Virus record (IMG/VR): IMGVR_UViG_3300011977_000034 | Location: 1 to 36,233 of that record | Direction: 5' to 3' (one strand) | Length of the DNA: 36,233 bases | DNA from: a virus | Part shown: in pieces, positions 1-36,233 of the stretch | How the letters are laid out: each line of letters starts with the position of its first letter | How positions within the stretch are numbered: position 1 is the first letter of the stretch | Notes under the pieces: model-generated | What the model was told of the DNA's origin: nothing | Database searches by the model: none | Seen by the model: the letters and a program-made list of their open reading frames with translations, nothing else | Translations under genes and position numbers: made by a program

Positions 1-77
1 CTGTTCTTGCCCTTTCGCTCCACAATCAGCCCGTTGGACAACTCTACATGCAAGATGGGGTCAGTGTATGCTCCATC
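1..77. repeat. Terminal 77-bp overlap, copy 1 (identical to 36157-36233)
   Basis: Direct comparison shows ctgttcttgccctttcgctccacaatcagcccgttggacaactctacatgcaagatggggtcagtgtatgctccatc at both ends. Confidence 0.97.
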
Positions 78-263
78 CCTTGCTGCAGCAGTAGGCTTGT
101 ACTTGTCGCCGCCCAGTGCCCATGCAATCGCATCCAGTACGGAGGTTTTGCCCTGGTTGTTGTTGCCGCCGATGATGGTCAAACCGTTTGCAGACGGTTC
201 CAGCTTCACCGCCTTGATTCGCTTAACATTTTCGATTTCCAGACTGTTGATTTTCACGCTCAT
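1..263 (-). CDS. SMC/Rad50/RecN-like ABC ATPase, N-terminal part (continues in 35139-36156 across the circular junction; about 427 aa in total)
   Basis: ATG at 263 lies behind GGAGGA (complement of 271-276). The translation is MSVKINSLEIENVKRIKAVKLEPSANGLTIIGGNNNQGKTSVLDAI, with a Walker A motif. Position 53 is in frame with the tracked ORF 35139..36209. Confidence 0.85.
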   Translation of the reverse strand, partial: MSVKINSLEIENVKRIKAVKLEPSANGLTIIGGNNNQGKTSVLDAIAWALGGDKYKPTAAARDGAYTDPILHVELSNGLIVERKGKN

Positions 264-376
264 TTTTCGTCCTCCCGATGTAGTTGTTCGTCTTCCCACT
301 GGCTGTTATGTCGCCGCCATGCAACCCAGACCCAGAAGAGTGCTATTGCAATGCCGCCTAAAATCATTGTTTGCAT
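260..376 (-). CDS. 38-aa small hydrophobic (single-pass membrane?) protein, not in the ORF track
   Basis: GGAGGCAAAAGAAC precedes ATG at 376. The translation is MQTMILGGIAIALFWVWVAWRRHNSQWEDEQLHREDEK. Its TGA overlaps the ATG of the ATPase gene (ATGA coupling). Confidence 0.45.
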   Translation of the reverse strand: MQTMILGGIAIALFWVWVAWRRHNSQWEDEQLHREDEK

Positions 377-720
377 GTTCTTTTGCCTCCTCTTTTATCC
401 TTTTTCCTGCAGTGTTCGCAGGTTAAAAGCTGCTTGTCCTCTCGCTTCCTGCCGCATCGGGTGCAAAGCCCAGCGGCTCGCCATGCCGCTCTGACTGCTT
501 TTTTCTTCGCCGACCGTTCTGCTTTCTGCTCGAGCGTTAATGCAGCGTACCGAAAACGGTTGCTTGCATTCATCGCTTCCCTGCATGCTTGGCAAGTAAC
601 AAGCCCGTCTACTGCTGTGGCGTTGTTGCATCGCACGCAAATGTGGTTGGCTTTATACCAGTTGTAGCTTTCCAGTGATTCCTGATTCTTCTTCTGCCGC
701 CGTTCTTCTGGGGTCATCAT
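364..720 (-). CDS. Double zinc-ribbon (2 x CxxC..CxxC) basic protein, function unknown
   Basis: The tracked ORF is 118 aa. The RBS is GAGGTG. The start has an ATGA overlap with the upstream gene. Cys pairs are CVRC..CQAC and CTRC..CEHC. Confidence 0.7.
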   Translation of the reverse strand: MMTPEERRQKKNQESLESYNWYKANHICVRCNNATAVDGLVTCQACREAMNASNRFRYAALTLEQKAERSAKKKAVRAAWRAAGLCTRCGRKREDKQLLTCEHCRKKDKRGGKRTCKQ

Positions 721-932
721 TTTATCACCTCAATTTTTGGGCTGTACACCTCGTCCCTGCAGCAGTCCAATGCAGCCAGGAACGTGGCTTTTTTGATGTC
801 ATCATCCAGCGTTTCCGTGATGCTGATAAACGCCGCCAGCAACATCTTAGCCGCATCTGCTCTGTTGAGCCCCATTGAATGAATGCGAACATCACGTTGA
901 TTCCAGTCACCCTTTACAACGATTTTTCCCAT
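717..932 (-). CDS. Hypothetical early protein (71 aa)
   Basis: An internal ATG at 932 is preceded by GAAAGGAG. The translation begins MGKIVVKGDWNQ. The longer tracked version (to 1064) has a non-protein-like N-terminus. Confidence 0.65.
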   Translation of the reverse strand: MGKIVVKGDWNQRDVRIHSMGLNRADAAKMLLAAFISITETLDDDIKKATFLAALDCCRDEVYSPKIEVIK

Positions 933-1077
933 CTTTTTGCTTCTCCTTTCTGTTTTTGTTTCGGCAGACCGGACACACATACCACCCTGAAAACTGCCAG
1001 GATACGTTCCAATCCAGCCCGCACTGCTCACAGTACATGTATTTGAACCCGTTCCGATATTCAACTTTCCGACTCAT
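907..1077 (-). CDS. 56-aa zinc-ribbon protein (CxxC-x16-CxxC), not in the ORF track
   Basis: Hand translation gives MSRKVEYRNGFKYMYCEQCGLDWNVSWQFSGWYVCPVCRNKNRKEKQKDGKNRCKG. The RBS is weak, and the ORF overlaps both neighbours by 17 and 26 nt. Confidence 0.4.
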   Translation of the reverse strand: MSRKVEYRNGFKYMYCEQCGLDWNVSWQFSGWYVCPVCRNKNRKEKQKDGKNRCKG

Positions 1078-1219
1078 GCTCTGCCATCCGTTCTGGATGT
1101 TCTACGAACTCCGGATTCCGTTTGTAGAACTCCACAATCATCATCGCCAACGCTTCATAGACCGAACGGTCTGCCTGCTCCGTTGCAGGCACAACGCTGA
1201 CTTCCATTGGTTTTTTCAT
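1061..1219 (-). CDS. Hypothetical early protein (52 aa)
   Basis: ATG at 1219 lies behind GGAGGAGGTG. The start has an ATGA overlap with the upstream 67-aa gene. The translation begins MKKPMEVSVVPATEQ. Confidence 0.55.
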   Translation of the reverse strand: MKKPMEVSVVPATEQADRSVYEALAMMIVEFYKRNPEFVEHPERMAEHESES

Positions 1220-1419
1220 GCTGCACCTCCTCCACAAACCGTATTTCTGTTTGCATTTGCAATTGCCATCCCAATTGCAGCCCATGTAACCTGTTTCTGT
1301 TCTTCCTGCGGCAATACGCCAAGTACAGTAAGCAGCGTCGATAATTCCTGCACATCCACCGATAAATGCACATTTGTGCAAATTTGATGGAGGGCAGCTA
1401 ATGTGCTTGCATTCAGCAT
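1216..1419 (-). CDS. Hypothetical early protein (67 aa)
   Basis: The tracked ORF has a strong RBS, AAAGGAGGAATCTTT, before the ATG at 1419. Confidence 0.65.
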   Translation of the reverse strand: MLNASTLAALHQICTNVHLSVDVQELSTLLTVLGVLPQEEQKQVTWAAIGMAIANANRNTVCGGGAA

Positions 1420-1433
1420 AAAGATTCCTCCTT

Positions 1434-2210
1434 TCAGACTGCATCCTGTTCAATCAGCGGCAACAGTCCATTCGTCTTCAGCAAATCATAGATAAACAGC
1501 CGCCCTTTCTGCGTCCAGTAGGTATGGACTTTGGTGTGCTGCTGCCCGTCTGCTCCGGGGAACGTCTGCGTTTTGGTGCTGGTGTAGCCCTTTTCTGCAT
1601 ACTTCTGATACAGCAACCAGTTTTGCCCTTGCTTATACTGTACGCCGTTCTGATGTAAATAGCGATTCAGCCAAACGCCAGACTTTCCGTAGTCCTTAGC
1701 GATGGAAGTAATGGAAAGCAAGTCTTTGCAGTTCAGAACCACATCATAATAACTTGCCTTTGGTTGCAGTTCTGCAATCTGCTGTTCCTGTACGGCTACC
1801 GTGGTTTCCAGCTGGCAGCAGTGCGTTTCCAGCTGTTTCAGCTTGGCGTTGGAGAATTGCAAGGCCCTTGCCATAATCGCTTCGGGGCTGTTCCACTGCT
1901 CCTCAACCGCAATAAAGTATTGCCGCATCTGCTTGCCCTTGTCTGTCCGCTGGAGCATGCAGAGTTCCTTTGCCATGGGGATTGTCAACTGGTGGTCGGT
2001 GATTTCTCTTGTAACCTGCCGATTTCCTTCCGTGCGAACCTGCTCAAAATTGAGCGGGTTGAAATCAGCACCTTCTGAAAATCCGTATTCGCACATTCTC
2101 GGAAACCAGTCCTTGTATGCGGTTTTCACTTCCAGGGCCTCCCACAGTTCCCGACCCGATACGGTCGGGCGGTCTACGTTCTCGTAGTTGACTTTGATTA
2201 GTTCATTCAT
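1434..2210 (-). CDS. Phage antirepressor (Ant N-terminal domain plus KilAC C-terminal domain)
   Basis: The N-terminus MNELIKVNYENVDRPTVSGRELWEALEV...DWFPR and the C-terminus DLLSITSIAKDYGKSGVWLNRYLHQNGVQYKQ are typical ANT/KilAC motifs. The start at 2210 follows GAAAGGAAG. Confidence 0.85.
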   Translation of the reverse strand: MNELIKVNYENVDRPTVSGRELWEALEVKTAYKDWFPRMCEYGFSEGADFNPLNFEQVRTEGNRQVTREITDHQLTIPMAKELCMLQRTDKGKQMRQYFIAVEEQWNSPEAIMARALQFSNAKLKQLETHCCQLETTVAVQEQQIAELQPKASYYDVVLNCKDLLSITSIAKDYGKSGVWLNRYLHQNGVQYKQGQNWLLYQKYAEKGYTSTKTQTFPGADGQQHTKVHTYWTQKGRLFIYDLLKTNGLLPLIEQDAV

Positions 2211-2226
2211 CACGATACTTCCTTTC

Positions 2227-2285
2227 CGGCTTTCGCCGTTGTTATTTGTGCCCTTACGGGCAGTGGGTCGGGATACGCTCCCGAC
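2227..2285 (-). other. Three consecutive RNA hairpins in the leader of the antirepressor gene
   Basis: In minus-strand RNA the hairpins are GUCGGGA-gcgua-UCCCGAC (2285-2267), UGCCC-GUAA-GGGCA (2262-2249) and CGGC-GAAA-GCCG (2238-2227). Two of them have GNRA tetraloops. The last abuts the RBS. Confidence 0.45.
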
Positions 2286-2295
2286 GGGCGTTGTT

Positions 2296-2325
2296 AGTAT
2301 CAGGCAAAGAATGAGGTATTGCCAA
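2296..2325 (-). promoter_or_regulatory. Candidate promoter for the antirepressor gene (TTGGCA-18-GATACT)
   Basis: The minus strand has -35 TTGGCA (2320-2325) and -10 GATACT (2296-2301). The -10 element is imperfect. Confidence 0.3.
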
Positions 2326-2377
2326 TGACTGCGATGCTGCCACATCGCCCCCGTGTTGCCGATAGGTCAGCAGAATT

Positions 2378-2596
2378 TTAGTCATGTCGGAATAACTGGT
2401 TTACAGAAACATCCGAAAAGAATGTTTCTTGAATGCAAATTGCTTCATCCAGTGAAAAACGCAGGTTCCCATTCAGTTTCTTTGTAAATGTGTTTGCCTG
2501 CACGCATAAAAGCCAGCAAATATCCTTTTTTGAAATCTTCCGCAGTATGATTTCAGATTCCAACACCGGATAATAGGCTGTTCCATCTCTCTTCAT
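2378..2596 (-). CDS. Cro-like small HTH regulator (DUF739-like Cro/CI family), 72 aa
   Basis: ATG at 2596 follows AAAGGTGGTGATGAC. The segment ISKKDICWLLCVQANTFTKKLNGNLRFSLDEAICIQETFF resembles the phage DUF739 HTH pattern (KLNGK..FS..E). Confidence 0.75.
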   Translation of the reverse strand: MKRDGTAYYPVLESEIILRKISKKDICWLLCVQANTFTKKLNGNLRFSLDEAICIQETFFSDVSVNQLFRHD

Positions 2597-2618
2597 GTCA
2601 TCACCACCTTTCAATGTT

Positions 2619-2648
2619 TCTATATGTTTAGTTGACGAAATATGTAAA
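2619..2648 (-). promoter_or_regulatory. Weak candidate promoter for the Cro-like gene (TTTACA-18-TATAGA)
   Basis: The minus strand has -35 at 2643-2648 and -10 at 2619-2624. It lies back to back with the plus-strand promoter. Confidence 0.3.
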
Positions 2649-2660
2649 GTAAGGTATAAT
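2632..2660 (+). promoter_or_regulatory. Near-consensus sigma-A promoter for the plus-strand 95/97-aa gene
   Basis: TTGACG (2632-2637), a 17-nt spacer, then TATAAT (2655-2660). GGAAGGAGG follows. Confidence 0.7.
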
Positions 2661-2688
2661 AAAAGATAACGGAAGGAGGTGAATGTAT

Positions 2689-2976
2689 ATGAGTAACAAT
2701 GCCATCGTATTGTTATATCGAATTTATCTGGATTCGAAAAAGAAAAGTGAAGCGAACGGCTACGACACAGTTGAGAAATATCTCTTGCATCACAATTTCT
2801 TTCAGACGGACGAGAAACTGTCAAAAGATAATTGGGATGAAGATTTATTTCTCACACATTTAGAGGAACTGTCGCAGCATGGATATGTGGATGTCCATTA
2901 CGAAAACAGTTTTCGAATCGAAGATGCCGGGATTGAATATATAGAGGATTTCTGCAAACAACATGGAATTCTCTAA
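2689..2976 (+). CDS. YjcQ-like winged-helix protein (tentative); plus-strand gene with a lysogen-type promoter
   Basis: GGAGG (2675-2679) is 9 nt before ATG 2689, and an alternative ATG lies at 2683. The segment WDEDLFLTHLEELSQHGYVDVHYENSFRIEDAGIEYIEDF resembles the YjcQ pattern (EGYI.GVHY...G..YL.E). This is from memory only. Confidence 0.7.
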   Translation: MSNNAIVLLYRIYLDSKKKSEANGYDTVEKYLLHHNFFQTDEKLSKDNWDEDLFLTHLEELSQHGYVDVHYENSFRIEDAGIEYIEDFCKQHGIL

Positions 2977-2982
2977 AAATAA

Positions 2983-3198
2983 TCAATCTTTCATAATTTT
3001 CACAAGTGCACGCCGTTCTTCCGGCGTCATATTGTGAACATCTACAAAATCCATATTCAGACTTTCACTCAGCACTTCGGCTTGCAATTCTATTTCCATG
3101 CCGGAGTGCTCTATTTTTTCCAGCCCTCTCAGTTCCCTTATAAGCTTCTTCAGCTGGTACACTGTGAGAATCTCACTTGTTGTAACTTGAATCTTCAT
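2983..3198 (-). CDS. Hypothetical protein, first gene of the leftward early transcript (71 aa)
   Basis: GGAGG (complement of 3208-3212) is 9 nt before ATG 3198. The translation begins MKIQVTTSEILTVYQLKKLIRELRG. Confidence 0.65.
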   Translation of the reverse strand: MKIQVTTSEILTVYQLKKLIRELRGLEKIEHSGMEIELQAEVLSESLNMDFVDVHNMTPEERRALVKIMKD

Positions 3199-3332
3199 TT
3201 CCATCACCTCCTTTCCATTTCGTCTTTCAGCCAAGCGTTTCGGTTCTCTCCTGCCTGCTGGTTTAAGTTTTCCGCTGCCTGTCCTTGGCTGTGGTTTTCA
3301 GCCGTTCGCGTTTTGTCCTCGACTGTGATTAT

Positions 3333-3361
3333 ATTATACTACGTTTTGTGTACGATGTCAA
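3333..3361 (-). promoter_or_regulatory. Consensus early (lytic) promoter
   Basis: The minus strand has TTGACA (3356-3361), a 17-nt spacer, then TATAAT (3333-3338). The -35 is embedded in TTGACATCGTACAC, the same 14-mer found at the repressor promoter. Confidence 0.75.
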
Positions 3362-3380
3362 CAGAAAAACGATAAAAAGT

Positions 3381-3410
3381 TATACAAAAAGCAAACGATT
3401 TTTTTGTATA
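3381..3410. repeat. 10-bp perfect inverted repeat TATACAAAAA / TTTTTGTATA between the divergent switch promoters
   Basis: Read directly: arms at 3381-3390 and 3401-3410 with a 10-nt spacer. Confidence 0.8.
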
Positions 3411-3445
3411 GTTTGCATAATGAGAACGAACGAACTAAAATCCCC

Positions 3446-3474
3446 TTGACATCGTACACGTTTCGTGATATAAT
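3446..3474 (+). promoter_or_regulatory. Consensus promoter of the repressor/integrase (lysogeny) transcript
   Basis: TTGACA (3446-3451), a 17-nt spacer, then TATAAT (3469-3474). The RBS GGAAAGGAAG and ATG 3497 follow. Confidence 0.75.
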
Positions 3475-3496
3475 GAAGCGGAAAGGAAGTGATGAA

Positions 3497-4009
3497 ATGG
3501 CATGGTTTAATGTCCTAAAAGCATTAAGAGAAGCATCGGGTGAATCGATGTCGGAAGCTGCGGATGCATTAAACATAGCAAAAAGTACATATGCAAGCTA
3601 TGAATACGGAAAAAGAGAACCAAATATTGAAATGCTTACAAAAATTGCAAATCATTATAATGTAACCGTTGACTATCTGCTCGGGCGAGAGCCTGCTCCG
3701 GATGACCCGATTGAAATGCTCTCCAGAGAATTAAACCTGAATCTGTACGAAAAAGCAATTGTGACAGCGTATCTTGCAATGGACACAAAAAGCAGGACGG
3801 ATTTGGTAAAAATGGTGCAAACTGTAGCAGATGCCGTTCAGAGCGGGGCGGAATCCAAGTATACATACACTATACAAGTTGCAGCCCGTGGCGATGCAGC
3901 GAAGAGCCGGCAGGAGCAGGGGGAAGATGTGACCGTATCCACAACCCTTGGGGCGGTGGAAGACCAGATGGAAGAAACGGCGAAAGCGAAAGAAGAAGCA
4001 TCGTCCTGA
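3497..4009 (+). CDS. CI-like repressor, XRE-family HTH, no S24 peptidase domain (170 aa)
   Basis: MAWFNVLKALREASGESMSEAADALNIAKSTYASYEYGKREPNIEMLTKIANHYNVTVDYLLGRE is a classic HTH_XRE motif. The C-terminal half has no Ser/Lys autocleavage motifs that I can recognise. Confidence 0.85.
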   Translation: MAWFNVLKALREASGESMSEAADALNIAKSTYASYEYGKREPNIEMLTKIANHYNVTVDYLLGREPAPDDPIEMLSRELNLNLYEKAIVTAYLAMDTKSRTDLVKMVQTVADAVQSGAESKYTYTIQVAARGDAAKSRQEQGEDVTVSTTLGAVEDQMEETAKAKEEASS

Positions 4010-4143
4010 CAAGAATTTTGAGAAAATAAGTAGGGGAGTTGTTTTGAGTGTCTCCCTCTTTACGAGGGAGTGGATTGAAATTTAACACATCCGCTGGAAC
4101 GACAGGTGTTTGAACAGTTTCAACAGTTTATCAACAATCAGTG

Positions 4144-4176
4144 AAAAAACCGCCCTGCAAGGAATTGTGGGGCGGT
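4144..4176 (-). terminator. Intrinsic terminator oriented for minus-strand transcription, in the repressor-integrase spacer
   Basis: In minus-strand RNA, ACCGCCC-14 nt-GGGCGGU is followed by UUUUU (A-run 4144-4148 on the plus strand). Confidence 0.55.
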
Positions 4177-4193
4177 ACAATTAAGGAGCGATT

Positions 4194-5690
4194 ATGAAAA
4201 GAGCAGTGTTTTATGGTCGTTATTCCAGCGACCGACAGACAGAGCAGAGCATTGAGGGGCAGCGGCGTGTCTGCGAAGAGTTTGCAAAGGCAGAGCAAAT
4301 TCAAATCGTGGGCGAATACATCGACCGGGCAACATCCGGCACTTCTACAGAGCATCGAGAGCAGTTTCAGAAAATGCTAAAGGATAGCAAGAACGGCGGC
4401 TGGGATTATGTGCTGGTTTACAAACTCGACCGATTCGCCCGTAGCCGCTATGATAGTGCCATCAGCAAGCAGCAGCTGAAAAAGAATGGCGTAAAGGTAT
4501 TATCTGCGACTGAACGCATTACAGACAGTCCAGAGGGCATTTTGATTGAAGGCTTGCTGGAATCCATGGACGAATATTTCAGCCGGGAACTTTCCCGAAA
4601 ATGCAAGCGTGGCATTCGGGAAAGCATTATAAAAGGGCATAATTTCGGCGGTCGGGTCCTGTATGGCTATGACCGGAAAGACAAGCGGTTTGTCATCAAC
4701 GAAGAGCAGGCGGTGAATGTACGGCGGATTTTCAAAAGCTATCTTTCCGGCTGCACGATTCAATCCATTGCAGACCAGCTGAATGCAGATGGATACCGGA
4801 CGAACTACGGGAACGAATTTAAACGCTATACCGTTTCCGACATCCTGCACAATGACAAATATACAGGGATACACTACATAGACGGCATCGAAGAGCCAGA
4901 AACCTGTCCGGCAATCATCTCACAGACGACATTTGACCGGGCAAAGGAAAAGTTGAATCAGTCTGCCCACCGTTCCAGAGAACACGCCACAGGGCATACT
5001 TACGCACTGTCAGGGCTGTTGCAGTGTGGTGTCTGCGGAAGATATGTCTGCGGTTCGTCTGTAGAACGAAAGTATTTCTATTATGCTTGCCGGAGCAGGG
5101 AGCATGCAGAAAACAGCGTACATATTCATGCAGACAAACTGGAGCAGGTGGTGATAGATGCCTTGCAAACCTTTTTCACAGAAGAGCAGGTTTCCACGCT
5201 TGCAGAACGACTGTACCAAATCTATACCACGGATATGGATGGAAAACCAGACCGCAGCAAACGGCTGAATGAGATTGAAAAACAGATACAAGGAACGGTG
5301 AACGCTCTGATTGCGTGTCCAAGTTCCAAGGCATTGCAAGAAAAATTGACTCAGCTGGAAGAACAAAAAGCAGAAATTGAAAAGATGCCGATTTTGCAGC
5401 CGCAGCTGAAAAAAGAGCATTTTGAAAATTATTTTCGTTGGCTGGCTCTTCGGCTGGAGCATATCGAAGACCGTCAGACGTTTTTCCATACCGTGATTCA
5501 CAAAGTGCTTGTTTATCCAGAAAAAGCAGTTATCATCTTGAATATGACCGATGAAATGGCAGACCCACCAAAGAGAGAACAGGTTGAAGCGTTTATGTCT
5601 AATGTAGGGGAAGTGTCCCCTTGTCCTACACTATACAAACTTTATGTTACGCCGTTTGCTATTTTCATTCGTGCAGCACTCATAAAATAA
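4194..5690 (+). CDS. int: Large serine recombinase (phage integrase)
   Basis: The N-terminus has a resolvase catalytic domain (AVFYGRYSSDRQ..EGQ). A recombinase domain and a zinc ribbon (CGVCGRYVCG...YYYACRS) follow, then a coiled-coil C-terminus. AAGGAG is the RBS. Confidence 0.95.
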   Translation: MKRAVFYGRYSSDRQTEQSIEGQRRVCEEFAKAEQIQIVGEYIDRATSGTSTEHREQFQKMLKDSKNGGWDYVLVYKLDRFARSRYDSAISKQQLKKNGVKVLSATERITDSPEGILIEGLLESMDEYFSRELSRKCKRGIRESIIKGHNFGGRVLYGYDRKDKRFVINEEQAVNVRRIFKSYLSGCTIQSIADQLNADGYRTNYGNEFKRYTVSDILHNDKYTGIHYIDGIEEPETCPAIISQTTFDRAKEKLNQSAHRSREHATGHTYALSGLLQCGVCGRYVCGSSVERKYFYYACRSREHAENSVHIHADKLEQVVIDALQTFFTEEQVSTLAERLYQIYTTDMDGKPDRSKRLNEIEKQIQGTVNALIACPSSKALQEKLTQLEEQKAEIEKMPILQPQLKKEHFENYFRWLALRLEHIEDRQTFFHTVIHKVLVYPEKAVIILNMTDEMADPPKREQVEAFMSNVGEVSPCPTLYKLYVTPFAIFIRAALIK

Positions 5691-5732
5691 AAAAACACCG
5701 CCTTACCGGACGACATCCGATAGGGCGGTGTT
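5689..5732 (-). terminator. Strong intrinsic terminator ending the late operon (the hairpin also sits at the 3' end of int)
   Basis: AACACCGCC (5694-5702) pairs with GGCGGTGTT (5724-5732). The minus-strand RNA then continues with U7 (A-run 5689-5695). Confidence 0.75.
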
Positions 5733-5754
5733 GCATTAGAATAAAGTAAAATTT

Positions 5755-5810
5755 GCGACAAGTACAATATACCATTCTTTTTATGATTTGTCAATAAAAT
5801 CACTTGTCGA
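5755..5810. other. Candidate attP: inverted repeat GCGACAAGT / ACTTGTCGA plus extra TTGTCRA copies, next to the integrase gene
   Basis: The arms lie at 5755-5763 and 5802-5810 in an AT-rich, non-coding 136-bp gap. There is no experimental or comparative support. Confidence 0.3.
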
Positions 5811-5826
5811 ATTTTGTCGATGAAAA

Positions 5827-7080
5827 TTATAGCTTTTCGTCCAACGAAGACACATGCTTCAAAATCTGCTGCAACGTAGATTCTTCGGTGTCTGGTTCAG
5901 GTGTTGGTGTTGGCTCTGGTTTTGGTTCAGCCGGCTGCGTTGTTTTCGTAAAACCATTTAAACCAGCAGCTTTAATAATTGCTGGGTAATCGGTGTAACA
6001 GTAATCCATATCACACTCGCCAATAATACCGGGGATACTTTTTTGCCCAATAATGTCATACTCTTCGTTACCAGCTACATTATACTGCCAAATGCCGTAT
6101 GGATTTTGATACGTGCATTTACTTGCGTACTGTGCACACCAGACCGTATAACGGCTTTTGATACTATCTGACAGGTAATTGTCTAAGTAGTAGGTACTGC
6201 AATACAGACCGGCATAGTATCCGGATTGCTCCAGCACACTTAAAAATGCATCTACTATTGCAGAACAAGCCGCCTTGCCTAATGCAAATTGTTTTGCAAG
6301 CTCCAAGTCCATATAAACCGGATACTCAAACGATTTACCTTTGATGGTCTGCAAAAACACCTGTGCTTCACGTTTTGCCTCGTCTGCTGACATCGCATAG
6401 CTAAACCAGTACGCACCGCATGGGATTTCCAAACGCTTACAAGCTGCATAGTTTCGTTCAAATTGCGTGTCTACCTGAGATGTTTCCCTGCCGTATCCAG
6501 CCCGTAAAATCGCAAAGTCAACCAGTCCGGATGCTTTTGCAGCGTCCCAGTCAATCTTGTTTTGACAGTATGACACATCGATGCCTTTTAAAATACTTGT
6601 TGTTTCTGTTGTCTTTTTGATACCAAAATACTTGTAAAAATCCTCTGTAACTGTGCCGTTTCCCTTTGTTTCATCGCCCAACCAGCGGTATCCTGTCCGC
6701 ACATCCAGATGTGTGTACTGATAACTACTTGTGATGTTGGCAATACCGCCAAAACCTAAATCCTGTGCTTTGCAACACACCGTCTTGCTGCTGATTGGCT
6801 GTCCGTCCTGCCCATAGCAGCAAACATCCGCAGCCGTACCTTTGGTATGCTGACCGCTGCTTGTACCGCCAACCGCCTTGTCATGCTCCTGGCAGCGGTA
6901 GCCGCTTGTCACAATGATTTTGCTACAGTTCAGGGCGGTGTAGAGGGTTTCCAGCTTGTCGACCAATTCAGATGCAATCAAAGTTTCATGTGATTGTCCG
7001 CACTGACACCGGAATTCACGTGCATTGAAATGCGGGGAAAGCTGGGTATTATCGTTATAATCATAATGATTCACTGACAT
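5827..7080 (-). CDS. Two-domain endolysin: N-terminal peptidase M15-type (Zn D-Ala-D-Ala carboxypeptidase-like) plus GH25 muramidase
   Basis: The N-terminus LSPHFNAREFRC...VTSGYRCQEHDKAVGG...GQHTKGTAADV is M15A-like. The middle, GIDVSYCQNKIDWDAAKASGLVDFAILRAGYG...YWFSY...YMDLE, is GH25-like. The C-terminus is a PEPT-rich linker plus 20 aa. Confidence 0.9.
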   Translation of the reverse strand: MSVNHYDYNDNTQLSPHFNAREFRCQCGQSHETLIASELVDKLETLYTALNCSKIIVTSGYRCQEHDKAVGGTSSGQHTKGTAADVCCYGQDGQPISSKTVCCKAQDLGFGGIANITSSYQYTHLDVRTGYRWLGDETKGNGTVTEDFYKYFGIKKTTETTSILKGIDVSYCQNKIDWDAAKASGLVDFAILRAGYGRETSQVDTQFERNYAACKRLEIPCGAYWFSYAMSADEAKREAQVFLQTIKGKSFEYPVYMDLELAKQFALGKAACSAIVDAFLSVLEQSGYYAGLYCSTYYLDNYLSDSIKSRYTVWCAQYASKCTYQNPYGIWQYNVAGNEEYDIIGQKSIPGIIGECDMDYCYTDYPAIIKAAGLNGFTKTTQPAEPKPEPTPTPEPDTEESTLQQILKHVSSLDEKL

Positions 7081-7094
7081 CCTATCACCCTTTC

Positions 7095-7505
7095 TTATTT
7101 GTCCTTTTTCTGTAACAAATCAATTGCTTTTCGGAGTGGTTCGGGGAACTGCACACCCATCAAACCTACGTTTTCAACCATTGAAATCAATTCATTCGCC
7201 ATGAATGCGATACAAACACCATCTCTCACGTAGGACGTATGCAGGACAGCATCCACCTGCACGGCAACCACAACAAGTGCAAGCGTTGCAACCTTACGGC
7301 ATAAACCTTTCCAGCCGACTTTAGATTGCAAGCCGCCTGATTCTGTTTTCGGGGACTTCTTAAAAATCCCTGCACAAGCTAACCCCATCAGGTAATCAAT
7401 CGCCATAAAAACCAGTAAGGCTCTGATTGCTGCATCCCAGCCGCCAAACAGCCCGGCAATCAGACCGCCGACCGTTCCGACCATCGCACAAAACCATTCT
7501 TTCAT
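7095..7505 (-). CDS. Holin (Phage_holin_4_1 / LL-H-TcdE type)
   Basis: The motifs AIDYLMGLACAGIF...LQSKVGWKGLCRKV...IAFMANELISMVENVGLMGVQFPEPL are characteristic. Hydrophobic helices are present. Confidence 0.9.
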   Translation of the reverse strand: MKEWFCAMVGTVGGLIAGLFGGWDAAIRALLVFMAIDYLMGLACAGIFKKSPKTESGGLQSKVGWKGLCRKVATLALVVVAVQVDAVLHTSYVRDGVCIAFMANELISMVENVGLMGVQFPEPLRKAIDLLQKKDK

Positions 7506-7714
7506 TCGGTCGCCTCCTCTTCACTATCACCGTCGATGCTGACGTCCGGTTCTTCTTCCGTTTCTTCCGTCGGTGGTTCTCCGTCCGGCGTAATCGTAAC
7601 CGGCACGTCCTCCAAATCTTTTCCGCCGTCTAAAAATTCTTGCAATGACATCAAAACGCTGTCATTTTCTCCGAGTTGCATTCCCGTTTTATAATTTGTA
7701 TATCTTATGTACAT
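7502..7714 (-). CDS. Hypothetical 70-aa protein with an acidic tail, coupled (ATGA) to the holin gene
   Basis: AAAGGAAGG precedes ATG 7714. The translation begins MYIRYTNYKTGMQLGEND and ends in a D/E/P/T-rich tail. Confidence 0.55.
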   Translation of the reverse strand: MYIRYTNYKTGMQLGENDSVLMSLQEFLDGGKDLEDVPVTITPDGEPPTEETEEEPDVSIDGDSEEEATE

Positions 7715-7718
7715 AAGC

Positions 7719-8678
7719 TTAACCTTCCTTTGTAAGACCCGATACTGTCCATCCGTTTGCAACCAATGTTGCGACAGCATCATCGGATGCAGCCGTCCGT
7801 TTCATTCCGGTTGCTGTAAACTTGCCTGATTTGACACCGCTTGCGGCAAAATTTATCAAATTTGCGTCCATATCGGCTGGTGTGACAGATGTTTTGGATA
7901 TGCTAATATTTTTAGGATATTTTGTACCAGAACAGACGCCTGTGATGTTGGTGCAACCGTCTAAATTTAACCAATTTGTAATTTTACCACCTAAATTGGA
8001 TAAGTCACCTGTGATGTTGGTGCAGTTGCTTAAGCTTAGCGTATTTGTAATTTTACCACCTAAATTGGATAAGTCACCTGTGATGTTGGTGCAGCCGTTT
8101 AACCTGAGCGTATCTGTAATTTTACCGCCCAAATCGGATAAGTCACCTGTGATGTTGGTGCAGTTGCTTAAGCTTAGCGTATTTGTAATTTTACCGCCCA
8201 AATCGGATAAGTCGCCTGTGATGTTGGTGCAACCGTTTAAATTTAACCAATCTGTAATTTTACCGCCCAAATCGGATAAATCTATCTTGTTTGTAGTATC
8301 GTTTTGGATTGTAAAAGATTCAATGGTATCACATTCAAGTGTAATCAGCCCATTGTCTGATTTTACATCAAACGTGCAGCTGCTCCTCTGTACTTCCCGT
8401 CCGCCATACTGCCACGTGATGTTTGTGCCACTTGCTGTTGCAGTAAGTGTTCCTTTCCCGTGTCGGAATTGGATGGTTTCCCGGTTTAGTTGTGCAATAC
8501 TTGCATTCAGTGGTGCAATTGCGTTGCTAAGTGTTTCCTCCGTCACGCTTCCACTTAGCCGTTCAACGATTCTTTCCAAAAATTCTTGCACTCGTGTGAG
8601 AGGCTTTGGCATTGGCACGTCATCTCCGGCTGCCTTTGCCAGAAATTGCTCTTCACGAGTCAACGGCTTTTTACTCAT
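7719..8678 (-). CDS. Tail-fibre-module protein with five 23-aa Cys-containing leucine-rich-like repeats (319 aa)
   Basis: GGAGGGAG precedes ATG 8678. The N-terminus has a duplicated PLTR.E/QEFL motif. The repeats are DLSDLGGKIT(D/N)(W/T)L.L..CTNITG, five copies. Confidence 0.8.
   Translation of the reverse strand: MSKKPLTREEQFLAKAAGDDVPMPKPLTRVQEFLERIVERLSGSVTEETLSNAIAPLNASIAQLNRETIQFRHGKGTLTATASGTNITWQYGGREVQRSSCTFDVKSDNGLITLECDTIESFTIQNDTTNKIDLSDLGGKITDWLNLNGCTNITGDLSDLGGKITNTLSLSNCTNITGDLSDLGGKITDTLRLNGCTNITGDLSNLGGKITNTLSLSNCTNITGDLSNLGGKITNWLNLDGCTNITGVCSGTKYPKNISISKTSVTPADMDANLINFAASGVKSGKFTATGMKRTAASDDAVATLVANGWTVSGLTKEG
7939..8283. repeat. Five tandem 69-bp repeats (in-frame coding repeats of the LRR-like protein)
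   Basis: Repeat units start at 7939, 8008, 8077, 8146 and 8215 (hand indexed). Units 2 and 4 are nearly identical. Confidence 0.95.
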
Positions 8679-8856
8679 TTTCTGTTTCTCCCTCCGGCAC
8701 ATAATTTTCCATTGCCTGATTGATTTCCGACAAATCGTCCTCTGTGAGTACTCCTTTTTCGTGCCATCCTGCAGCATTAAGGATGATTTGATAATCTGCC
8801 ATTTTCCCAATTGCGTCCAAAAAGCCTTTTTTTACAAAGTCTCTCAAACTAAACAT
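8671..8856 (-). CDS. XkdX-like small tail-fibre-associated protein (61 aa)
   Basis: The segment AAGWHEKGVLTEDDLSEINQ resembles the XkdX pattern (W..G.IT.E....I). It is located directly after the fibre gene. Confidence 0.6.
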   Translation of the reverse strand: MFSLRDFVKKGFLDAIGKMADYQIILNAAGWHEKGVLTEDDLSEINQAMENYVPEGETENE

Positions 8857-11012
8857 TATACATTACTCCCCATAGATAATATTGCAGCAGTAGCAGTCTG
8901 CTGCGGTAATACTTGCTGTCCATTTACAAATACCATGCCATTATTTGCATTCGTGTAAGGGAAATTACTTTCGTCACTCTGTGTAATCCGAACCATACTA
9001 TTTGCACCAGAATAAATGCCTTTTGTAGTACTATTGGTACAGCTGTAAATTTTTGCGTCACCTTGTCCGGTTACATAAACAGCATACTGTGCATTGCCTT
9101 TAAATTCCGTACCAGAACAGCAAATGTTCGACATATCAGAGACACCAACTGCATTTTTAGAGTTGGCATTCACCACACAATCAGAAATCCGAACTGTTCC
9201 ATTATACTGTGCAATGATTGCGGTTGTGGATGTGTTTGCAGTATCGCTGTCGGTGTTGTCAATGGTGACTTTGGACAGATGCAAAAATCCATTTTCACAG
9301 ACAAAATTCCCTTGAATGGTTGTCGTCGCTGCGGCATCGCCATAAATCCGAACATCTCGACCAAGCAGGGTCAATGTTTTGTCTGGAATGGGATAAGTTC
9401 CAGCCGCCAGATAAATCATGGCTTTTCTTGCATACTGTGCAAAATATAAGGCTCTTCTTAGGGTTTGCAGGGCTTTTGCTTCTGAAGTGCCATCCCGTGC
9501 ATCTGAGCCAGTGTCAGCGTTTACATAAATCGTCTTTGTTTCAATGCTGCCTTCTGCAATTTTTTTCACGGTCGATAAATTATCCGGAATGCCACCTATA
9601 GTCAACACAGAACAGCCATCGTTACCATAAGCACCGATTCCAGAGCCAGTGTAATCAATTCTTGCTCCCTGATTTGCCTGAATGCCGCCGATATGGCGAT
9701 ATTGACTTTCGGCGTTGGAGATGACGGAAAATCCGCCATACTGCACCCATTCCCGCTGAATGTCGCATAGCCGCACTTGTGCAAAACTATTTCGAGATTC
9801 CACCCAATAGAACGAACAGTTTTCAAAATTGGCGATGGTGTTATACATCGTGAACACGCTGCTATTCCCTGTGAGGTCGATGTCTTTCCATTCCAAATTG
9901 CAGTTGTAAGCGAAAATCGCATTCTGAATTTTTGGCAGGTCGCTTGCTGTACCGTAGGCTTCAAATTGGAGCGTTCGGCGATACAGCTGAATGCCAGTGC
10001 CGTATTCATTGCTCTTGTCCGTGGCGGTGTAGGTTTGCCCTTTCTTCAGGCAGATAATCGCCTGCTGGTAGGCGTTCGCCAGTACAAGAGCACGGTCGAT
10101 GGTCTGCACAGCAGTGGTAGTCGTTTTTCCGTTATTGGTATCTGAGCCAGCTTCTGCGTCCACATACAGCCGTACCCGTTCGCCTAATGTCGAATTGACG
10201 GTCGCTGTGGTTGTGCCGGTTTTGTCGGTGATTGTAATGGTTGCTCCAGTGTCCGTTTCGGTAACTGTAGCAATCGGAGAATAACCGTCCACGCCGTCTT
10301 TTCCATTGATTCCGTTTGTTCCATCCTTACCGTTTACGCCGTTTTTGCCGGGCGTTCCAGCGTCGCCTTTTTCTCCTTTTTCGCCACGTTCTCCCTTTTC
10401 TCCGGGTGTTCCTGGTTCGCCACGTTCTCCCTTTTCACCGGGTGCTCCAGGCTCGCCCTGGTCACCTTTTTCGCCTTGGATGCCCTGCAAGCCCTGTTCT
10501 CCAGTATCGCCTTTCTCGCCCTTCAAGCTTGACAGCCATTCGGCTTCCGTGCCAGTATAACCGTTCTCAACAGCGATTTCATAGGCGGATGCTCCGTCCG
10601 CCCCATCGTGTACCGAAGCAATCTTTTCATCAATTTTTGCAATCAATTGCTGATACAAGTCCGGCGTTGGCGGAACAACTTCAGAACCAGAGCTGCTGAA
10701 TCCGGATTGCTCAATCCGCAGCTTGATGGCGGCAGTCGTTGCTCGCAGAGCCGTTTCATCGTCTGGAGCATAACCAAACAGGCTCATTTCTGCACAGCCG
10801 GCTTGCAATTCTGACGGCATTTTGCAGGAATAGCCATCTACACCAAGCGAAATATTATAGGTATTTTCGCCTTGCATAAATTGCACAACTTTATACAAGC
10901 CTTCCCATTCATTGTCAAACACGAATCGAAAAGATACAAAGGCAATCTGTCCATCTGCCAATTTGTCCCGCTCGATGCAATCAATCTGCTGCTTTTTTAC
11001 CAAAAATTTCAT
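8856..11012 (-). CDS. Tail fibre / BppU-like baseplate protein with a collagen-like triple-helix segment and two tandem beta-helix modules (718 aa)
   Basis: GGGAGGAGG precedes ATG 11012. SAYEIAVENGYTGTEAEWLSSLKG is followed by 26 G-X-Y triplets. The cap motif YV.A..GSD...G....A.QT..RAL.........L..G.TY occurs twice. Confidence 0.9.
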   Translation of the reverse strand: MKFLVKKQQIDCIERDKLADGQIAFVSFRFVFDNEWEGLYKVVQFMQGENTYNISLGVDGYSCKMPSELQAGCAEMSLFGYAPDDETALRATTAAIKLRIEQSGFSSSGSEVVPPTPDLYQQLIAKIDEKIASVHDGADGASAYEIAVENGYTGTEAEWLSSLKGEKGDTGEQGLQGIQGEKGDQGEPGAPGEKGERGEPGTPGEKGERGEKGEKGDAGTPGKNGVNGKDGTNGINGKDGVDGYSPIATVTETDTGATITITDKTGTTTATVNSTLGERVRLYVDAEAGSDTNNGKTTTTAVQTIDRALVLANAYQQAIICLKKGQTYTATDKSNEYGTGIQLYRRTLQFEAYGTASDLPKIQNAIFAYNCNLEWKDIDLTGNSSVFTMYNTIANFENCSFYWVESRNSFAQVRLCDIQREWVQYGGFSVISNAESQYRHIGGIQANQGARIDYTGSGIGAYGNDGCSVLTIGGIPDNLSTVKKIAEGSIETKTIYVNADTGSDARDGTSEAKALQTLRRALYFAQYARKAMIYLAAGTYPIPDKTLTLLGRDVRIYGDAAATTTIQGNFVCENGFLHLSKVTIDNTDSDTANTSTTAIIAQYNGTVRISDCVVNANSKNAVGVSDMSNICCSGTEFKGNAQYAVYVTGQGDAKIYSCTNSTTKGIYSGANSMVRITQSDESNFPYTNANNGMVFVNGQQVLPQQTATAAILSMGSNV
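10284..10520 (-). repeat. Collagen-like G-X-Y repeat coding segment (26 triplets)
   Basis: The translation is GEKGDTGEQGLQGIQGEKGDQGEPGAPGEKGERGEPGTPGEKGERGEKGEKGDAGTPGKNGVNGKDGTNGINGKDGVDG. Confidence 0.9.
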
Positions 11013-12034
11013 GCGGTTTCCTCCTCCCAAGTTTTCGTTTCTTCGTTGAAAATCCAGTTCCCATCGCTGCAAATGATTTTGGATAGCACGTCCTCATGGT
11101 CAGCACCGTGCCTTGAATCCCAATTCGTGCCTTTTTCAATTGCATCCCACTGTGCTTTTGTGCCTTCGTAGGTGATTTCGGTCAGGCTGGAGCAGTAAGT
11201 GAGCATGCATGTTCCAATTTTCGTGCAGTTGGCAGAAATGGTTAAACTGGTTAGAGCAGTGCAACTCGTAAAAGCAAATCCACCAATCAGGCTGCTTTCT
11301 ACTCGCACGGTAGTCAATTTTTTACATTCACTAAAAACATAGCTTTCCCATGTTGTTACGTTGAATGGAATGATAACGTCTGTAATTGCAGTATCGCAAA
11401 ATGCATATGCTTCAAGTGATTTTACAGTGCTAGGAATTGTCAATTGCTGCAATCCGTGTCCAATATCAGATGTATTCACGGAAATAAAGAATGCTCCAAT
11501 TCCAATTTCCGTCAAAGAAGATGGTAAGGAAACTGCTTCTGCGTTTGGGCAATCTTCAAACAGCCCGTTTCCAACTCTTGTAATACCATCTGAAATCGTG
11601 ATTTTCTTAATATTGATATTCTTATAAAAAACGGAGCGTTCGCTTGACACATCTGTTACAAAGATAATCCCTGTTCTGTAATCATACGTTGCACCTGTGC
11701 CATACAAAGCCGCTTCTCCGTCATCGCAAATTGTATAATACACATCGTTGCCGCATTTTCCATACTGCAAAATGGTTCTGCCGGAAGCCTGTTCCAATCT
11801 GGCTTTGATTCTGTCGAGTTGGTCTTTTCTGGATTGCAATGTATTTTCCATATTTTGTATGGATACTTTTAGAAGAGATAATTTTGAATTTTTCAGGCTT
11901 CCTTGAATGGTATTTGGCTCTTCCGGAAGATTCTGCAATTTTTCCAGAGCAAGAGCAATATTTTCTCGCACATTCGTACCCCAAAGATTGTTTTGAATTT
12001 CCTGTAATTCGGTTGTAATTGCAATATCTGCCAT
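11009..12034 (-). CDS. BspA-type leucine-rich-repeat (LRR_5-like) protein with an N-terminal coiled coil (341 aa)
   Basis: The repeats are ITISDGITRVGNGLFEDCPNAEAVSLPSSLTEIGIGAFF...LTIPSTVKSLEAYAFCDTAITDVIIP...YVFSECKKLTTV...FAFTSCTALTSLTI. The start has a TAATG overlap with the upstream gene. Confidence 0.85.
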   Translation of the reverse strand: MADIAITTELQEIQNNLWGTNVRENIALALEKLQNLPEEPNTIQGSLKNSKLSLLKVSIQNMENTLQSRKDQLDRIKARLEQASGRTILQYGKCGNDVYYTICDDGEAALYGTGATYDYRTGIIFVTDVSSERSVFYKNINIKKITISDGITRVGNGLFEDCPNAEAVSLPSSLTEIGIGAFFISVNTSDIGHGLQQLTIPSTVKSLEAYAFCDTAITDVIIPFNVTTWESYVFSECKKLTTVRVESSLIGGFAFTSCTALTSLTISANCTKIGTCMLTYCSSLTEITYEGTKAQWDAIEKGTNWDSRHGADHEDVLSKIICSDGNWIFNEETKTWEEETA

Positions 12035-12327
12035 TAAGCATGCACCACCCACTTATTTGCAATTTTTTGCAATGCAGAACACTGTTCTTCAAGTTCTTTC
12101 ATTTTATCGTTCAACGCCGTTTGGGCATCATAAACTTCTTGGATTGCTGTATTTGTTTCTGTAATTTTGGTTTCCATTGCAGCAACCGATTCGTTTGCGG
12201 CGGTGACATCATCGCTGGATGCTGCCTTGCCTGCCAGCGTTTCCATGCCGCTTGCAATGTTGGTTCGCAGTTCTGAACCGCTGCTGGTTTCTCGAATGAC
12301 TGCAATATTACTGGAAATATCAATCAT
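12034..12327 (-). CDS. Hypothetical coiled-coil tail protein (97 aa)
   Basis: This is a tracked ORF with AAAGGAG as RBS. Confidence 0.7.
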   Translation of the reverse strand: MIDISSNIAVIRETSSGSELRTNIASGMETLAGKAASSDDVTAANESVAAMETKITETNTAIQEVYDAQTALNDKMKELEEQCSALQKIANKWVVHA

Positions 12328-12339
12328 AGAATCGCTCCT

Positions 12340-15300
12340 TTACGTTGCATATCGTTTTGCTGCTCCTTGTAACCGCCCCAAATCGGTATCCATATAGGGT
12401 GCAATGCCTTTGGACACTGCTTTCCCGTCCAGATTGACAGTGCTATTCACAGACACCCCTTGCATAGCGGATGCAATGCCTGTAATCAGGCGGTCATAAT
12501 CAATGAACATCACTTCCGTTGCGTTTACTCGTGCGGCTTCCTGTGCATATTTTTTGCTAATGTCATGCGGAATAACTTGCGAACCATTCGGCAGGTTGAC
12601 CAGTTCGCCTCGTCCACCTTCGTTCATGACAGCGAAGCCACCTGACCAATCGTCAGTACCGTGTGCCAGATAATCGACATATCCAATGGATACGCCCGGA
12701 ATTGCATTGATAATATCAATTGCAAAATTCAAGCCGTCAATGAAATTGTTGATTAAGCTTTTTGCTCCGCTGATTAAATTGTCAAAAGCCGTTCCAATGC
12801 CGTCAAATATGCCACCGACAAAGTCAGATAAGCCGTTCCAGAGGTTTTCAATGCTGTCCAGAACGTTTTCAAAAATGCCCTTTACCGTATTCATGACACT
12901 TCGGATTTTATCAGCAATGTTGTCAAAAATACCGGAAATCGTCTCTTTTAAGTTGGCGAAGAAACCGGAGACAGCATCGATGACATTGGAAATGGTTTCT
13001 TTTGCAGCTTCTACTTTTTCAGAGATCCAGTCTTTAATGGCAGAAACAATGTTTTGAATTGTTTCTTTGATGCTTTCAAACAAAGCAGAAACAATTGCAA
13101 TTGCCAAATCGATTTTCTCTTTGGTCTCTTCTACAGTATTTACAATCCAATCTTTTACAGTTACAACTGCATTTCCAATCCATTCGATTGCAGATTGAAT
13201 CCACCCCACAATAGAAAGTGCTGCTTTCAAAATCCATTCCACGATTGGCGTCAACGCCGTTATGAGGTCGCTGACAAATTGCAAAACCCAATTGATGATA
13301 GGCGTTATGATGGGAAGTAGAGCATTCACAACTTCCATTACCACTTCAATAATTTTCCCAATGATTGGAATGAGATTTTCTGCGATAACGCCCACAATCT
13401 TTGTAACAGCTGTCATCAGGGTTTCAATCGTAGGGGAAATTGCTTGAAACAGCTCACTGAGCTTTGTTCCAAACTCTTGAAACAGCGGCTTTAACGTATT
13501 GATTACCGTTTGTATAGCAGGCAAAATTCCAGAAAAAGCATCGGAAACGGTATTCCGAAAATCTTCACTGGTTGTATAGCAATAAATGAATCCGGCTGCT
13601 AAAGCTGCAATTGCTGCTACAACAAGGAAAACTGGCGTAGACAATCCGCCAAGAACAGCAGAAAGCTTAGAAAGCATTCCAAAGCCGCTGCTTAAAGTGG
13701 AAGCAACTTTCCCGATTCCGGAAATTGCTGTGCCGACAGCAGAAACTGCCTTTCCGGCAACCATCAAAGAAGGACCAACTGCCACTGCTGCCGCTGCAAT
13801 TTTCCCGAATGGTACGCCGGCATCTTGTAGCTCTTGAAATTTCTGCCAAAGGTCATCCACCTTATCCACGACTTTACCTATCGTTGTCTGTACTGTTGTA
13901 ACGTTTTCATAAATGGGGCTGAACAGCTCTGGCTGCGTGAGTTCCTGCAACTTTCCAATAATGGCATCTACTACGCCAGTGATTCCATTTTCGTTGAACC
14001 CAGCGGTCATGTCTGCAAATAAATCTGAAATTGTATTTGCCGCCGTTTGAATCATCGGAAATAAAGCAGTCCCAATGGTAATTTGAAAAGATTCAATCGC
14101 ACCCTGCATGTTCTCAATTGCACCGCCAACGCCATCTTTCATCTTTGCCGCTGCTTCTTCCGATGCATCGTCACATTTTTTCAGGCTATCTGTCATTTTG
14201 TCAATCGTTCCCGGCGTTGCGTTCATCATTGCTTGCAATCCGGAAAGAGATTCTGTTCCAAACATCGTTGCAAGTGCCTGTTCTTTTTCTTCATCGGTCA
14301 AATCCGCAGTGGCTGTCTGTAAATCAGATACAATCGTACTAATGGATTTCATTTTGCCTTCGGAATCATAAAAAGAAATACCGAGCTGTTCCATCGCCTC
14401 TCGTGCTTCGTCTGTTGGTTTGGACATAGAAACAAACATTGCCCGCAAGGTTGTACCAGCTTGAGAACCTTCCAAGCCAGCATCTGTCATAACGCCAGTT
14501 GCGGCTGCTAATTCCTCCATGCTAATTCCCAAAGAAGATGCTAACGGTGCAGCATATTTGAACGCATATTGCAAGTCGGATACGCCAGCGGCAGATTGAT
14601 TCGCAGACTGTGCCAACACATCTGCTACATGGGTCGCATCTCCAGCACTGTCTCCAAATGCTTTCATTGCGTTGGAAACAGTATCCGCTACCAAAGACAA
14701 ATCTTCTCCAGAAGCTTCCGCAGCAGAGATAATCCCAGGCATATCAGCGATAATCTGGTTTGCATCTCTGCCCTTTGCTGCCATTTCTGTCATGGCTTCT
14801 GCTACTTCGGAGCTGGAAAGTGAAGTTCTTGCACCAAGTTCCAATGCAGATCCCCGAAGGGCTTGCAGTTCTTCATCCGTTGAACTGGAAATTGCTCCAA
14901 CTTTTCGCATTTGCGTGTCAAAGTCAATCGCAGAATCCGTTGCTTTTTTTAGTCCAACTGTTGCCAATCCAGCGGCTGCCGTTTCTACGGCGGTAATTTT
15001 TCCGCCAAGGCTGCTCAGATTATCTCCAGCCGATTGCAATCCGCTGCCAATGGATTCTGCCGATTTTCCAACAGATTCCAACGCCTTACTTGCCTTATCG
15101 GAAAGGTCAGAGATGGTATTTAATGTGCTTTTGGCAGTAGAAACAATGCTTTTTATCGCATCAGGGACTTTAGAAGCCGCTGATTGAATTGCAGAAAATG
15201 CGGATTGGAACACGTGTTCTACAGTTCCGGCTACCGCAGATGCAAACGGCTTAATGGCGTTAATTTCTGCTGAAATAGTCTGGAATGCCTTGGATTCAGA

Positions 15301-15753
15301 AACCGTTCGCTGAATGGAATTTTTGAGAGCTTCTATTCCCGTTTTCGCCTTTTCTGCTGTTGAAGATAAGATTCCAAGAGCCTTATCTTTTGCCGCTTCT
15401 GCTAGTGACTTCATCTGAGATGCAGCAGACTGAATTGGCGAAATCAGCTCTTTCATTTTCGTTTCCAGATTTTGCAAAGCAGTTCCGGCAGCACTGTTTT
15501 GGAATGCTTGCATCATCTGCTCTATTTGCATTTTTATTTTTTGAATAGTAGGAGATGCTGCTGTCCATTGTTGAAATCCATCAGCAAGAGCGGCAATATC
15601 TTCCTTTGCGGATGCTGCTGCCGTTTTCACAGGTTGCATGCTGCTGCTAAGCTTTTCTGCCATGCTTTCCGCTTTTTTTGTTACGGTATTGATATTGCTT
15701 ACAAAACCTTTGATGTCCGCTGTAATTTTCGCAGACAGCGTATAATCTGCCAT
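12340..15753 (-). CDS. Tail tape measure protein (1137 aa)
   Basis: The TP901-type core is MRKVGAISSSTDEELQALRGSALELGARTSLSSSEVAEAMTEMAAKG...IISAAEASGEDL. Long helical and TM-like stretches follow. The C-terminus is MNEGGRGELVNLPNGSQVIPH. Confidence 0.95.
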   Translation of the reverse strand: MADYTLSAKITADIKGFVSNINTVTKKAESMAEKLSSSMQPVKTAAASAKEDIAALADGFQQWTAASPTIQKIKMQIEQMMQAFQNSAAGTALQNLETKMKELISPIQSAASQMKSLAEAAKDKALGILSSTAEKAKTGIEALKNSIQRTVSESKAFQTISAEINAIKPFASAVAGTVEHVFQSAFSAIQSAASKVPDAIKSIVSTAKSTLNTISDLSDKASKALESVGKSAESIGSGLQSAGDNLSSLGGKITAVETAAAGLATVGLKKATDSAIDFDTQMRKVGAISSSTDEELQALRGSALELGARTSLSSSEVAEAMTEMAAKGRDANQIIADMPGIISAAEASGEDLSLVADTVSNAMKAFGDSAGDATHVADVLAQSANQSAAGVSDLQYAFKYAAPLASSLGISMEELAAATGVMTDAGLEGSQAGTTLRAMFVSMSKPTDEAREAMEQLGISFYDSEGKMKSISTIVSDLQTATADLTDEEKEQALATMFGTESLSGLQAMMNATPGTIDKMTDSLKKCDDASEEAAAKMKDGVGGAIENMQGAIESFQITIGTALFPMIQTAANTISDLFADMTAGFNENGITGVVDAIIGKLQELTQPELFSPIYENVTTVQTTIGKVVDKVDDLWQKFQELQDAGVPFGKIAAAAVAVGPSLMVAGKAVSAVGTAISGIGKVASTLSSGFGMLSKLSAVLGGLSTPVFLVVAAIAALAAGFIYCYTTSEDFRNTVSDAFSGILPAIQTVINTLKPLFQEFGTKLSELFQAISPTIETLMTAVTKIVGVIAENLIPIIGKIIEVVMEVVNALLPIITPIINWVLQFVSDLITALTPIVEWILKAALSIVGWIQSAIEWIGNAVVTVKDWIVNTVEETKEKIDLAIAIVSALFESIKETIQNIVSAIKDWISEKVEAAKETISNVIDAVSGFFANLKETISGIFDNIADKIRSVMNTVKGIFENVLDSIENLWNGLSDFVGGIFDGIGTAFDNLISGAKSLINNFIDGLNFAIDIINAIPGVSIGYVDYLAHGTDDWSGGFAVMNEGGRGELVNLPNGSQVIPHDISKKYAQEAARVNATEVMFIDYDRLITGIASAMQGVSVNSTVNLDGKAVSKGIAPYMDTDLGRLQGAAKRYAT

Positions 15754-15757
15754 ACAC

Positions 15758-17323
15758 TCACCCCCTCGCTACTATTTTTGCAATCGAATCCAAAGAGCCG
15801 TTCAGTGTTACCTTGCACTGCGTTGGGTCATCCAGATGGATTTCCAATTCTTCAATCGTCATCCATTCGTCAATCCCAAGTGGCGTATAAACCACTTCCA
15901 CTTGAAAACCAGCCTGCAAGCACTCCACACCATCTTCCACTAGTCCCAAATCTACTGCGGATACGGAAAAAGTTGCTTTGGGTTCTTCCAACGCCAGTAC
16001 ATGGGCAACCACGGCTTCTCGTTTGGTATATTTATCTGGGTTATTCTCGCTAAACGAGAAGTTCACTTTTCGGACAATTGGTCCGTATTTGTTCAGCAAA
16101 TATTGATTGAAAGCTCGTGATGCTGGATATTCACGATTTGACATATAATAATCTCCGAACTTCCCGCCGGTGAACCAAACAACGAGATTGCTCGGTGTAA
16201 TTTCCGTATCATTTCCACCATAAAAACTGAATGCTGCGTATGGCTTTATATCTATTTTTCGGTTGCCATCACTATCGAAGTCGGATTCCGTCACCTCTGG
16301 ATAAATCATTGTTTCCGTAGCGTCCGATTCTCCAGTAGTGTTATCCGCATTAGAACTCGACACTGGAACAATTCCAGTATAAAAATCTTCTGCTATATAA
16401 GAAGAAGAAACATCTGTGATATTGCCGCCAAGTTCCAGCTTTTGTGTCTTAATTGTATGATTGCTTGGGTCTCGATAAGCGTACCGAATGCAGCCAGTGT
16501 GCAGAACGTCTGTCAGTGGTTCTTTTTGCGTGTATGGGTCTACAACTTCTGCTTGAAAATTGCCGCCAAAATAGTCGATAATTCGAGACTGTAATAGCTC
16601 CATTGCTGTTTCTGCTTGTGTCCAATATCGTACAAAAGAAATGTTGTCTATGTAGTCAAATCCGTTGCCATCTGGTTTCAAAACTTTTGTTTTGCAGGCA
16701 GAATCTTCATAGACCACGCTACTCAGATAATATCCGTTATTGTAGTCCACCTGCGGGACGCAAACTTTAGCACCTTCTGGAATTTTCGTTTCTTTGTAGA
16801 GAATTTTTTTGCCGTCATAGCTGTACCATGTTCCGTTTCGGAACACGGTGCTTGCGTCTGTGTTTGCATCTACTGCTGCTGTATAGCATTGATAATCCGT
16901 CCAGAGGGAGAATACAAGAAAATTGATAAAATCTGGGATACTGTTATAAATAGAGGGATATGGCTTTGCAACGCATACCGTATCATTTAGCATTCCCAGA
17001 ACGCCTTCGCAGGTGTATGTTCGATTCCCATACAAATCTCGCTCTACTTGTGTCGGTCGTCCAACCCATATCACATTTTCACCCACAGTGTCTTCATCGT
17101 GCCGCCGCACATTATCAGATACGACAGTAACCCAGCACTGTAAAACCTGTAGTACTCGTTCATCGTCTACTGGGATGGTAAAAGTAAATTTGCCTGCTTT
17201 GGTTGCACTCGTTTTCAAAACCGCATCTTTCAGAAAATAGCCATTCTTCGGGTCAAACAGTGGCAATCTCGGAATAATTCCGTCCCTGCAATTTTCAAAT
17301 GGAAAGTAATAGGCTGTATACAT
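15758..17323 (-). CDS. Tail-associated (Tal / prophage-tail endopeptidase-like N-terminal) protein (521 aa)
   Basis: The start MYTAYYFPF follows GGAGG and has a TAATG overlap with the Dit-like gene. Position and the N-terminal pattern (..FTFTIP....VTVV...IWVGRPTQVERDLYGNRTYTCEGVLGML) fit Tal proteins. Confidence 0.75.
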   Translation of the reverse strand: MYTAYYFPFENCRDGIIPRLPLFDPKNGYFLKDAVLKTSATKAGKFTFTIPVDDERVLQVLQCWVTVVSDNVRRHDEDTVGENVIWVGRPTQVERDLYGNRTYTCEGVLGMLNDTVCVAKPYPSIYNSIPDFINFLVFSLWTDYQCYTAAVDANTDASTVFRNGTWYSYDGKKILYKETKIPEGAKVCVPQVDYNNGYYLSSVVYEDSACKTKVLKPDGNGFDYIDNISFVRYWTQAETAMELLQSRIIDYFGGNFQAEVVDPYTQKEPLTDVLHTGCIRYAYRDPSNHTIKTQKLELGGNITDVSSSYIAEDFYTGIVPVSSSNADNTTGESDATETMIYPEVTESDFDSDGNRKIDIKPYAAFSFYGGNDTEITPSNLVVWFTGGKFGDYYMSNREYPASRAFNQYLLNKYGPIVRKVNFSFSENNPDKYTKREAVVAHVLALEEPKATFSVSAVDLGLVEDGVECLQAGFQVEVVYTPLGIDEWMTIEELEIHLDDPTQCKVTLNGSLDSIAKIVARG

Positions 17324-18153
17324 TATAACAACCTCCTGCATCTGCATAGAATTGCAATTTGGCTTCCGGCAGTGCCTCCGGTGATTGTAACCGTCACGCT
17401 GCTGTTGTGCTGTAAATAAGAGCTGATAGAAAACACCGCTTTTCCGTTTGCTTCTTCGATTTCTTTAGCAGTTCCGTTGATGGTTACCGTGCAAGGAAAT
17501 TCTGCAATGACTGTAACCTCTCCATAAAGTCCACCAACCCTGCCATTCGGAGCATACAGTGTTTCTGTAATTTCTCCAGATTCGCTCAGTGTCAGTGCAT
17601 CCGGAAGGCTTCCGGAAAAATCGGTCGCATCCCAAAGGAATCCCTTTTGCAATGGAAAATTATCATAGCAATACGGCTCTATATCGGCGGAAATGGTGAA
17701 AACAGCATGCTTGGCATCTTCCATGGTGGAATCTACGGTGCAGCGTCCACGATAGGCATAGCTGGAATTGCTGTCTGCAACAATGGTACAAACTTGCCCG
17801 TGCAACTCTTGCCGGACGTTTTGATAGAGCTTGTGCCATTCTGCCATCGTACAAGCTGCCACAAATGTTGCAGATAGCGTTGCATTCTTGTAAACCGGAG
17901 AGCCAGTCAAAGCTTCAGAATAATCCAGTAATCCGTTTCGCCCTGGAATATCTACGGTAAACGTTTTTACTTCTGGGGCAGTGGCAGAAAAATCCGTCCA
18001 ATATAGCCCCAATCCATATCCATCATTGGTTCTTCCAGTGTAGATGCCAACGTTCGCTTCTGCATAAGGCTGTTCTGCACTGATATATTGTAATTGATGG
18101 GATTGAATCCACCGAATTCCGGTTTTCCGTTCCTCGATACCATAAAACTCCAA
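17323..18153 (-). CDS. Distal tail protein (Dit, Sipho_tail-like) (276 aa)
   Basis: The motifs VDIPGRNGLLDY...ATLSATFVA...WHKLYQNVRQELHGQVCTIVADSNSSYAYRGRC...FTISADIEPYCY match the Dit pattern (PGR.G, closing PY.Y). Confidence 0.75.
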   Translation of the reverse strand: MEFYGIEERKTGIRWIQSHQLQYISAEQPYAEANVGIYTGRTNDGYGLGLYWTDFSATAPEVKTFTVDIPGRNGLLDYSEALTGSPVYKNATLSATFVAACTMAEWHKLYQNVRQELHGQVCTIVADSNSSYAYRGRCTVDSTMEDAKHAVFTISADIEPYCYDNFPLQKGFLWDATDFSGSLPDALTLSESGEITETLYAPNGRVGGLYGEVTVIAEFPCTVTINGTAKEIEEANGKAVFSISSYLQHNSSVTVTITGGTAGSQIAILCRCRRLL

Positions 18154-18878
18154 TCACGACACCTTCTTTCGCTTCCGTCCATTTGCTTTGTAAATCGCTT
18201 CTACCCATGCCGTTCCTTGTGCTGCATCGGCTTCCAGAACCTGCTGCACGAACTGTTGCTGTCGTTCTTTGTTGGTATGCTTCGGCTGCTTTCTCCAGAG
18301 TTTTTGTGGCTTTTTGCCTTTCTTCCGGAACGCATTGGAAACTGCATTTAGAACCGCACCTGCCAAAAGGTTGGTATCTGCTACGATTTTGTTTTCATAC
18401 GCTTTTAAAATCAACGCCCGTTCCGTTTCGGTCAGGGCGTTGTAATCTGCTTTGGAATAGCCGAATTGTACCGCAAAAAAAGCGAAATCTTGGCTTTTTC
18501 GGAACTGTTCCGCTTCTAGGTCAGGCTTTTCTTTACTGGTCGGAAAATATTCCCATTCCACCAGCCTTACCGGAATAAAAAACCGCAGTCCTCCTGAATC
18601 TGTTCCAGCGTTGCTGTAAACAGTGTACCATATCCAACATCCTGTACCTGCTGCTGGGCAAATTCCAGAGCCTTCTTGATAGGAGCATAGTCCCCTCGGT
18701 CATCTGACAAGCCGTAAGCAAACAGCGTGCAAAGCTCCGAAATCGTTGGATATTTTCCATTTGTGATGGAAACCATCACGCCAGTAATGGCATTTCCAAG
18801 TATCTTTTCCAACTGCTCCATTCTGCCAATGGTATAATGCAAGTGATATTCTTTGTCTTTGATAAAATAGGTTTGCAT
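18154..18878 (-). CDS. Tail assembly chaperone G-T fusion made by -1 programmed frameshift
   Basis: In frame 0 the sequence reads GGT TTT TTA. Slipping on T_TTT_TTA gives ..FF-IPVRLVEWEYFPTSKEK.., which is the frame of ORF 18154..18561. Confidence 0.7.
18567..18878 (-). CDS. Tail assembly chaperone G (103 aa)
   Basis: The position is directly after the major tail protein. The size fits, and a slippery site lies near its 3' end. Confidence 0.8.
   Translation of the reverse strand: MQTYFIKDKEYHLHYTIGRMEQLEKILGNAITGVMVSITNGKYPTISELCTLFAYGLSDDRGDYAPIKKALEFAQQQVQDVGYGTLFTATLEQIQEDCGFLFR
18576..18582 (-). promoter_or_regulatory. -1 ribosomal frameshift slippery heptamer T_TTT_TTA
   Basis: The complement of taaaaaa at 18576-18582. 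It lies 3 codons before the G stop codon. Confidence 0.7.
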
Positions 18879-18888
18879 AAGTTCCTCC

Positions 18889-19404
18889 TTATTCCGTTGT
18901 CAAATCTTCCGGCATATCTGTTACCTTTGCGGCATCTTCCGTGGAGAGGCTTGTGAGGTCTGTTAAAGCCCCGTTGCCAGAAAAGCTCAAAGAATAGGTC
19001 ATGCTGTCATCGTACGGAGCTTCCAGCGAATAGTCTGTAATGCAAGCCAGACCGCCAAACAACGGCTTTTTCTCCTTGGCATCAATGACCTTCAAGCAAA
19101 CCATATCGCCGTTCTCAAAATATTGCCCGAGCAGCTTGTGCGATTCTGCATTCAGAATGTAAATACCATCGTTGTCAATCGACCATTCTTTCATGCCGGG
19201 AATCTGTTTTTTCCAGCCGCCTTTTGTGTCTTTGCTGGACACTTCCACCGTGTCAGCACTGCGGTTAATGGTTAAATTCTGCTGCCCTGAAATTGCAAGC
19301 AGTTTAGAACCGTCTGCGTTGTAGATGCAAAGCAGAATGTCCTTCCCGGCTTTTGCCGCATCTTCTGAAAAATCACAGTAAAAATTGTTATCATAACTTG
19401 ACAT
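18889..19404 (-). CDS. Major tail protein (TP901-1/phi13-like) (171 aa)
   Basis: Position and size fit. The RBS is AGGAGG. The segment GLACITDYSLEAPYDDSMTYSLSFSGNGAL is typical of this family. Confidence 0.85.
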   Translation of the reverse strand: MSSYDNNFYCDFSEDAAKAGKDILLCIYNADGSKLLAISGQQNLTINRSADTVEVSSKDTKGGWKKQIPGMKEWSIDNDGIYILNAESHKLLGQYFENGDMVCLKVIDAKEKKPLFGGLACITDYSLEAPYDDSMTYSLSFSGNGALTDLTSLSTEDAAKVTDMPEDLTTE

Positions 19405-19415
19405 CGTATTTCCTC

Positions 19416-19829
19416 CTAAATCTTACATTTCAATCCATAACTCACCATGATTTCATAGGAAATCACGGCATGATATTCGTTTGTTTCGTCCTGCTGCAAA
19501 GACTGCACACCGGTTTCTGTTTGCAGCACCAGTGTAATTCCGTCCGGAAGCATGATGGATTCCGTCAACGATTCTTCTACCGACTGTATCATGCTGTAAA
19601 TTTCTGTTCTGGCATCGCTCGGTGTTGCAATCGCATGAATCTGTACGGTAAAAATTTCCTTGAACATCGTTTTACTGGAAGCATCCCGTTTTCCGACCAT
19701 CTCTACAAATAGAAATGGAGAAGGGGTGTCCTTCTCCACAGCATCATAACAAGCATAACCGGTATTTTTCCGGAGATTTTGCAGCACAGCAGCGGCAATC
19801 TCCGCAAAGCCGGCTTTTCGCAGCATCAT
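19416..19829 (-). CDS. Tail terminator / tail completion protein (DUF3168-like) (137 aa)
   Basis: Called from position, between the gp10-like gene and the major tail protein gene, and from size. Confidence 0.65.
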   Translation of the reverse strand: MMLRKAGFAEIAAAVLQNLRKNTGYACYDAVEKDTPSPFLFVEMVGKRDASSKTMFKEIFTVQIHAIATPSDARTEIYSMIQSVEESLTESIMLPDGITLVLQTETGVQSLQQDETNEYHAVISYEIMVSYGLKCKI

Positions 19830-19836
19830 TCTGACC

Positions 19837-20247
19837 TCAGTCCTCCTTTAGCTCATCTTTTAGCATCTGTTCAAATTGAGGGCGAACGGCTTCTACAGAA
19901 CGCTGCAAAAACCGTTGCCCCGGAACATAGGAGGCTTTCAGTCGTTTCCCAATCTGTGGAACGAATCGTCCCGGCTGCTGCCGATGCCCATATTCTACAT
20001 GGGGTGCATAGTGCAGCGTGTAGCCGACCGCTCCATTGATGGTAGTATCCGATTCTTTCGGCAATTCAGTTCGGATGCTCTGCCGCAGCTTTCCTGTATC
20101 AGCAGGCGTGTTTCTCGTTGCTTCCCGTGTCAACAAGCCAACGGTTCGGTTACAAACTGCAACGAAATCCGATTTTGATTTTTGCTCCAGTGCAGCAACT
20201 AACTCTTCTGTTCCGTTTAGAATGATTTTGATTTTCACGTTGTGCAT
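19837..20247 (-). CDS. HK97 gp10-family head-tail joining protein
   Basis: The motifs NTPADTGKLRQSI...VGYTLHYAPHVEYG match the gp10 motif (DTG.LR.SI ... YA..VE.G). The start is uncertain: ATG 20247, GTG 20241 or GTG 20298. Confidence 0.8.
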   Translation of the reverse strand: MHNVKIKIILNGTEELVAALEQKSKSDFVAVCNRTVGLLTREATRNTPADTGKLRQSIRTELPKESDTTINGAVGYTLHYAPHVEYGHRQQPGRFVPQIGKRLKASYVPGQRFLQRSVEAVRPQFEQMLKDELKED

Positions 20248-20582
20248 CTCCGTTCTGGGAGGGTTTGATACCATCGTTCCAGATACAACATCCGCCACCG
20301 CCCATGCAAATCTTTGATGGAAGTAATCCGATAGTCTTCCGAACCAGCACGCACCACATCTGCTTCTTTACAGCGTGCCAGCGGAGCATCTGTCAACAGT
20401 TTTCGCTGCGTTTGGGTAACATCTCGCCCGACTAGCTCCGCATCCTCTGCCGTCCATTCTGTGAATCGTCCTGTATACCCATTACAAGCTGCACAAGGCT
20501 CTTGTAATGTAGTAATAGGATTGCCTAAAATATCTGTTCCGGTCTGGATGGCTTTTAAGAGATGAATGGGGAAATAGTGCAT
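20235..20582 (-). CDS. Head-tail adaptor / head closure protein (SPP1 gp16-like) (115 aa)
   Basis: Position and size fit. The C-terminus has the pattern ..DYRITSIKDLHGRWRMLYLE. Confidence 0.7.
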   Translation of the reverse strand: MHYFPIHLLKAIQTGTDILGNPITTLQEPCAACNGYTGRFTEWTAEDAELVGRDVTQTQRKLLTDAPLARCKEADVVRAGSEDYRITSIKDLHGRWRMLYLERWYQTLPERRCTT

Positions 20583-20597
20583 GGTTGCTGCCTCCTA

Positions 20598-20930
20598 TCA
20601 CAAAAAATGAACCGTGCCGCTGCCGTTTTCCGCCGCCTTGGTTTCTCGATAAGCGGTAAACTCATCTTCGTATTCCGCCAGAACATCTTCCACAAACGTA
20701 GTGGAAATTGTATCCGCTCCTTCAGAACGAATGCCCTCATAATTCCAACGTCGAAACAGCTTGACCACGACTTCCGCTGCAATCGGTTCTAACATTTCCG
20801 GCAGCGTTGTTTCTCGCACTCGCAAGCAGATTCGCAAGCTTGCAATATCGCAAAGTTCCAGCAGTTGCGGTGTGTTCTCCGCTTTCGGTTCATCCTGCAA
20901 GCGAATCTGTACCCGCTCCAGCAGTGTCAT
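20598..20930 (-). CDS. gp6-like head-tail connector protein (110 aa)
   Basis: The position is immediately after the capsid gene. The N-terminus is LLERVQIRLQDEP....LLELCDIASLRI. Confidence 0.7.
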   Translation of the reverse strand: MTLLERVQIRLQDEPKAENTPQLLELCDIASLRICLRVRETTLPEMLEPIAAEVVVKLFRRWNYEGIRSEGADTISTTFVEDVLAEYEDEFTAYRETKAAENGSGTVHFL

Positions 20931-20932
20931 GC

Positions 20933-21802
20933 TTACGCTCCAGTCGCAATCGTGCCAACAATGACACCATCCAGCCGTTCTGCAAACAGTACAGACCCCG
21001 TTAAAATCGTGGTCTCATAGTTTGCACGCGTATAATCTGCGGTGTGGGTAATGCCAACCAGTCCCGTTGCATCTGTTGTAAAGCTGAATGCCTTGTTGAT
21101 TTCCCCACCGGAGATTGCCGGATATGCCAGATTCAGGTTATCGGCAACGGTTGCATAGAATGTTCCTGCCGGAACACTGGAGTTAGACATGACTTTGACA
21201 TCCAAAAATGTCTGGAAATACGTCATGCCAAAAGCAGTCTGCGTGGTAATGTTGGTCTGCTCCCCAAGATATTTTGAAATATCCTGCGGATTTGCAATCA
21301 CAATCACGCCATCGGTTGCATCATTCTCAAAGAGTACCTGCAACTTTCCCCAAGCATCTGCTACGGCGGCTTGAAAGCCAGTGCCGGTTGCTGTACCAGT
21401 ACCAGTTGCCAAAAACGTCACCAAAGAGGAGCGAATGTTGCTCTGAATCTGTTTCAACAACTCATTGTCTGCCTGCGAAACCGCAAGGTCAAAGCCGCTG
21501 CGTTGGATGGCTTCCAGCGTTACTGCCTTCCGGTACTTCTTGTAAGCCAGTTCATAGGTATTTGCCAGCTCTACTTCCACCTTGGACAGCGGAATCAAGT
21601 CGCCTTCTGCAACGTCTCCATTCGCCATGGTTACCTTGTTTTTGTATACTTTGATGATAGAACCGTTCGCCATTGCCGTACGTCTGGTAATGCCGAGAAG
21701 TTCCTGCAATTTCTGGATGCCATCGACAAAGCGATTGGTAAAATCAATCGACTGTGCCTTGGCAAAATCGGTGGTCAAATTGGTATTTGCTTGTACTGCC
21801 AT
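20933..21802 (-). CDS. Major capsid protein (289 aa)
   Basis: It follows the scaffold gene and its size fits. The N-terminus is ..FTNRFVDGIQKLQELLGITR, as in scaffold-dependent capsid proteins of Firmicutes phages. Confidence 0.9.
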   Translation of the reverse strand: MAVQANTNLTTDFAKAQSIDFTNRFVDGIQKLQELLGITRRTAMANGSIIKVYKNKVTMANGDVAEGDLIPLSKVEVELANTYELAYKKYRKAVTLEAIQRSGFDLAVSQADNELLKQIQSNIRSSLVTFLATGTGTATGTGFQAAVADAWGKLQVLFENDATDGVIVIANPQDISKYLGEQTNITTQTAFGMTYFQTFLDVKVMSNSSVPAGTFYATVADNLNLAYPAISGGEINKAFSFTTDATGLVGITHTADYTRANYETTILTGSVLFAERLDGVIVGTIATGA

Positions 21803-21817
21803 AATAAATTAACTCCT

Positions 21818-22360
21818 TTACTCAAATAAATTCATGTTGTCCCGAATCGCCTGTAACCGTTTTCCTTCATCAGGAATGGCGAAAATCTGTTCTTTCGTCA
21901 TGCGTCCTGACGCTCCGGTCTTGGGCGGTTCGCCCTTTAAGCGTTCCTTGACGGCGTTTTCTACCGCTTCTGTAAACAGCGTTGCAAAAGCTTCCACCTG
22001 TGTTTTGGTGGTCTTTGTGTCCTCTGCAACCACGGCAGCTACCAGAGAATCCGGCAAATGAATGCCTTTTTCGGATAGCATTTCCCGTGCGGTTTTCTGC
22101 ATCTGTGCCGCTTCCACCTGCTTTTGCAGGGCTTGAAGCTGCTGCTTGTAGGAATCCCGCTCCGTTTCTGCTCGCTGCTGGTCGGTCATTTCTGCCAGTT
22201 TCTTTGCTTCTGACTGCCGCTGTTCAAAGCCTTGGAATGCTTCCGCAATCATCTGCGAAACGGCTTCTGCGGTCAGGGCTTCCGCCGGTTGTGTTGGTTC
22301 GTTCTGTGGCTCTGCTGCTTCCGGTTCGGTTGCCGTTGTGCCTTTGGTTTCTTCGCTCAT
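21818..22360 (-). CDS. Scaffolding protein (DUF4355-like) (180 aa)
   Basis: The N-terminus is acidic and low in complexity. An E/Q/K-rich helical core follows. The position is before the capsid gene. Confidence 0.85.
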   Translation of the reverse strand: MSEETKGTTATEPEAAEPQNEPTQPAEALTAEAVSQMIAEAFQGFEQRQSEAKKLAEMTDQQRAETERDSYKQQLQALQKQVEAAQMQKTAREMLSEKGIHLPDSLVAAVVAEDTKTTKTQVEAFATLFTEAVENAVKERLKGEPPKTGASGRMTKEQIFAIPDEGKRLQAIRDNMNLFE

Positions 22361-22641
22361 TCTGTATTACCTCCATTCAAGTATTTGTCAAACGCTGTAT
22401 GCAGCGTTTCCAGTGTGTGCAGGGCTTCGGTTCGTGTTCGTTCCAAACCGTCATCGCCCAGCAGAATCAGGCAGGGAAGCCGTTTGACATGATGTTGTCT
22501 TGCAAGAGCGTTCCCATCGTATCCGTCATTGCAGCGGAATTGGTACAAGGGAATGCCGGTTTCTATGGAAAACTGCTCCGCCACTGGCTGCATTTGCTTG
22601 CATGGTGGGCAGTAGTCCGCATGAAAAAAGAGAAGCTGCAT
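22357..22641 (-). CDS. Thioredoxin-fold protein with a CPPC active-site motif (94 aa)
   Basis: AAAGGAG precedes ATG 22641. The segment LLFFHADYCPPCKQMQPVAEQF...VKRLPCLILLGDDG shows the CxxC motif and a cis-Pro loop. An ATGA overlap couples it to the scaffold gene. Confidence 0.75.
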   Translation of the reverse strand: MQLLFFHADYCPPCKQMQPVAEQFSIETGIPLYQFRCNDGYDGNALARQHHVKRLPCLILLGDDGLERTRTEALHTLETLHTAFDKYLNGGNTE

Positions 22642-22670
22642 AAGATTGCTCCTTTCGTATTTTGGGTATG

Positions 22671-22696
22671 AAAAAAGCACCTGATTTGCTCAGATG
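22671..22696 (-). terminator. Sense-oriented intrinsic terminator-like element upstream of the thioredoxin-like gene
   Basis: The minus-strand RNA is CAUCUGA-GCAAA-UCAGGUG-CUUUUUU. The stem is 7 bp and includes one G-U pair. Confidence 0.55.
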
Positions 22697-22789
22697 TTGA
22701 TTTGTTGATATGAGAACGCCGTACCCACAGGCTTGTTTGTTCTTGGTTTCCGTCCCTCCGCCAGTTTTTTCCCATGGTCGGGGCGATGA

Positions 22790-23053
22790 TTAAAGTATGA
22801 TATTTTCGATTGCTGCACGGGCTTCCAGAGCGGTGATATAGTCTGCCATCGCTCTAATCTGCAAATCATAAATGCTTCTCGGGCAAGTTGGATAAAAGTT
22901 TAGCTTTCCCTTGTCCCATCTGGCAAGCATGCATTTCAGCTTTCGATACCGGATAGCCACCTGTATATACTCCGCCTTAAAGCGTTCCTTATAGTCTGTG
23001 CTGCCCATCATACTTACTGTATCTTTCAATTCTGCTGGTTTGCTTGTTTCCAT
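22790..23053 (-). CDS. Hypothetical 87-aa helical protein (resembles the small phage family annotated crAss001_48-related; from memory only)
   Basis: GAAAGGAG precedes ATG 23053. The sequence is YKERFKAEYIQVAIRYRKLKCMLARWDKGKLNFYPTCPRSIYDLQIRAMADYITALEARA. Confidence 0.6.
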   Translation of the reverse strand: METSKPAELKDTVSMMGSTDYKERFKAEYIQVAIRYRKLKCMLARWDKGKLNFYPTCPRSIYDLQIRAMADYITALEARAAIENIIL

Positions 23054-23074
23054 ATTTTTCTCCTTTCGGGCATG

Positions 23075-23097
23075 AAAAAAGCACCTCATTGAGATGC
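23075..23097 (-). terminator. Sense-oriented intrinsic terminator-like element upstream of the 87-aa gene
   Basis: The minus-strand RNA is GCAUCUC-AAU-GAGGUGC-UUUUUU. Confidence 0.55.
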
Positions 23098-23127
23098 TTT
23101 TCATATTTTTGGTTTTAGAGGGCAAGA

Positions 23128-23373
23128 TTAACATGGTTGAATCTCAACATCTGCATATATTTCAGACAAAGATTTTCCGTCTATAAATGGAAATGTAAAA
23201 ACTTCATTTTCCTCTGTTACATCATATTCATCTGTTCCATATCGAAGATGGTATATATTTTTTTTAAGTTCATCACTATAACAGCAGTCAATATATCCAT
23301 CTTTTTCGCCACATGTAAAAGCCACATAGAACGCATTTTGCAATTCTTTTTGAATTTCCATCACATTTTTCAT
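23128..23373 (-). CDS. Hypothetical 81-aa acidic protein, coupled (ATGA) to the MuF gene; candidate immunity protein
   Basis: This is a tracked ORF in very AT-rich sequence. Its ATG overlaps the MuF stop codon. Confidence 0.65.
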   Translation of the reverse strand: MKNVMEIQKELQNAFYVAFTCGEKDGYIDCCYSDELKKNIYHLRYGTDEYDVTEENEVFTFPFIDGKSLSEIYADVEIQPC

Positions 23374-24803
23374 AGTATATCACCATTTTCTTTTCGTTCT
23401 GTTTCAGTAAGTTCTCTTGCACTTCCTCGATGCAATTCGCCATGCTCACCATAAATATAATCATGTGCATGTTCTCCAAAAAAGCCTCTATCTTCTTCTA
23501 TTGCATTTCCATGTCCATTATTACTTATCTGCAAAAACTGATTTCCGTTTTCATCATAATAATTTCGATTAACGCCGCCTTTTGCATTCACAATTTGCGT
23601 AATAGAATTTGGTTTATCCTGCAAGGTCGTTTTCTCAACAATTTTGACTTCTTCTCCAGAAGCGGTATAAACGACTTCATCAAGAATCTTTCCATTTTCA
23701 TCAAAATGAAGAGCAGAAAGCACTCGTTCGATAACTTCTTTTGCTTTTTTGGAACGTTCTGCACGTTCGTCAGCACTGTATTTCGATTTGTATTTTTTCT
23801 GTTTTGTTTTTATTATACCATCTTTCCGCGTATCTGTCAATAAAATTGCATCTGATTTTCCACTTCCAGAATCGGCATTCAACCGTCCATTTATCGTCGC
23901 CAAATCCTCCACCACCGGCATAACGGTACATCTGCACCAAGGGTGCATCGGTGGAAAATTCAAGCCGGCATTCCGTTTGCTGATTTCAAATGTCTGTCCA
24001 CTCAACGCACGGCAAGTTTCACAGGTGCGGTGGTCTTCTACACAGAGATATTCATAATGCGTATAAGCTGCATTCCGTTCAAATGGTCGAATTTTCGCTT
24101 CATTGGATAAGTACGTATCTTCTGTAAAAACCAGCCGTTCTGCTTGCTTCTGCGATGTATTTTCAAACTTCTGCTGCAAGATTCTTGACATGGTCCTATA
24201 ATCTTCACCACGAATCAGACCGTTTGCAATCTCGTTTTGTAAAGTCTGTGCTAAGGCTTCTCGGTTTGCCCAAATCCGTTCAGAAAAATCTTTGCCATTG
24301 CACCAAGGATTCCCAATCACAACTTGCAACATCTCGCTGTCAATCCGGTAAAAATTCGTCCCGAATCCCAACTGCTCCGCTGCATAGTTTGCATATTTCA
24401 ACGCCTGTTTCTCAAAGTGTTCTCGAAATTTCGCTTGCTCAATCGCTCCGATTTTTAATTGCTGCAATACGATAGAAGTTTGCAATCCTTCCAAGCGGTT
24501 CAGTTTGTAAATGCTCTCCCGAACAGGGAGCAGGTCGGCAAACTCTGGATATTGCTTTGCAAATTCATCCATGTTTTGCAGCAGCAGTTGCTTGTCTGCA
24601 TCCGGTAATTCTAGCAGCAATGTGCGGAATGCAATCACATTTTCTTCGCCATATTTGGCATAGTACGCTGCGATTTCTTTGTCCAGTGCTGCATATTCCT
24701 GTTCATAGTATTTCGACAACTCCGAGAAGAGCTGCTTTTCATCTTTGCTTAAAGATACATCCAATTCTTGCAGCCGCTTGCTCCAGTAGGTGTCACTCTG
24801 CAT
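23370..24803 (-). CDS. Head morphogenesis protein, SPP1 gp7 / MuF family, with a 177-aa C-terminal extension (477 aa)
   Basis: The MuF core ends in CETCRALSGQTF...LNFPPMHPWCRCTVMP. The extension (residues 301-477, 23370-23903) ends in NRNYYDENGNQFLQISNNGHGNAIEEDRGFFGEHAHDYIYGEHGELHRGSARELTETE. Confidence 0.9.
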   Translation of the reverse strand: MQSDTYWSKRLQELDVSLSKDEKQLFSELSKYYEQEYAALDKEIAAYYAKYGEENVIAFRTLLLELPDADKQLLLQNMDEFAKQYPEFADLLPVRESIYKLNRLEGLQTSIVLQQLKIGAIEQAKFREHFEKQALKYANYAAEQLGFGTNFYRIDSEMLQVVIGNPWCNGKDFSERIWANREALAQTLQNEIANGLIRGEDYRTMSRILQQKFENTSQKQAERLVFTEDTYLSNEAKIRPFERNAAYTHYEYLCVEDHRTCETCRALSGQTFEISKRNAGLNFPPMHPWCRCTVMPVVEDLATINGRLNADSGSGKSDAILLTDTRKDGIIKTKQKKYKSKYSADERAERSKKAKEVIERVLSALHFDENGKILDEVVYTASGEEVKIVEKTTLQDKPNSITQIVNAKGGVNRNYYDENGNQFLQISNNGHGNAIEEDRGFFGEHAHDYIYGEHGELHRGSARELTETERKENGDIL

Positions 24804-26124
24804 CGCCTGTCACCCGCTCTGCCTGCAACGTATCCACCGCCTCACCGCCGTTCTCCAAGTCGATTTTCTCCAGTTCTTTCTTTGGGTCATCGACAGCAGA
24901 AATGACAGAAAGCTGCGTCTCTTTGGAAGTCACACCTGCCATTTGAGCGGCGGTCTGTACCTCTTCGAGCAGGTTCTTTGGTGCATTTTGCGTGAATTGA
25001 TAGGTGATACCCAGATACGCATCCGCTGCCATTTTCGTTGCCGGATGGCTTGCAATCAGTTTCCAGCGTTGATTCATGCCGGAAGAAAATTTCCGTGCCT
25101 TGTTTGCTGCCTGATTTTTCATCGGCTGCAACTTGTACGCAAGGGCTGTCCCGGAGCTGCTGCCGAAGCTTTCATCCGAAATATTTGCAACCATAGATTG
25201 CATAAAAATTTGGTCTTCCAAGCGGTCTAACAAGTTCTCCTGCGTTGCATCGGCAGAAGGCTTCTGCAAAAATTCCACTTGAATCCCGTTCAGAATTTCC
25301 GCATCGGTGGGCGGAACATGAATCACACGGTCGTTTCGGATGGTGTGCAGCTCCTGTTCGTTCAGTTTCAAGCCTTTCAACAGCAAATACGCATCTGCAA
25401 AATAATCCACATCATTTGCTTTTTCTGAGATGGCTTTTTCATAGGCAGTGATTGCCGATTCCACTTGTTCAAATGCTCCTTGCCGTTCCTCGTTTTCAAG
25501 GTATTCAATGAGCGGAACGCCTGCGAAATAGTGCGGAATCGCATCCAGATAATGCAAGCCGCCTTTATCTGAAAACGGAATCTCCATGCTGGAAGTGTAG
25601 ACGCTGCCTACGGTTTCTCCATCGGATTTCTGATAATATCGCACACCATAAAGCGGCTTCCGTGCAATCGTATCATCATAAATGATAAAGCATTCTAACG
25701 GCGATGCATAAGTAATGCAAATCTGTGCAGTTTCATCCGTGTAAAGCAACTCAAAGCCACTTCCGTAAATGCTGCAATATTTGGATAATTCTGAATTATT
25801 GTCGTCTTGGTCATTGTAGTGCTGAATCTGTTCCAATTCCTCAGAAACAATTTCATCCGGGTGCATCGTCTTGACTGGAATGCCGATGAAATAGCCGTTC
25901 AGCGTGTCTACAATGTACTTCGCAAAGTTGCAAATAATCCGGTTGTCCGGCTTCCATGTTGGTTTGGGTGGCTCTAATTGAATTGGATGCCGCCCCTCGT
26001 ACAAATCTTTCAGATACCGAAACCGCTGACAGTCGATTTTGTGTTGATTCATCCAATAGGAGAGCCGCTCGGTTGTCAGCTCTGTATCTGCGGAAATTGT
26101 ATAGTAGTCTTGCCTTCGGAACAT
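24793..26124 (-). CDS. Portal protein (SPP1 gp6-like) (443 aa)
   Basis: The position lies between terL and MuF. The N-terminus is ..NQHKIDCQRFRYLKDLYEGRHPI...NRIICNFAKYIVDTLNGYF. AAGGAGG is the RBS. Confidence 0.9.
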   Translation of the reverse strand: MFRRQDYYTISADTELTTERLSYWMNQHKIDCQRFRYLKDLYEGRHPIQLEPPKPTWKPDNRIICNFAKYIVDTLNGYFIGIPVKTMHPDEIVSEELEQIQHYNDQDDNNSELSKYCSIYGSGFELLYTDETAQICITYASPLECFIIYDDTIARKPLYGVRYYQKSDGETVGSVYTSSMEIPFSDKGGLHYLDAIPHYFAGVPLIEYLENEERQGAFEQVESAITAYEKAISEKANDVDYFADAYLLLKGLKLNEQELHTIRNDRVIHVPPTDAEILNGIQVEFLQKPSADATQENLLDRLEDQIFMQSMVANISDESFGSSSGTALAYKLQPMKNQAANKARKFSSGMNQRWKLIASHPATKMAADAYLGITYQFTQNAPKNLLEEVQTAAQMAGVTSKETQLSVISAVDDPKKELEKIDLENGGEAVDTLQAERVTGDAE

Positions 26125-26136
26125 GTTGTCACCTCC

Positions 26137-27342
26137 TTATATCCCGCCAATCACTCTGGAAATGCTTGCTTCTTCGCCCATAATTGTGTTGACAAAATAT
26201 CGCACGTCATCCATAGCATGGTCATTTTCCTTAATTGGTCTGTCTTCGCTGCACGATTCATCCCAGCGATACAAGCCAAACTCTCGAATGCAGTTCTTGC
26301 AATCGGGAGAGAATCGCAATTTTTCCGCCTGCAATGCAGAAGAAACTCGCCGGATGCCATCTACAACCGCATTCTTGCCTTTCCGAACGGTAAAATCTGC
26401 ATTCCGCAGTTCTGCAATGAAGCTCGCTGCGGATGGGTCAACAATGACACATTCAATCTTGTGGCTGCCTGCCAATTGTTGAATCCGTTGCAGATATTGG
26501 GCATTGGTGAGCTGTTTGCGTGTCTCTCTGCCACTGTAGTAGTATTCTGCCGCTCGGTAGGCGGTTGTTCCATCATAACACCAAAGCCCAGCAGAGAAGG
26601 CGTTTAGCGTGCCATAGTCCACGGAAATATACCATTCGCCTTGCGGATTGTCCCGTTGTTCTATGTGTTTTTCTCGGTCAAACTGCGGATAAATCAGCCC
26701 CTCTGCAATTGCCCATTCTCCCAAAATAAACCGGTTGTAAAATACGCCGGTATACTCTTTTTTGACGGATTCTACATACTGTGGGTCAAGCGTTGTATTG
26801 TCTTCTAATAAAAAACGCATGGTCAACATATCCAGTTCAGCCATGCGGTCAATGTATTCTCTTTTCAACCAGTGTTGGGGGCTGTCGGGATTGGTCGTTG
26901 CAATCAGCTTTGCACCAGGCACACGCAAACGGGATAGCAGCATAACAAAGAAATCCTTTGGGAACAGCGTCAATTCATCGCAGTACGCACCTTGCAGGGT
27001 CAGCCCTCGAATTTTGCCTTCGCTGCGTGCATCGTTTGCACCTTCCAGCAGAATCCGCCTGCCGAACAGATAGGCTTCTTTGGCAGAGGTTGAAAAAGAA
27101 AAATTACTTTGCCCAAACATGGCTTCCAGCGGAATCAAACAGTTTCGTTTCAACGTGGTCAACGACTTTCCGCACATCAGATACAGCTGATTTTGCGGCA
27201 TGGTAGCCAGCCAGAACCCCCAGCATACCAATGAAATCCACGTCTTCCCAGAAGAAACAGACCCTTCCAGCAAGTTAATCCGCTGCAACTTCTTTGTTCG
27301 CCACAGTTCCATCAATTGCCGCTGCTTCTTCGTGTAAATCAT
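26137..27342 (-). CDS. terL: Terminase large subunit (PBSX/Terminase_3-6 type)
   Basis: The N-terminus is IYTKKQRQLMELW..RINLLEGSVSSGKT, with a Walker A motif. A nuclease-type C-terminus has HAMDDVRY. An alternative start lies at 27372. Confidence 0.9.
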   Translation of the reverse strand: MIYTKKQRQLMELWRTKKLQRINLLEGSVSSGKTWISLVCWGFWLATMPQNQLYLMCGKSLTTLKRNCLIPLEAMFGQSNFSFSTSAKEAYLFGRRILLEGANDARSEGKIRGLTLQGAYCDELTLFPKDFFVMLLSRLRVPGAKLIATTNPDSPQHWLKREYIDRMAELDMLTMRFLLEDNTTLDPQYVESVKKEYTGVFYNRFILGEWAIAEGLIYPQFDREKHIEQRDNPQGEWYISVDYGTLNAFSAGLWCYDGTTAYRAAEYYYSGRETRKQLTNAQYLQRIQQLAGSHKIECVIVDPSAASFIAELRNADFTVRKGKNAVVDGIRRVSSALQAEKLRFSPDCKNCIREFGLYRWDESCSEDRPIKENDHAMDDVRYFVNTIMGEEASISRVIGGI

Positions 27343-27760
27343 CTTCCACCCCCTGTTCCTGCATTCCTGCAATCAGCTGTTCCGTCATGCCGTTGCTCGG
27401 CTTGTCTTGCTTCGCCGCCTGCCGCTTTTTCAAGGTCAGTTCTTCCCGTTGTACGGTCTTTCCAAGTACGTCCATGACCTTATCAAATGCTTTGGTATCT
27501 CGGTCTTCCGTGACAGCCTGAAACATGGCAACCAGCAGCAGCATTTCATTATCTGCGTCCTCTTCCGGAATGCCAAGTGCTTTCAACAATTCTGTTTGAC
27601 TGGCAGTCGGATGCAGGGAAAGCAGCAGCTTCATTTTGGCTTTCATGTCTTTTTTTCTGCGGCGTGCTTCTCCGGACTTTTTGCCTCCTTTTCTTGCAAT
27701 TTCTCTTTGTTCGTTCTCTGTTCGTTCGTCCATCGGAATCAGGTTTTCTTCATTTGCCAA
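27275..27760 (-). CDS. terS: Terminase small subunit
   Basis: The motif REIARKGGKKSGEARRRKK is typical of small terminases. The start is TTG, behind GGAGGGAGG. An alternative ATG lies at 27733. Confidence 0.8.
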   Translation of the reverse strand: MANEENLIPMDERTENEQREIARKGGKKSGEARRRKKDMKAKMKLLLSLHPTASQTELLKALGIPEEDADNEMLLLVAMFQAVTEDRDTKAFDKVMDVLGKTVQREELTLKKRQAAKQDKPSNGMTEQLIAGMQEQGVEDDLHEEAAAIDGTVANKEVAAD

Positions 27761-27785
27761 CGTCCTCCCTCCGTTTTTCAGGTAT

Positions 27786-27821
27786 AAAAAATCCGGACAG
27801 GAAGTTCTCCCATCCGGATTT
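27786..27821 (-). terminator. Intrinsic terminator between the late promoter and terS
   Basis: In minus-strand RNA, AAAUCCGGA-15 nt-UCCGGAUUU is followed by UUUAUA. The 9-bp stem has a GC core, and the U run totals 6. Confidence 0.7.
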
Positions 27822-27838
27822 CATTTTTCGATATTACC

Positions 27839-27868
27839 ATTATAGCACAGGTTGACATTTCAATTCAA
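27839..27868 (-). promoter_or_regulatory. Candidate late promoter with an extended -10 element (TTGAAT-18-TGcTATAAT)
   Basis: The minus strand has -10 TATAAT at 27839-27844, TG at 27846-27847 and -35 TTGAAT at 27863-27868. Confidence 0.55.
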
Positions 27869-27875
27869 TTCAATT
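27861..27875. repeat. Tandem pentamer (CAATT) x3 overlapping the -35 element and the stop codon of the regulator gene
   Basis: Read directly. Confidence 0.9.
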
Positions 27876-28272
27876 TTAGCAAATTCAACGCTTTTCTGTG
27901 CCAGTTATGAAACGTCCCAACAGAAATATGCATTATTTCTGCGATTTTCTCCCAGCTAAAGCCCATGATGTACCGATACCGCATCAATACCCGTAAATCC
28001 GGTGGCAGTTCGGCGATTCCTTGTTCTACTCGCTGGACATCTTTCATCAGGTTCTCTTTTACTTGTTCATACCGGTTTGACAGTTCTTCCAACCGTTCCA
28101 CGTACGTCTGTACCGCTGCGGTTGCCTCTCCCTTGCTCTTTGGCTCAAGGTTATAACAAACCGCCTTTGTGCTGCGTGCATCCGCTCGAAGTGTTTGCAC
28201 CAGCGTTTCGATTTGATGCAGTTCTTTCCATTTTGCGTTGCATTGTTTCAGGTCTTCTTTTGTCATCCTCAT
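27865..28272 (-). CDS. Late-gene regulator with a sigma-70 region-4-like HTH (RinA/ArpU/DUF1492 type) (135 aa)
   Basis: The C-terminus is LPPDLRVLMRYRYIMGFSWEKIAEIMHISVGTFHNWHRKALNLL. The position is immediately upstream of terS. Confidence 0.8.
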   Translation of the reverse strand: MRMTKEDLKQCNAKWKELHQIETLVQTLRADARSTKAVCYNLEPKSKGEATAAVQTYVERLEELSNRYEQVKENLMKDVQRVEQGIAELPPDLRVLMRYRYIMGFSWEKIAEIMHISVGTFHNWHRKALNLLKLN

Positions 28273-28556
28273 TTCTCCTTTGTTTTCAGCTGGATTTTCA
28301 TGAAGTCAATCTGATAATCCTGCTTGAAATGCTGCATTTGTTCCAGTTCGTCCGGTGCTTTACCAAATATGGGCGGTATTTCAGCAATGGACTGTAGATT
28401 CTCAAATAGTCTGTTCAGCCGTTTCTGTTTCCATCCATAGTGCCATTCCAGCGTCACAAACACCATCGCCATCCCCTGATAAATTGCCATTTTGTGACTA
28501 TACTCAACCTCGTTCTTGTTGTACAGGTTTTTCCGCTGTAAGGCTGGGTTCTTCAT
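28269..28556 (-). CDS. Hypothetical protein (95 aa)
   Basis: This is a tracked ORF with ATGA overlaps on both sides. Confidence 0.65.
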   Translation of the reverse strand: MKNPALQRKNLYNKNEVEYSHKMAIYQGMAMVFVTLEWHYGWKQKRLNRLFENLQSIAEIPPIFGKAPDELEQMQHFKQDYQIDFMKIQLKTKEK

Positions 28557-29050
28557 TTGGATTCCCTCATCTCTTTGTTTAGGATTTCCGCTGCTTTTTC
28601 GGCGTTTTCTTCGGTGTCAAAATATGTTGCACATCGCAGTTCAAACGCATTGGAAGCTCCTATATGCCAGCGGTTTTCTGCATGATTAAAATAAACAAGA
28701 AACTTTTGTCCATAGTTTCCCCAGTCCGGCACATAATCCGGACAGAGCATATCATGCAGCTGCTCAAGCCGTAACAATAACCGCATTTTCTTTGCGACTT
28801 GTTCGGCACGCTCTTTTGTTGGAAAACAGTTACCAATCTCAAAATTGTAGCTGTCTACGTCGTCATTCATATTGTAAAAGCTATGGGAAAGAAAATAATT
28901 ATCAATAAAAAAGTATTCTGCTCTAGCCTCCGGCTTCCACGGCTTCGGTTCTTCCTGCTTCTTCTGCATCTCCGCTTCTTTCTCCAACGCCTCCAGCTTT
29001 TCCAAAAAATCCGCTTTCAGGGCTTCCATTTTCTTTTCGATGTCGTTCAT
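28553..29050 (-). CDS. Hypothetical protein with an N-terminal coiled coil (165 aa)
   Basis: This is a tracked ORF coupled to rusA. Confidence 0.7.
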   Translation of the reverse strand: MNDIEKKMEALKADFLEKLEALEKEAEMQKKQEEPKPWKPEARAEYFFIDNYFLSHSFYNMNDDVDSYNFEIGNCFPTKERAEQVAKKMRLLLRLEQLHDMLCPDYVPDWGNYGQKFLVYFNHAENRWHIGASNAFELRCATYFDTEENAEKAAEILNKEMRESK

Positions 29051-29457
29051 TGTAATTCCTCCTTTTCCGCCTCCGTGATCTGCACGAACACGCCCGGAAC
29101 TTCCGCCCAGTACTTTTCCACCACTGCACTGTAGATTTGCTTGTCATCGCCCCAGTAGTGCAGTCTGGTCATGATGTCGAACAACGCCTTGCACAGGTTG
29201 TCCACATCCGGCTTGTTGGTATAGGGTTCGCCGTCCTGATGTTTGGCTTTGATCGGATAGCACCACTTCACAACAACTCGCACCGCACCGCTATACGGCT
29301 GTTCAGGGATGTGCTTCATCAGGTGTGCTGCAAGCTTGGCTTCCGCCTCGCCGTTGTTTCGCTTGTAGAAGTGATGCACGCCGTGCTTGTCAACGGTGTG
29401 TCCTTGTTGTTGGTGCGTACTGGTTGGCGGTATCATCGGCATAAAAAAAGTCGTCAT
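29047..29457 (-). CDS. rusA: RusA-family Holliday junction resolvase (136 aa)
   Basis: The segment KPDVDNLCKALFDIMTRLHYWGDDKQI is the RusA signature. GGAGGAAACAAT precedes ATG 29457. Confidence 0.85.
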   Translation of the reverse strand: MTTFFMPMIPPTSTHQQQGHTVDKHGVHHFYKRNNGEAEAKLAAHLMKHIPEQPYSGAVRVVVKWCYPIKAKHQDGEPYTNKPDVDNLCKALFDIMTRLHYWGDDKQIYSAVVEKYWAEVPGVFVQITEAEKEELQ

Positions 29458-29515
29458 ATTGTTTCCTCCATTTTTGTTTTTTCGTTTGCGTTTGTCAATG
29501 AAATGCAAAGTGTTA

Positions 29516-29598
29516 CAAGAGTGCCGTGCATTCGCACTCTTGTCACTTTGTCATTGACCTGTCAACAATCAAACAGTATATATATATACACTGTTTGA
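29516..29598. other. Non-coding palindrome cluster, candidate replication origin or regulatory region
   Basis: The elements are hairpin CAAGAGTGC-9 nt-GCACTCTTG (29516-29542), palindrome TTGAC-ct-GTCAA (29554-29565) and TCAAACAGT-(AT-rich 12 nt)-ACTGTTTGA (29569-29598). Confidence 0.4.
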
Positions 29599-29615
29599 CA
29601 GCAGTTTTTGACACC

Positions 29616-31847
29616 TTACTTTTTTCTATAAATATTTCCGTTTTCGATTTGAAACGCTGCATTTTCTTTCACGCGGTTTTTTACCGTATTATAAGATACG
29701 CCCAAATACTCCGCCATGTTTTGAACCGTCACCGTTCCGTCCATGTTGCAAGCGTTGAACGCATTTTCAAAAGCCGCTTTCTTATCGGCTTTCTGTGCCG
29801 CATAGGTTTCCTTTGTCTTTTTGCCCCGTTTCTGATTTCCACGTTGATACGGATGCATCTCGCTTTCTGACTGCAAATCTTTCAGCACGCCAATGGTATC
29901 TTCCACGTGCACCGGATACCGAAACCACAGATTCTTCGGCTCGAACTTCGGGAACTCTCGCAGCGTACCATCCAGCCGCCACGCCGTCCGCTGTCGCACC
30001 GTCCGTTTGATGGTTTCCATCTCGCTGAGAAACGCTTCATAGACGGCTGGCGGTAGATTGTCCTGACACAGTTTCAGGGCTTCCACATGGCTCAGCAGGG
30101 CATCCGGCGAGGCATCCGCCAACACTACCGGAGCATGCCGCCGCAGCTGTTCCACGCAGGCATCACAGATCGCCGTGTTGGTTTCCTGCTTGCGGATGTC
30201 CTCGGAGAGTTCCAGTTCTGTCAGGTCAAGCAGGGCATCGGGGTCACGGGCAAACACTCCCGAACCGGATGCTCTATCCATGCTGCGTTTGCCGCCCTGA
30301 GCCCCCTTGCTGTGGTGGTGGCAATAAATCACCGCACAGCCCAACTGCGTGCACACCTTGTCAAACTGGTTGCAGAAATGTGCCATCTGGTCAGCACTGT
30401 TTTCATCGCCCGTGATGACCTTGTAAATCGGGTCGATGATGACAGCAATGTACTGTTTTTTCTTGGCTCGCCGAATCAGTTTCGGGGCAAGCCTGTCCAT
30501 CGGCTCGGTCACACCACGCAGATTCCAGATGTCAATGCTCTGGAGATTCGCCGTCGGCAGTTCCATTGCCTGATACACATCCCGAAACCGATGCAGGCAG
30601 CTGGCTCTGTCCAGTTCCAGATTGACATACAGCACACGCCCCTTTGCACATTGCCAGCCCAGCCACTGCCTGCCCTCAGCAATCGCAATGGACATTTCAA
30701 TGAGGGCGTAGGATTTGCCGGCTTTGGAAGGTCCTGCAATCAGCATTTTGTGTCCCTGCCGCAGCACGTTTTCAATGAGCGGCGGCGATAGTTCCGGCAT
30801 GTGTTCCCACGCTTCCGCCATGCTTTCAAACTCTGGCAGGTCATCGGTGACACTGTCGATGTAGTCCTTCCACTCTGCCCACGAACCCAGCCCGATGTTG
30901 GTTGCAACTAAGAATTGCTTCTTTCCGTTTCGCATCACGCCCGGCATTCTGGATAGACGGGACGGATTCCGGTTCTGACGGTCCACTTTCAGCCCGTTCT
31001 TGTCGCAAACGTCATAGAGGAAATCCACTCGCTTCCGGTATTCCTCGTAGTTTGGGGCATCCACTCGTACAATGGCGTGTAGGCTCTTGCCGCCGCTGTA
31101 AACCAAGCAGGCAATGGGCAGCTGCATTTCATGTAAAATCCCGTTCTGCCGTTCGATGTCCAGCACATCGGATTCTACCAACGCAAACCGATATTCCGTG
31201 ACATTTTCGTTCTTGCCGCCCTTGCCATCCAACGGGTTGAAGCGAATCCATGCCCCGGCTGCTTCCATGTAGTCCCCGAACACTGCCCCGATGTCCTCGC
31301 CGCACTGGCTCAGAGCCTCCAGCAGCTGCCCAGCGGTGCGGTCGCAGCAGCCGGAGGTTGGCATATACTTGCCGTCTTTGTTCTGCCATGTTTCCGTCAC
31401 ATAGCCCACGAAATCATCTGCTTCAAACAGCGTTTCGATATATTGGGAAAGTTCCTGTGCTGGATTCCATGTTTCCGGCTCTGGAATGGGGATGTCCTGT
31501 GCTTCTTTTCGGCTGGTAACCACATAATCTTCCCCAATGGTGTCATCCCAGTTCAAGGCATGAGATTCTTTTTTGGAATACTGGGGGCGGTAGCCGTTTT
31601 CCAGTGCCAGATGCACAATCGTTCCGGCAGTGACGGGATGTTCGCAGCCTGCAAAGGTTCGCCATTTCTTTTCGCATTCGCCCTTGTGATAGCGTGCAGC
31701 ATCTCGCTGTGACCAGACATCCCAAAGCGAACAGTCATAGCCGGCATCTTTCAACGCCATGCCCACGCCGCACCATTCCTGATAGGTTAAGGATGCAGGG
31801 TCGATGTAGTCCAGTAGTTCGTCTAAATTGTTATTTCTATCATCCAT
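29616..31847 (-). CDS. Replication protein: PriCT-2 plus AEP-type primase/polymerase plus AAA_25 (RecA/DnaB-like) ATPase plus C-terminal HTH (743 aa)
   Basis: Four segments support the call. YQEWCGVGMALKDAGY..WDVWSQ...KKWRTF is PriCT-2. VYSGGKSLHAIVRV is AEP motif III-like. IAGPSKAGKSYALIEM is Walker A. The HTH is MAEYLGVSYNTVKNRV. Confidence 0.9.
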   Translation of the reverse strand: MDDRNNNLDELLDYIDPASLTYQEWCGVGMALKDAGYDCSLWDVWSQRDAARYHKGECEKKWRTFAGCEHPVTAGTIVHLALENGYRPQYSKKESHALNWDDTIGEDYVVTSRKEAQDIPIPEPETWNPAQELSQYIETLFEADDFVGYVTETWQNKDGKYMPTSGCCDRTAGQLLEALSQCGEDIGAVFGDYMEAAGAWIRFNPLDGKGGKNENVTEYRFALVESDVLDIERQNGILHEMQLPIACLVYSGGKSLHAIVRVDAPNYEEYRKRVDFLYDVCDKNGLKVDRQNRNPSRLSRMPGVMRNGKKQFLVATNIGLGSWAEWKDYIDSVTDDLPEFESMAEAWEHMPELSPPLIENVLRQGHKMLIAGPSKAGKSYALIEMSIAIAEGRQWLGWQCAKGRVLYVNLELDRASCLHRFRDVYQAMELPTANLQSIDIWNLRGVTEPMDRLAPKLIRRAKKKQYIAVIIDPIYKVITGDENSADQMAHFCNQFDKVCTQLGCAVIYCHHHSKGAQGGKRSMDRASGSGVFARDPDALLDLTELELSEDIRKQETNTAICDACVEQLRRHAPVVLADASPDALLSHVEALKLCQDNLPPAVYEAFLSEMETIKRTVRQRTAWRLDGTLREFPKFEPKNLWFRYPVHVEDTIGVLKDLQSESEMHPYQRGNQKRGKKTKETYAAQKADKKAAFENAFNACNMDGTVTVQNMAEYLGVSYNTVKNRVKENAAFQIENGNIYRKK

Positions 31848-31858
31848 TTATCCATGCT

Positions 31859-33445
31859 TCACCCCTCCGGTATATATTCTGATGCGGTAATGCTGTTTGG
31901 GACACGCCAGCCGTTTGCAGCAATGCGGTTGATTAGATTTTTTGCCGCATCGAATTTCCAGCCGCCGACGTGCTGAAACCCGTACTTTTCCAAGCAGCGA
32001 ATTTGTTTTGGCGTTGCCAGTCCGCTTTGCTGCCGCTGAGCCACCGCACGCAGAATCTGTTCTGCTTTTCCGGCACTCTCTACGGCATCGGGATTGATGC
32101 CCCGTTTTTCCAAGGCTTTTTTCTGCTGGGCGGTCGGTGGATTGGATTCCCACCCGAACGCCGGAACATAGCCGGACAAATCCTGCGACTGAATCGACAG
32201 TTCATATTGCAACGGGTCGACCAGCTTCGATTTGCGTTTTTTCATCGCTTCCAGCTTTTCGGCAAGTTTCGCTTCTCGGTCTGCTACTACGTCTTCGGAT
32301 GCCCGATTCTCTGCTGCTTCGATGTCAATCGGGATGCCGACTTGCTCTTCCAGCAGCTGGGTCATCTTCTGCTGTACGGCTTCGTCCTCGCAAATCAGGC
32401 ACGCCGGACGGCAGAGTTCATGCTTCTCGGTATTCCATAAAAAATCCAACAAGAGTAAGTGGTCTTTGCCCTCTGCCAGCCGTGTGCCACGCCCGACCAT
32501 CTGACAATACAGAGCACGCACTTTGGTTGACCGCAGCACGACCACGCAATCCACATCCGGACAGTCCCAGCCCTCTGTGAGCAGCATGCTGTTGCAGAGC
32601 ACGTTGTACTTGCCATCCGCAAAGTCTTGCAAGATTTGTTCTCGGTCATCGGATTCGCCGTTGACCTCTGCCGCACGGAATCCGTGCTGACAGAGCAAAT
32701 CACGGAACTTTTGAGAGGTTTTGACCAGCGGCAGGAATACCACCGTTTTGCGGTCGGCACAGTGCTTTGCCATTTCGGCGGCGATTTGTTCCAGATAGGG
32801 GTCTAACGCCGTGGCAATCTCTCCGGGCTTGTAATCGCCGGCAGTTGTTCCAACCTGTGTAAAGTCAATCTGAATCGGGACGGTCAATGCCCGAATCGGG
32901 GTTAAGTATCCCTCGTGGATTGCCTGCGGCAGGGTGTATTCATACGCCAAGCTATCGAACACCTTGCCCAGATTTTGCTTGTCGCCACGGTCTGGCGTTG
33001 CCGTTACGCCCAGCACATGAGCACCGGAGAAATGATTTAAAATCACCTGATAGCTGTCCGAAATGGCGTGGTGTGCTTCGTCAATGATAATCGTCTGGAA
33101 GTAATCGGCTGGGAACTGAGCAAGGCGTTTCTGCCGCATCAGGGTTTGCACGCTGCCCACAGTGACCCGATACCATTGCCCCAGACAAGTTTGTTCTGCC
33201 TTTTCTACGGCACATTTCAAGCCGCTGGTGCGTTCCAGCTTGTCCGCTGCCTGTTGCAGCAACTCGCCCCGATGTGCCAATATCAACACCCGATTGCCGC
33301 TGCGAACTTCGTCTTCGGTGATTTTTGCAAAGACGATGGTTTTGCCGCAGCCGGTGGGCAGAACCAGCAGCGTGCGGTTTCTGCCCTCGTCCCACTCCCG
33401 ATGCACGGCGGTGCGTGCTGCCTGCTGATAGGGTCGCATTTGCAT
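31859..33445 (-). CDS. Superfamily-2 DEAD/DEAH-box helicase (ResIII plus Helicase_C) (528 aa)
   Basis: The motifs are MRPYQ, LPTGCGKT, IIDEAHH and TATP, followed by helicase C motifs (LTEGWDCP, QMVGRGTR). Confidence 0.9.
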   Translation of the reverse strand: MQMRPYQQAARTAVHREWDEGRNRTLLVLPTGCGKTIVFAKITEDEVRSGNRVLILAHRGELLQQAADKLERTSGLKCAVEKAEQTCLGQWYRVTVGSVQTLMRQKRLAQFPADYFQTIIIDEAHHAISDSYQVILNHFSGAHVLGVTATPDRGDKQNLGKVFDSLAYEYTLPQAIHEGYLTPIRALTVPIQIDFTQVGTTAGDYKPGEIATALDPYLEQIAAEMAKHCADRKTVVFLPLVKTSQKFRDLLCQHGFRAAEVNGESDDREQILQDFADGKYNVLCNSMLLTEGWDCPDVDCVVVLRSTKVRALYCQMVGRGTRLAEGKDHLLLLDFLWNTEKHELCRPACLICEDEAVQQKMTQLLEEQVGIPIDIEAAENRASEDVVADREAKLAEKLEAMKKRKSKLVDPLQYELSIQSQDLSGYVPAFGWESNPPTAQQKKALEKRGINPDAVESAGKAEQILRAVAQRQQSGLATPKQIRCLEKYGFQHVGGWKFDAAKNLINRIAANGWRVPNSITASEYIPEG

Positions 33446-33458
33446 CTTGTATCACTCC

Positions 33459-34016
33459 TTAAAACTGACCTTTGTTCCAGCCGCCCTGCGGTGACTGCCA
33501 CGGCTGTGTGCTATTCTGTGGAGAAGTGGGCTGCGGTGCGGTGTAGGTCTGCTGTGGGGCACTCTGAGCAAGCTGCGGCTGGTCATAGGATGGATACCAC
33601 TTTTCAATCTGGTTTGCCTGTCCAACGCCGCCATCTTTCTTGTCATAATTGCGGATTTTCACGTGACAAATGCCGCTTTTTCCGTTGACTTCCTGCCAGT
33701 TCATCCGTGCAGCCTGTCCCTTTTGCTTCATGCCGATGCTGGCGAAAAATTCCGACAGCTTCCATTCCATCTTTGTGTGCAGGAACAAGTTTTCCTGCAA
33801 GAGCACGCTGCTGCCGTCAGGGCTGAATACACGGAAGTGAAGGATTGCCTTGTTGCAAGGCGGAATTTTGTCAGAGCCGTTGTGTCTGGCACGGTCGAAC
33901 TTCTCCACGGTGAAGCGATAATCGCCCTCCGGCAGCAAAATGAAGCTGCTTTCCTGCTGGATTTCATCATCCCAGCCCAATTCGTGACCCTGTGCAGTTG
34001 TGTTATAGTTTTCCAT
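33459..34016 (-). CDS. DUF669-family protein (phage ssDNA-binding-like), Q/P-rich tail (185 aa)
   Basis: The segment WDDEIQQESSFILLPEGDYRFTVEKFD is typical of DUF669. It shows synteny with the AAA_24 ATPase. Confidence 0.8.
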   Translation of the reverse strand: MENYNTTAQGHELGWDDEIQQESSFILLPEGDYRFTVEKFDRARHNGSDKIPPCNKAILHFRVFSPDGSSVLLQENLFLHTKMEWKLSEFFASIGMKQKGQAARMNWQEVNGKSGICHVKIRNYDKKDGGVGQANQIEKWYPSYDQPQLAQSAPQQTYTAPQPTSPQNSTQPWQSPQGGWNKGQF

Positions 34017-34067
34017 GAAAAATACCTACCTTTCTAAATTTACCTTGATTGGTTTTGTTTGCTTGCA

Positions 34068-35138
34068 TTAAAACGGGACGTTTCGGTTCTGCTGAATCAG
34101 GTCGAAGATGTTTTTCCACCACGGGATGCACCAGCCCTCTACGAAATCCTGCGGATACTGATTGACGGGCATATCTTCCGGAAAATATCCCTTTTCCCCA
34201 ACAACCTGTTGCAGTTCTTCGGGGGAAACGTGATTTGCTTCCATCAGCTGTGCAAGCTGCGGAAAGATGCCGTCCAACGAATCCGGCGTTGTAACAATCG
34301 GCGTTGCAGTTGCAAAATCCTGTTCGGTCGGCAGTCCGGCAGCCTGTGCCTGTTCCACAAGCTGTTGGGCTTTGGATACCGGTACAGGGGCAGGAGTAGT
34401 AGCAAAGAGGGAAGCAATCGAAGCATATTCCAGCGGCAGCATCTCGGGCAGCCCGAACCGATTCTTTGCATCCCACCATGCGGACTTTGTGGTATACATG
34501 ACCCGATTGCAGGCGGTTGCCTTGTGTTTTTTTCCCTTGTCATCGGTTGCAATTACATGCGTCTGGAATGCCAGAAACAGGGTGATGTCCGACCACTCTT
34601 TTAATAGTGGTGCAATCTTGTTGGTCGTTTTGTTTCCCAGTTTCAGTTCCCAGTGATCGAATTCAGCGTCCACTTCCGGCAACGATGCTTTTCGGGTGAT
34701 GGCGTGGCAAAGCAACGCAACATGGATGCCTGCCTGAATGAGCCGTTCTGTGCTGTCCAGAAACCGCCCGATCTCTTCGGCTTCGTATTCCCAGCCCTTG
34801 CCGTAACCGAAGCCTTCGATGCCGTTCACGTTATGTTTGCTGCACAGTTGTGCAATGGCAAGGCGTTCCGCCCAGTCGAATGTATCAATGATGACCGTCT
34901 GATACTGCCGCTGCACATGAGATTCCAGCACGAATTTCAATTCCTGCTGCAACATCTCCCAGCTGGTGGGCTTCGGCAGCCGCCGAACGTCCATTTTGGA
35001 GGTGCTGCCCTCGCAGTCAATAAAGACCGCTCCCGGCAGCTGTGCCGCCAGGGAAGTCTTGCCAACGCCTTCCTGTCCGTAGATGACCAGCTTTATGCCG
35101 GAGCCGGTCTGAATGCCGTTTGTTTCTTCAAAATTCAT
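34068..35138 (-). CDS. AAA_24 / Sak4-like RecA-type ATPase (356 aa)
   Basis: The motifs are KLVIYGQEGVGKTSLAAQLPGAVFIDCEG and VIIDTF (Walker B). Confidence 0.85.
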   Translation of the reverse strand: MNFEETNGIQTGSGIKLVIYGQEGVGKTSLAAQLPGAVFIDCEGSTSKMDVRRLPKPTSWEMLQQELKFVLESHVQRQYQTVIIDTFDWAERLAIAQLCSKHNVNGIEGFGYGKGWEYEAEEIGRFLDSTERLIQAGIHVALLCHAITRKASLPEVDAEFDHWELKLGNKTTNKIAPLLKEWSDITLFLAFQTHVIATDDKGKKHKATACNRVMYTTKSAWWDAKNRFGLPEMLPLEYASIASLFATTPAPVPVSKAQQLVEQAQAAGLPTEQDFATATPIVTTPDSLDGIFPQLAQLMEANHVSPEELQQVVGEKGYFPEDMPVNQYPQDFVEGWCIPWWKNIFDLIQQNRNVPF

Positions 35139-36233
35139 TTAAAATGCTCCTTTCGTCCATGTCTTCTGCATGGTTGGCGGTTTCGGCTGCTGTTCCTGAT
35201 TGTTTACAGAATAGCCATCCTCAATAATGATGCTGCATTCCTCACCGGTAGAAACGCGTGTGGCGATTGCCTGCAAGCCCTCTTGCTCCAGCCACTGCCC
35301 GAATGTCTGTAAAGTGCTGCTATCCATCTGTTCCAGCTTGTCCAGCAGCACAAAACCGCAGTCTGGATTCAGCTTGCGAACAATGGCAGTTGCCACACGC
35401 AATTGTTCCGAACCGCTCATGCTGTCCCACTGTTTGCCGTGATACTGCAACGCACCGTTTTCCACCGTCAGCCCTTCTAGCGGCAGGTCAGCGGATTGCA
35501 GCAAGTCTTGCTTTTCTTGCCGGAGTGCGGAAATCTGTTCGGTCAATGCTTCGTAATCCTGCCGATAGGTCTTGGCTTCTTCTTCGGCGTGTTCCTTGTT
35601 CAGGTTGTCCCGAATTTTCATGTTGATGGCATCTATTTCCGCAATGCTCTTTTCCAGTTCAGCGGTAGATTCGTCCTGCAAATCCTGTGCGGACATCTGT
35701 GCAATCCTTGCATTCTGTTCTGCCTGTTCCAGTCGTTTTTTGGCTGCGTCATAGGCTGCCTGTGCAGCAGTGAGTTCCTGTGCATACTGAACGGCATGCT
35801 CTCGCTTTCGCTGATTTTCGCCGTTTCGTGCCAGTATCGCTTGCTGTTTTGCAAGGAGTTCTGATGCAGAAACAGGCGTACTGGGGACATTCTCCCAGCA
35901 TTGCAACTCTGAAGCGTACTTTTGTTTCTGGTCTGCGATTCTGCCGATGGCGGTTCTCTGGTTGTACAGGCGGCTTTCTTCTGCTTCCAGCTGTGCGAGT
36001 TGGTCGCCAATGCCAATGATTTGCAGCAGAATTGCCGCCTTTTCCTTGTCGGATGCATGCATAAACTTTGGCAAGTCCAGTGCTAACGCAGACAGAAACG
36101 AGTTTAGCAGCTGCTGTCCTGCCTTGTTCCCGTGTGGGTCGATGACTTTCAGGCTGCTGTTCTTGCCCTTTCGCTCCACAATCAGCCCGTTGGACAACTC
36201 TACATGCAAGATGGGGTCAGTGTATGCTCCATC
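35139..36233 (-). CDS. SMC/Rad50/RecN-like ABC ATPase, C-terminal part (joins 1-263 across the junction)
   Basis: A long coiled coil is followed by the signature-like MSGSEQLRVATAI and the Walker B motif FVLLDKLEQMD. The reading frame stays open to the end of the window and continues in bases 78-263. Confidence 0.85.
   Translation of the reverse strand, partial: DGAYTDPILHVELSNGLIVERKGKNSSLKVIDPHGNKAGQQLLNSFLSALALDLPKFMHASDKEKAAILLQIIGIGDQLAQLEAEESRLYNQRTAIGRIADQKQKYASELQCWENVPSTPVSASELLAKQQAILARNGENQRKREHAVQYAQELTAAQAAYDAAKKRLEQAEQNARIAQMSAQDLQDESTAELEKSIAEIDAINMKIRDNLNKEHAEEEAKTYRQDYEALTEQISALRQEKQDLLQSADLPLEGLTVENGALQYHGKQWDSMSGSEQLRVATAIVRKLNPDCGFVLLDKLEQMDSSTLQTFGQWLEQEGLQAIATRVSTGEECSIIIEDGYSVNNQEQQPKPPTMQKTWTKGAF
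36157..36233. repeat. Terminal 77-bp overlap, copy 2 (identical to 1-77)
   Basis: Same 77-mer as bases 1-77. Confidence 0.97.

Follow-up and report, generated by a model that had tools for sequence, protein, structure and literature searches.

The muf locus of a temperate gut phage

We analysed a stretch of 36,233 nucleotides of viral DNA, here called the window, in which a MuF-superfamily N-terminus is encoded directly downstream of an SPP1-type portal gene (Table 1). The Phage_Mu_F domain (PF04233) matched residues 186-295 of the protein in Pfam (E 2e-19), TIGR01641 (phageSPP1_gp7) matched residues 189-298, and PHROG 115, a minor head protein family, matched with an E-value of 3.5e-82 in an alignment that reaches residue 421. 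As the original prediction had read from the letters, the open reading frame runs on for about 177 aa past this core in a protein of 477 aa. Furthermore, the window encodes a large serine recombinase, an HTH_3 repressor and an antirepressor, which are markers of a temperate phage, and relatives were located in genomes of Oscillospiraceae, Ruminococcus, Lachnospiraceae, Streptococcus and others. The phage is a temperate phage of a gut bacterium, which agrees with the distribution of MuF polymorphic toxins in temperate phages and prophages, mostly of Firmicutes. All parts of the layout that had been proposed for the locus are present, namely a temperate phage whose MuF is encoded next to the portal gene, is extended at the C-terminus and is coupled to a small ORF.

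Table 1. Features of the muf locus, in positions of the window.
Feature	Positions	Strand	Basis and remarks
SPP1-type portal gene	24793-26124		PF05133, E 8.5e-121; overlaps the muf start, muf directly downstream
muf gene, 477 aa plus stop	23370-24803	minus	ORF list, Pfam, TIGR01641, PHROG 115
Conserved MuF core, residues 1-300	23904-24803	minus	Sibling-phage comparison
TTGACA-N17-TATAAT, sigma-70/sigmaA consensus with TGn extended -10	23812-23840	minus	12/12 match
Exchangeable cassette (C-terminal module and small ORF)	23102-23805	minus	blastn breakpoints against sibling phages
Basic linker KTKQKKYKSKYSADERAERSKKAKE, residues 332-356	23736-23810	minus	Initial stretch of the exchangeable cassette
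Conserved C-terminal module, residues 398-477	23373-23612	minus	Family alignments, AF2 model
Gene of the 81-aa acidic partner (candidate immunity protein)	23128-23373	minus	ORF list, AF2, homologue loci
Terminator-like hairpin plus U6	23066-23105	minus	dG -14.2 kcal/mol, z -4.08

A terminator had been predicted behind the 81-aa ORF. A simple terminator scan missed it, but direct folding revealed a hairpin followed by U6, which lies about 30 nt past the stop codon of the partner gene, at the right breakpoint of the cassette described below (23101). This terminator-like hairpin is part of a 34-nt direct repeat, and the same repeat flanks the gene that follows the cassette, which encodes an anti-Thoeris sponge of the Sequestin family. 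The gene was listed as a 114-aa ORF overlapping the stop codon of the 81-aa ORF. This is an over-extension, and the gene most likely starts at the ATG at 23053, which is preceded by GGAG.

Exchange of the C-terminal cassette among related phages

The region around the end of muf had been judged by eye to be AT-rich. When computed, the GC content was 0.343 for positions 23128-23903 and 0.337 for the cassette, compared to 0.467 for the window, 0.446 for the MuF core, 0.467 for the portal gene and 0.480 for the capsid gene. The cassette is the lowest-GC stretch of 704 nt in the 36-kb window, with 0.23% of such stretches being equally low, and other alleles of the cassette are equally AT-rich (GC 0.33-0.35). 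Using blastn against sibling phages, the left breakpoint was placed at 23805-23808, just past the GIIK codon, or at 23879, and the right breakpoint at 23101, just 3′ of the small ORF, or at 22688. The breakpoints thus bracket both the C-terminal module and the small gene, which, together with the low GC shared by the alternative cassettes, supports the earlier suggestion that the two were acquired as one unit.

Exchange of the C-terminus among relatives was also observed directly. Sibling phages with MuF cores 96-100% identical to that of the window carry at least five unrelated C-termini, so the proposal of a swappable tail withstood the comparison that could have overturned it. In total, 19 tail clusters were found on related MuF cores. 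Cores at 45-62% identity carry, among others, Ntox50 (E 1e-20), ADPrib_exo_Tox (E 9e-10) and Gln_amidase (E 2e-12) domains. Two further tails resembled RelA/SpoT (cluster 0) and colicin D (locus L107) by eye; neither had a Pfam match, and we do not claim these identities. The C-terminus is therefore polymorphic in the manner of MuF polymorphic toxins, with unrelated domains on the same core. For instance, loci L010 and L012 share one common MuF core with L011, from which they differ in the tail.

In addition, displaced copies of the cassette were found. In the phage of locus L007, MuF ends in a different C-terminus, which is accompanied by an 83-aa ORF of its own, and a copy of the cassette is located downstream as an orphan, with 86.9% DNA identity to positions 23078-23855 of the window. 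This orphan is called from a TTG with no Shine-Dalgarno sequence ahead of it, and it keeps a perfect TTGACA-17-TATAAT. In L010 and L012 the module is truncated at its 5′ end, and the 81-aa gene is intact. Orphan cassettes of the type described for CdiA and Rhs are thus present in L007 and in L010/L012.

The C-terminal module and its partner protein

Both sequence elements on which the original prediction had drawn were found in the MuF extension: the basic linker, which also occurs in the L007 orphan copy and in L011, and the terminal module NRNYYDENGNQF...GEHAHDY...RELTETERKENGDIL. Family alignments revealed near-invariant residues in the module (P398, G409, R413, Y416, G420, Q425, H431, G440, G443-E-H445-x-H447, R463, L465, E469-R470 and D475). 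The family comprises 461 representative clusters at 50% identity, and among the family matches listed the module forms the C-terminal end of the protein. The AF2 model of the module (pLDDT 86.3) predicts a mostly beta fold.

We examined the Pfam domains on 141 representative carriers of the module and found MuF2 (42), MuF1 (24), DUF7211 (8), VG15 (3) and Peptidase_S78_2 (1), and none with LXG, Rhs, CdiA or WXG. All of these carriers are phage proteins, mostly of the head, and none is a classical secreted-toxin carrier, so that the label 'toxin' is drawn from the position of the module within the locus. Stand-alone copies of the module of about 150 aa, accompanied by the partner, are found amid replication and nucleotide-metabolism genes (L003 and L006). 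These non-head copies are not obviously explained by capsid delivery.

Searches for a relative of known function gave negative results throughout. A Pfam scan of the full MuF protein plus five diverse modules at E ≤ 10 returned no match to the module and no Ntox or Tox family, and no such family was found among 142 module-family members at E ≤ 1e-3. The module had no match in NCBIfam or PADLOC, nor among PDB sequences by phmmer and profile hmmsearch. Foldseek with the AF2 model gave a best E-value of 0.2 against the PDB, to an unrelated fold. In BFVD the matches were a Mimivirus 'hemagglutinin' and otherwise members of the family itself, whose names gave no clue. The module is thus not a recognised toxin domain: no similarity to any known toxin was seen in Pfam (E ≤ 10), NCBIfam, PADLOC or the PDB. 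None of the known anti-defence proteins is similar to it either. The caution with which the original prediction had refrained from naming a toxin fold was justified, and the module is a family that has not been named before, without a counterpart in Pfam, NCBIfam or the PDB.

An HNH or His-Me finger, a cupin and Ntox24 were considered and rejected. For an HNH or His-Me finger, there was no Foldseek match in the PDB below E 0.2, none of the top 50 hits was an HNH protein and no HNH-type Pfam model matched; moreover, in the AF2 model the first hairpin strand starts with the HxH instead of ending with it. The cupin motif G-x5-HxH-x3-4-E-x6-G was discarded as neither its spacing nor a conserved Glu was seen in the module, which is also too small for a cupin. 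Ntox24 has been described as an all-beta domain with conserved Y, H and H on MuF carriers (Zhang et al. 2012, PMC3482391), and the module resembles it as a small, predicted mostly beta domain with conserved Y and His on MuF carriers. However, none of five diverse members matched the Ntox24 or any other Ntox model at E ≤ 10, and we therefore did not file the module under Ntox24. RHS_repeat matched one family member with an E-value of 0.045, below the cut-off; the GG..RNYYD..G.Q stretch of the module resembles a single YD hairpin, and Rhs shells appear in the Foldseek list only at E-values of 0.3-0.8. The H...GEHxH motif suggests a metal site, and a metal-dependent hydrolase is our guess at a candidate activity.

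The 81-aa partner protein is acidic, as had been noted, with 17 D/E against 7 K/R by hand count. Its start codon overlaps the muf stop codon in the predicted ATGA arrangement (the DNA reads ...gatatactATGAaaaatg), and Shine-Dalgarno-like sequences, GGTGAT or AAGGAG, are found upstream of the small-ORF ATG. Members of the partner family are stand-alone proteins of 74-81 aa. The 81-aa protein had no match in Pfam, NCBIfam or PADLOC and no sequence match in the PDB, and its AF2 model (pLDDT 91.4) gave a best Foldseek E-value of 0.3 to an unrelated fold. In Streptococcus pneumoniae and S. mitis prophage records the partner is mis-annotated as 'RimM', an identity supported by neither Pfam nor NCBIfam. 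Among the pneumococcal prophages with this cassette are Spn1 and IPP38.

To describe the pairing, we used 93 loci retrieved by patterns of the module alone. A member of the small-ORF family lies directly downstream of the module in 93/93 of these, about 88 with the 4-nt overlap. In GTDB genomes, the module is followed by a small-ORF homologue in 77 of 78 loci, 65 with the ATGA overlap. A small ORF (<150 aa) directly downstream, as is typical of MuF polymorphic toxins, is thus a constant companion of this module. The pairing is kept on MuF1, MuF2 and DUF7211 carriers and outside head contexts, and different MuF tails have different small ORFs, such as those for the 83-aa protein of L007 and the 79-aa protein of L010. 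A locus search with a narrower small-protein alignment returned 8 loci, all already known; the diverse small-protein alignment is without a conserved stretch.

These data bear on whether the module could serve in the structure or assembly of the head, for instance as an extra portal-, DNA- or capsid-binding domain, with the 81-aa protein as its folding or assembly chaperone and no toxin logic at all. Such a role would agree with the strong conservation and many invariant residues of the module, its presence on two different MuF superfamily backbones, the run of the PHROG 115 'minor head protein' alignment into the extension and the lack of toxin homology. However, near-identical phages swap the module for unrelated domains or keep it only as an orphan that has the promoter consensus and lacks a proper start, and stand-alone module proteins occur amid replication genes, again with the partner. 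Moreover, the cassette has its own candidate promoter, a terminator-like hairpin and a foreign base composition, and a truncated module retains an intact partner gene. We therefore give a structural role hardly any credence.

A candidate promoter at the junction and the reading of the locus

The consensus promoter sequence of Table 1 sits inside the LLTDTRKDGII codons at the 3′ end of the conserved part of MuF, and the left recombination breakpoint is located 4-7 nt downstream of it. The window contains three perfect consensus sites, where 0.02 are expected, and the other two form a divergent pair beside the repressor gene. Upstream of the module, a motif matching at least 10 of 12 positions was found in 89/93 and 70/78 loci, compared to 5/90 and 6/70 in other stretches of the same genes, which served as control. 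The junction uses ATA Ile codons, which are rare and account for 3 of the 132 Ile codons in the structural genes of the phage. The -35 element is preserved in codons for LT or LK, and for FDK where it is read in a different frame. The DNA motif is thus retained in different lineages, on different alleles and in different reading frames. Judged from these sequences, the conservation of the LLTD...DGIIK junction lies in the DNA, as a promoter consensus, from which we infer promoter activity. The junction promoter is not shared by all MuF toxins: at that position it is absent from distant lineages with 45-52% core identity, and cluster 0 is an example of a distant lineage without it. In the predicted transcript, the small ORF would be preceded by about 430 nt of leader.

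Phage morons are units of promoter, gene and terminator that are inserted among the late genes and deviate from them in base composition. The cassette shows the same traits, with a 12/12 promoter consensus, a terminator-like hairpin plus U6 and a GC content of 0.337 against 0.467, and it lies between head genes, next to a Sequestin gene flanked by the same 34-nt repeat. With a perfect promoter consensus in the junction DNA, the cassette looks like a moron and could express the small protein in lysogens. Unlike in morons, the reading frame of an essential head gene continues into the 5′ part of the cassette. One and the same DNA thus forms the last portion of a late structural gene and, potentially, an autonomous transcription unit. 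In nuclease colicin operons, the immunity gene can also be transcribed from a constitutive promoter that lies within the structural gene of the colicin, and here, too, a promoter inside the coding sequence of the presumed toxin would make immunity possible without induction of the toxin operon. In contrast to the colicins, the candidate promoter lies ahead of the whole putative toxin domain, and it coincides with the recombination junction.

A constitutive-looking promoter ahead of both coding regions and a terminator behind them could also mean that the pair acts like a toxin-antitoxin system for addiction or abortive infection, and thereby keep the prophage stable or protect the lysogen. The 4-nt gene overlap is shared with type II toxin-antitoxin pairs, and stand-alone two-gene versions exist. 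In lysogens, the module would then have to be translated from an internal start. However, residues 333-477, downstream of the predicted transcription start, contain no in-frame Met, Met is depleted five-fold in the module across the family, and no conserved internal start codon was seen in the family alignment. PADLOC gave no match, and the L007 orphan is called from its TTG with no Shine-Dalgarno sequence. We consider an addiction or abortive-infection pair very improbable.

The best explanation of the data is that the locus is a MuF polymorphic effector (toxin) locus with a candidate cargo and immunity partner, to which we assign a probability of roughly 0.65. By analogy with SPP1 gp7, the N-terminal 300 residues of MuF would place the protein in the virion, from which it would enter the next host together with the DNA. 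Residues 333-477 would be the exchangeable cargo domain, and the translationally coupled 81-aa acidic protein its cognate neutralising partner. Cargo and partner would move as one mobile AT-rich cassette, bounded by the putative sigmaA promoter in the MuF linker codons on the 5′ side and the terminator-like hairpin on the 3′ side, and these conserved boundary elements may supply the homology for cassette swapping and for the capture of orphan cassettes. Even with a silent late operon, a lysogen would be able to transcribe the partner gene from the junction promoter, and in the lytic cycle the partner would be supplied one-to-one through its coupling to MuF translation.

Alternatively, the cargo that is injected with the DNA might not kill but act as an effector of host takeover or anti-defence. 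The small protein of a prophage would then neutralise the effector of incoming sibling phages, as a form of superinfection exclusion, and the polymorphism would reflect competition between phages. In line with this, the module is restricted to phage proteins, mostly of the head, without a bacterial secretion carrier, the adjacent gene is a Sequestin-family anti-Thoeris sponge, and promoter and terminator imply expression of the partner in lysogens. The literature holds the biological role of MuF toxins to be unknown, and Jamet et al. list resistance to cellular defences as an option (PMC5576092). On the other hand, alleles in the same slot include Ntox50, ART and glutamine deamidase, which are regarded as bona fide toxin domains, a harmless cargo would need no stoichiometric, translationally coupled antidote in the producer, and the module is unlike any known anti-defence protein. 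A non-lethal effector thus seems unlikely to us.

Within a polymorphic effector locus, a more far-reaching scenario can be drawn, which we regard as possible but doubtful. The MuF junction would be a sigmaA promoter and not a peptide signal, and every cassette, orphans included, would be an autonomous moron from which the lysogen constitutively makes the neutralising protein. Prophages would in this way disarm the capsid-delivered effector of incoming siblings, and this superinfection exclusion by immunity, rather than bacterial warfare, would drive the turnover of cassettes. The His module would represent a novel fold of metal-dependent enzymes, found on phage proteins only, mostly of the head.

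In CdiA-CT/CdiI and Rhs-CT/RhsI systems, the variable C-terminus follows on a conserved junction motif, which is VENN in CdiA and PxxxxDPxGL in Rhs. The locus resembles them in its conserved junction, in the joint movement of toxin C-terminus and immunity gene, and in the displaced or 5′-truncated orphan cassettes downstream. It differs in that the carrier is a phage capsid protein and not a secretion substrate, and in that the junction appears conserved as promoter DNA and not as peptide, with the -35 element falling in different frames and residues. Polymorphic toxins in general were described by Zhang et al. (2012, PMC3482391), and those of the MuF type in temperate phages by the same authors and by Jamet et al. 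(2017, PMC5576092), with Apk2 and Bxa as the characterised examples (PMC12226406, PMC11699363). The locus shares with the MuF type the portal-adjacent N-terminal MuF, the Bacillota temperate phage, the variable C-terminus and the small ORF directly downstream, and in related phages the alleles in the same slot are recognised toxin domains. Most MuF toxin domains are common to other polymorphic-toxin families (Jamet et al., PMC5576092). Unlike these, the domain was seen on no non-phage polymorphic-toxin carrier among the 141 representatives, and both domain and partner are without a Pfam, NCBIfam or PDB counterpart. A known toxin domain was found in only 34% of MuF C-terminal extensions (Jamet et al., PMC5576092), so that many MuF extensions lack a recognised one. 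The junction promoter, exact breakpoints and orphan cassettes are absent from Jamet et al. 2017 (PMC5576092), in which the words promoter, orphan and recombination occur 0 times each, and they were not found in the other MuF literature searched.

On sequence grounds, the locus fits the known scheme of MuF polymorphic toxins, and its cargo and partner would be new families. Prophages of the human gut carry MuF toxins in abundance. A paper from 2024 states that only two MuF toxin activities have been characterised (Apk2 and Bxa) and that their biological role is still unknown. The locus adds a large and well-delimited family of cargo and partner, with 461 clusters and confident models of both proteins, and gives a base-pair view of cassette exchange, with the breakpoints placed and orphan cassettes in phage genomes. 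Moreover, it leads us to propose that the immunity gene may be transcribed in lysogens via a promoter hidden in the linker codons of MuF. If this promoter is active, the question becomes when and for whom MuF immunity acts, be it the producing cell, kin lysogens or the exclusion of rival phages.

The MuF locus and the limits of the exchanged unit

The Pfam Phage_Mu_F domain covers residues 186-295 of the MuF head protein and TIGR01641 covers residues 189-298, and therefore the reading frame runs for about 177 residues past the core, as originally predicted. This extension contains the basic linker and the terminal NRNYYDENGNQF...GEHAHDY...ERKENGDIL that had been quoted. The start codon of the 81-aa ORF indeed overlaps the MuF stop codon as ATGA, and the proposed terminator corresponds to a terminator-like hairpin plus U6 about 30 nt 3′ of the ORF's stop (dG −14.2 kcal/mol, z −4.1). 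The AT-richness of 23128-23903, earlier judged by eye, was computed as a GC of 0.343 versus 0.467 for the window. All items of the original observation are thereby confirmed.

Coordinates of the features described (L-numbers are comparison loci)
Feature	Position	Strand	Remarks
Antirepressor	1434-2345		
HTH_3 repressor gene	3404-4009		
Large serine recombinase	4194-5690		
Capsid gene	20933-21802	minus	
DUF4355 scaffold gene	21818-22360	minus	
Thioredoxin-like gene	22357-22641	minus	PF00085, E 2e-7, CPPC motif
Sequestin-family gene	22790-23053	minus	PF21825, 87 aa, E 7e-17; adjoins cassette on its 3′ side
34-nt direct repeat	22653-22686 and 23057-23090		82% identity, 404 nt apart; flanks Sequestin-family gene
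81-aa ORF	23128-23373	minus	
MuF	23370-24803	minus	477 aa
Portal	24793-26124	minus	SPP1-type
Terminase	26137-27372	minus	
Junction promoter consensus	23840-23812	minus	promoter scan: TTGACA-N17-TATAAT, TGn extended −10
Other two perfect consensus sites	3333-3361 and 3446-3474	minus and plus	divergent pair adjoining HTH repressor gene
Stand-alone pairs	L003 6001-6692; L006 6001-6695		~155-aa protein + 76-aa partner
Other MuF C-termini with own small ORFs	L007 2679-4281; L010 3119-4717		83 aa; 79 aa
Apparently misnamed partner entries	L001 3243-3470; L002 3243-3470		proteins P0198-P0260

In blastn comparisons with sibling phages, the left breakpoint fell at 23805-23808, right behind the K332 codon of ...DGIIK (one allele breaks at 23879 instead), and the right breakpoint at 23101, directly 3′ of the small ORF, or alternatively at 22688, before the thioredoxin gene. 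Window 23102-23805, comprising exactly the C-terminal module and the small ORF, is therefore the unit that is exchanged. Its GC (0.337) is the lowest among cassette-sized stretches in the 36 kb, and alternative cassettes have a GC of 0.33-0.35 versus 0.44-0.49 in the flanks. The breakpoints and the low GC bear out the idea that module and small gene were acquired as one cassette, and we hold this cassette logic with high confidence. Both right-hand breakpoints coincide with the two copies of the 34-nt repeat. Each copy contains an SD and a T-run as well as the tail of a terminator-like hairpin.

Proteins of the PF21825 'Sequestin' family were demonstrated in 2025 to act as anti-Thoeris sponges for 3′cADPR (bioRxiv 10.1101/2025.07.12.664507). 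The gene is missing from some sibling phages; its ORF as listed (114 aa from 23134) is an over-extension, and the start is likely the ATG at 23053, after GGAG. The thioredoxin-like gene separates the accessory genes from the scaffold gene, and the GTG listed as its start, at 22680, probably over-extends it as well. L007, from a relative of the window phage, also has a thioredoxin-like gene, together with two Cys_rich_CPCC ORFs.

Polymorphic C-termini and the pairing of module and small ORF

The original prediction called for a comparison of MuF C-termini among relatives. The 78 loci retrieved with the window MuF core (residues 1-300) as sole query carry tails of 19 clusters, and swapping is evident, as unrelated tails sit on cores 96-100% identical to that of the window: the His module, a 111-aa 'KHYDKH' tail, a tail resembling DUF6883 (26.7 bits versus a cut-off of 27), the L107 tail and the L108 tail with its HEKCH motif. 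The outcome named in advance as refuting, an absence of exchange between relatives, was thus not observed. On cores 45-62% identical to that of the window we found Ntox50 (E 1e-20), ADPrib_exo_Tox (E 9e-10) and Gln_amidase papain-fold toxin 1 (E 2e-12) tails, and several further tails without assignment.

Cassettes were also found as orphans. On a second backbone, L011 and L010/L012 have a common core up to GIIK; L011 continues with the His module and the 81-aa ORF, and L010/L012 with a different tail and a 79-aa ORF, followed by a His module truncated at its 5′ end and a complete 81-aa gene. L007 (62% core identity) carries another tail with an 83-aa ORF and, about 900 nt further on, an orphan cassette copy whose DNA is 86.9% identical to window 23078-23855. 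The 83-aa and 79-aa ORFs are unrelated to the 81-aa family. No Pfam match was obtained for tail clusters L141, L142, L152, L154, L163 and L164, and these, together with the tails of L007 and L010, are candidate further cargo families.

The module, the last ~80 residues, matches the C-terminal ends of head-morphogenesis proteins from S. pneumoniae/mitis phages. These proteins come in two different backbones, IPP38 and Javan316, and in both cases an overlapping 75-aa homologue of the 81-aa ORF comes next. In large protein collections the module also occurs on ~150-aa proteins with an N-terminal DUF7211 motif, sometimes accompanied by DUF5662, which sit among replication genes and directly precede an overlapping 76-aa partner homologue. 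In L003 and L006, such a protein (DUF7211 motif HHGIKGQKWGVRNGPPYP plus module) and its partner neighbour dUTPase, SSB and helicase genes, not head genes. When 1.84 billion representatives were searched with a profile, 461 module clusters were obtained; among the matches listed, the module is at the C-terminal end. Pfam assigned Phage_min_cap2 (MuF2; 42), Phage_Mu_F (24), DUF7211 (8), VG15 (3) and, on a separate carrier from the larger set, Peptidase_S78_2 (1) to 141 representative carriers, and no LXG, Rhs or CdiA domain. DUF7211 is possibly the hallmark of a further carrier family whose ends are polymorphic.

Pairing was assessed in two sets. The first comprised 80 IMG/VR loci, collected with module peptide patterns only, plus earlier loci and the window (93 in total); a gene of the small-ORF family lies directly 3′ of the module in 93/93, with a 4-nt overlap in about 88. 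In an independent set of 78 loci from GTDB genomes, this was the case for 77, with an ATGA overlap in 65. Module and small ORF are thus, with high confidence, two families travelling together. How closely their frames adjoin is also seen in P0022 (NCBI, 146 aa), a natural frameshift fusion of the module end into the first ~27 small-ORF residues.

Prophage records from S. pneumoniae/mitis label members of the partner family '16S rRNA processing protein RimM' or 'isoleucyl-tRNA synthetase'. These names look like propagated mis-annotations, because neither has Pfam or NCBIfam backing. The module was also seen on contigs binned to non-Bacillota (L189, Segatella copri; L230, Collinsella aerofaciens), which are probably binning artefacts.

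A promoter consensus at the junction

The junction promoter consensus falls within the codons TTG ACA (L T) ... GGT ATA ATA (G I I). TTGACW-N17-TATAAT occurs at 3 sites in the window versus 0.02 expected; the divergent pair beside the repressor gene, with the antirepressor and recombinase genes nearby, is probably the lysis/lysogeny switch. The junction is conserved at the level of DNA, not peptide. ATA makes up 3/132 Ile codons in the structural genes of the window phage, and GII motifs elsewhere in these genes are encoded with ATC or ATT. The first junction Ile is ATA without exception and the preceding codon ends in T each time (GGT, AGT or GAT), while the second Ile codon, whose third base is unconstrained, varies at that base. 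The −35 is encoded by L-T (TTGACA/T) in the MuF clade of the window, by L-K (TTGAAA; junction peptide TLKNAAGxDII) in the MuF2/DUF7211 lineages and, in another frame, by F-D-K (TTGATA) in pneumococcal phages.

In 89/93 and 70/78 loci a promoter motif matching at least 10/12 positions lies at a fixed distance 5′ of the module; control stretches of equal size from these genes have one in 5/90 and 6/70 cases. The motif is present in all alleles of the MuF clade of the window, including Ntox50, and is missing from more distant MuF-toxin lineages. The L007 orphan keeps it; there the start is called at a TTG that overlaps the −35 and lacks a preceding SD.

In a lysogen, transcription from this putative promoter may yield the small protein and not the module. 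The SD-like GGTGAT or AAGGAG 5′ of the small ORF's ATG, the terminator-like hairpin and the low Met content of the module (0.54% versus 2.66%, five-fold depleted; no Met in window MuF residues 333-477) would fit a unit of this kind.

Relation to known toxin systems

Neither the module nor the 81-aa protein had Pfam, NCBIfam, PADLOC or PDB-sequence matches, and judged by sequence both the cargo and the partner family are new. AF2 predicted a mostly beta module with two short helices (mean pLDDT 86.3; best Foldseek PDB E 0.2) and an alpha-beta4-alpha-alpha-beta partner (91.4; E 0.3). Near-invariant module residues include R413, Y416, Q425, H431, G443-E-H445-x-H447, R463 and E469-R470, a pattern that suggests a metal or active site; confidence in an enzymatic nature is low. 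An acidic partner and a basic linker would suit a nucleic-acid-directed enzyme, but that identity for the module is only a guess. The sequence GG..RNYYD..G.Q looks like a lone YD hairpin; one member scored E 0.045 against RHS_repeat, which falls short of the cut-off.

By architecture, the locus belongs to the MuF polymorphic-toxin kind (PMC5576092, PMC3482391), as had been proposed: it likewise has a MuF core adjoining the portal gene in a temperate Bacillota phage, a polymorphic C-terminus and a co-varying small ORF. It differs in that its C-terminal domain is none of the recognised toxin domains, and we consider with moderate confidence that module and 81-aa ORF form a toxin/immunity pair. 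A conserved junction and orphan cassettes are common to this locus and to CdiA and Rhs loci; the internal promoter and terminator, here predicted from sequence, resemble those of colicin operons and phage morons. Jamet 2017 (PMC5576092) makes no mention of a promoter, orphan or recombination, and no description of these was found in the other MuF papers searched. The putative junction promoter would add a regulatory and recombinational feature, possibly a general one, and is worth experimental attention.

Follow-up and report, generated by a model that had tools for sequence, protein, structure and literature searches.

A control cassette ahead of the late genes of a Ruminococcus/Oscillospiraceae phage, with its predicted late promoter just upstream of a conserved terminator

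The stretch of DNA analysed here (36,233 nucleotides of a viral record in IMG/VR, below called the window) carries, at 27764-28272 and just ahead of the packaging genes, a late-gene control cassette. Its source is a temperate siphophage of Ruminococcus/Oscillospiraceae, a phage of gut bacteria. The virion and lysis operon, ~22 kb in length, has only one recognisable promoter, and this lies ~14 nt upstream of a conserved terminator; the sampled relatives are arranged likewise. Because of this, expression of the late genes probably depends on anti-termination, for which the adjacent sigma-like regulator is the likeliest agent. To date, the proteins of its family have been described solely as activators; a role in antitermination would be new. 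The start site, the termination efficiency, and the read-through in this phage are, of course, predictions from sequence.

The late promoter and its box

The early genes (36209-27865) all share one strand, and the last of these encodes the regulator, a protein of 135 amino acids (27865-28272, minus strand). Continuing along the minus strand, one meets the regulator stop codon with a repeat box, the element TGTGCTATAAT, two more -10-like hexamers, a hairpin followed by U6, a ribosome binding site (RBS), and the TTG of the first late gene. When the coordinates were re-read from the sequence, the elements listed by an earlier note on this DNA all sat where it had placed them.

That note had spoken of a "consensus promoter" made of TTGAAT (27868-27863), an 18-nt spacer, and TGcTATAAT (27847-27839). 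These motifs are there, and the description suits the -10, which is the Gram-positive TRTG-extended form TGTGCTATAAT (27839-27849, minus strand; 10/12 in a promoter scan, plus the TG). It does not suit the -35 hexamer, which is not conserved and is part of a regulator-specific box. This box, AAAA(TTGAA)x3 ATGTCAAC, occupies the -35 zone (27851-27877, minus strand), with TTGAAT as a weak -35 candidate inside it. Its (TTGAA)x3 at 27873-27859 is the reported repeat run, given there in its plus-strand form, CAATT x3, and the reported overlap with the regulator stop codon arises where TGA (27867-27865) lies inside TTGAAT.

From the position of the -10, transcription is predicted to start at ~27832-27831. 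The second -10-like hexamer, TAATAT (27831-27836, minus strand; family consensus TAnnAT), begins 2 nt after the -10. The third, AAAAAT (27823-27828, minus strand; family consensus AAnAnT), would lie at ~+5 to +10. It is a moderate match to a -10 and a candidate for a sigma-dependent pause and loading element.

Promoter-like matches are common in this DNA; the scan found 28 where 14.8 were expected, and a single match alone is not significant. The conservation of the module is, by sequence comparison, significant in a way that a lone promoter match is not. Across 28 distinct aligned leaders TATAAT is invariant, and the extended -10 is also found in seven more distant loci. In the second hexamer, A2, A5, and T6 never vary and 27 of the 28 leaders have T1, the distant loci having the form TAnCAT. 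In the third, A2 and T6 are invariant in all leaders, including the distant AAATAT, AAGAAT, AAAACT, and AATACT.

The -35 zone behaves differently. While the -10 and the leader are constant among relatives, the -35 zone varies, and it does so in discrete box types that largely track the C-terminal recognition helix of the regulator. The repeats are therefore the putative binding box of the regulator, with at least three regulator/box specificities to be read among the sequences of these loci. Further, because the -35 is weak, unconserved, and changes together with the recognition helix, the promoter is probably regulator-dependent, unlike the constitutive lambda PR'. The box parallels the regulator-specific repeats found just 3' of ltr or rinA in S. 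aureus phages (PMC3753634, PMC13123087).

Relatives show nearly no indels from the -10 to the hairpin, while the spacer that follows the terminator is free to vary. A leader so nearly free of indels, with its two extra hexamers, suggests that the initial transcribed region has a function.

The leader terminator

The hairpin has an 11-bp stem and a 5-nt loop (27792-27818, minus strand), with arms UCCGGAUGGGA (27818-27808) and UCCUGUCCGGA (27802-27792), six of the pairs being G-C. A-U pairs extend it to 27822-27788, for a stem of 15 bp. The U6 tract follows at 27786-27791 (minus strand), which gives a predicted terminated RNA of ~47-49 nt. Folding energies range from -17 to -21.7 kcal/mol (z = -5.3), and none of 200 shuffled sequences was as stable. 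Thus, the earlier description of a terminator-type hairpin with a U tract at this site stands, except that its 15-nt loop pairs internally to leave the shorter loop given above. The failure of an automated terminator scan to report the hairpin has a single cause, the extension of the stem into the T-run.

What is found here is a G+C-rich stem-loop in sense orientation followed by a U-run, the pattern of an intrinsic terminator, with an activity that is predicted. The covariation check that the note had proposed came out positively: in related leaders 88.9% of cells are paired, versus 23-58% in slid controls, and 7 of the 11 stem pairs have changed on both sides. The frequent U.G and G.U pairs occur solely on the minus (sense) strand. 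Together, the covariation and the strand-specific G.U pairs indicate a hairpin of the sense-strand RNA. At least eight unrelated stem sequences occupy this position among the relatives, followed in nearly every locus by T5-8; in one (L059) the T-run is interrupted (TTTCTTT). The leader terminators of the relatives are near-canonical and uniformly strong (-13 to -20 kcal/mol, U5-8) rather than degenerate, and in every case their U-tract exceeds in length the A-tract ahead of the stem.

Several other roles for the hairpin can be set aside. A DNA operator or cruciform is ruled out by the restriction of G.U pairs to the sense strand, by stems whose sequences change while their pairing is kept, and by the T-run that follows. 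A switch of the RNA antiterminator or riboswitch type is ruled out because only ~13 unpaired nt precede the hairpin, too little space for such a structure, and no alternative fold is seen. Nor could a start inside the hairpin escape termination; initiation from any of the three -10-like hexamers leaves a hairpin of at least 9 bp with the U6, and 7 nt after the third hexamer a 9-bp stem and U6 still remain. A promoter downstream of the terminator, for which the earlier note had seen no space, is ruled out because the spacer between T-tract and RBS is short (10-25 nt), variable in sequence and length, and without a conserved -10.

A search of the whole window with Rfam gathering thresholds returned no family. 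A covariance model of the module finds one copy in the window, together with a weak 12.5-bit match (23061-23124) that corresponds to an internal terminator.

Distribution of the module

The order of elements is kept in ~40 distinct related loci from phages of Ruminococcus/Oscillospiraceae (34-99% protein identity). The module is present in 31 of 33 distinct loci of a first set and in 7 of 7 more distant loci (34-43% protein identity). There are exceptions: L056 has no hairpin within 190 nt, and in L061 the hairpin is ~75 nt further away. The RBS that the module adjoins is always that of the first late gene, whichever family this gene belongs to, and the RBS itself is conserved. A scan of IMG/VR with the leader pattern gave 17 extra contigs, none fitting the covariance model. 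These are therefore chance matches, and the module goes only with the protein family of the regulator.

The regulator

In the regulator, a hairpin of two helices at the N-terminus is followed by a C-terminal helix-turn-helix (HTH) of the sigma region-4 kind. The protein matches Pfam Sigma70_r4_2 above cutoff (4.8e-11) and phrog_36, "transcriptional regulator," at 2e-23; its DUF1492 score (17 bits) is below the cutoff of 21.5. The two-helix hairpin is that of the AF2 model (pLDDT 86). Among the 50 listed matches of a fold search against the PDB, sigma-E/SigD region 4 is the only kind, while the full-length fold resembles DUF1492 phage proteins with TM scores of 0.75-0.87.

The Ltr superfamily comprises late transcriptional regulators from phages of Gram-positive bacteria: RinA, ArpU, LtrA (Sigma70_r4), LtrB (DUF1492), and LtrC, with Alt of TP901-1 as a further member. 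The 135-amino acid protein belongs to this superfamily, being of the LtrA/LtrB type with a DUF1492-like fold. Its length lies within the ~100-140 amino acids of Ltr proteins, and its gene is placed as an Ltr gene would be, followed by the gene in the terS slot, terL, portal, and MuF, and this context is the same in all relatives. The regulator-specific repeats just downstream of the gene (predicted sites, with a box type that largely tracks the helix) are likewise an Ltr-type trait. Of the earlier label "RinA/ArpU/DUF1492-like," the DUF1492 part holds at the level of fold; the RinA/ArpU part does not, no such model appearing among Pfam hits with E <= 0.01 or the best 25 of 50 NCBIfam hits. Those 25 are all matches to ECF-sigma C-termini, below cutoff. 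A full alternative (ECF-type) sigma factor is ruled out; region 2 is missing, and it is the C-terminal part of the sigma models that aligns, with scores far below their cutoffs. By HMM search and among the listed PDB fold matches, the protein has no similarity to Q, N, AlpA, gp39, or p7. Identity to proteins of cultured phages is only 27-30%, and the Ruminococcus/Oscillospiraceae clade is uncharacterised.

The late operon

The first late gene (27275-27760, minus strand; 161 amino acids, TTG start) is a small-terminase candidate by its position directly upstream of terL (26137-27372). It has no terS HMM hit and falls in phrog_2412, function unknown. In relatives, the proteins in this slot match Terminase_2, GP3_package, or HTH_Tnp_1_2, and the downstream small-terminase genes of related loci are non-homologous. 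Homology backs the TTG start at 27760 that had been proposed, relatives having ATG at the same MANE... codon, and the RBS GGAGGGAGG (27764-27772, minus strand), kept in relatives, lies ~13 nt after the terminator.

Folding energies bear out the three further terminator-like elements that the earlier note had listed, all on the minus strand. One is the hairpin GCATCTC-AAT-GAGGTGC with T6 (23075-23097; -13.6 kcal/mol with its A/U extension), which follows an AT-rich accessory ORF of 81 amino acids. It belongs to a GCATC...GrTGC-T6 family, with two to three copies in the late operons of relatives and compensatory changes among them. The next, CATCTGA-GCAAA-TCAGGTG-C with T6 (22671-22696; -8.2 kcal/mol), precedes the thioredoxin-like and scaffold genes. 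The last is the strong terminator at the end of the operon (5689-5730; -26.5 kcal/mol, z = -6.9, then U7), preceded by an endolysin gene (5827-7080) with GH25 and M15 domains. In this phage and in 16 relatives, 2-5 further sense-oriented, terminator-like hairpins are found per late operon, those inside the operon being weak (-7.5 to -13.6 kcal/mol).

It is well supported that any polymerase expressing the ~22-kb operon must cross the leader terminator and, further in, two or more weaker ones. It is equally well supported that the leader terminator also closes the early operon. As the earlier note had said, no protein of a Q or N family is found in the scanned ORFs and no known RNA element by Rfam. 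Specifically, PF03589 (Q-lambda), PF06530 (Q21), and PF06323 (Q82) match neither the 135-amino acid protein nor any scanned ORF, no Q structure is among the 50 listed PDB fold matches, and no scanned ORF encodes a NusG-like protein.

Cultured phages with Ltr regulators

The order promoter or box, then terminator, then late gene is also found in Staphylococcus phi13 and phi11, Lactococcus TP901-1, and Streptococcus Javan630. By our own reading of the sequences, the -10 is upstream of the terminator in phi13, Javan630, and TP901-1; in phi13 the validated TATA box of P23 (locus L122, 4055-4060) precedes a hairpin and T-run at 4092-4126. Terrisporobacter phage TVCOM_ph1 and Javan488 are uninformative, one having a genome end beside the gene and the other lacking an Ltr gene adjacent to terS.

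In S. aureus reporters, an efficient terminator between ltr or rinA and terS cuts read-through to background, with Ltr as the one phage protein needed, and enough by itself, for expression (PMC3152322, PMC3753634). The upstream DNA that RinA requires is over 155 bp away from the mapped 5' end, a distance for which the authors had no explanation, and the terminator is located in between (PMC3152322, PMC3753634). The characterised members of the family are described as activators of initiation (PMC3152322, PMC3753634, PMC13123087). Without Ltr, a phi13 reporter covering -200 to +50 stays silent (PMC13123087), which argues for control at initiation; however, +50 coincides with the 3' border of the hairpin, and that reporter may contain part of the terminator. 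In phi11 and 80alpha, published work maps the 5' end downstream of the terminator (in phi11 just 3' of it), the 80alpha RNA having been treated with exonuclease. A search of open-access papers found none proposing antitermination by Ltr proteins.

How the late genes may be expressed

The reading that we place first, at somewhat less than an even chance, is that the regulator both recruits RNA polymerase to the late promoter and, in the manner of Q, renders it resistant to terminators. Here, the regulator would bind its own box in place of the -35 contact made by sigma-A region 4, bringing the host polymerase to the extended -10. It would then be passed to the polymerase close to the promoter, as lambda Q, 21 Q, or AlpA is, perhaps assisted by a sigma-dependent pause at the third -10-like hexamer. 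The polymerase so modified would resist hairpin-dependent termination along the whole operon. Without regulator, in lysogeny or early infection, early read-through and basal firing would stop at the leader terminator, basal firing alone giving an RNA of 47-49 nt. That the adjacent protein is the candidate factor, as the earlier note had it, agrees with the finding that its gene is the sole one always linked to the module across loci.

Antitermination by this protein is, of course, something that we infer, and a regulator that only activates initiation, with passive read-through of the terminators, is nearly as likely. Such a protein would be a class II activator or a MotA-like substitute for the -35; the hairpin would end the early operon and damp leak, standing downstream of the promoter only through the packing of box and promoter onto the 3' end of the gene, and a strongly activated promoter would tolerate the loss of most transcripts. 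This is how members of the family have been described from experiment (PMC3152322, PMC3753634, PMC13123087), and it agrees with the silence of the phi13 reporter, with a -35 zone that is weak and regulator-specific, with the weakness of the internal terminators, and with the need of the early operon for a terminator here, since its genes are all on the same strand. However, the leader terminators of the relatives are uniformly strong, the S. aureus intergenic terminator cuts read-through to background, and with 2-5 terminators in series few transcripts would reach the tail and lysis genes. The strict spacing of the leader and its invariant -10-like hexamers would also go unexplained. The expected loss of most transcripts in passive passage of 2-5 further hairpins counts for antitermination, as do the conservation of the module, a box type that largely tracks the recognition helix, the S. 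aureus reporters, the like order in phi13, Javan630, and TP901-1, and the precedents of Q and AlpA. Counting against it are the silent phi13 reporter, the 5' ends mapped in phi11 and 80alpha, the absence of likeness to known antiterminators in the searches above, the moderate third hexamer, the weak internal terminators, and the deviating loci L056 and L061.

Two further explanations are improbable. If the 135-amino acid protein only activates, antitermination might come from another factor: the product of orf95 (28269-28556, 95 amino acids), a host effect dependent on NusA/NusG, or a leader-RNA binder that blocks the 5' arm. The leader is indeed more conserved than a terminator alone demands, and orf95 is 85-99% conserved in many relatives. 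But orf95 is missing beside the module in several loci (L006/8, L035-38, L042, L053, L060), which rules it out as the factor, while the gene of the 135-amino acid protein co-occurs everywhere. Further, Ltr is the sole phage protein required in the S. aureus reporters, and the scanned ORFs hold no N-, Q-, or NusG-like protein. Similarly small is the chance that the cassette is a self-contained small-RNA gene, or that its hairpin is a stabiliser or processing site of the mRNA, with late transcription starting elsewhere or arriving by early read-through. A promoter and terminator ~47 nt apart formally qualify as such a gene, short RNAs derived from PR' can function (PMC7547250), and the phi11 5' end lies just 3' of its terminator. 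Against this, no other conserved promoter is seen ahead of the late genes, the first late gene, of whatever family, has the module attached to its RBS, and the excess of U-tract over A-tract is terminator-like; a 5' stabiliser would have to occupy the very 5' end of the RNA.

One may ask how far antitermination would extend beyond this phage. That regulators of the DUF1492/Sigma70_r4 type, possibly the whole Ltr superfamily (RinA, ArpU, LtrA-C, Alt), are promoter-loaded processive antiterminators, a further functional analogue of lambda Q derived from sigma region 4, is a wider reading, less likely than not. The box beside the extended -10 would then be a loading site, the tandem -10-like hexamers a sigma-A-dependent pause, and the leader terminator a checkpoint. 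The distance of more than 155 bp from the RinA site down to the 5' end mapped in phi11 would then also make sense.

Why the distinction matters

Ltr regulators time DNA packaging and lysis in Gram-positive phages and in the pathogenicity islands that hijack them. In many phages of Firmicutes both steps, and hence the making of SaPI and transducing particles, are under the control of this superfamily. Here, and in ~40 relatives, nature offers a compact layout (box, extended -10, 13-nt leader, terminator, RBS) in which the sequence shows plainly which comes first, promoter or terminator. The question "activator or antiterminator?" becomes testable on a template of ~130 bp. Antitermination, if true, would give a textbook mechanism a new protein family, the first from Firmicutes phages; would account for the toleration of moron-type terminators in late operons; and would provide modular regulator/box pairs, of at least three specificities, for synthetic control in gut Clostridia. 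If refuted, the element remains a well-defined late promoter and regulator family of uncultured Ruminococcus phages.

Comparison with known systems

The closest likeness is to the Ltr superfamily itself, where a small last early gene with a sigma region-4/DUF1492 fold is directly upstream of terS, regulator-specific repeats follow or overlap its stop codon, a conserved block with a terminator comes next, and a single late operon runs from terS through lysis. The difference lies in how the parts are read; published accounts have the terminator follow ltr and precede the terS promoter, and they treat the proteins as activators, whereas here the -10 is upstream of the terminator.

T4 MotA/AsiA and T4 gp33 resemble the present case in that a phage protein stands in for sigma region 4, in function or in place, where a promoter has a good -10 and no -35. 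Here, however, the region-4-like HTH sits within one protein, an AsiA-like partner is not seen, and MotA comes without a described terminator logic. P23-45 gp39 and Xp10 p7 are small, flap-binding phage antiterminators that bind the host polymerase and suppress intrinsic termination (PMC3351154, PMC6624301); unlike the protein proposed here, they are not loaded at a DNA site, are not region-4-like, and also inhibit host initiation. AlpA of Pseudomonas aeruginosa is also a small HTH protein; once deemed an activator and since re-assigned as an antiterminator, it binds beside a promoter and lets the polymerase bypass a promoter-proximal terminator (PMC7969949). Its fold and host are unrelated, and it governs a lysis cassette rather than a whole virion operon.

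The lambda Q system at PR'-tR', with the 21 Q and 82 Q families, differs in that those proteins (PF03589, PF06530, PF06323) have no relation in sequence or fold to this one, in that the lambda promoter is constitutive while the promoter here is probably regulator-dependent, and in that the host here is a Firmicute; pausing and loading are putative here. The Q families are themselves unrelated analogues of each other (PMC9388147). The layouts have several parts in common. The regulator gene is immediately upstream of the late promoter, the promoter has a putative DNA site for the regulator (tandem direct repeats, as Q21 likewise uses), a -10-like hexamer lies in the initial transcribed region, and more terminators lie within the long late operon. 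As in lambda, a terminator comes soon after the start and ahead of the first late gene, giving a short terminated RNA (here a predicted one); in lambda that terminator is at ~+194, while here it is far nearer the start, at ~+47.

The leader terminator and its conservation

On the minus strand, the RNA leading into the late operon is predicted to fold into the hairpin UCCGGAUGGGA-GAACU-UCCUGUCCGGA (27818-27792), with a U6 tract directly 3' of it (27791-27786). The 15-nt loop drawn in the earlier note itself pairs internally, and the stem has 11 bp, extended to 15 bp if the A-U pairs on its flanks are counted. The hairpin's folding energy lies between -17 and -21.7 kcal/mol (z = -5.3; none of 200 shuffles was equally stable). 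By strength, this ranks it second among the window's sense-strand terminators; the strongest is the operon-end terminator (5730-5689, minus strand; -26.5 kcal/mol). Transcription from the predicted start near 27832, about 7 nt past the -10, would give a terminated RNA of 47-49 nt, with only about 13 unpaired nt ahead of the hairpin.

Protein-guided retrieval gave 48 loci, 33 with distinct downstream sequences. The same arrangement (extended -10, 20-22 nt, hairpin, T5-8, 10-25 nt, RBS, gene) recurs in 31 of these 33, the exceptions being one locus without a hairpin within 190 nt (L056) and one whose hairpin lies about 75 nt further on (L061). The genes found 3' of the module come from four or more unrelated families. 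Seven more distant loci, with proteins of 34-43% identity, were reached through a profile search and context look-ups, and all seven keep the architecture, with wholly different stems (for example, AGCGGATCGGG/CCGACCCGCT and ACGCCGCTGGA/TCCAGTCGGCGT). In one distant relative (L127, 1727-1880), leader terminator and terS are separated by an inserted 39-aa ORF along with a second hairpin of terminator type (AGCCTTGC..GCAGGGCT plus ATTTTTAT).

A covariation search of terS leaders in related phages, which the earlier note had proposed, bears the pairing out. Across 28 aligned leaders, 88.9% of cells are paired, against 23-58% with the partner slid; 7 of 11 stem pairs have changed on both sides, and U.G/G.U pairs are frequent on the sense strand only. 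Stem covariation, these strand-specific pairs and the U-run point to a sense-strand RNA hairpin having the form of an intrinsic terminator. That it works as one, also ending the early operon, is quite likely. A covariance model finds one copy of the module in the window, a pattern scan of IMG/VR confines it to contigs encoding the 135-aa protein's family, and tblastn finds the regulator gene to be the sole gene that always adjoins it. The module seen in the earlier note is confirmed and strongly reinforced.

The promoter and the regulator's putative box

The minus strand reads AAAA(TTGAA)x3 (27877-27859) and then ATGTCAAC, with the TGA stop (27867-27865) of the 135-aa ORF (27865-28272) inside the run. 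There follow a TRTG-extended -10, TGTGCTATAAT (27849-27839), and, beyond the hairpin, the RBS GGAGGGAGG (27772-27764) and the TTG start of the first late gene (27760). The promoter proposed earlier, TTGAAT-18 nt-TGcTATAAT, scores 10/12 plus TG in a promoter scan. Its description as "consensus" fits only the extended -10. The TATAAT core is invariant (28/28 aligned leaders) and the whole extended -10 varies little within the family, whereas the -35 zone lacks such conservation. Its sequences form discrete types that largely track the regulator's recognition helix: ..S[VI]GTFHNWH.. goes with (TTGAA)x3-ATGTCAA, ..SKRMH.. with CTTGTTTGnnACAG, and ..SETKSKRLHREALKMLEDKK with (AAGCCCnAAAA)x2-3. Because the types follow the helix, we read the -35 zone as the regulator's putative box. 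The late promoter is, in turn, probably regulator-dependent, and extended -10 and box quite likely form an Ltr-dependent late promoter.

Behind the -10 come two more -10-like hexamers with an 8-nt period, TAnnAT (here TAATAT after GG, 27836-27831) and AAnAnT (AAAAAT after CG, 27828-27823). Both hexamers keep A2 and T6 without exception, the most distant loci included. The leader has almost no indels; the spacer after the terminator varies freely. The third hexamer's predicted position is about +5 to +10, and lambdoid phages have a sigma-dependent pause element for Q loading at a comparable position (PMC9388147). By analogy, this hexamer may be a sigma-dependent pause element for Q-like loading.

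Can late transcripts bypass the terminator?

No conserved -10 lies downstream of the leader terminator in the compared loci, RNA started by any one of the three hexamers would still contain a stem of at least 9 bp plus U6, and an alternative, antiterminator fold was ruled out, there being no room in the leader ahead of the hairpin. By this predicted geometry, late transcripts cannot avoid the terminator.

Further sense-strand hairpins follow within the operon. The two noted earlier, each with T6 and flanking small accessory genes, are present (23097-23075 and 22696-22671), and a third with T6 lies inside terL, around codons 175-187 (26847-26810). Sixteen relatives carry 2-5 such hairpin plus T-run elements per late operon. 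Among these 16, a GCATC..GrTGC-TTTTTT(C/G)AT family is conserved in 2-3 copies per operon with compensatory changes. The window's two hairpins at 23097-23075 and 22696-22671 belong to this family, whose members, GCATC-(variable)-GrTGC, sit between MuF, accessory genes and scaffold gene with an RBS after each; in L083, L085, L098, L102, L104, L107, L110, L111 and L118 they lie +4.3 to +5.9 kb away from the module. They may act as partial terminators, or as sites of processing or stability. The hairpin inside terL, too, has counterparts: every terS/terL type carries a compact hairpin plus T5-7 of its own some 0.8-1.2 kb downstream of the module, different in sequence and analogous in position.

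The late regulator

The 135-aa protein matches Pfam Sigma70_r4_2 (4.8e-11), scores just under the cutoff for DUF1492, and falls in PHROG 36, "transcriptional regulator". Its AlphaFold model (pLDDT 86) has a long two-helix hairpin and then a three-helix region-4 HTH. PDB fold matches are to region-4 domains only (for example, sigma-E region 4 on -35 DNA); DUF1492 phage proteins match over the full length (TM 0.75-0.87). The Ltr superfamily comprises LtrA (Sigma70_r4) and LtrB (DUF1492) families (Quiles-Puchalt et al., 2013; PMC3753634), and domain and fold matches together place the protein, by prediction, in it. A complete sigma factor was rejected: sigma matches are confined to region 4, and NCBIfam ECF models align to the C-terminal part only, all far under cutoff. 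As the earlier note had held, no Q or N is recognisable; the scanned ORFs of the window gave no Q/N family match, and an Rfam search of it no element.

Directly upstream of the regulator gene lies a 95-aa ORF (28269-28556, minus strand) without a family match. Many relatives have it at 85-99% identity, above the regulator's conservation, and several loci lack it.

Genome context

The window appears to be an entire temperate siphophage; its relatives come from Ruminococcus/Oscillospiraceae MAGs and from viral contigs of the human gut. Minus-strand early genes (36209-27865: helicase, primase, RusA, small ORFs, the 135-aa gene last) are followed by an uninterrupted minus-strand late operon: the terS-slot gene (27275-27760), terL, SPP1-type portal, MuF, three small accessory genes, scaffold, capsid, tail and endolysin (5827-7080). 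A plus-strand serine integrase (4194-5690) and an antirepressor are also encoded. Because minus-strand early genes run off both ends (1-4355 and 27865-36233), the 36.2 kb are probably a complete, circularly permuted genome.

Other promoters and terminators lie in this genome. The MuF gene (23370-24803), whose product has no Pfam domain in its C-terminal 148 aa, contains in its 3' part a perfect sigma-A consensus promoter, TTGACA-17-TGnTATAAT (23812-23840, minus strand; 12/12 plus TG). Downstream of it come an AT-rich 81-aa ORF without family (23128-23373, minus strand) and a terminator; promoter and ORF resemble a moron, or a MuF-toxin/immunity cassette that lysogens would express. The stretch between endolysin stop and operon-end terminator (5733-5826) has TTGACA-17-TATATT (about 5793-5765, minus strand), beside TCGACAA repeats and a further copy in inverted orientation. 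A promoter at this site would send polymerase directly into the strong terminator (5730-5689). A small RNA is one candidate reading; regulatory DNA, or DNA related to attP, beside the integrase gene is another. A second minus-strand terminator (4144-4175; CCGCCC..GGGCGG plus T6, -12.4 kcal/mol), just upstream of the integrase start and antisense to its promoter region, could be a back-stop for late transcripts past 5689, ahead of the early genes.

Activation, antitermination and comparison with known systems

Four other Ltr-type (CHARACTERISED) systems likewise place a terminator between box/promoter and first late gene. In phi11 (L065), the rinA stop (340) is followed by TGGCAG repeats (344-362), a hairpin (455-478) plus T6, the mapped 5' end (504) and terS (527). 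In phi13 (L122), the ltr stop marks the end of the 18-bp Ltr repeats; TTGATG-18-TATAAT (4031-4060), which is the P23 TATA box validated by mutation, precedes a hairpin plus T-run (4092-4126), an RBS and an ATG (4143). Streptococcus phage Javan630, with a 27%-identical homologue, has TATAAT, about 28 nt, a hairpin plus T-run, an RBS and an HNH gene. TP901-1 (L123) has Alt repeats, TGTATTAT, a leader of roughly 480 nt with two tRNA-like genes, and a terminator-like hairpin just before terS. ARAGORN calls these genes, between Alt-dependent promoter and terS, Lys-ttt (3135-3209) and Ala-cgc (3289-3376).

That late transcripts need active antitermination is a possibility we put a little below even. 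It is a more tentative proposal that the 135-aa protein supplies it: the protein would bind its box at the late promoter and then make polymerase antiterminating in a Q-like manner. Nearly as likely is a pure activator, with passive read-through of the terminator. Ltr proteins alone turn on terS, and no read-through gets past a terminator in the spacer between ltr and terS (Ferrer, 2011, PMC3152322; Quiles-Puchalt, 2013, PMC3753634). A phi13 reporter (-200 to +50) silent without Ltr (PMC13123087) favours initiation control; its +50 end falls, however, at the hairpin's 3' edge, so initiation and termination steps are not cleanly told apart. The DNA that RinA requires lies over 155 bp upstream of the 5' end mapped by RACE, which the authors found puzzling (PMC3152322, PMC3753634). 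None of the open-access papers searched proposes antitermination by Ltr-type regulators.

The earlier note had likened the module to lambda PR'-tR'. Two parts of that analogy fall away. Lambda's late promoter is constitutive, whereas the late promoter here probably is not, its -35 zone being typed with the regulator; and the 135-aa protein belongs to none of the lambda Q families. The layout itself, of course, is alike in the two systems, and there the analogy holds.
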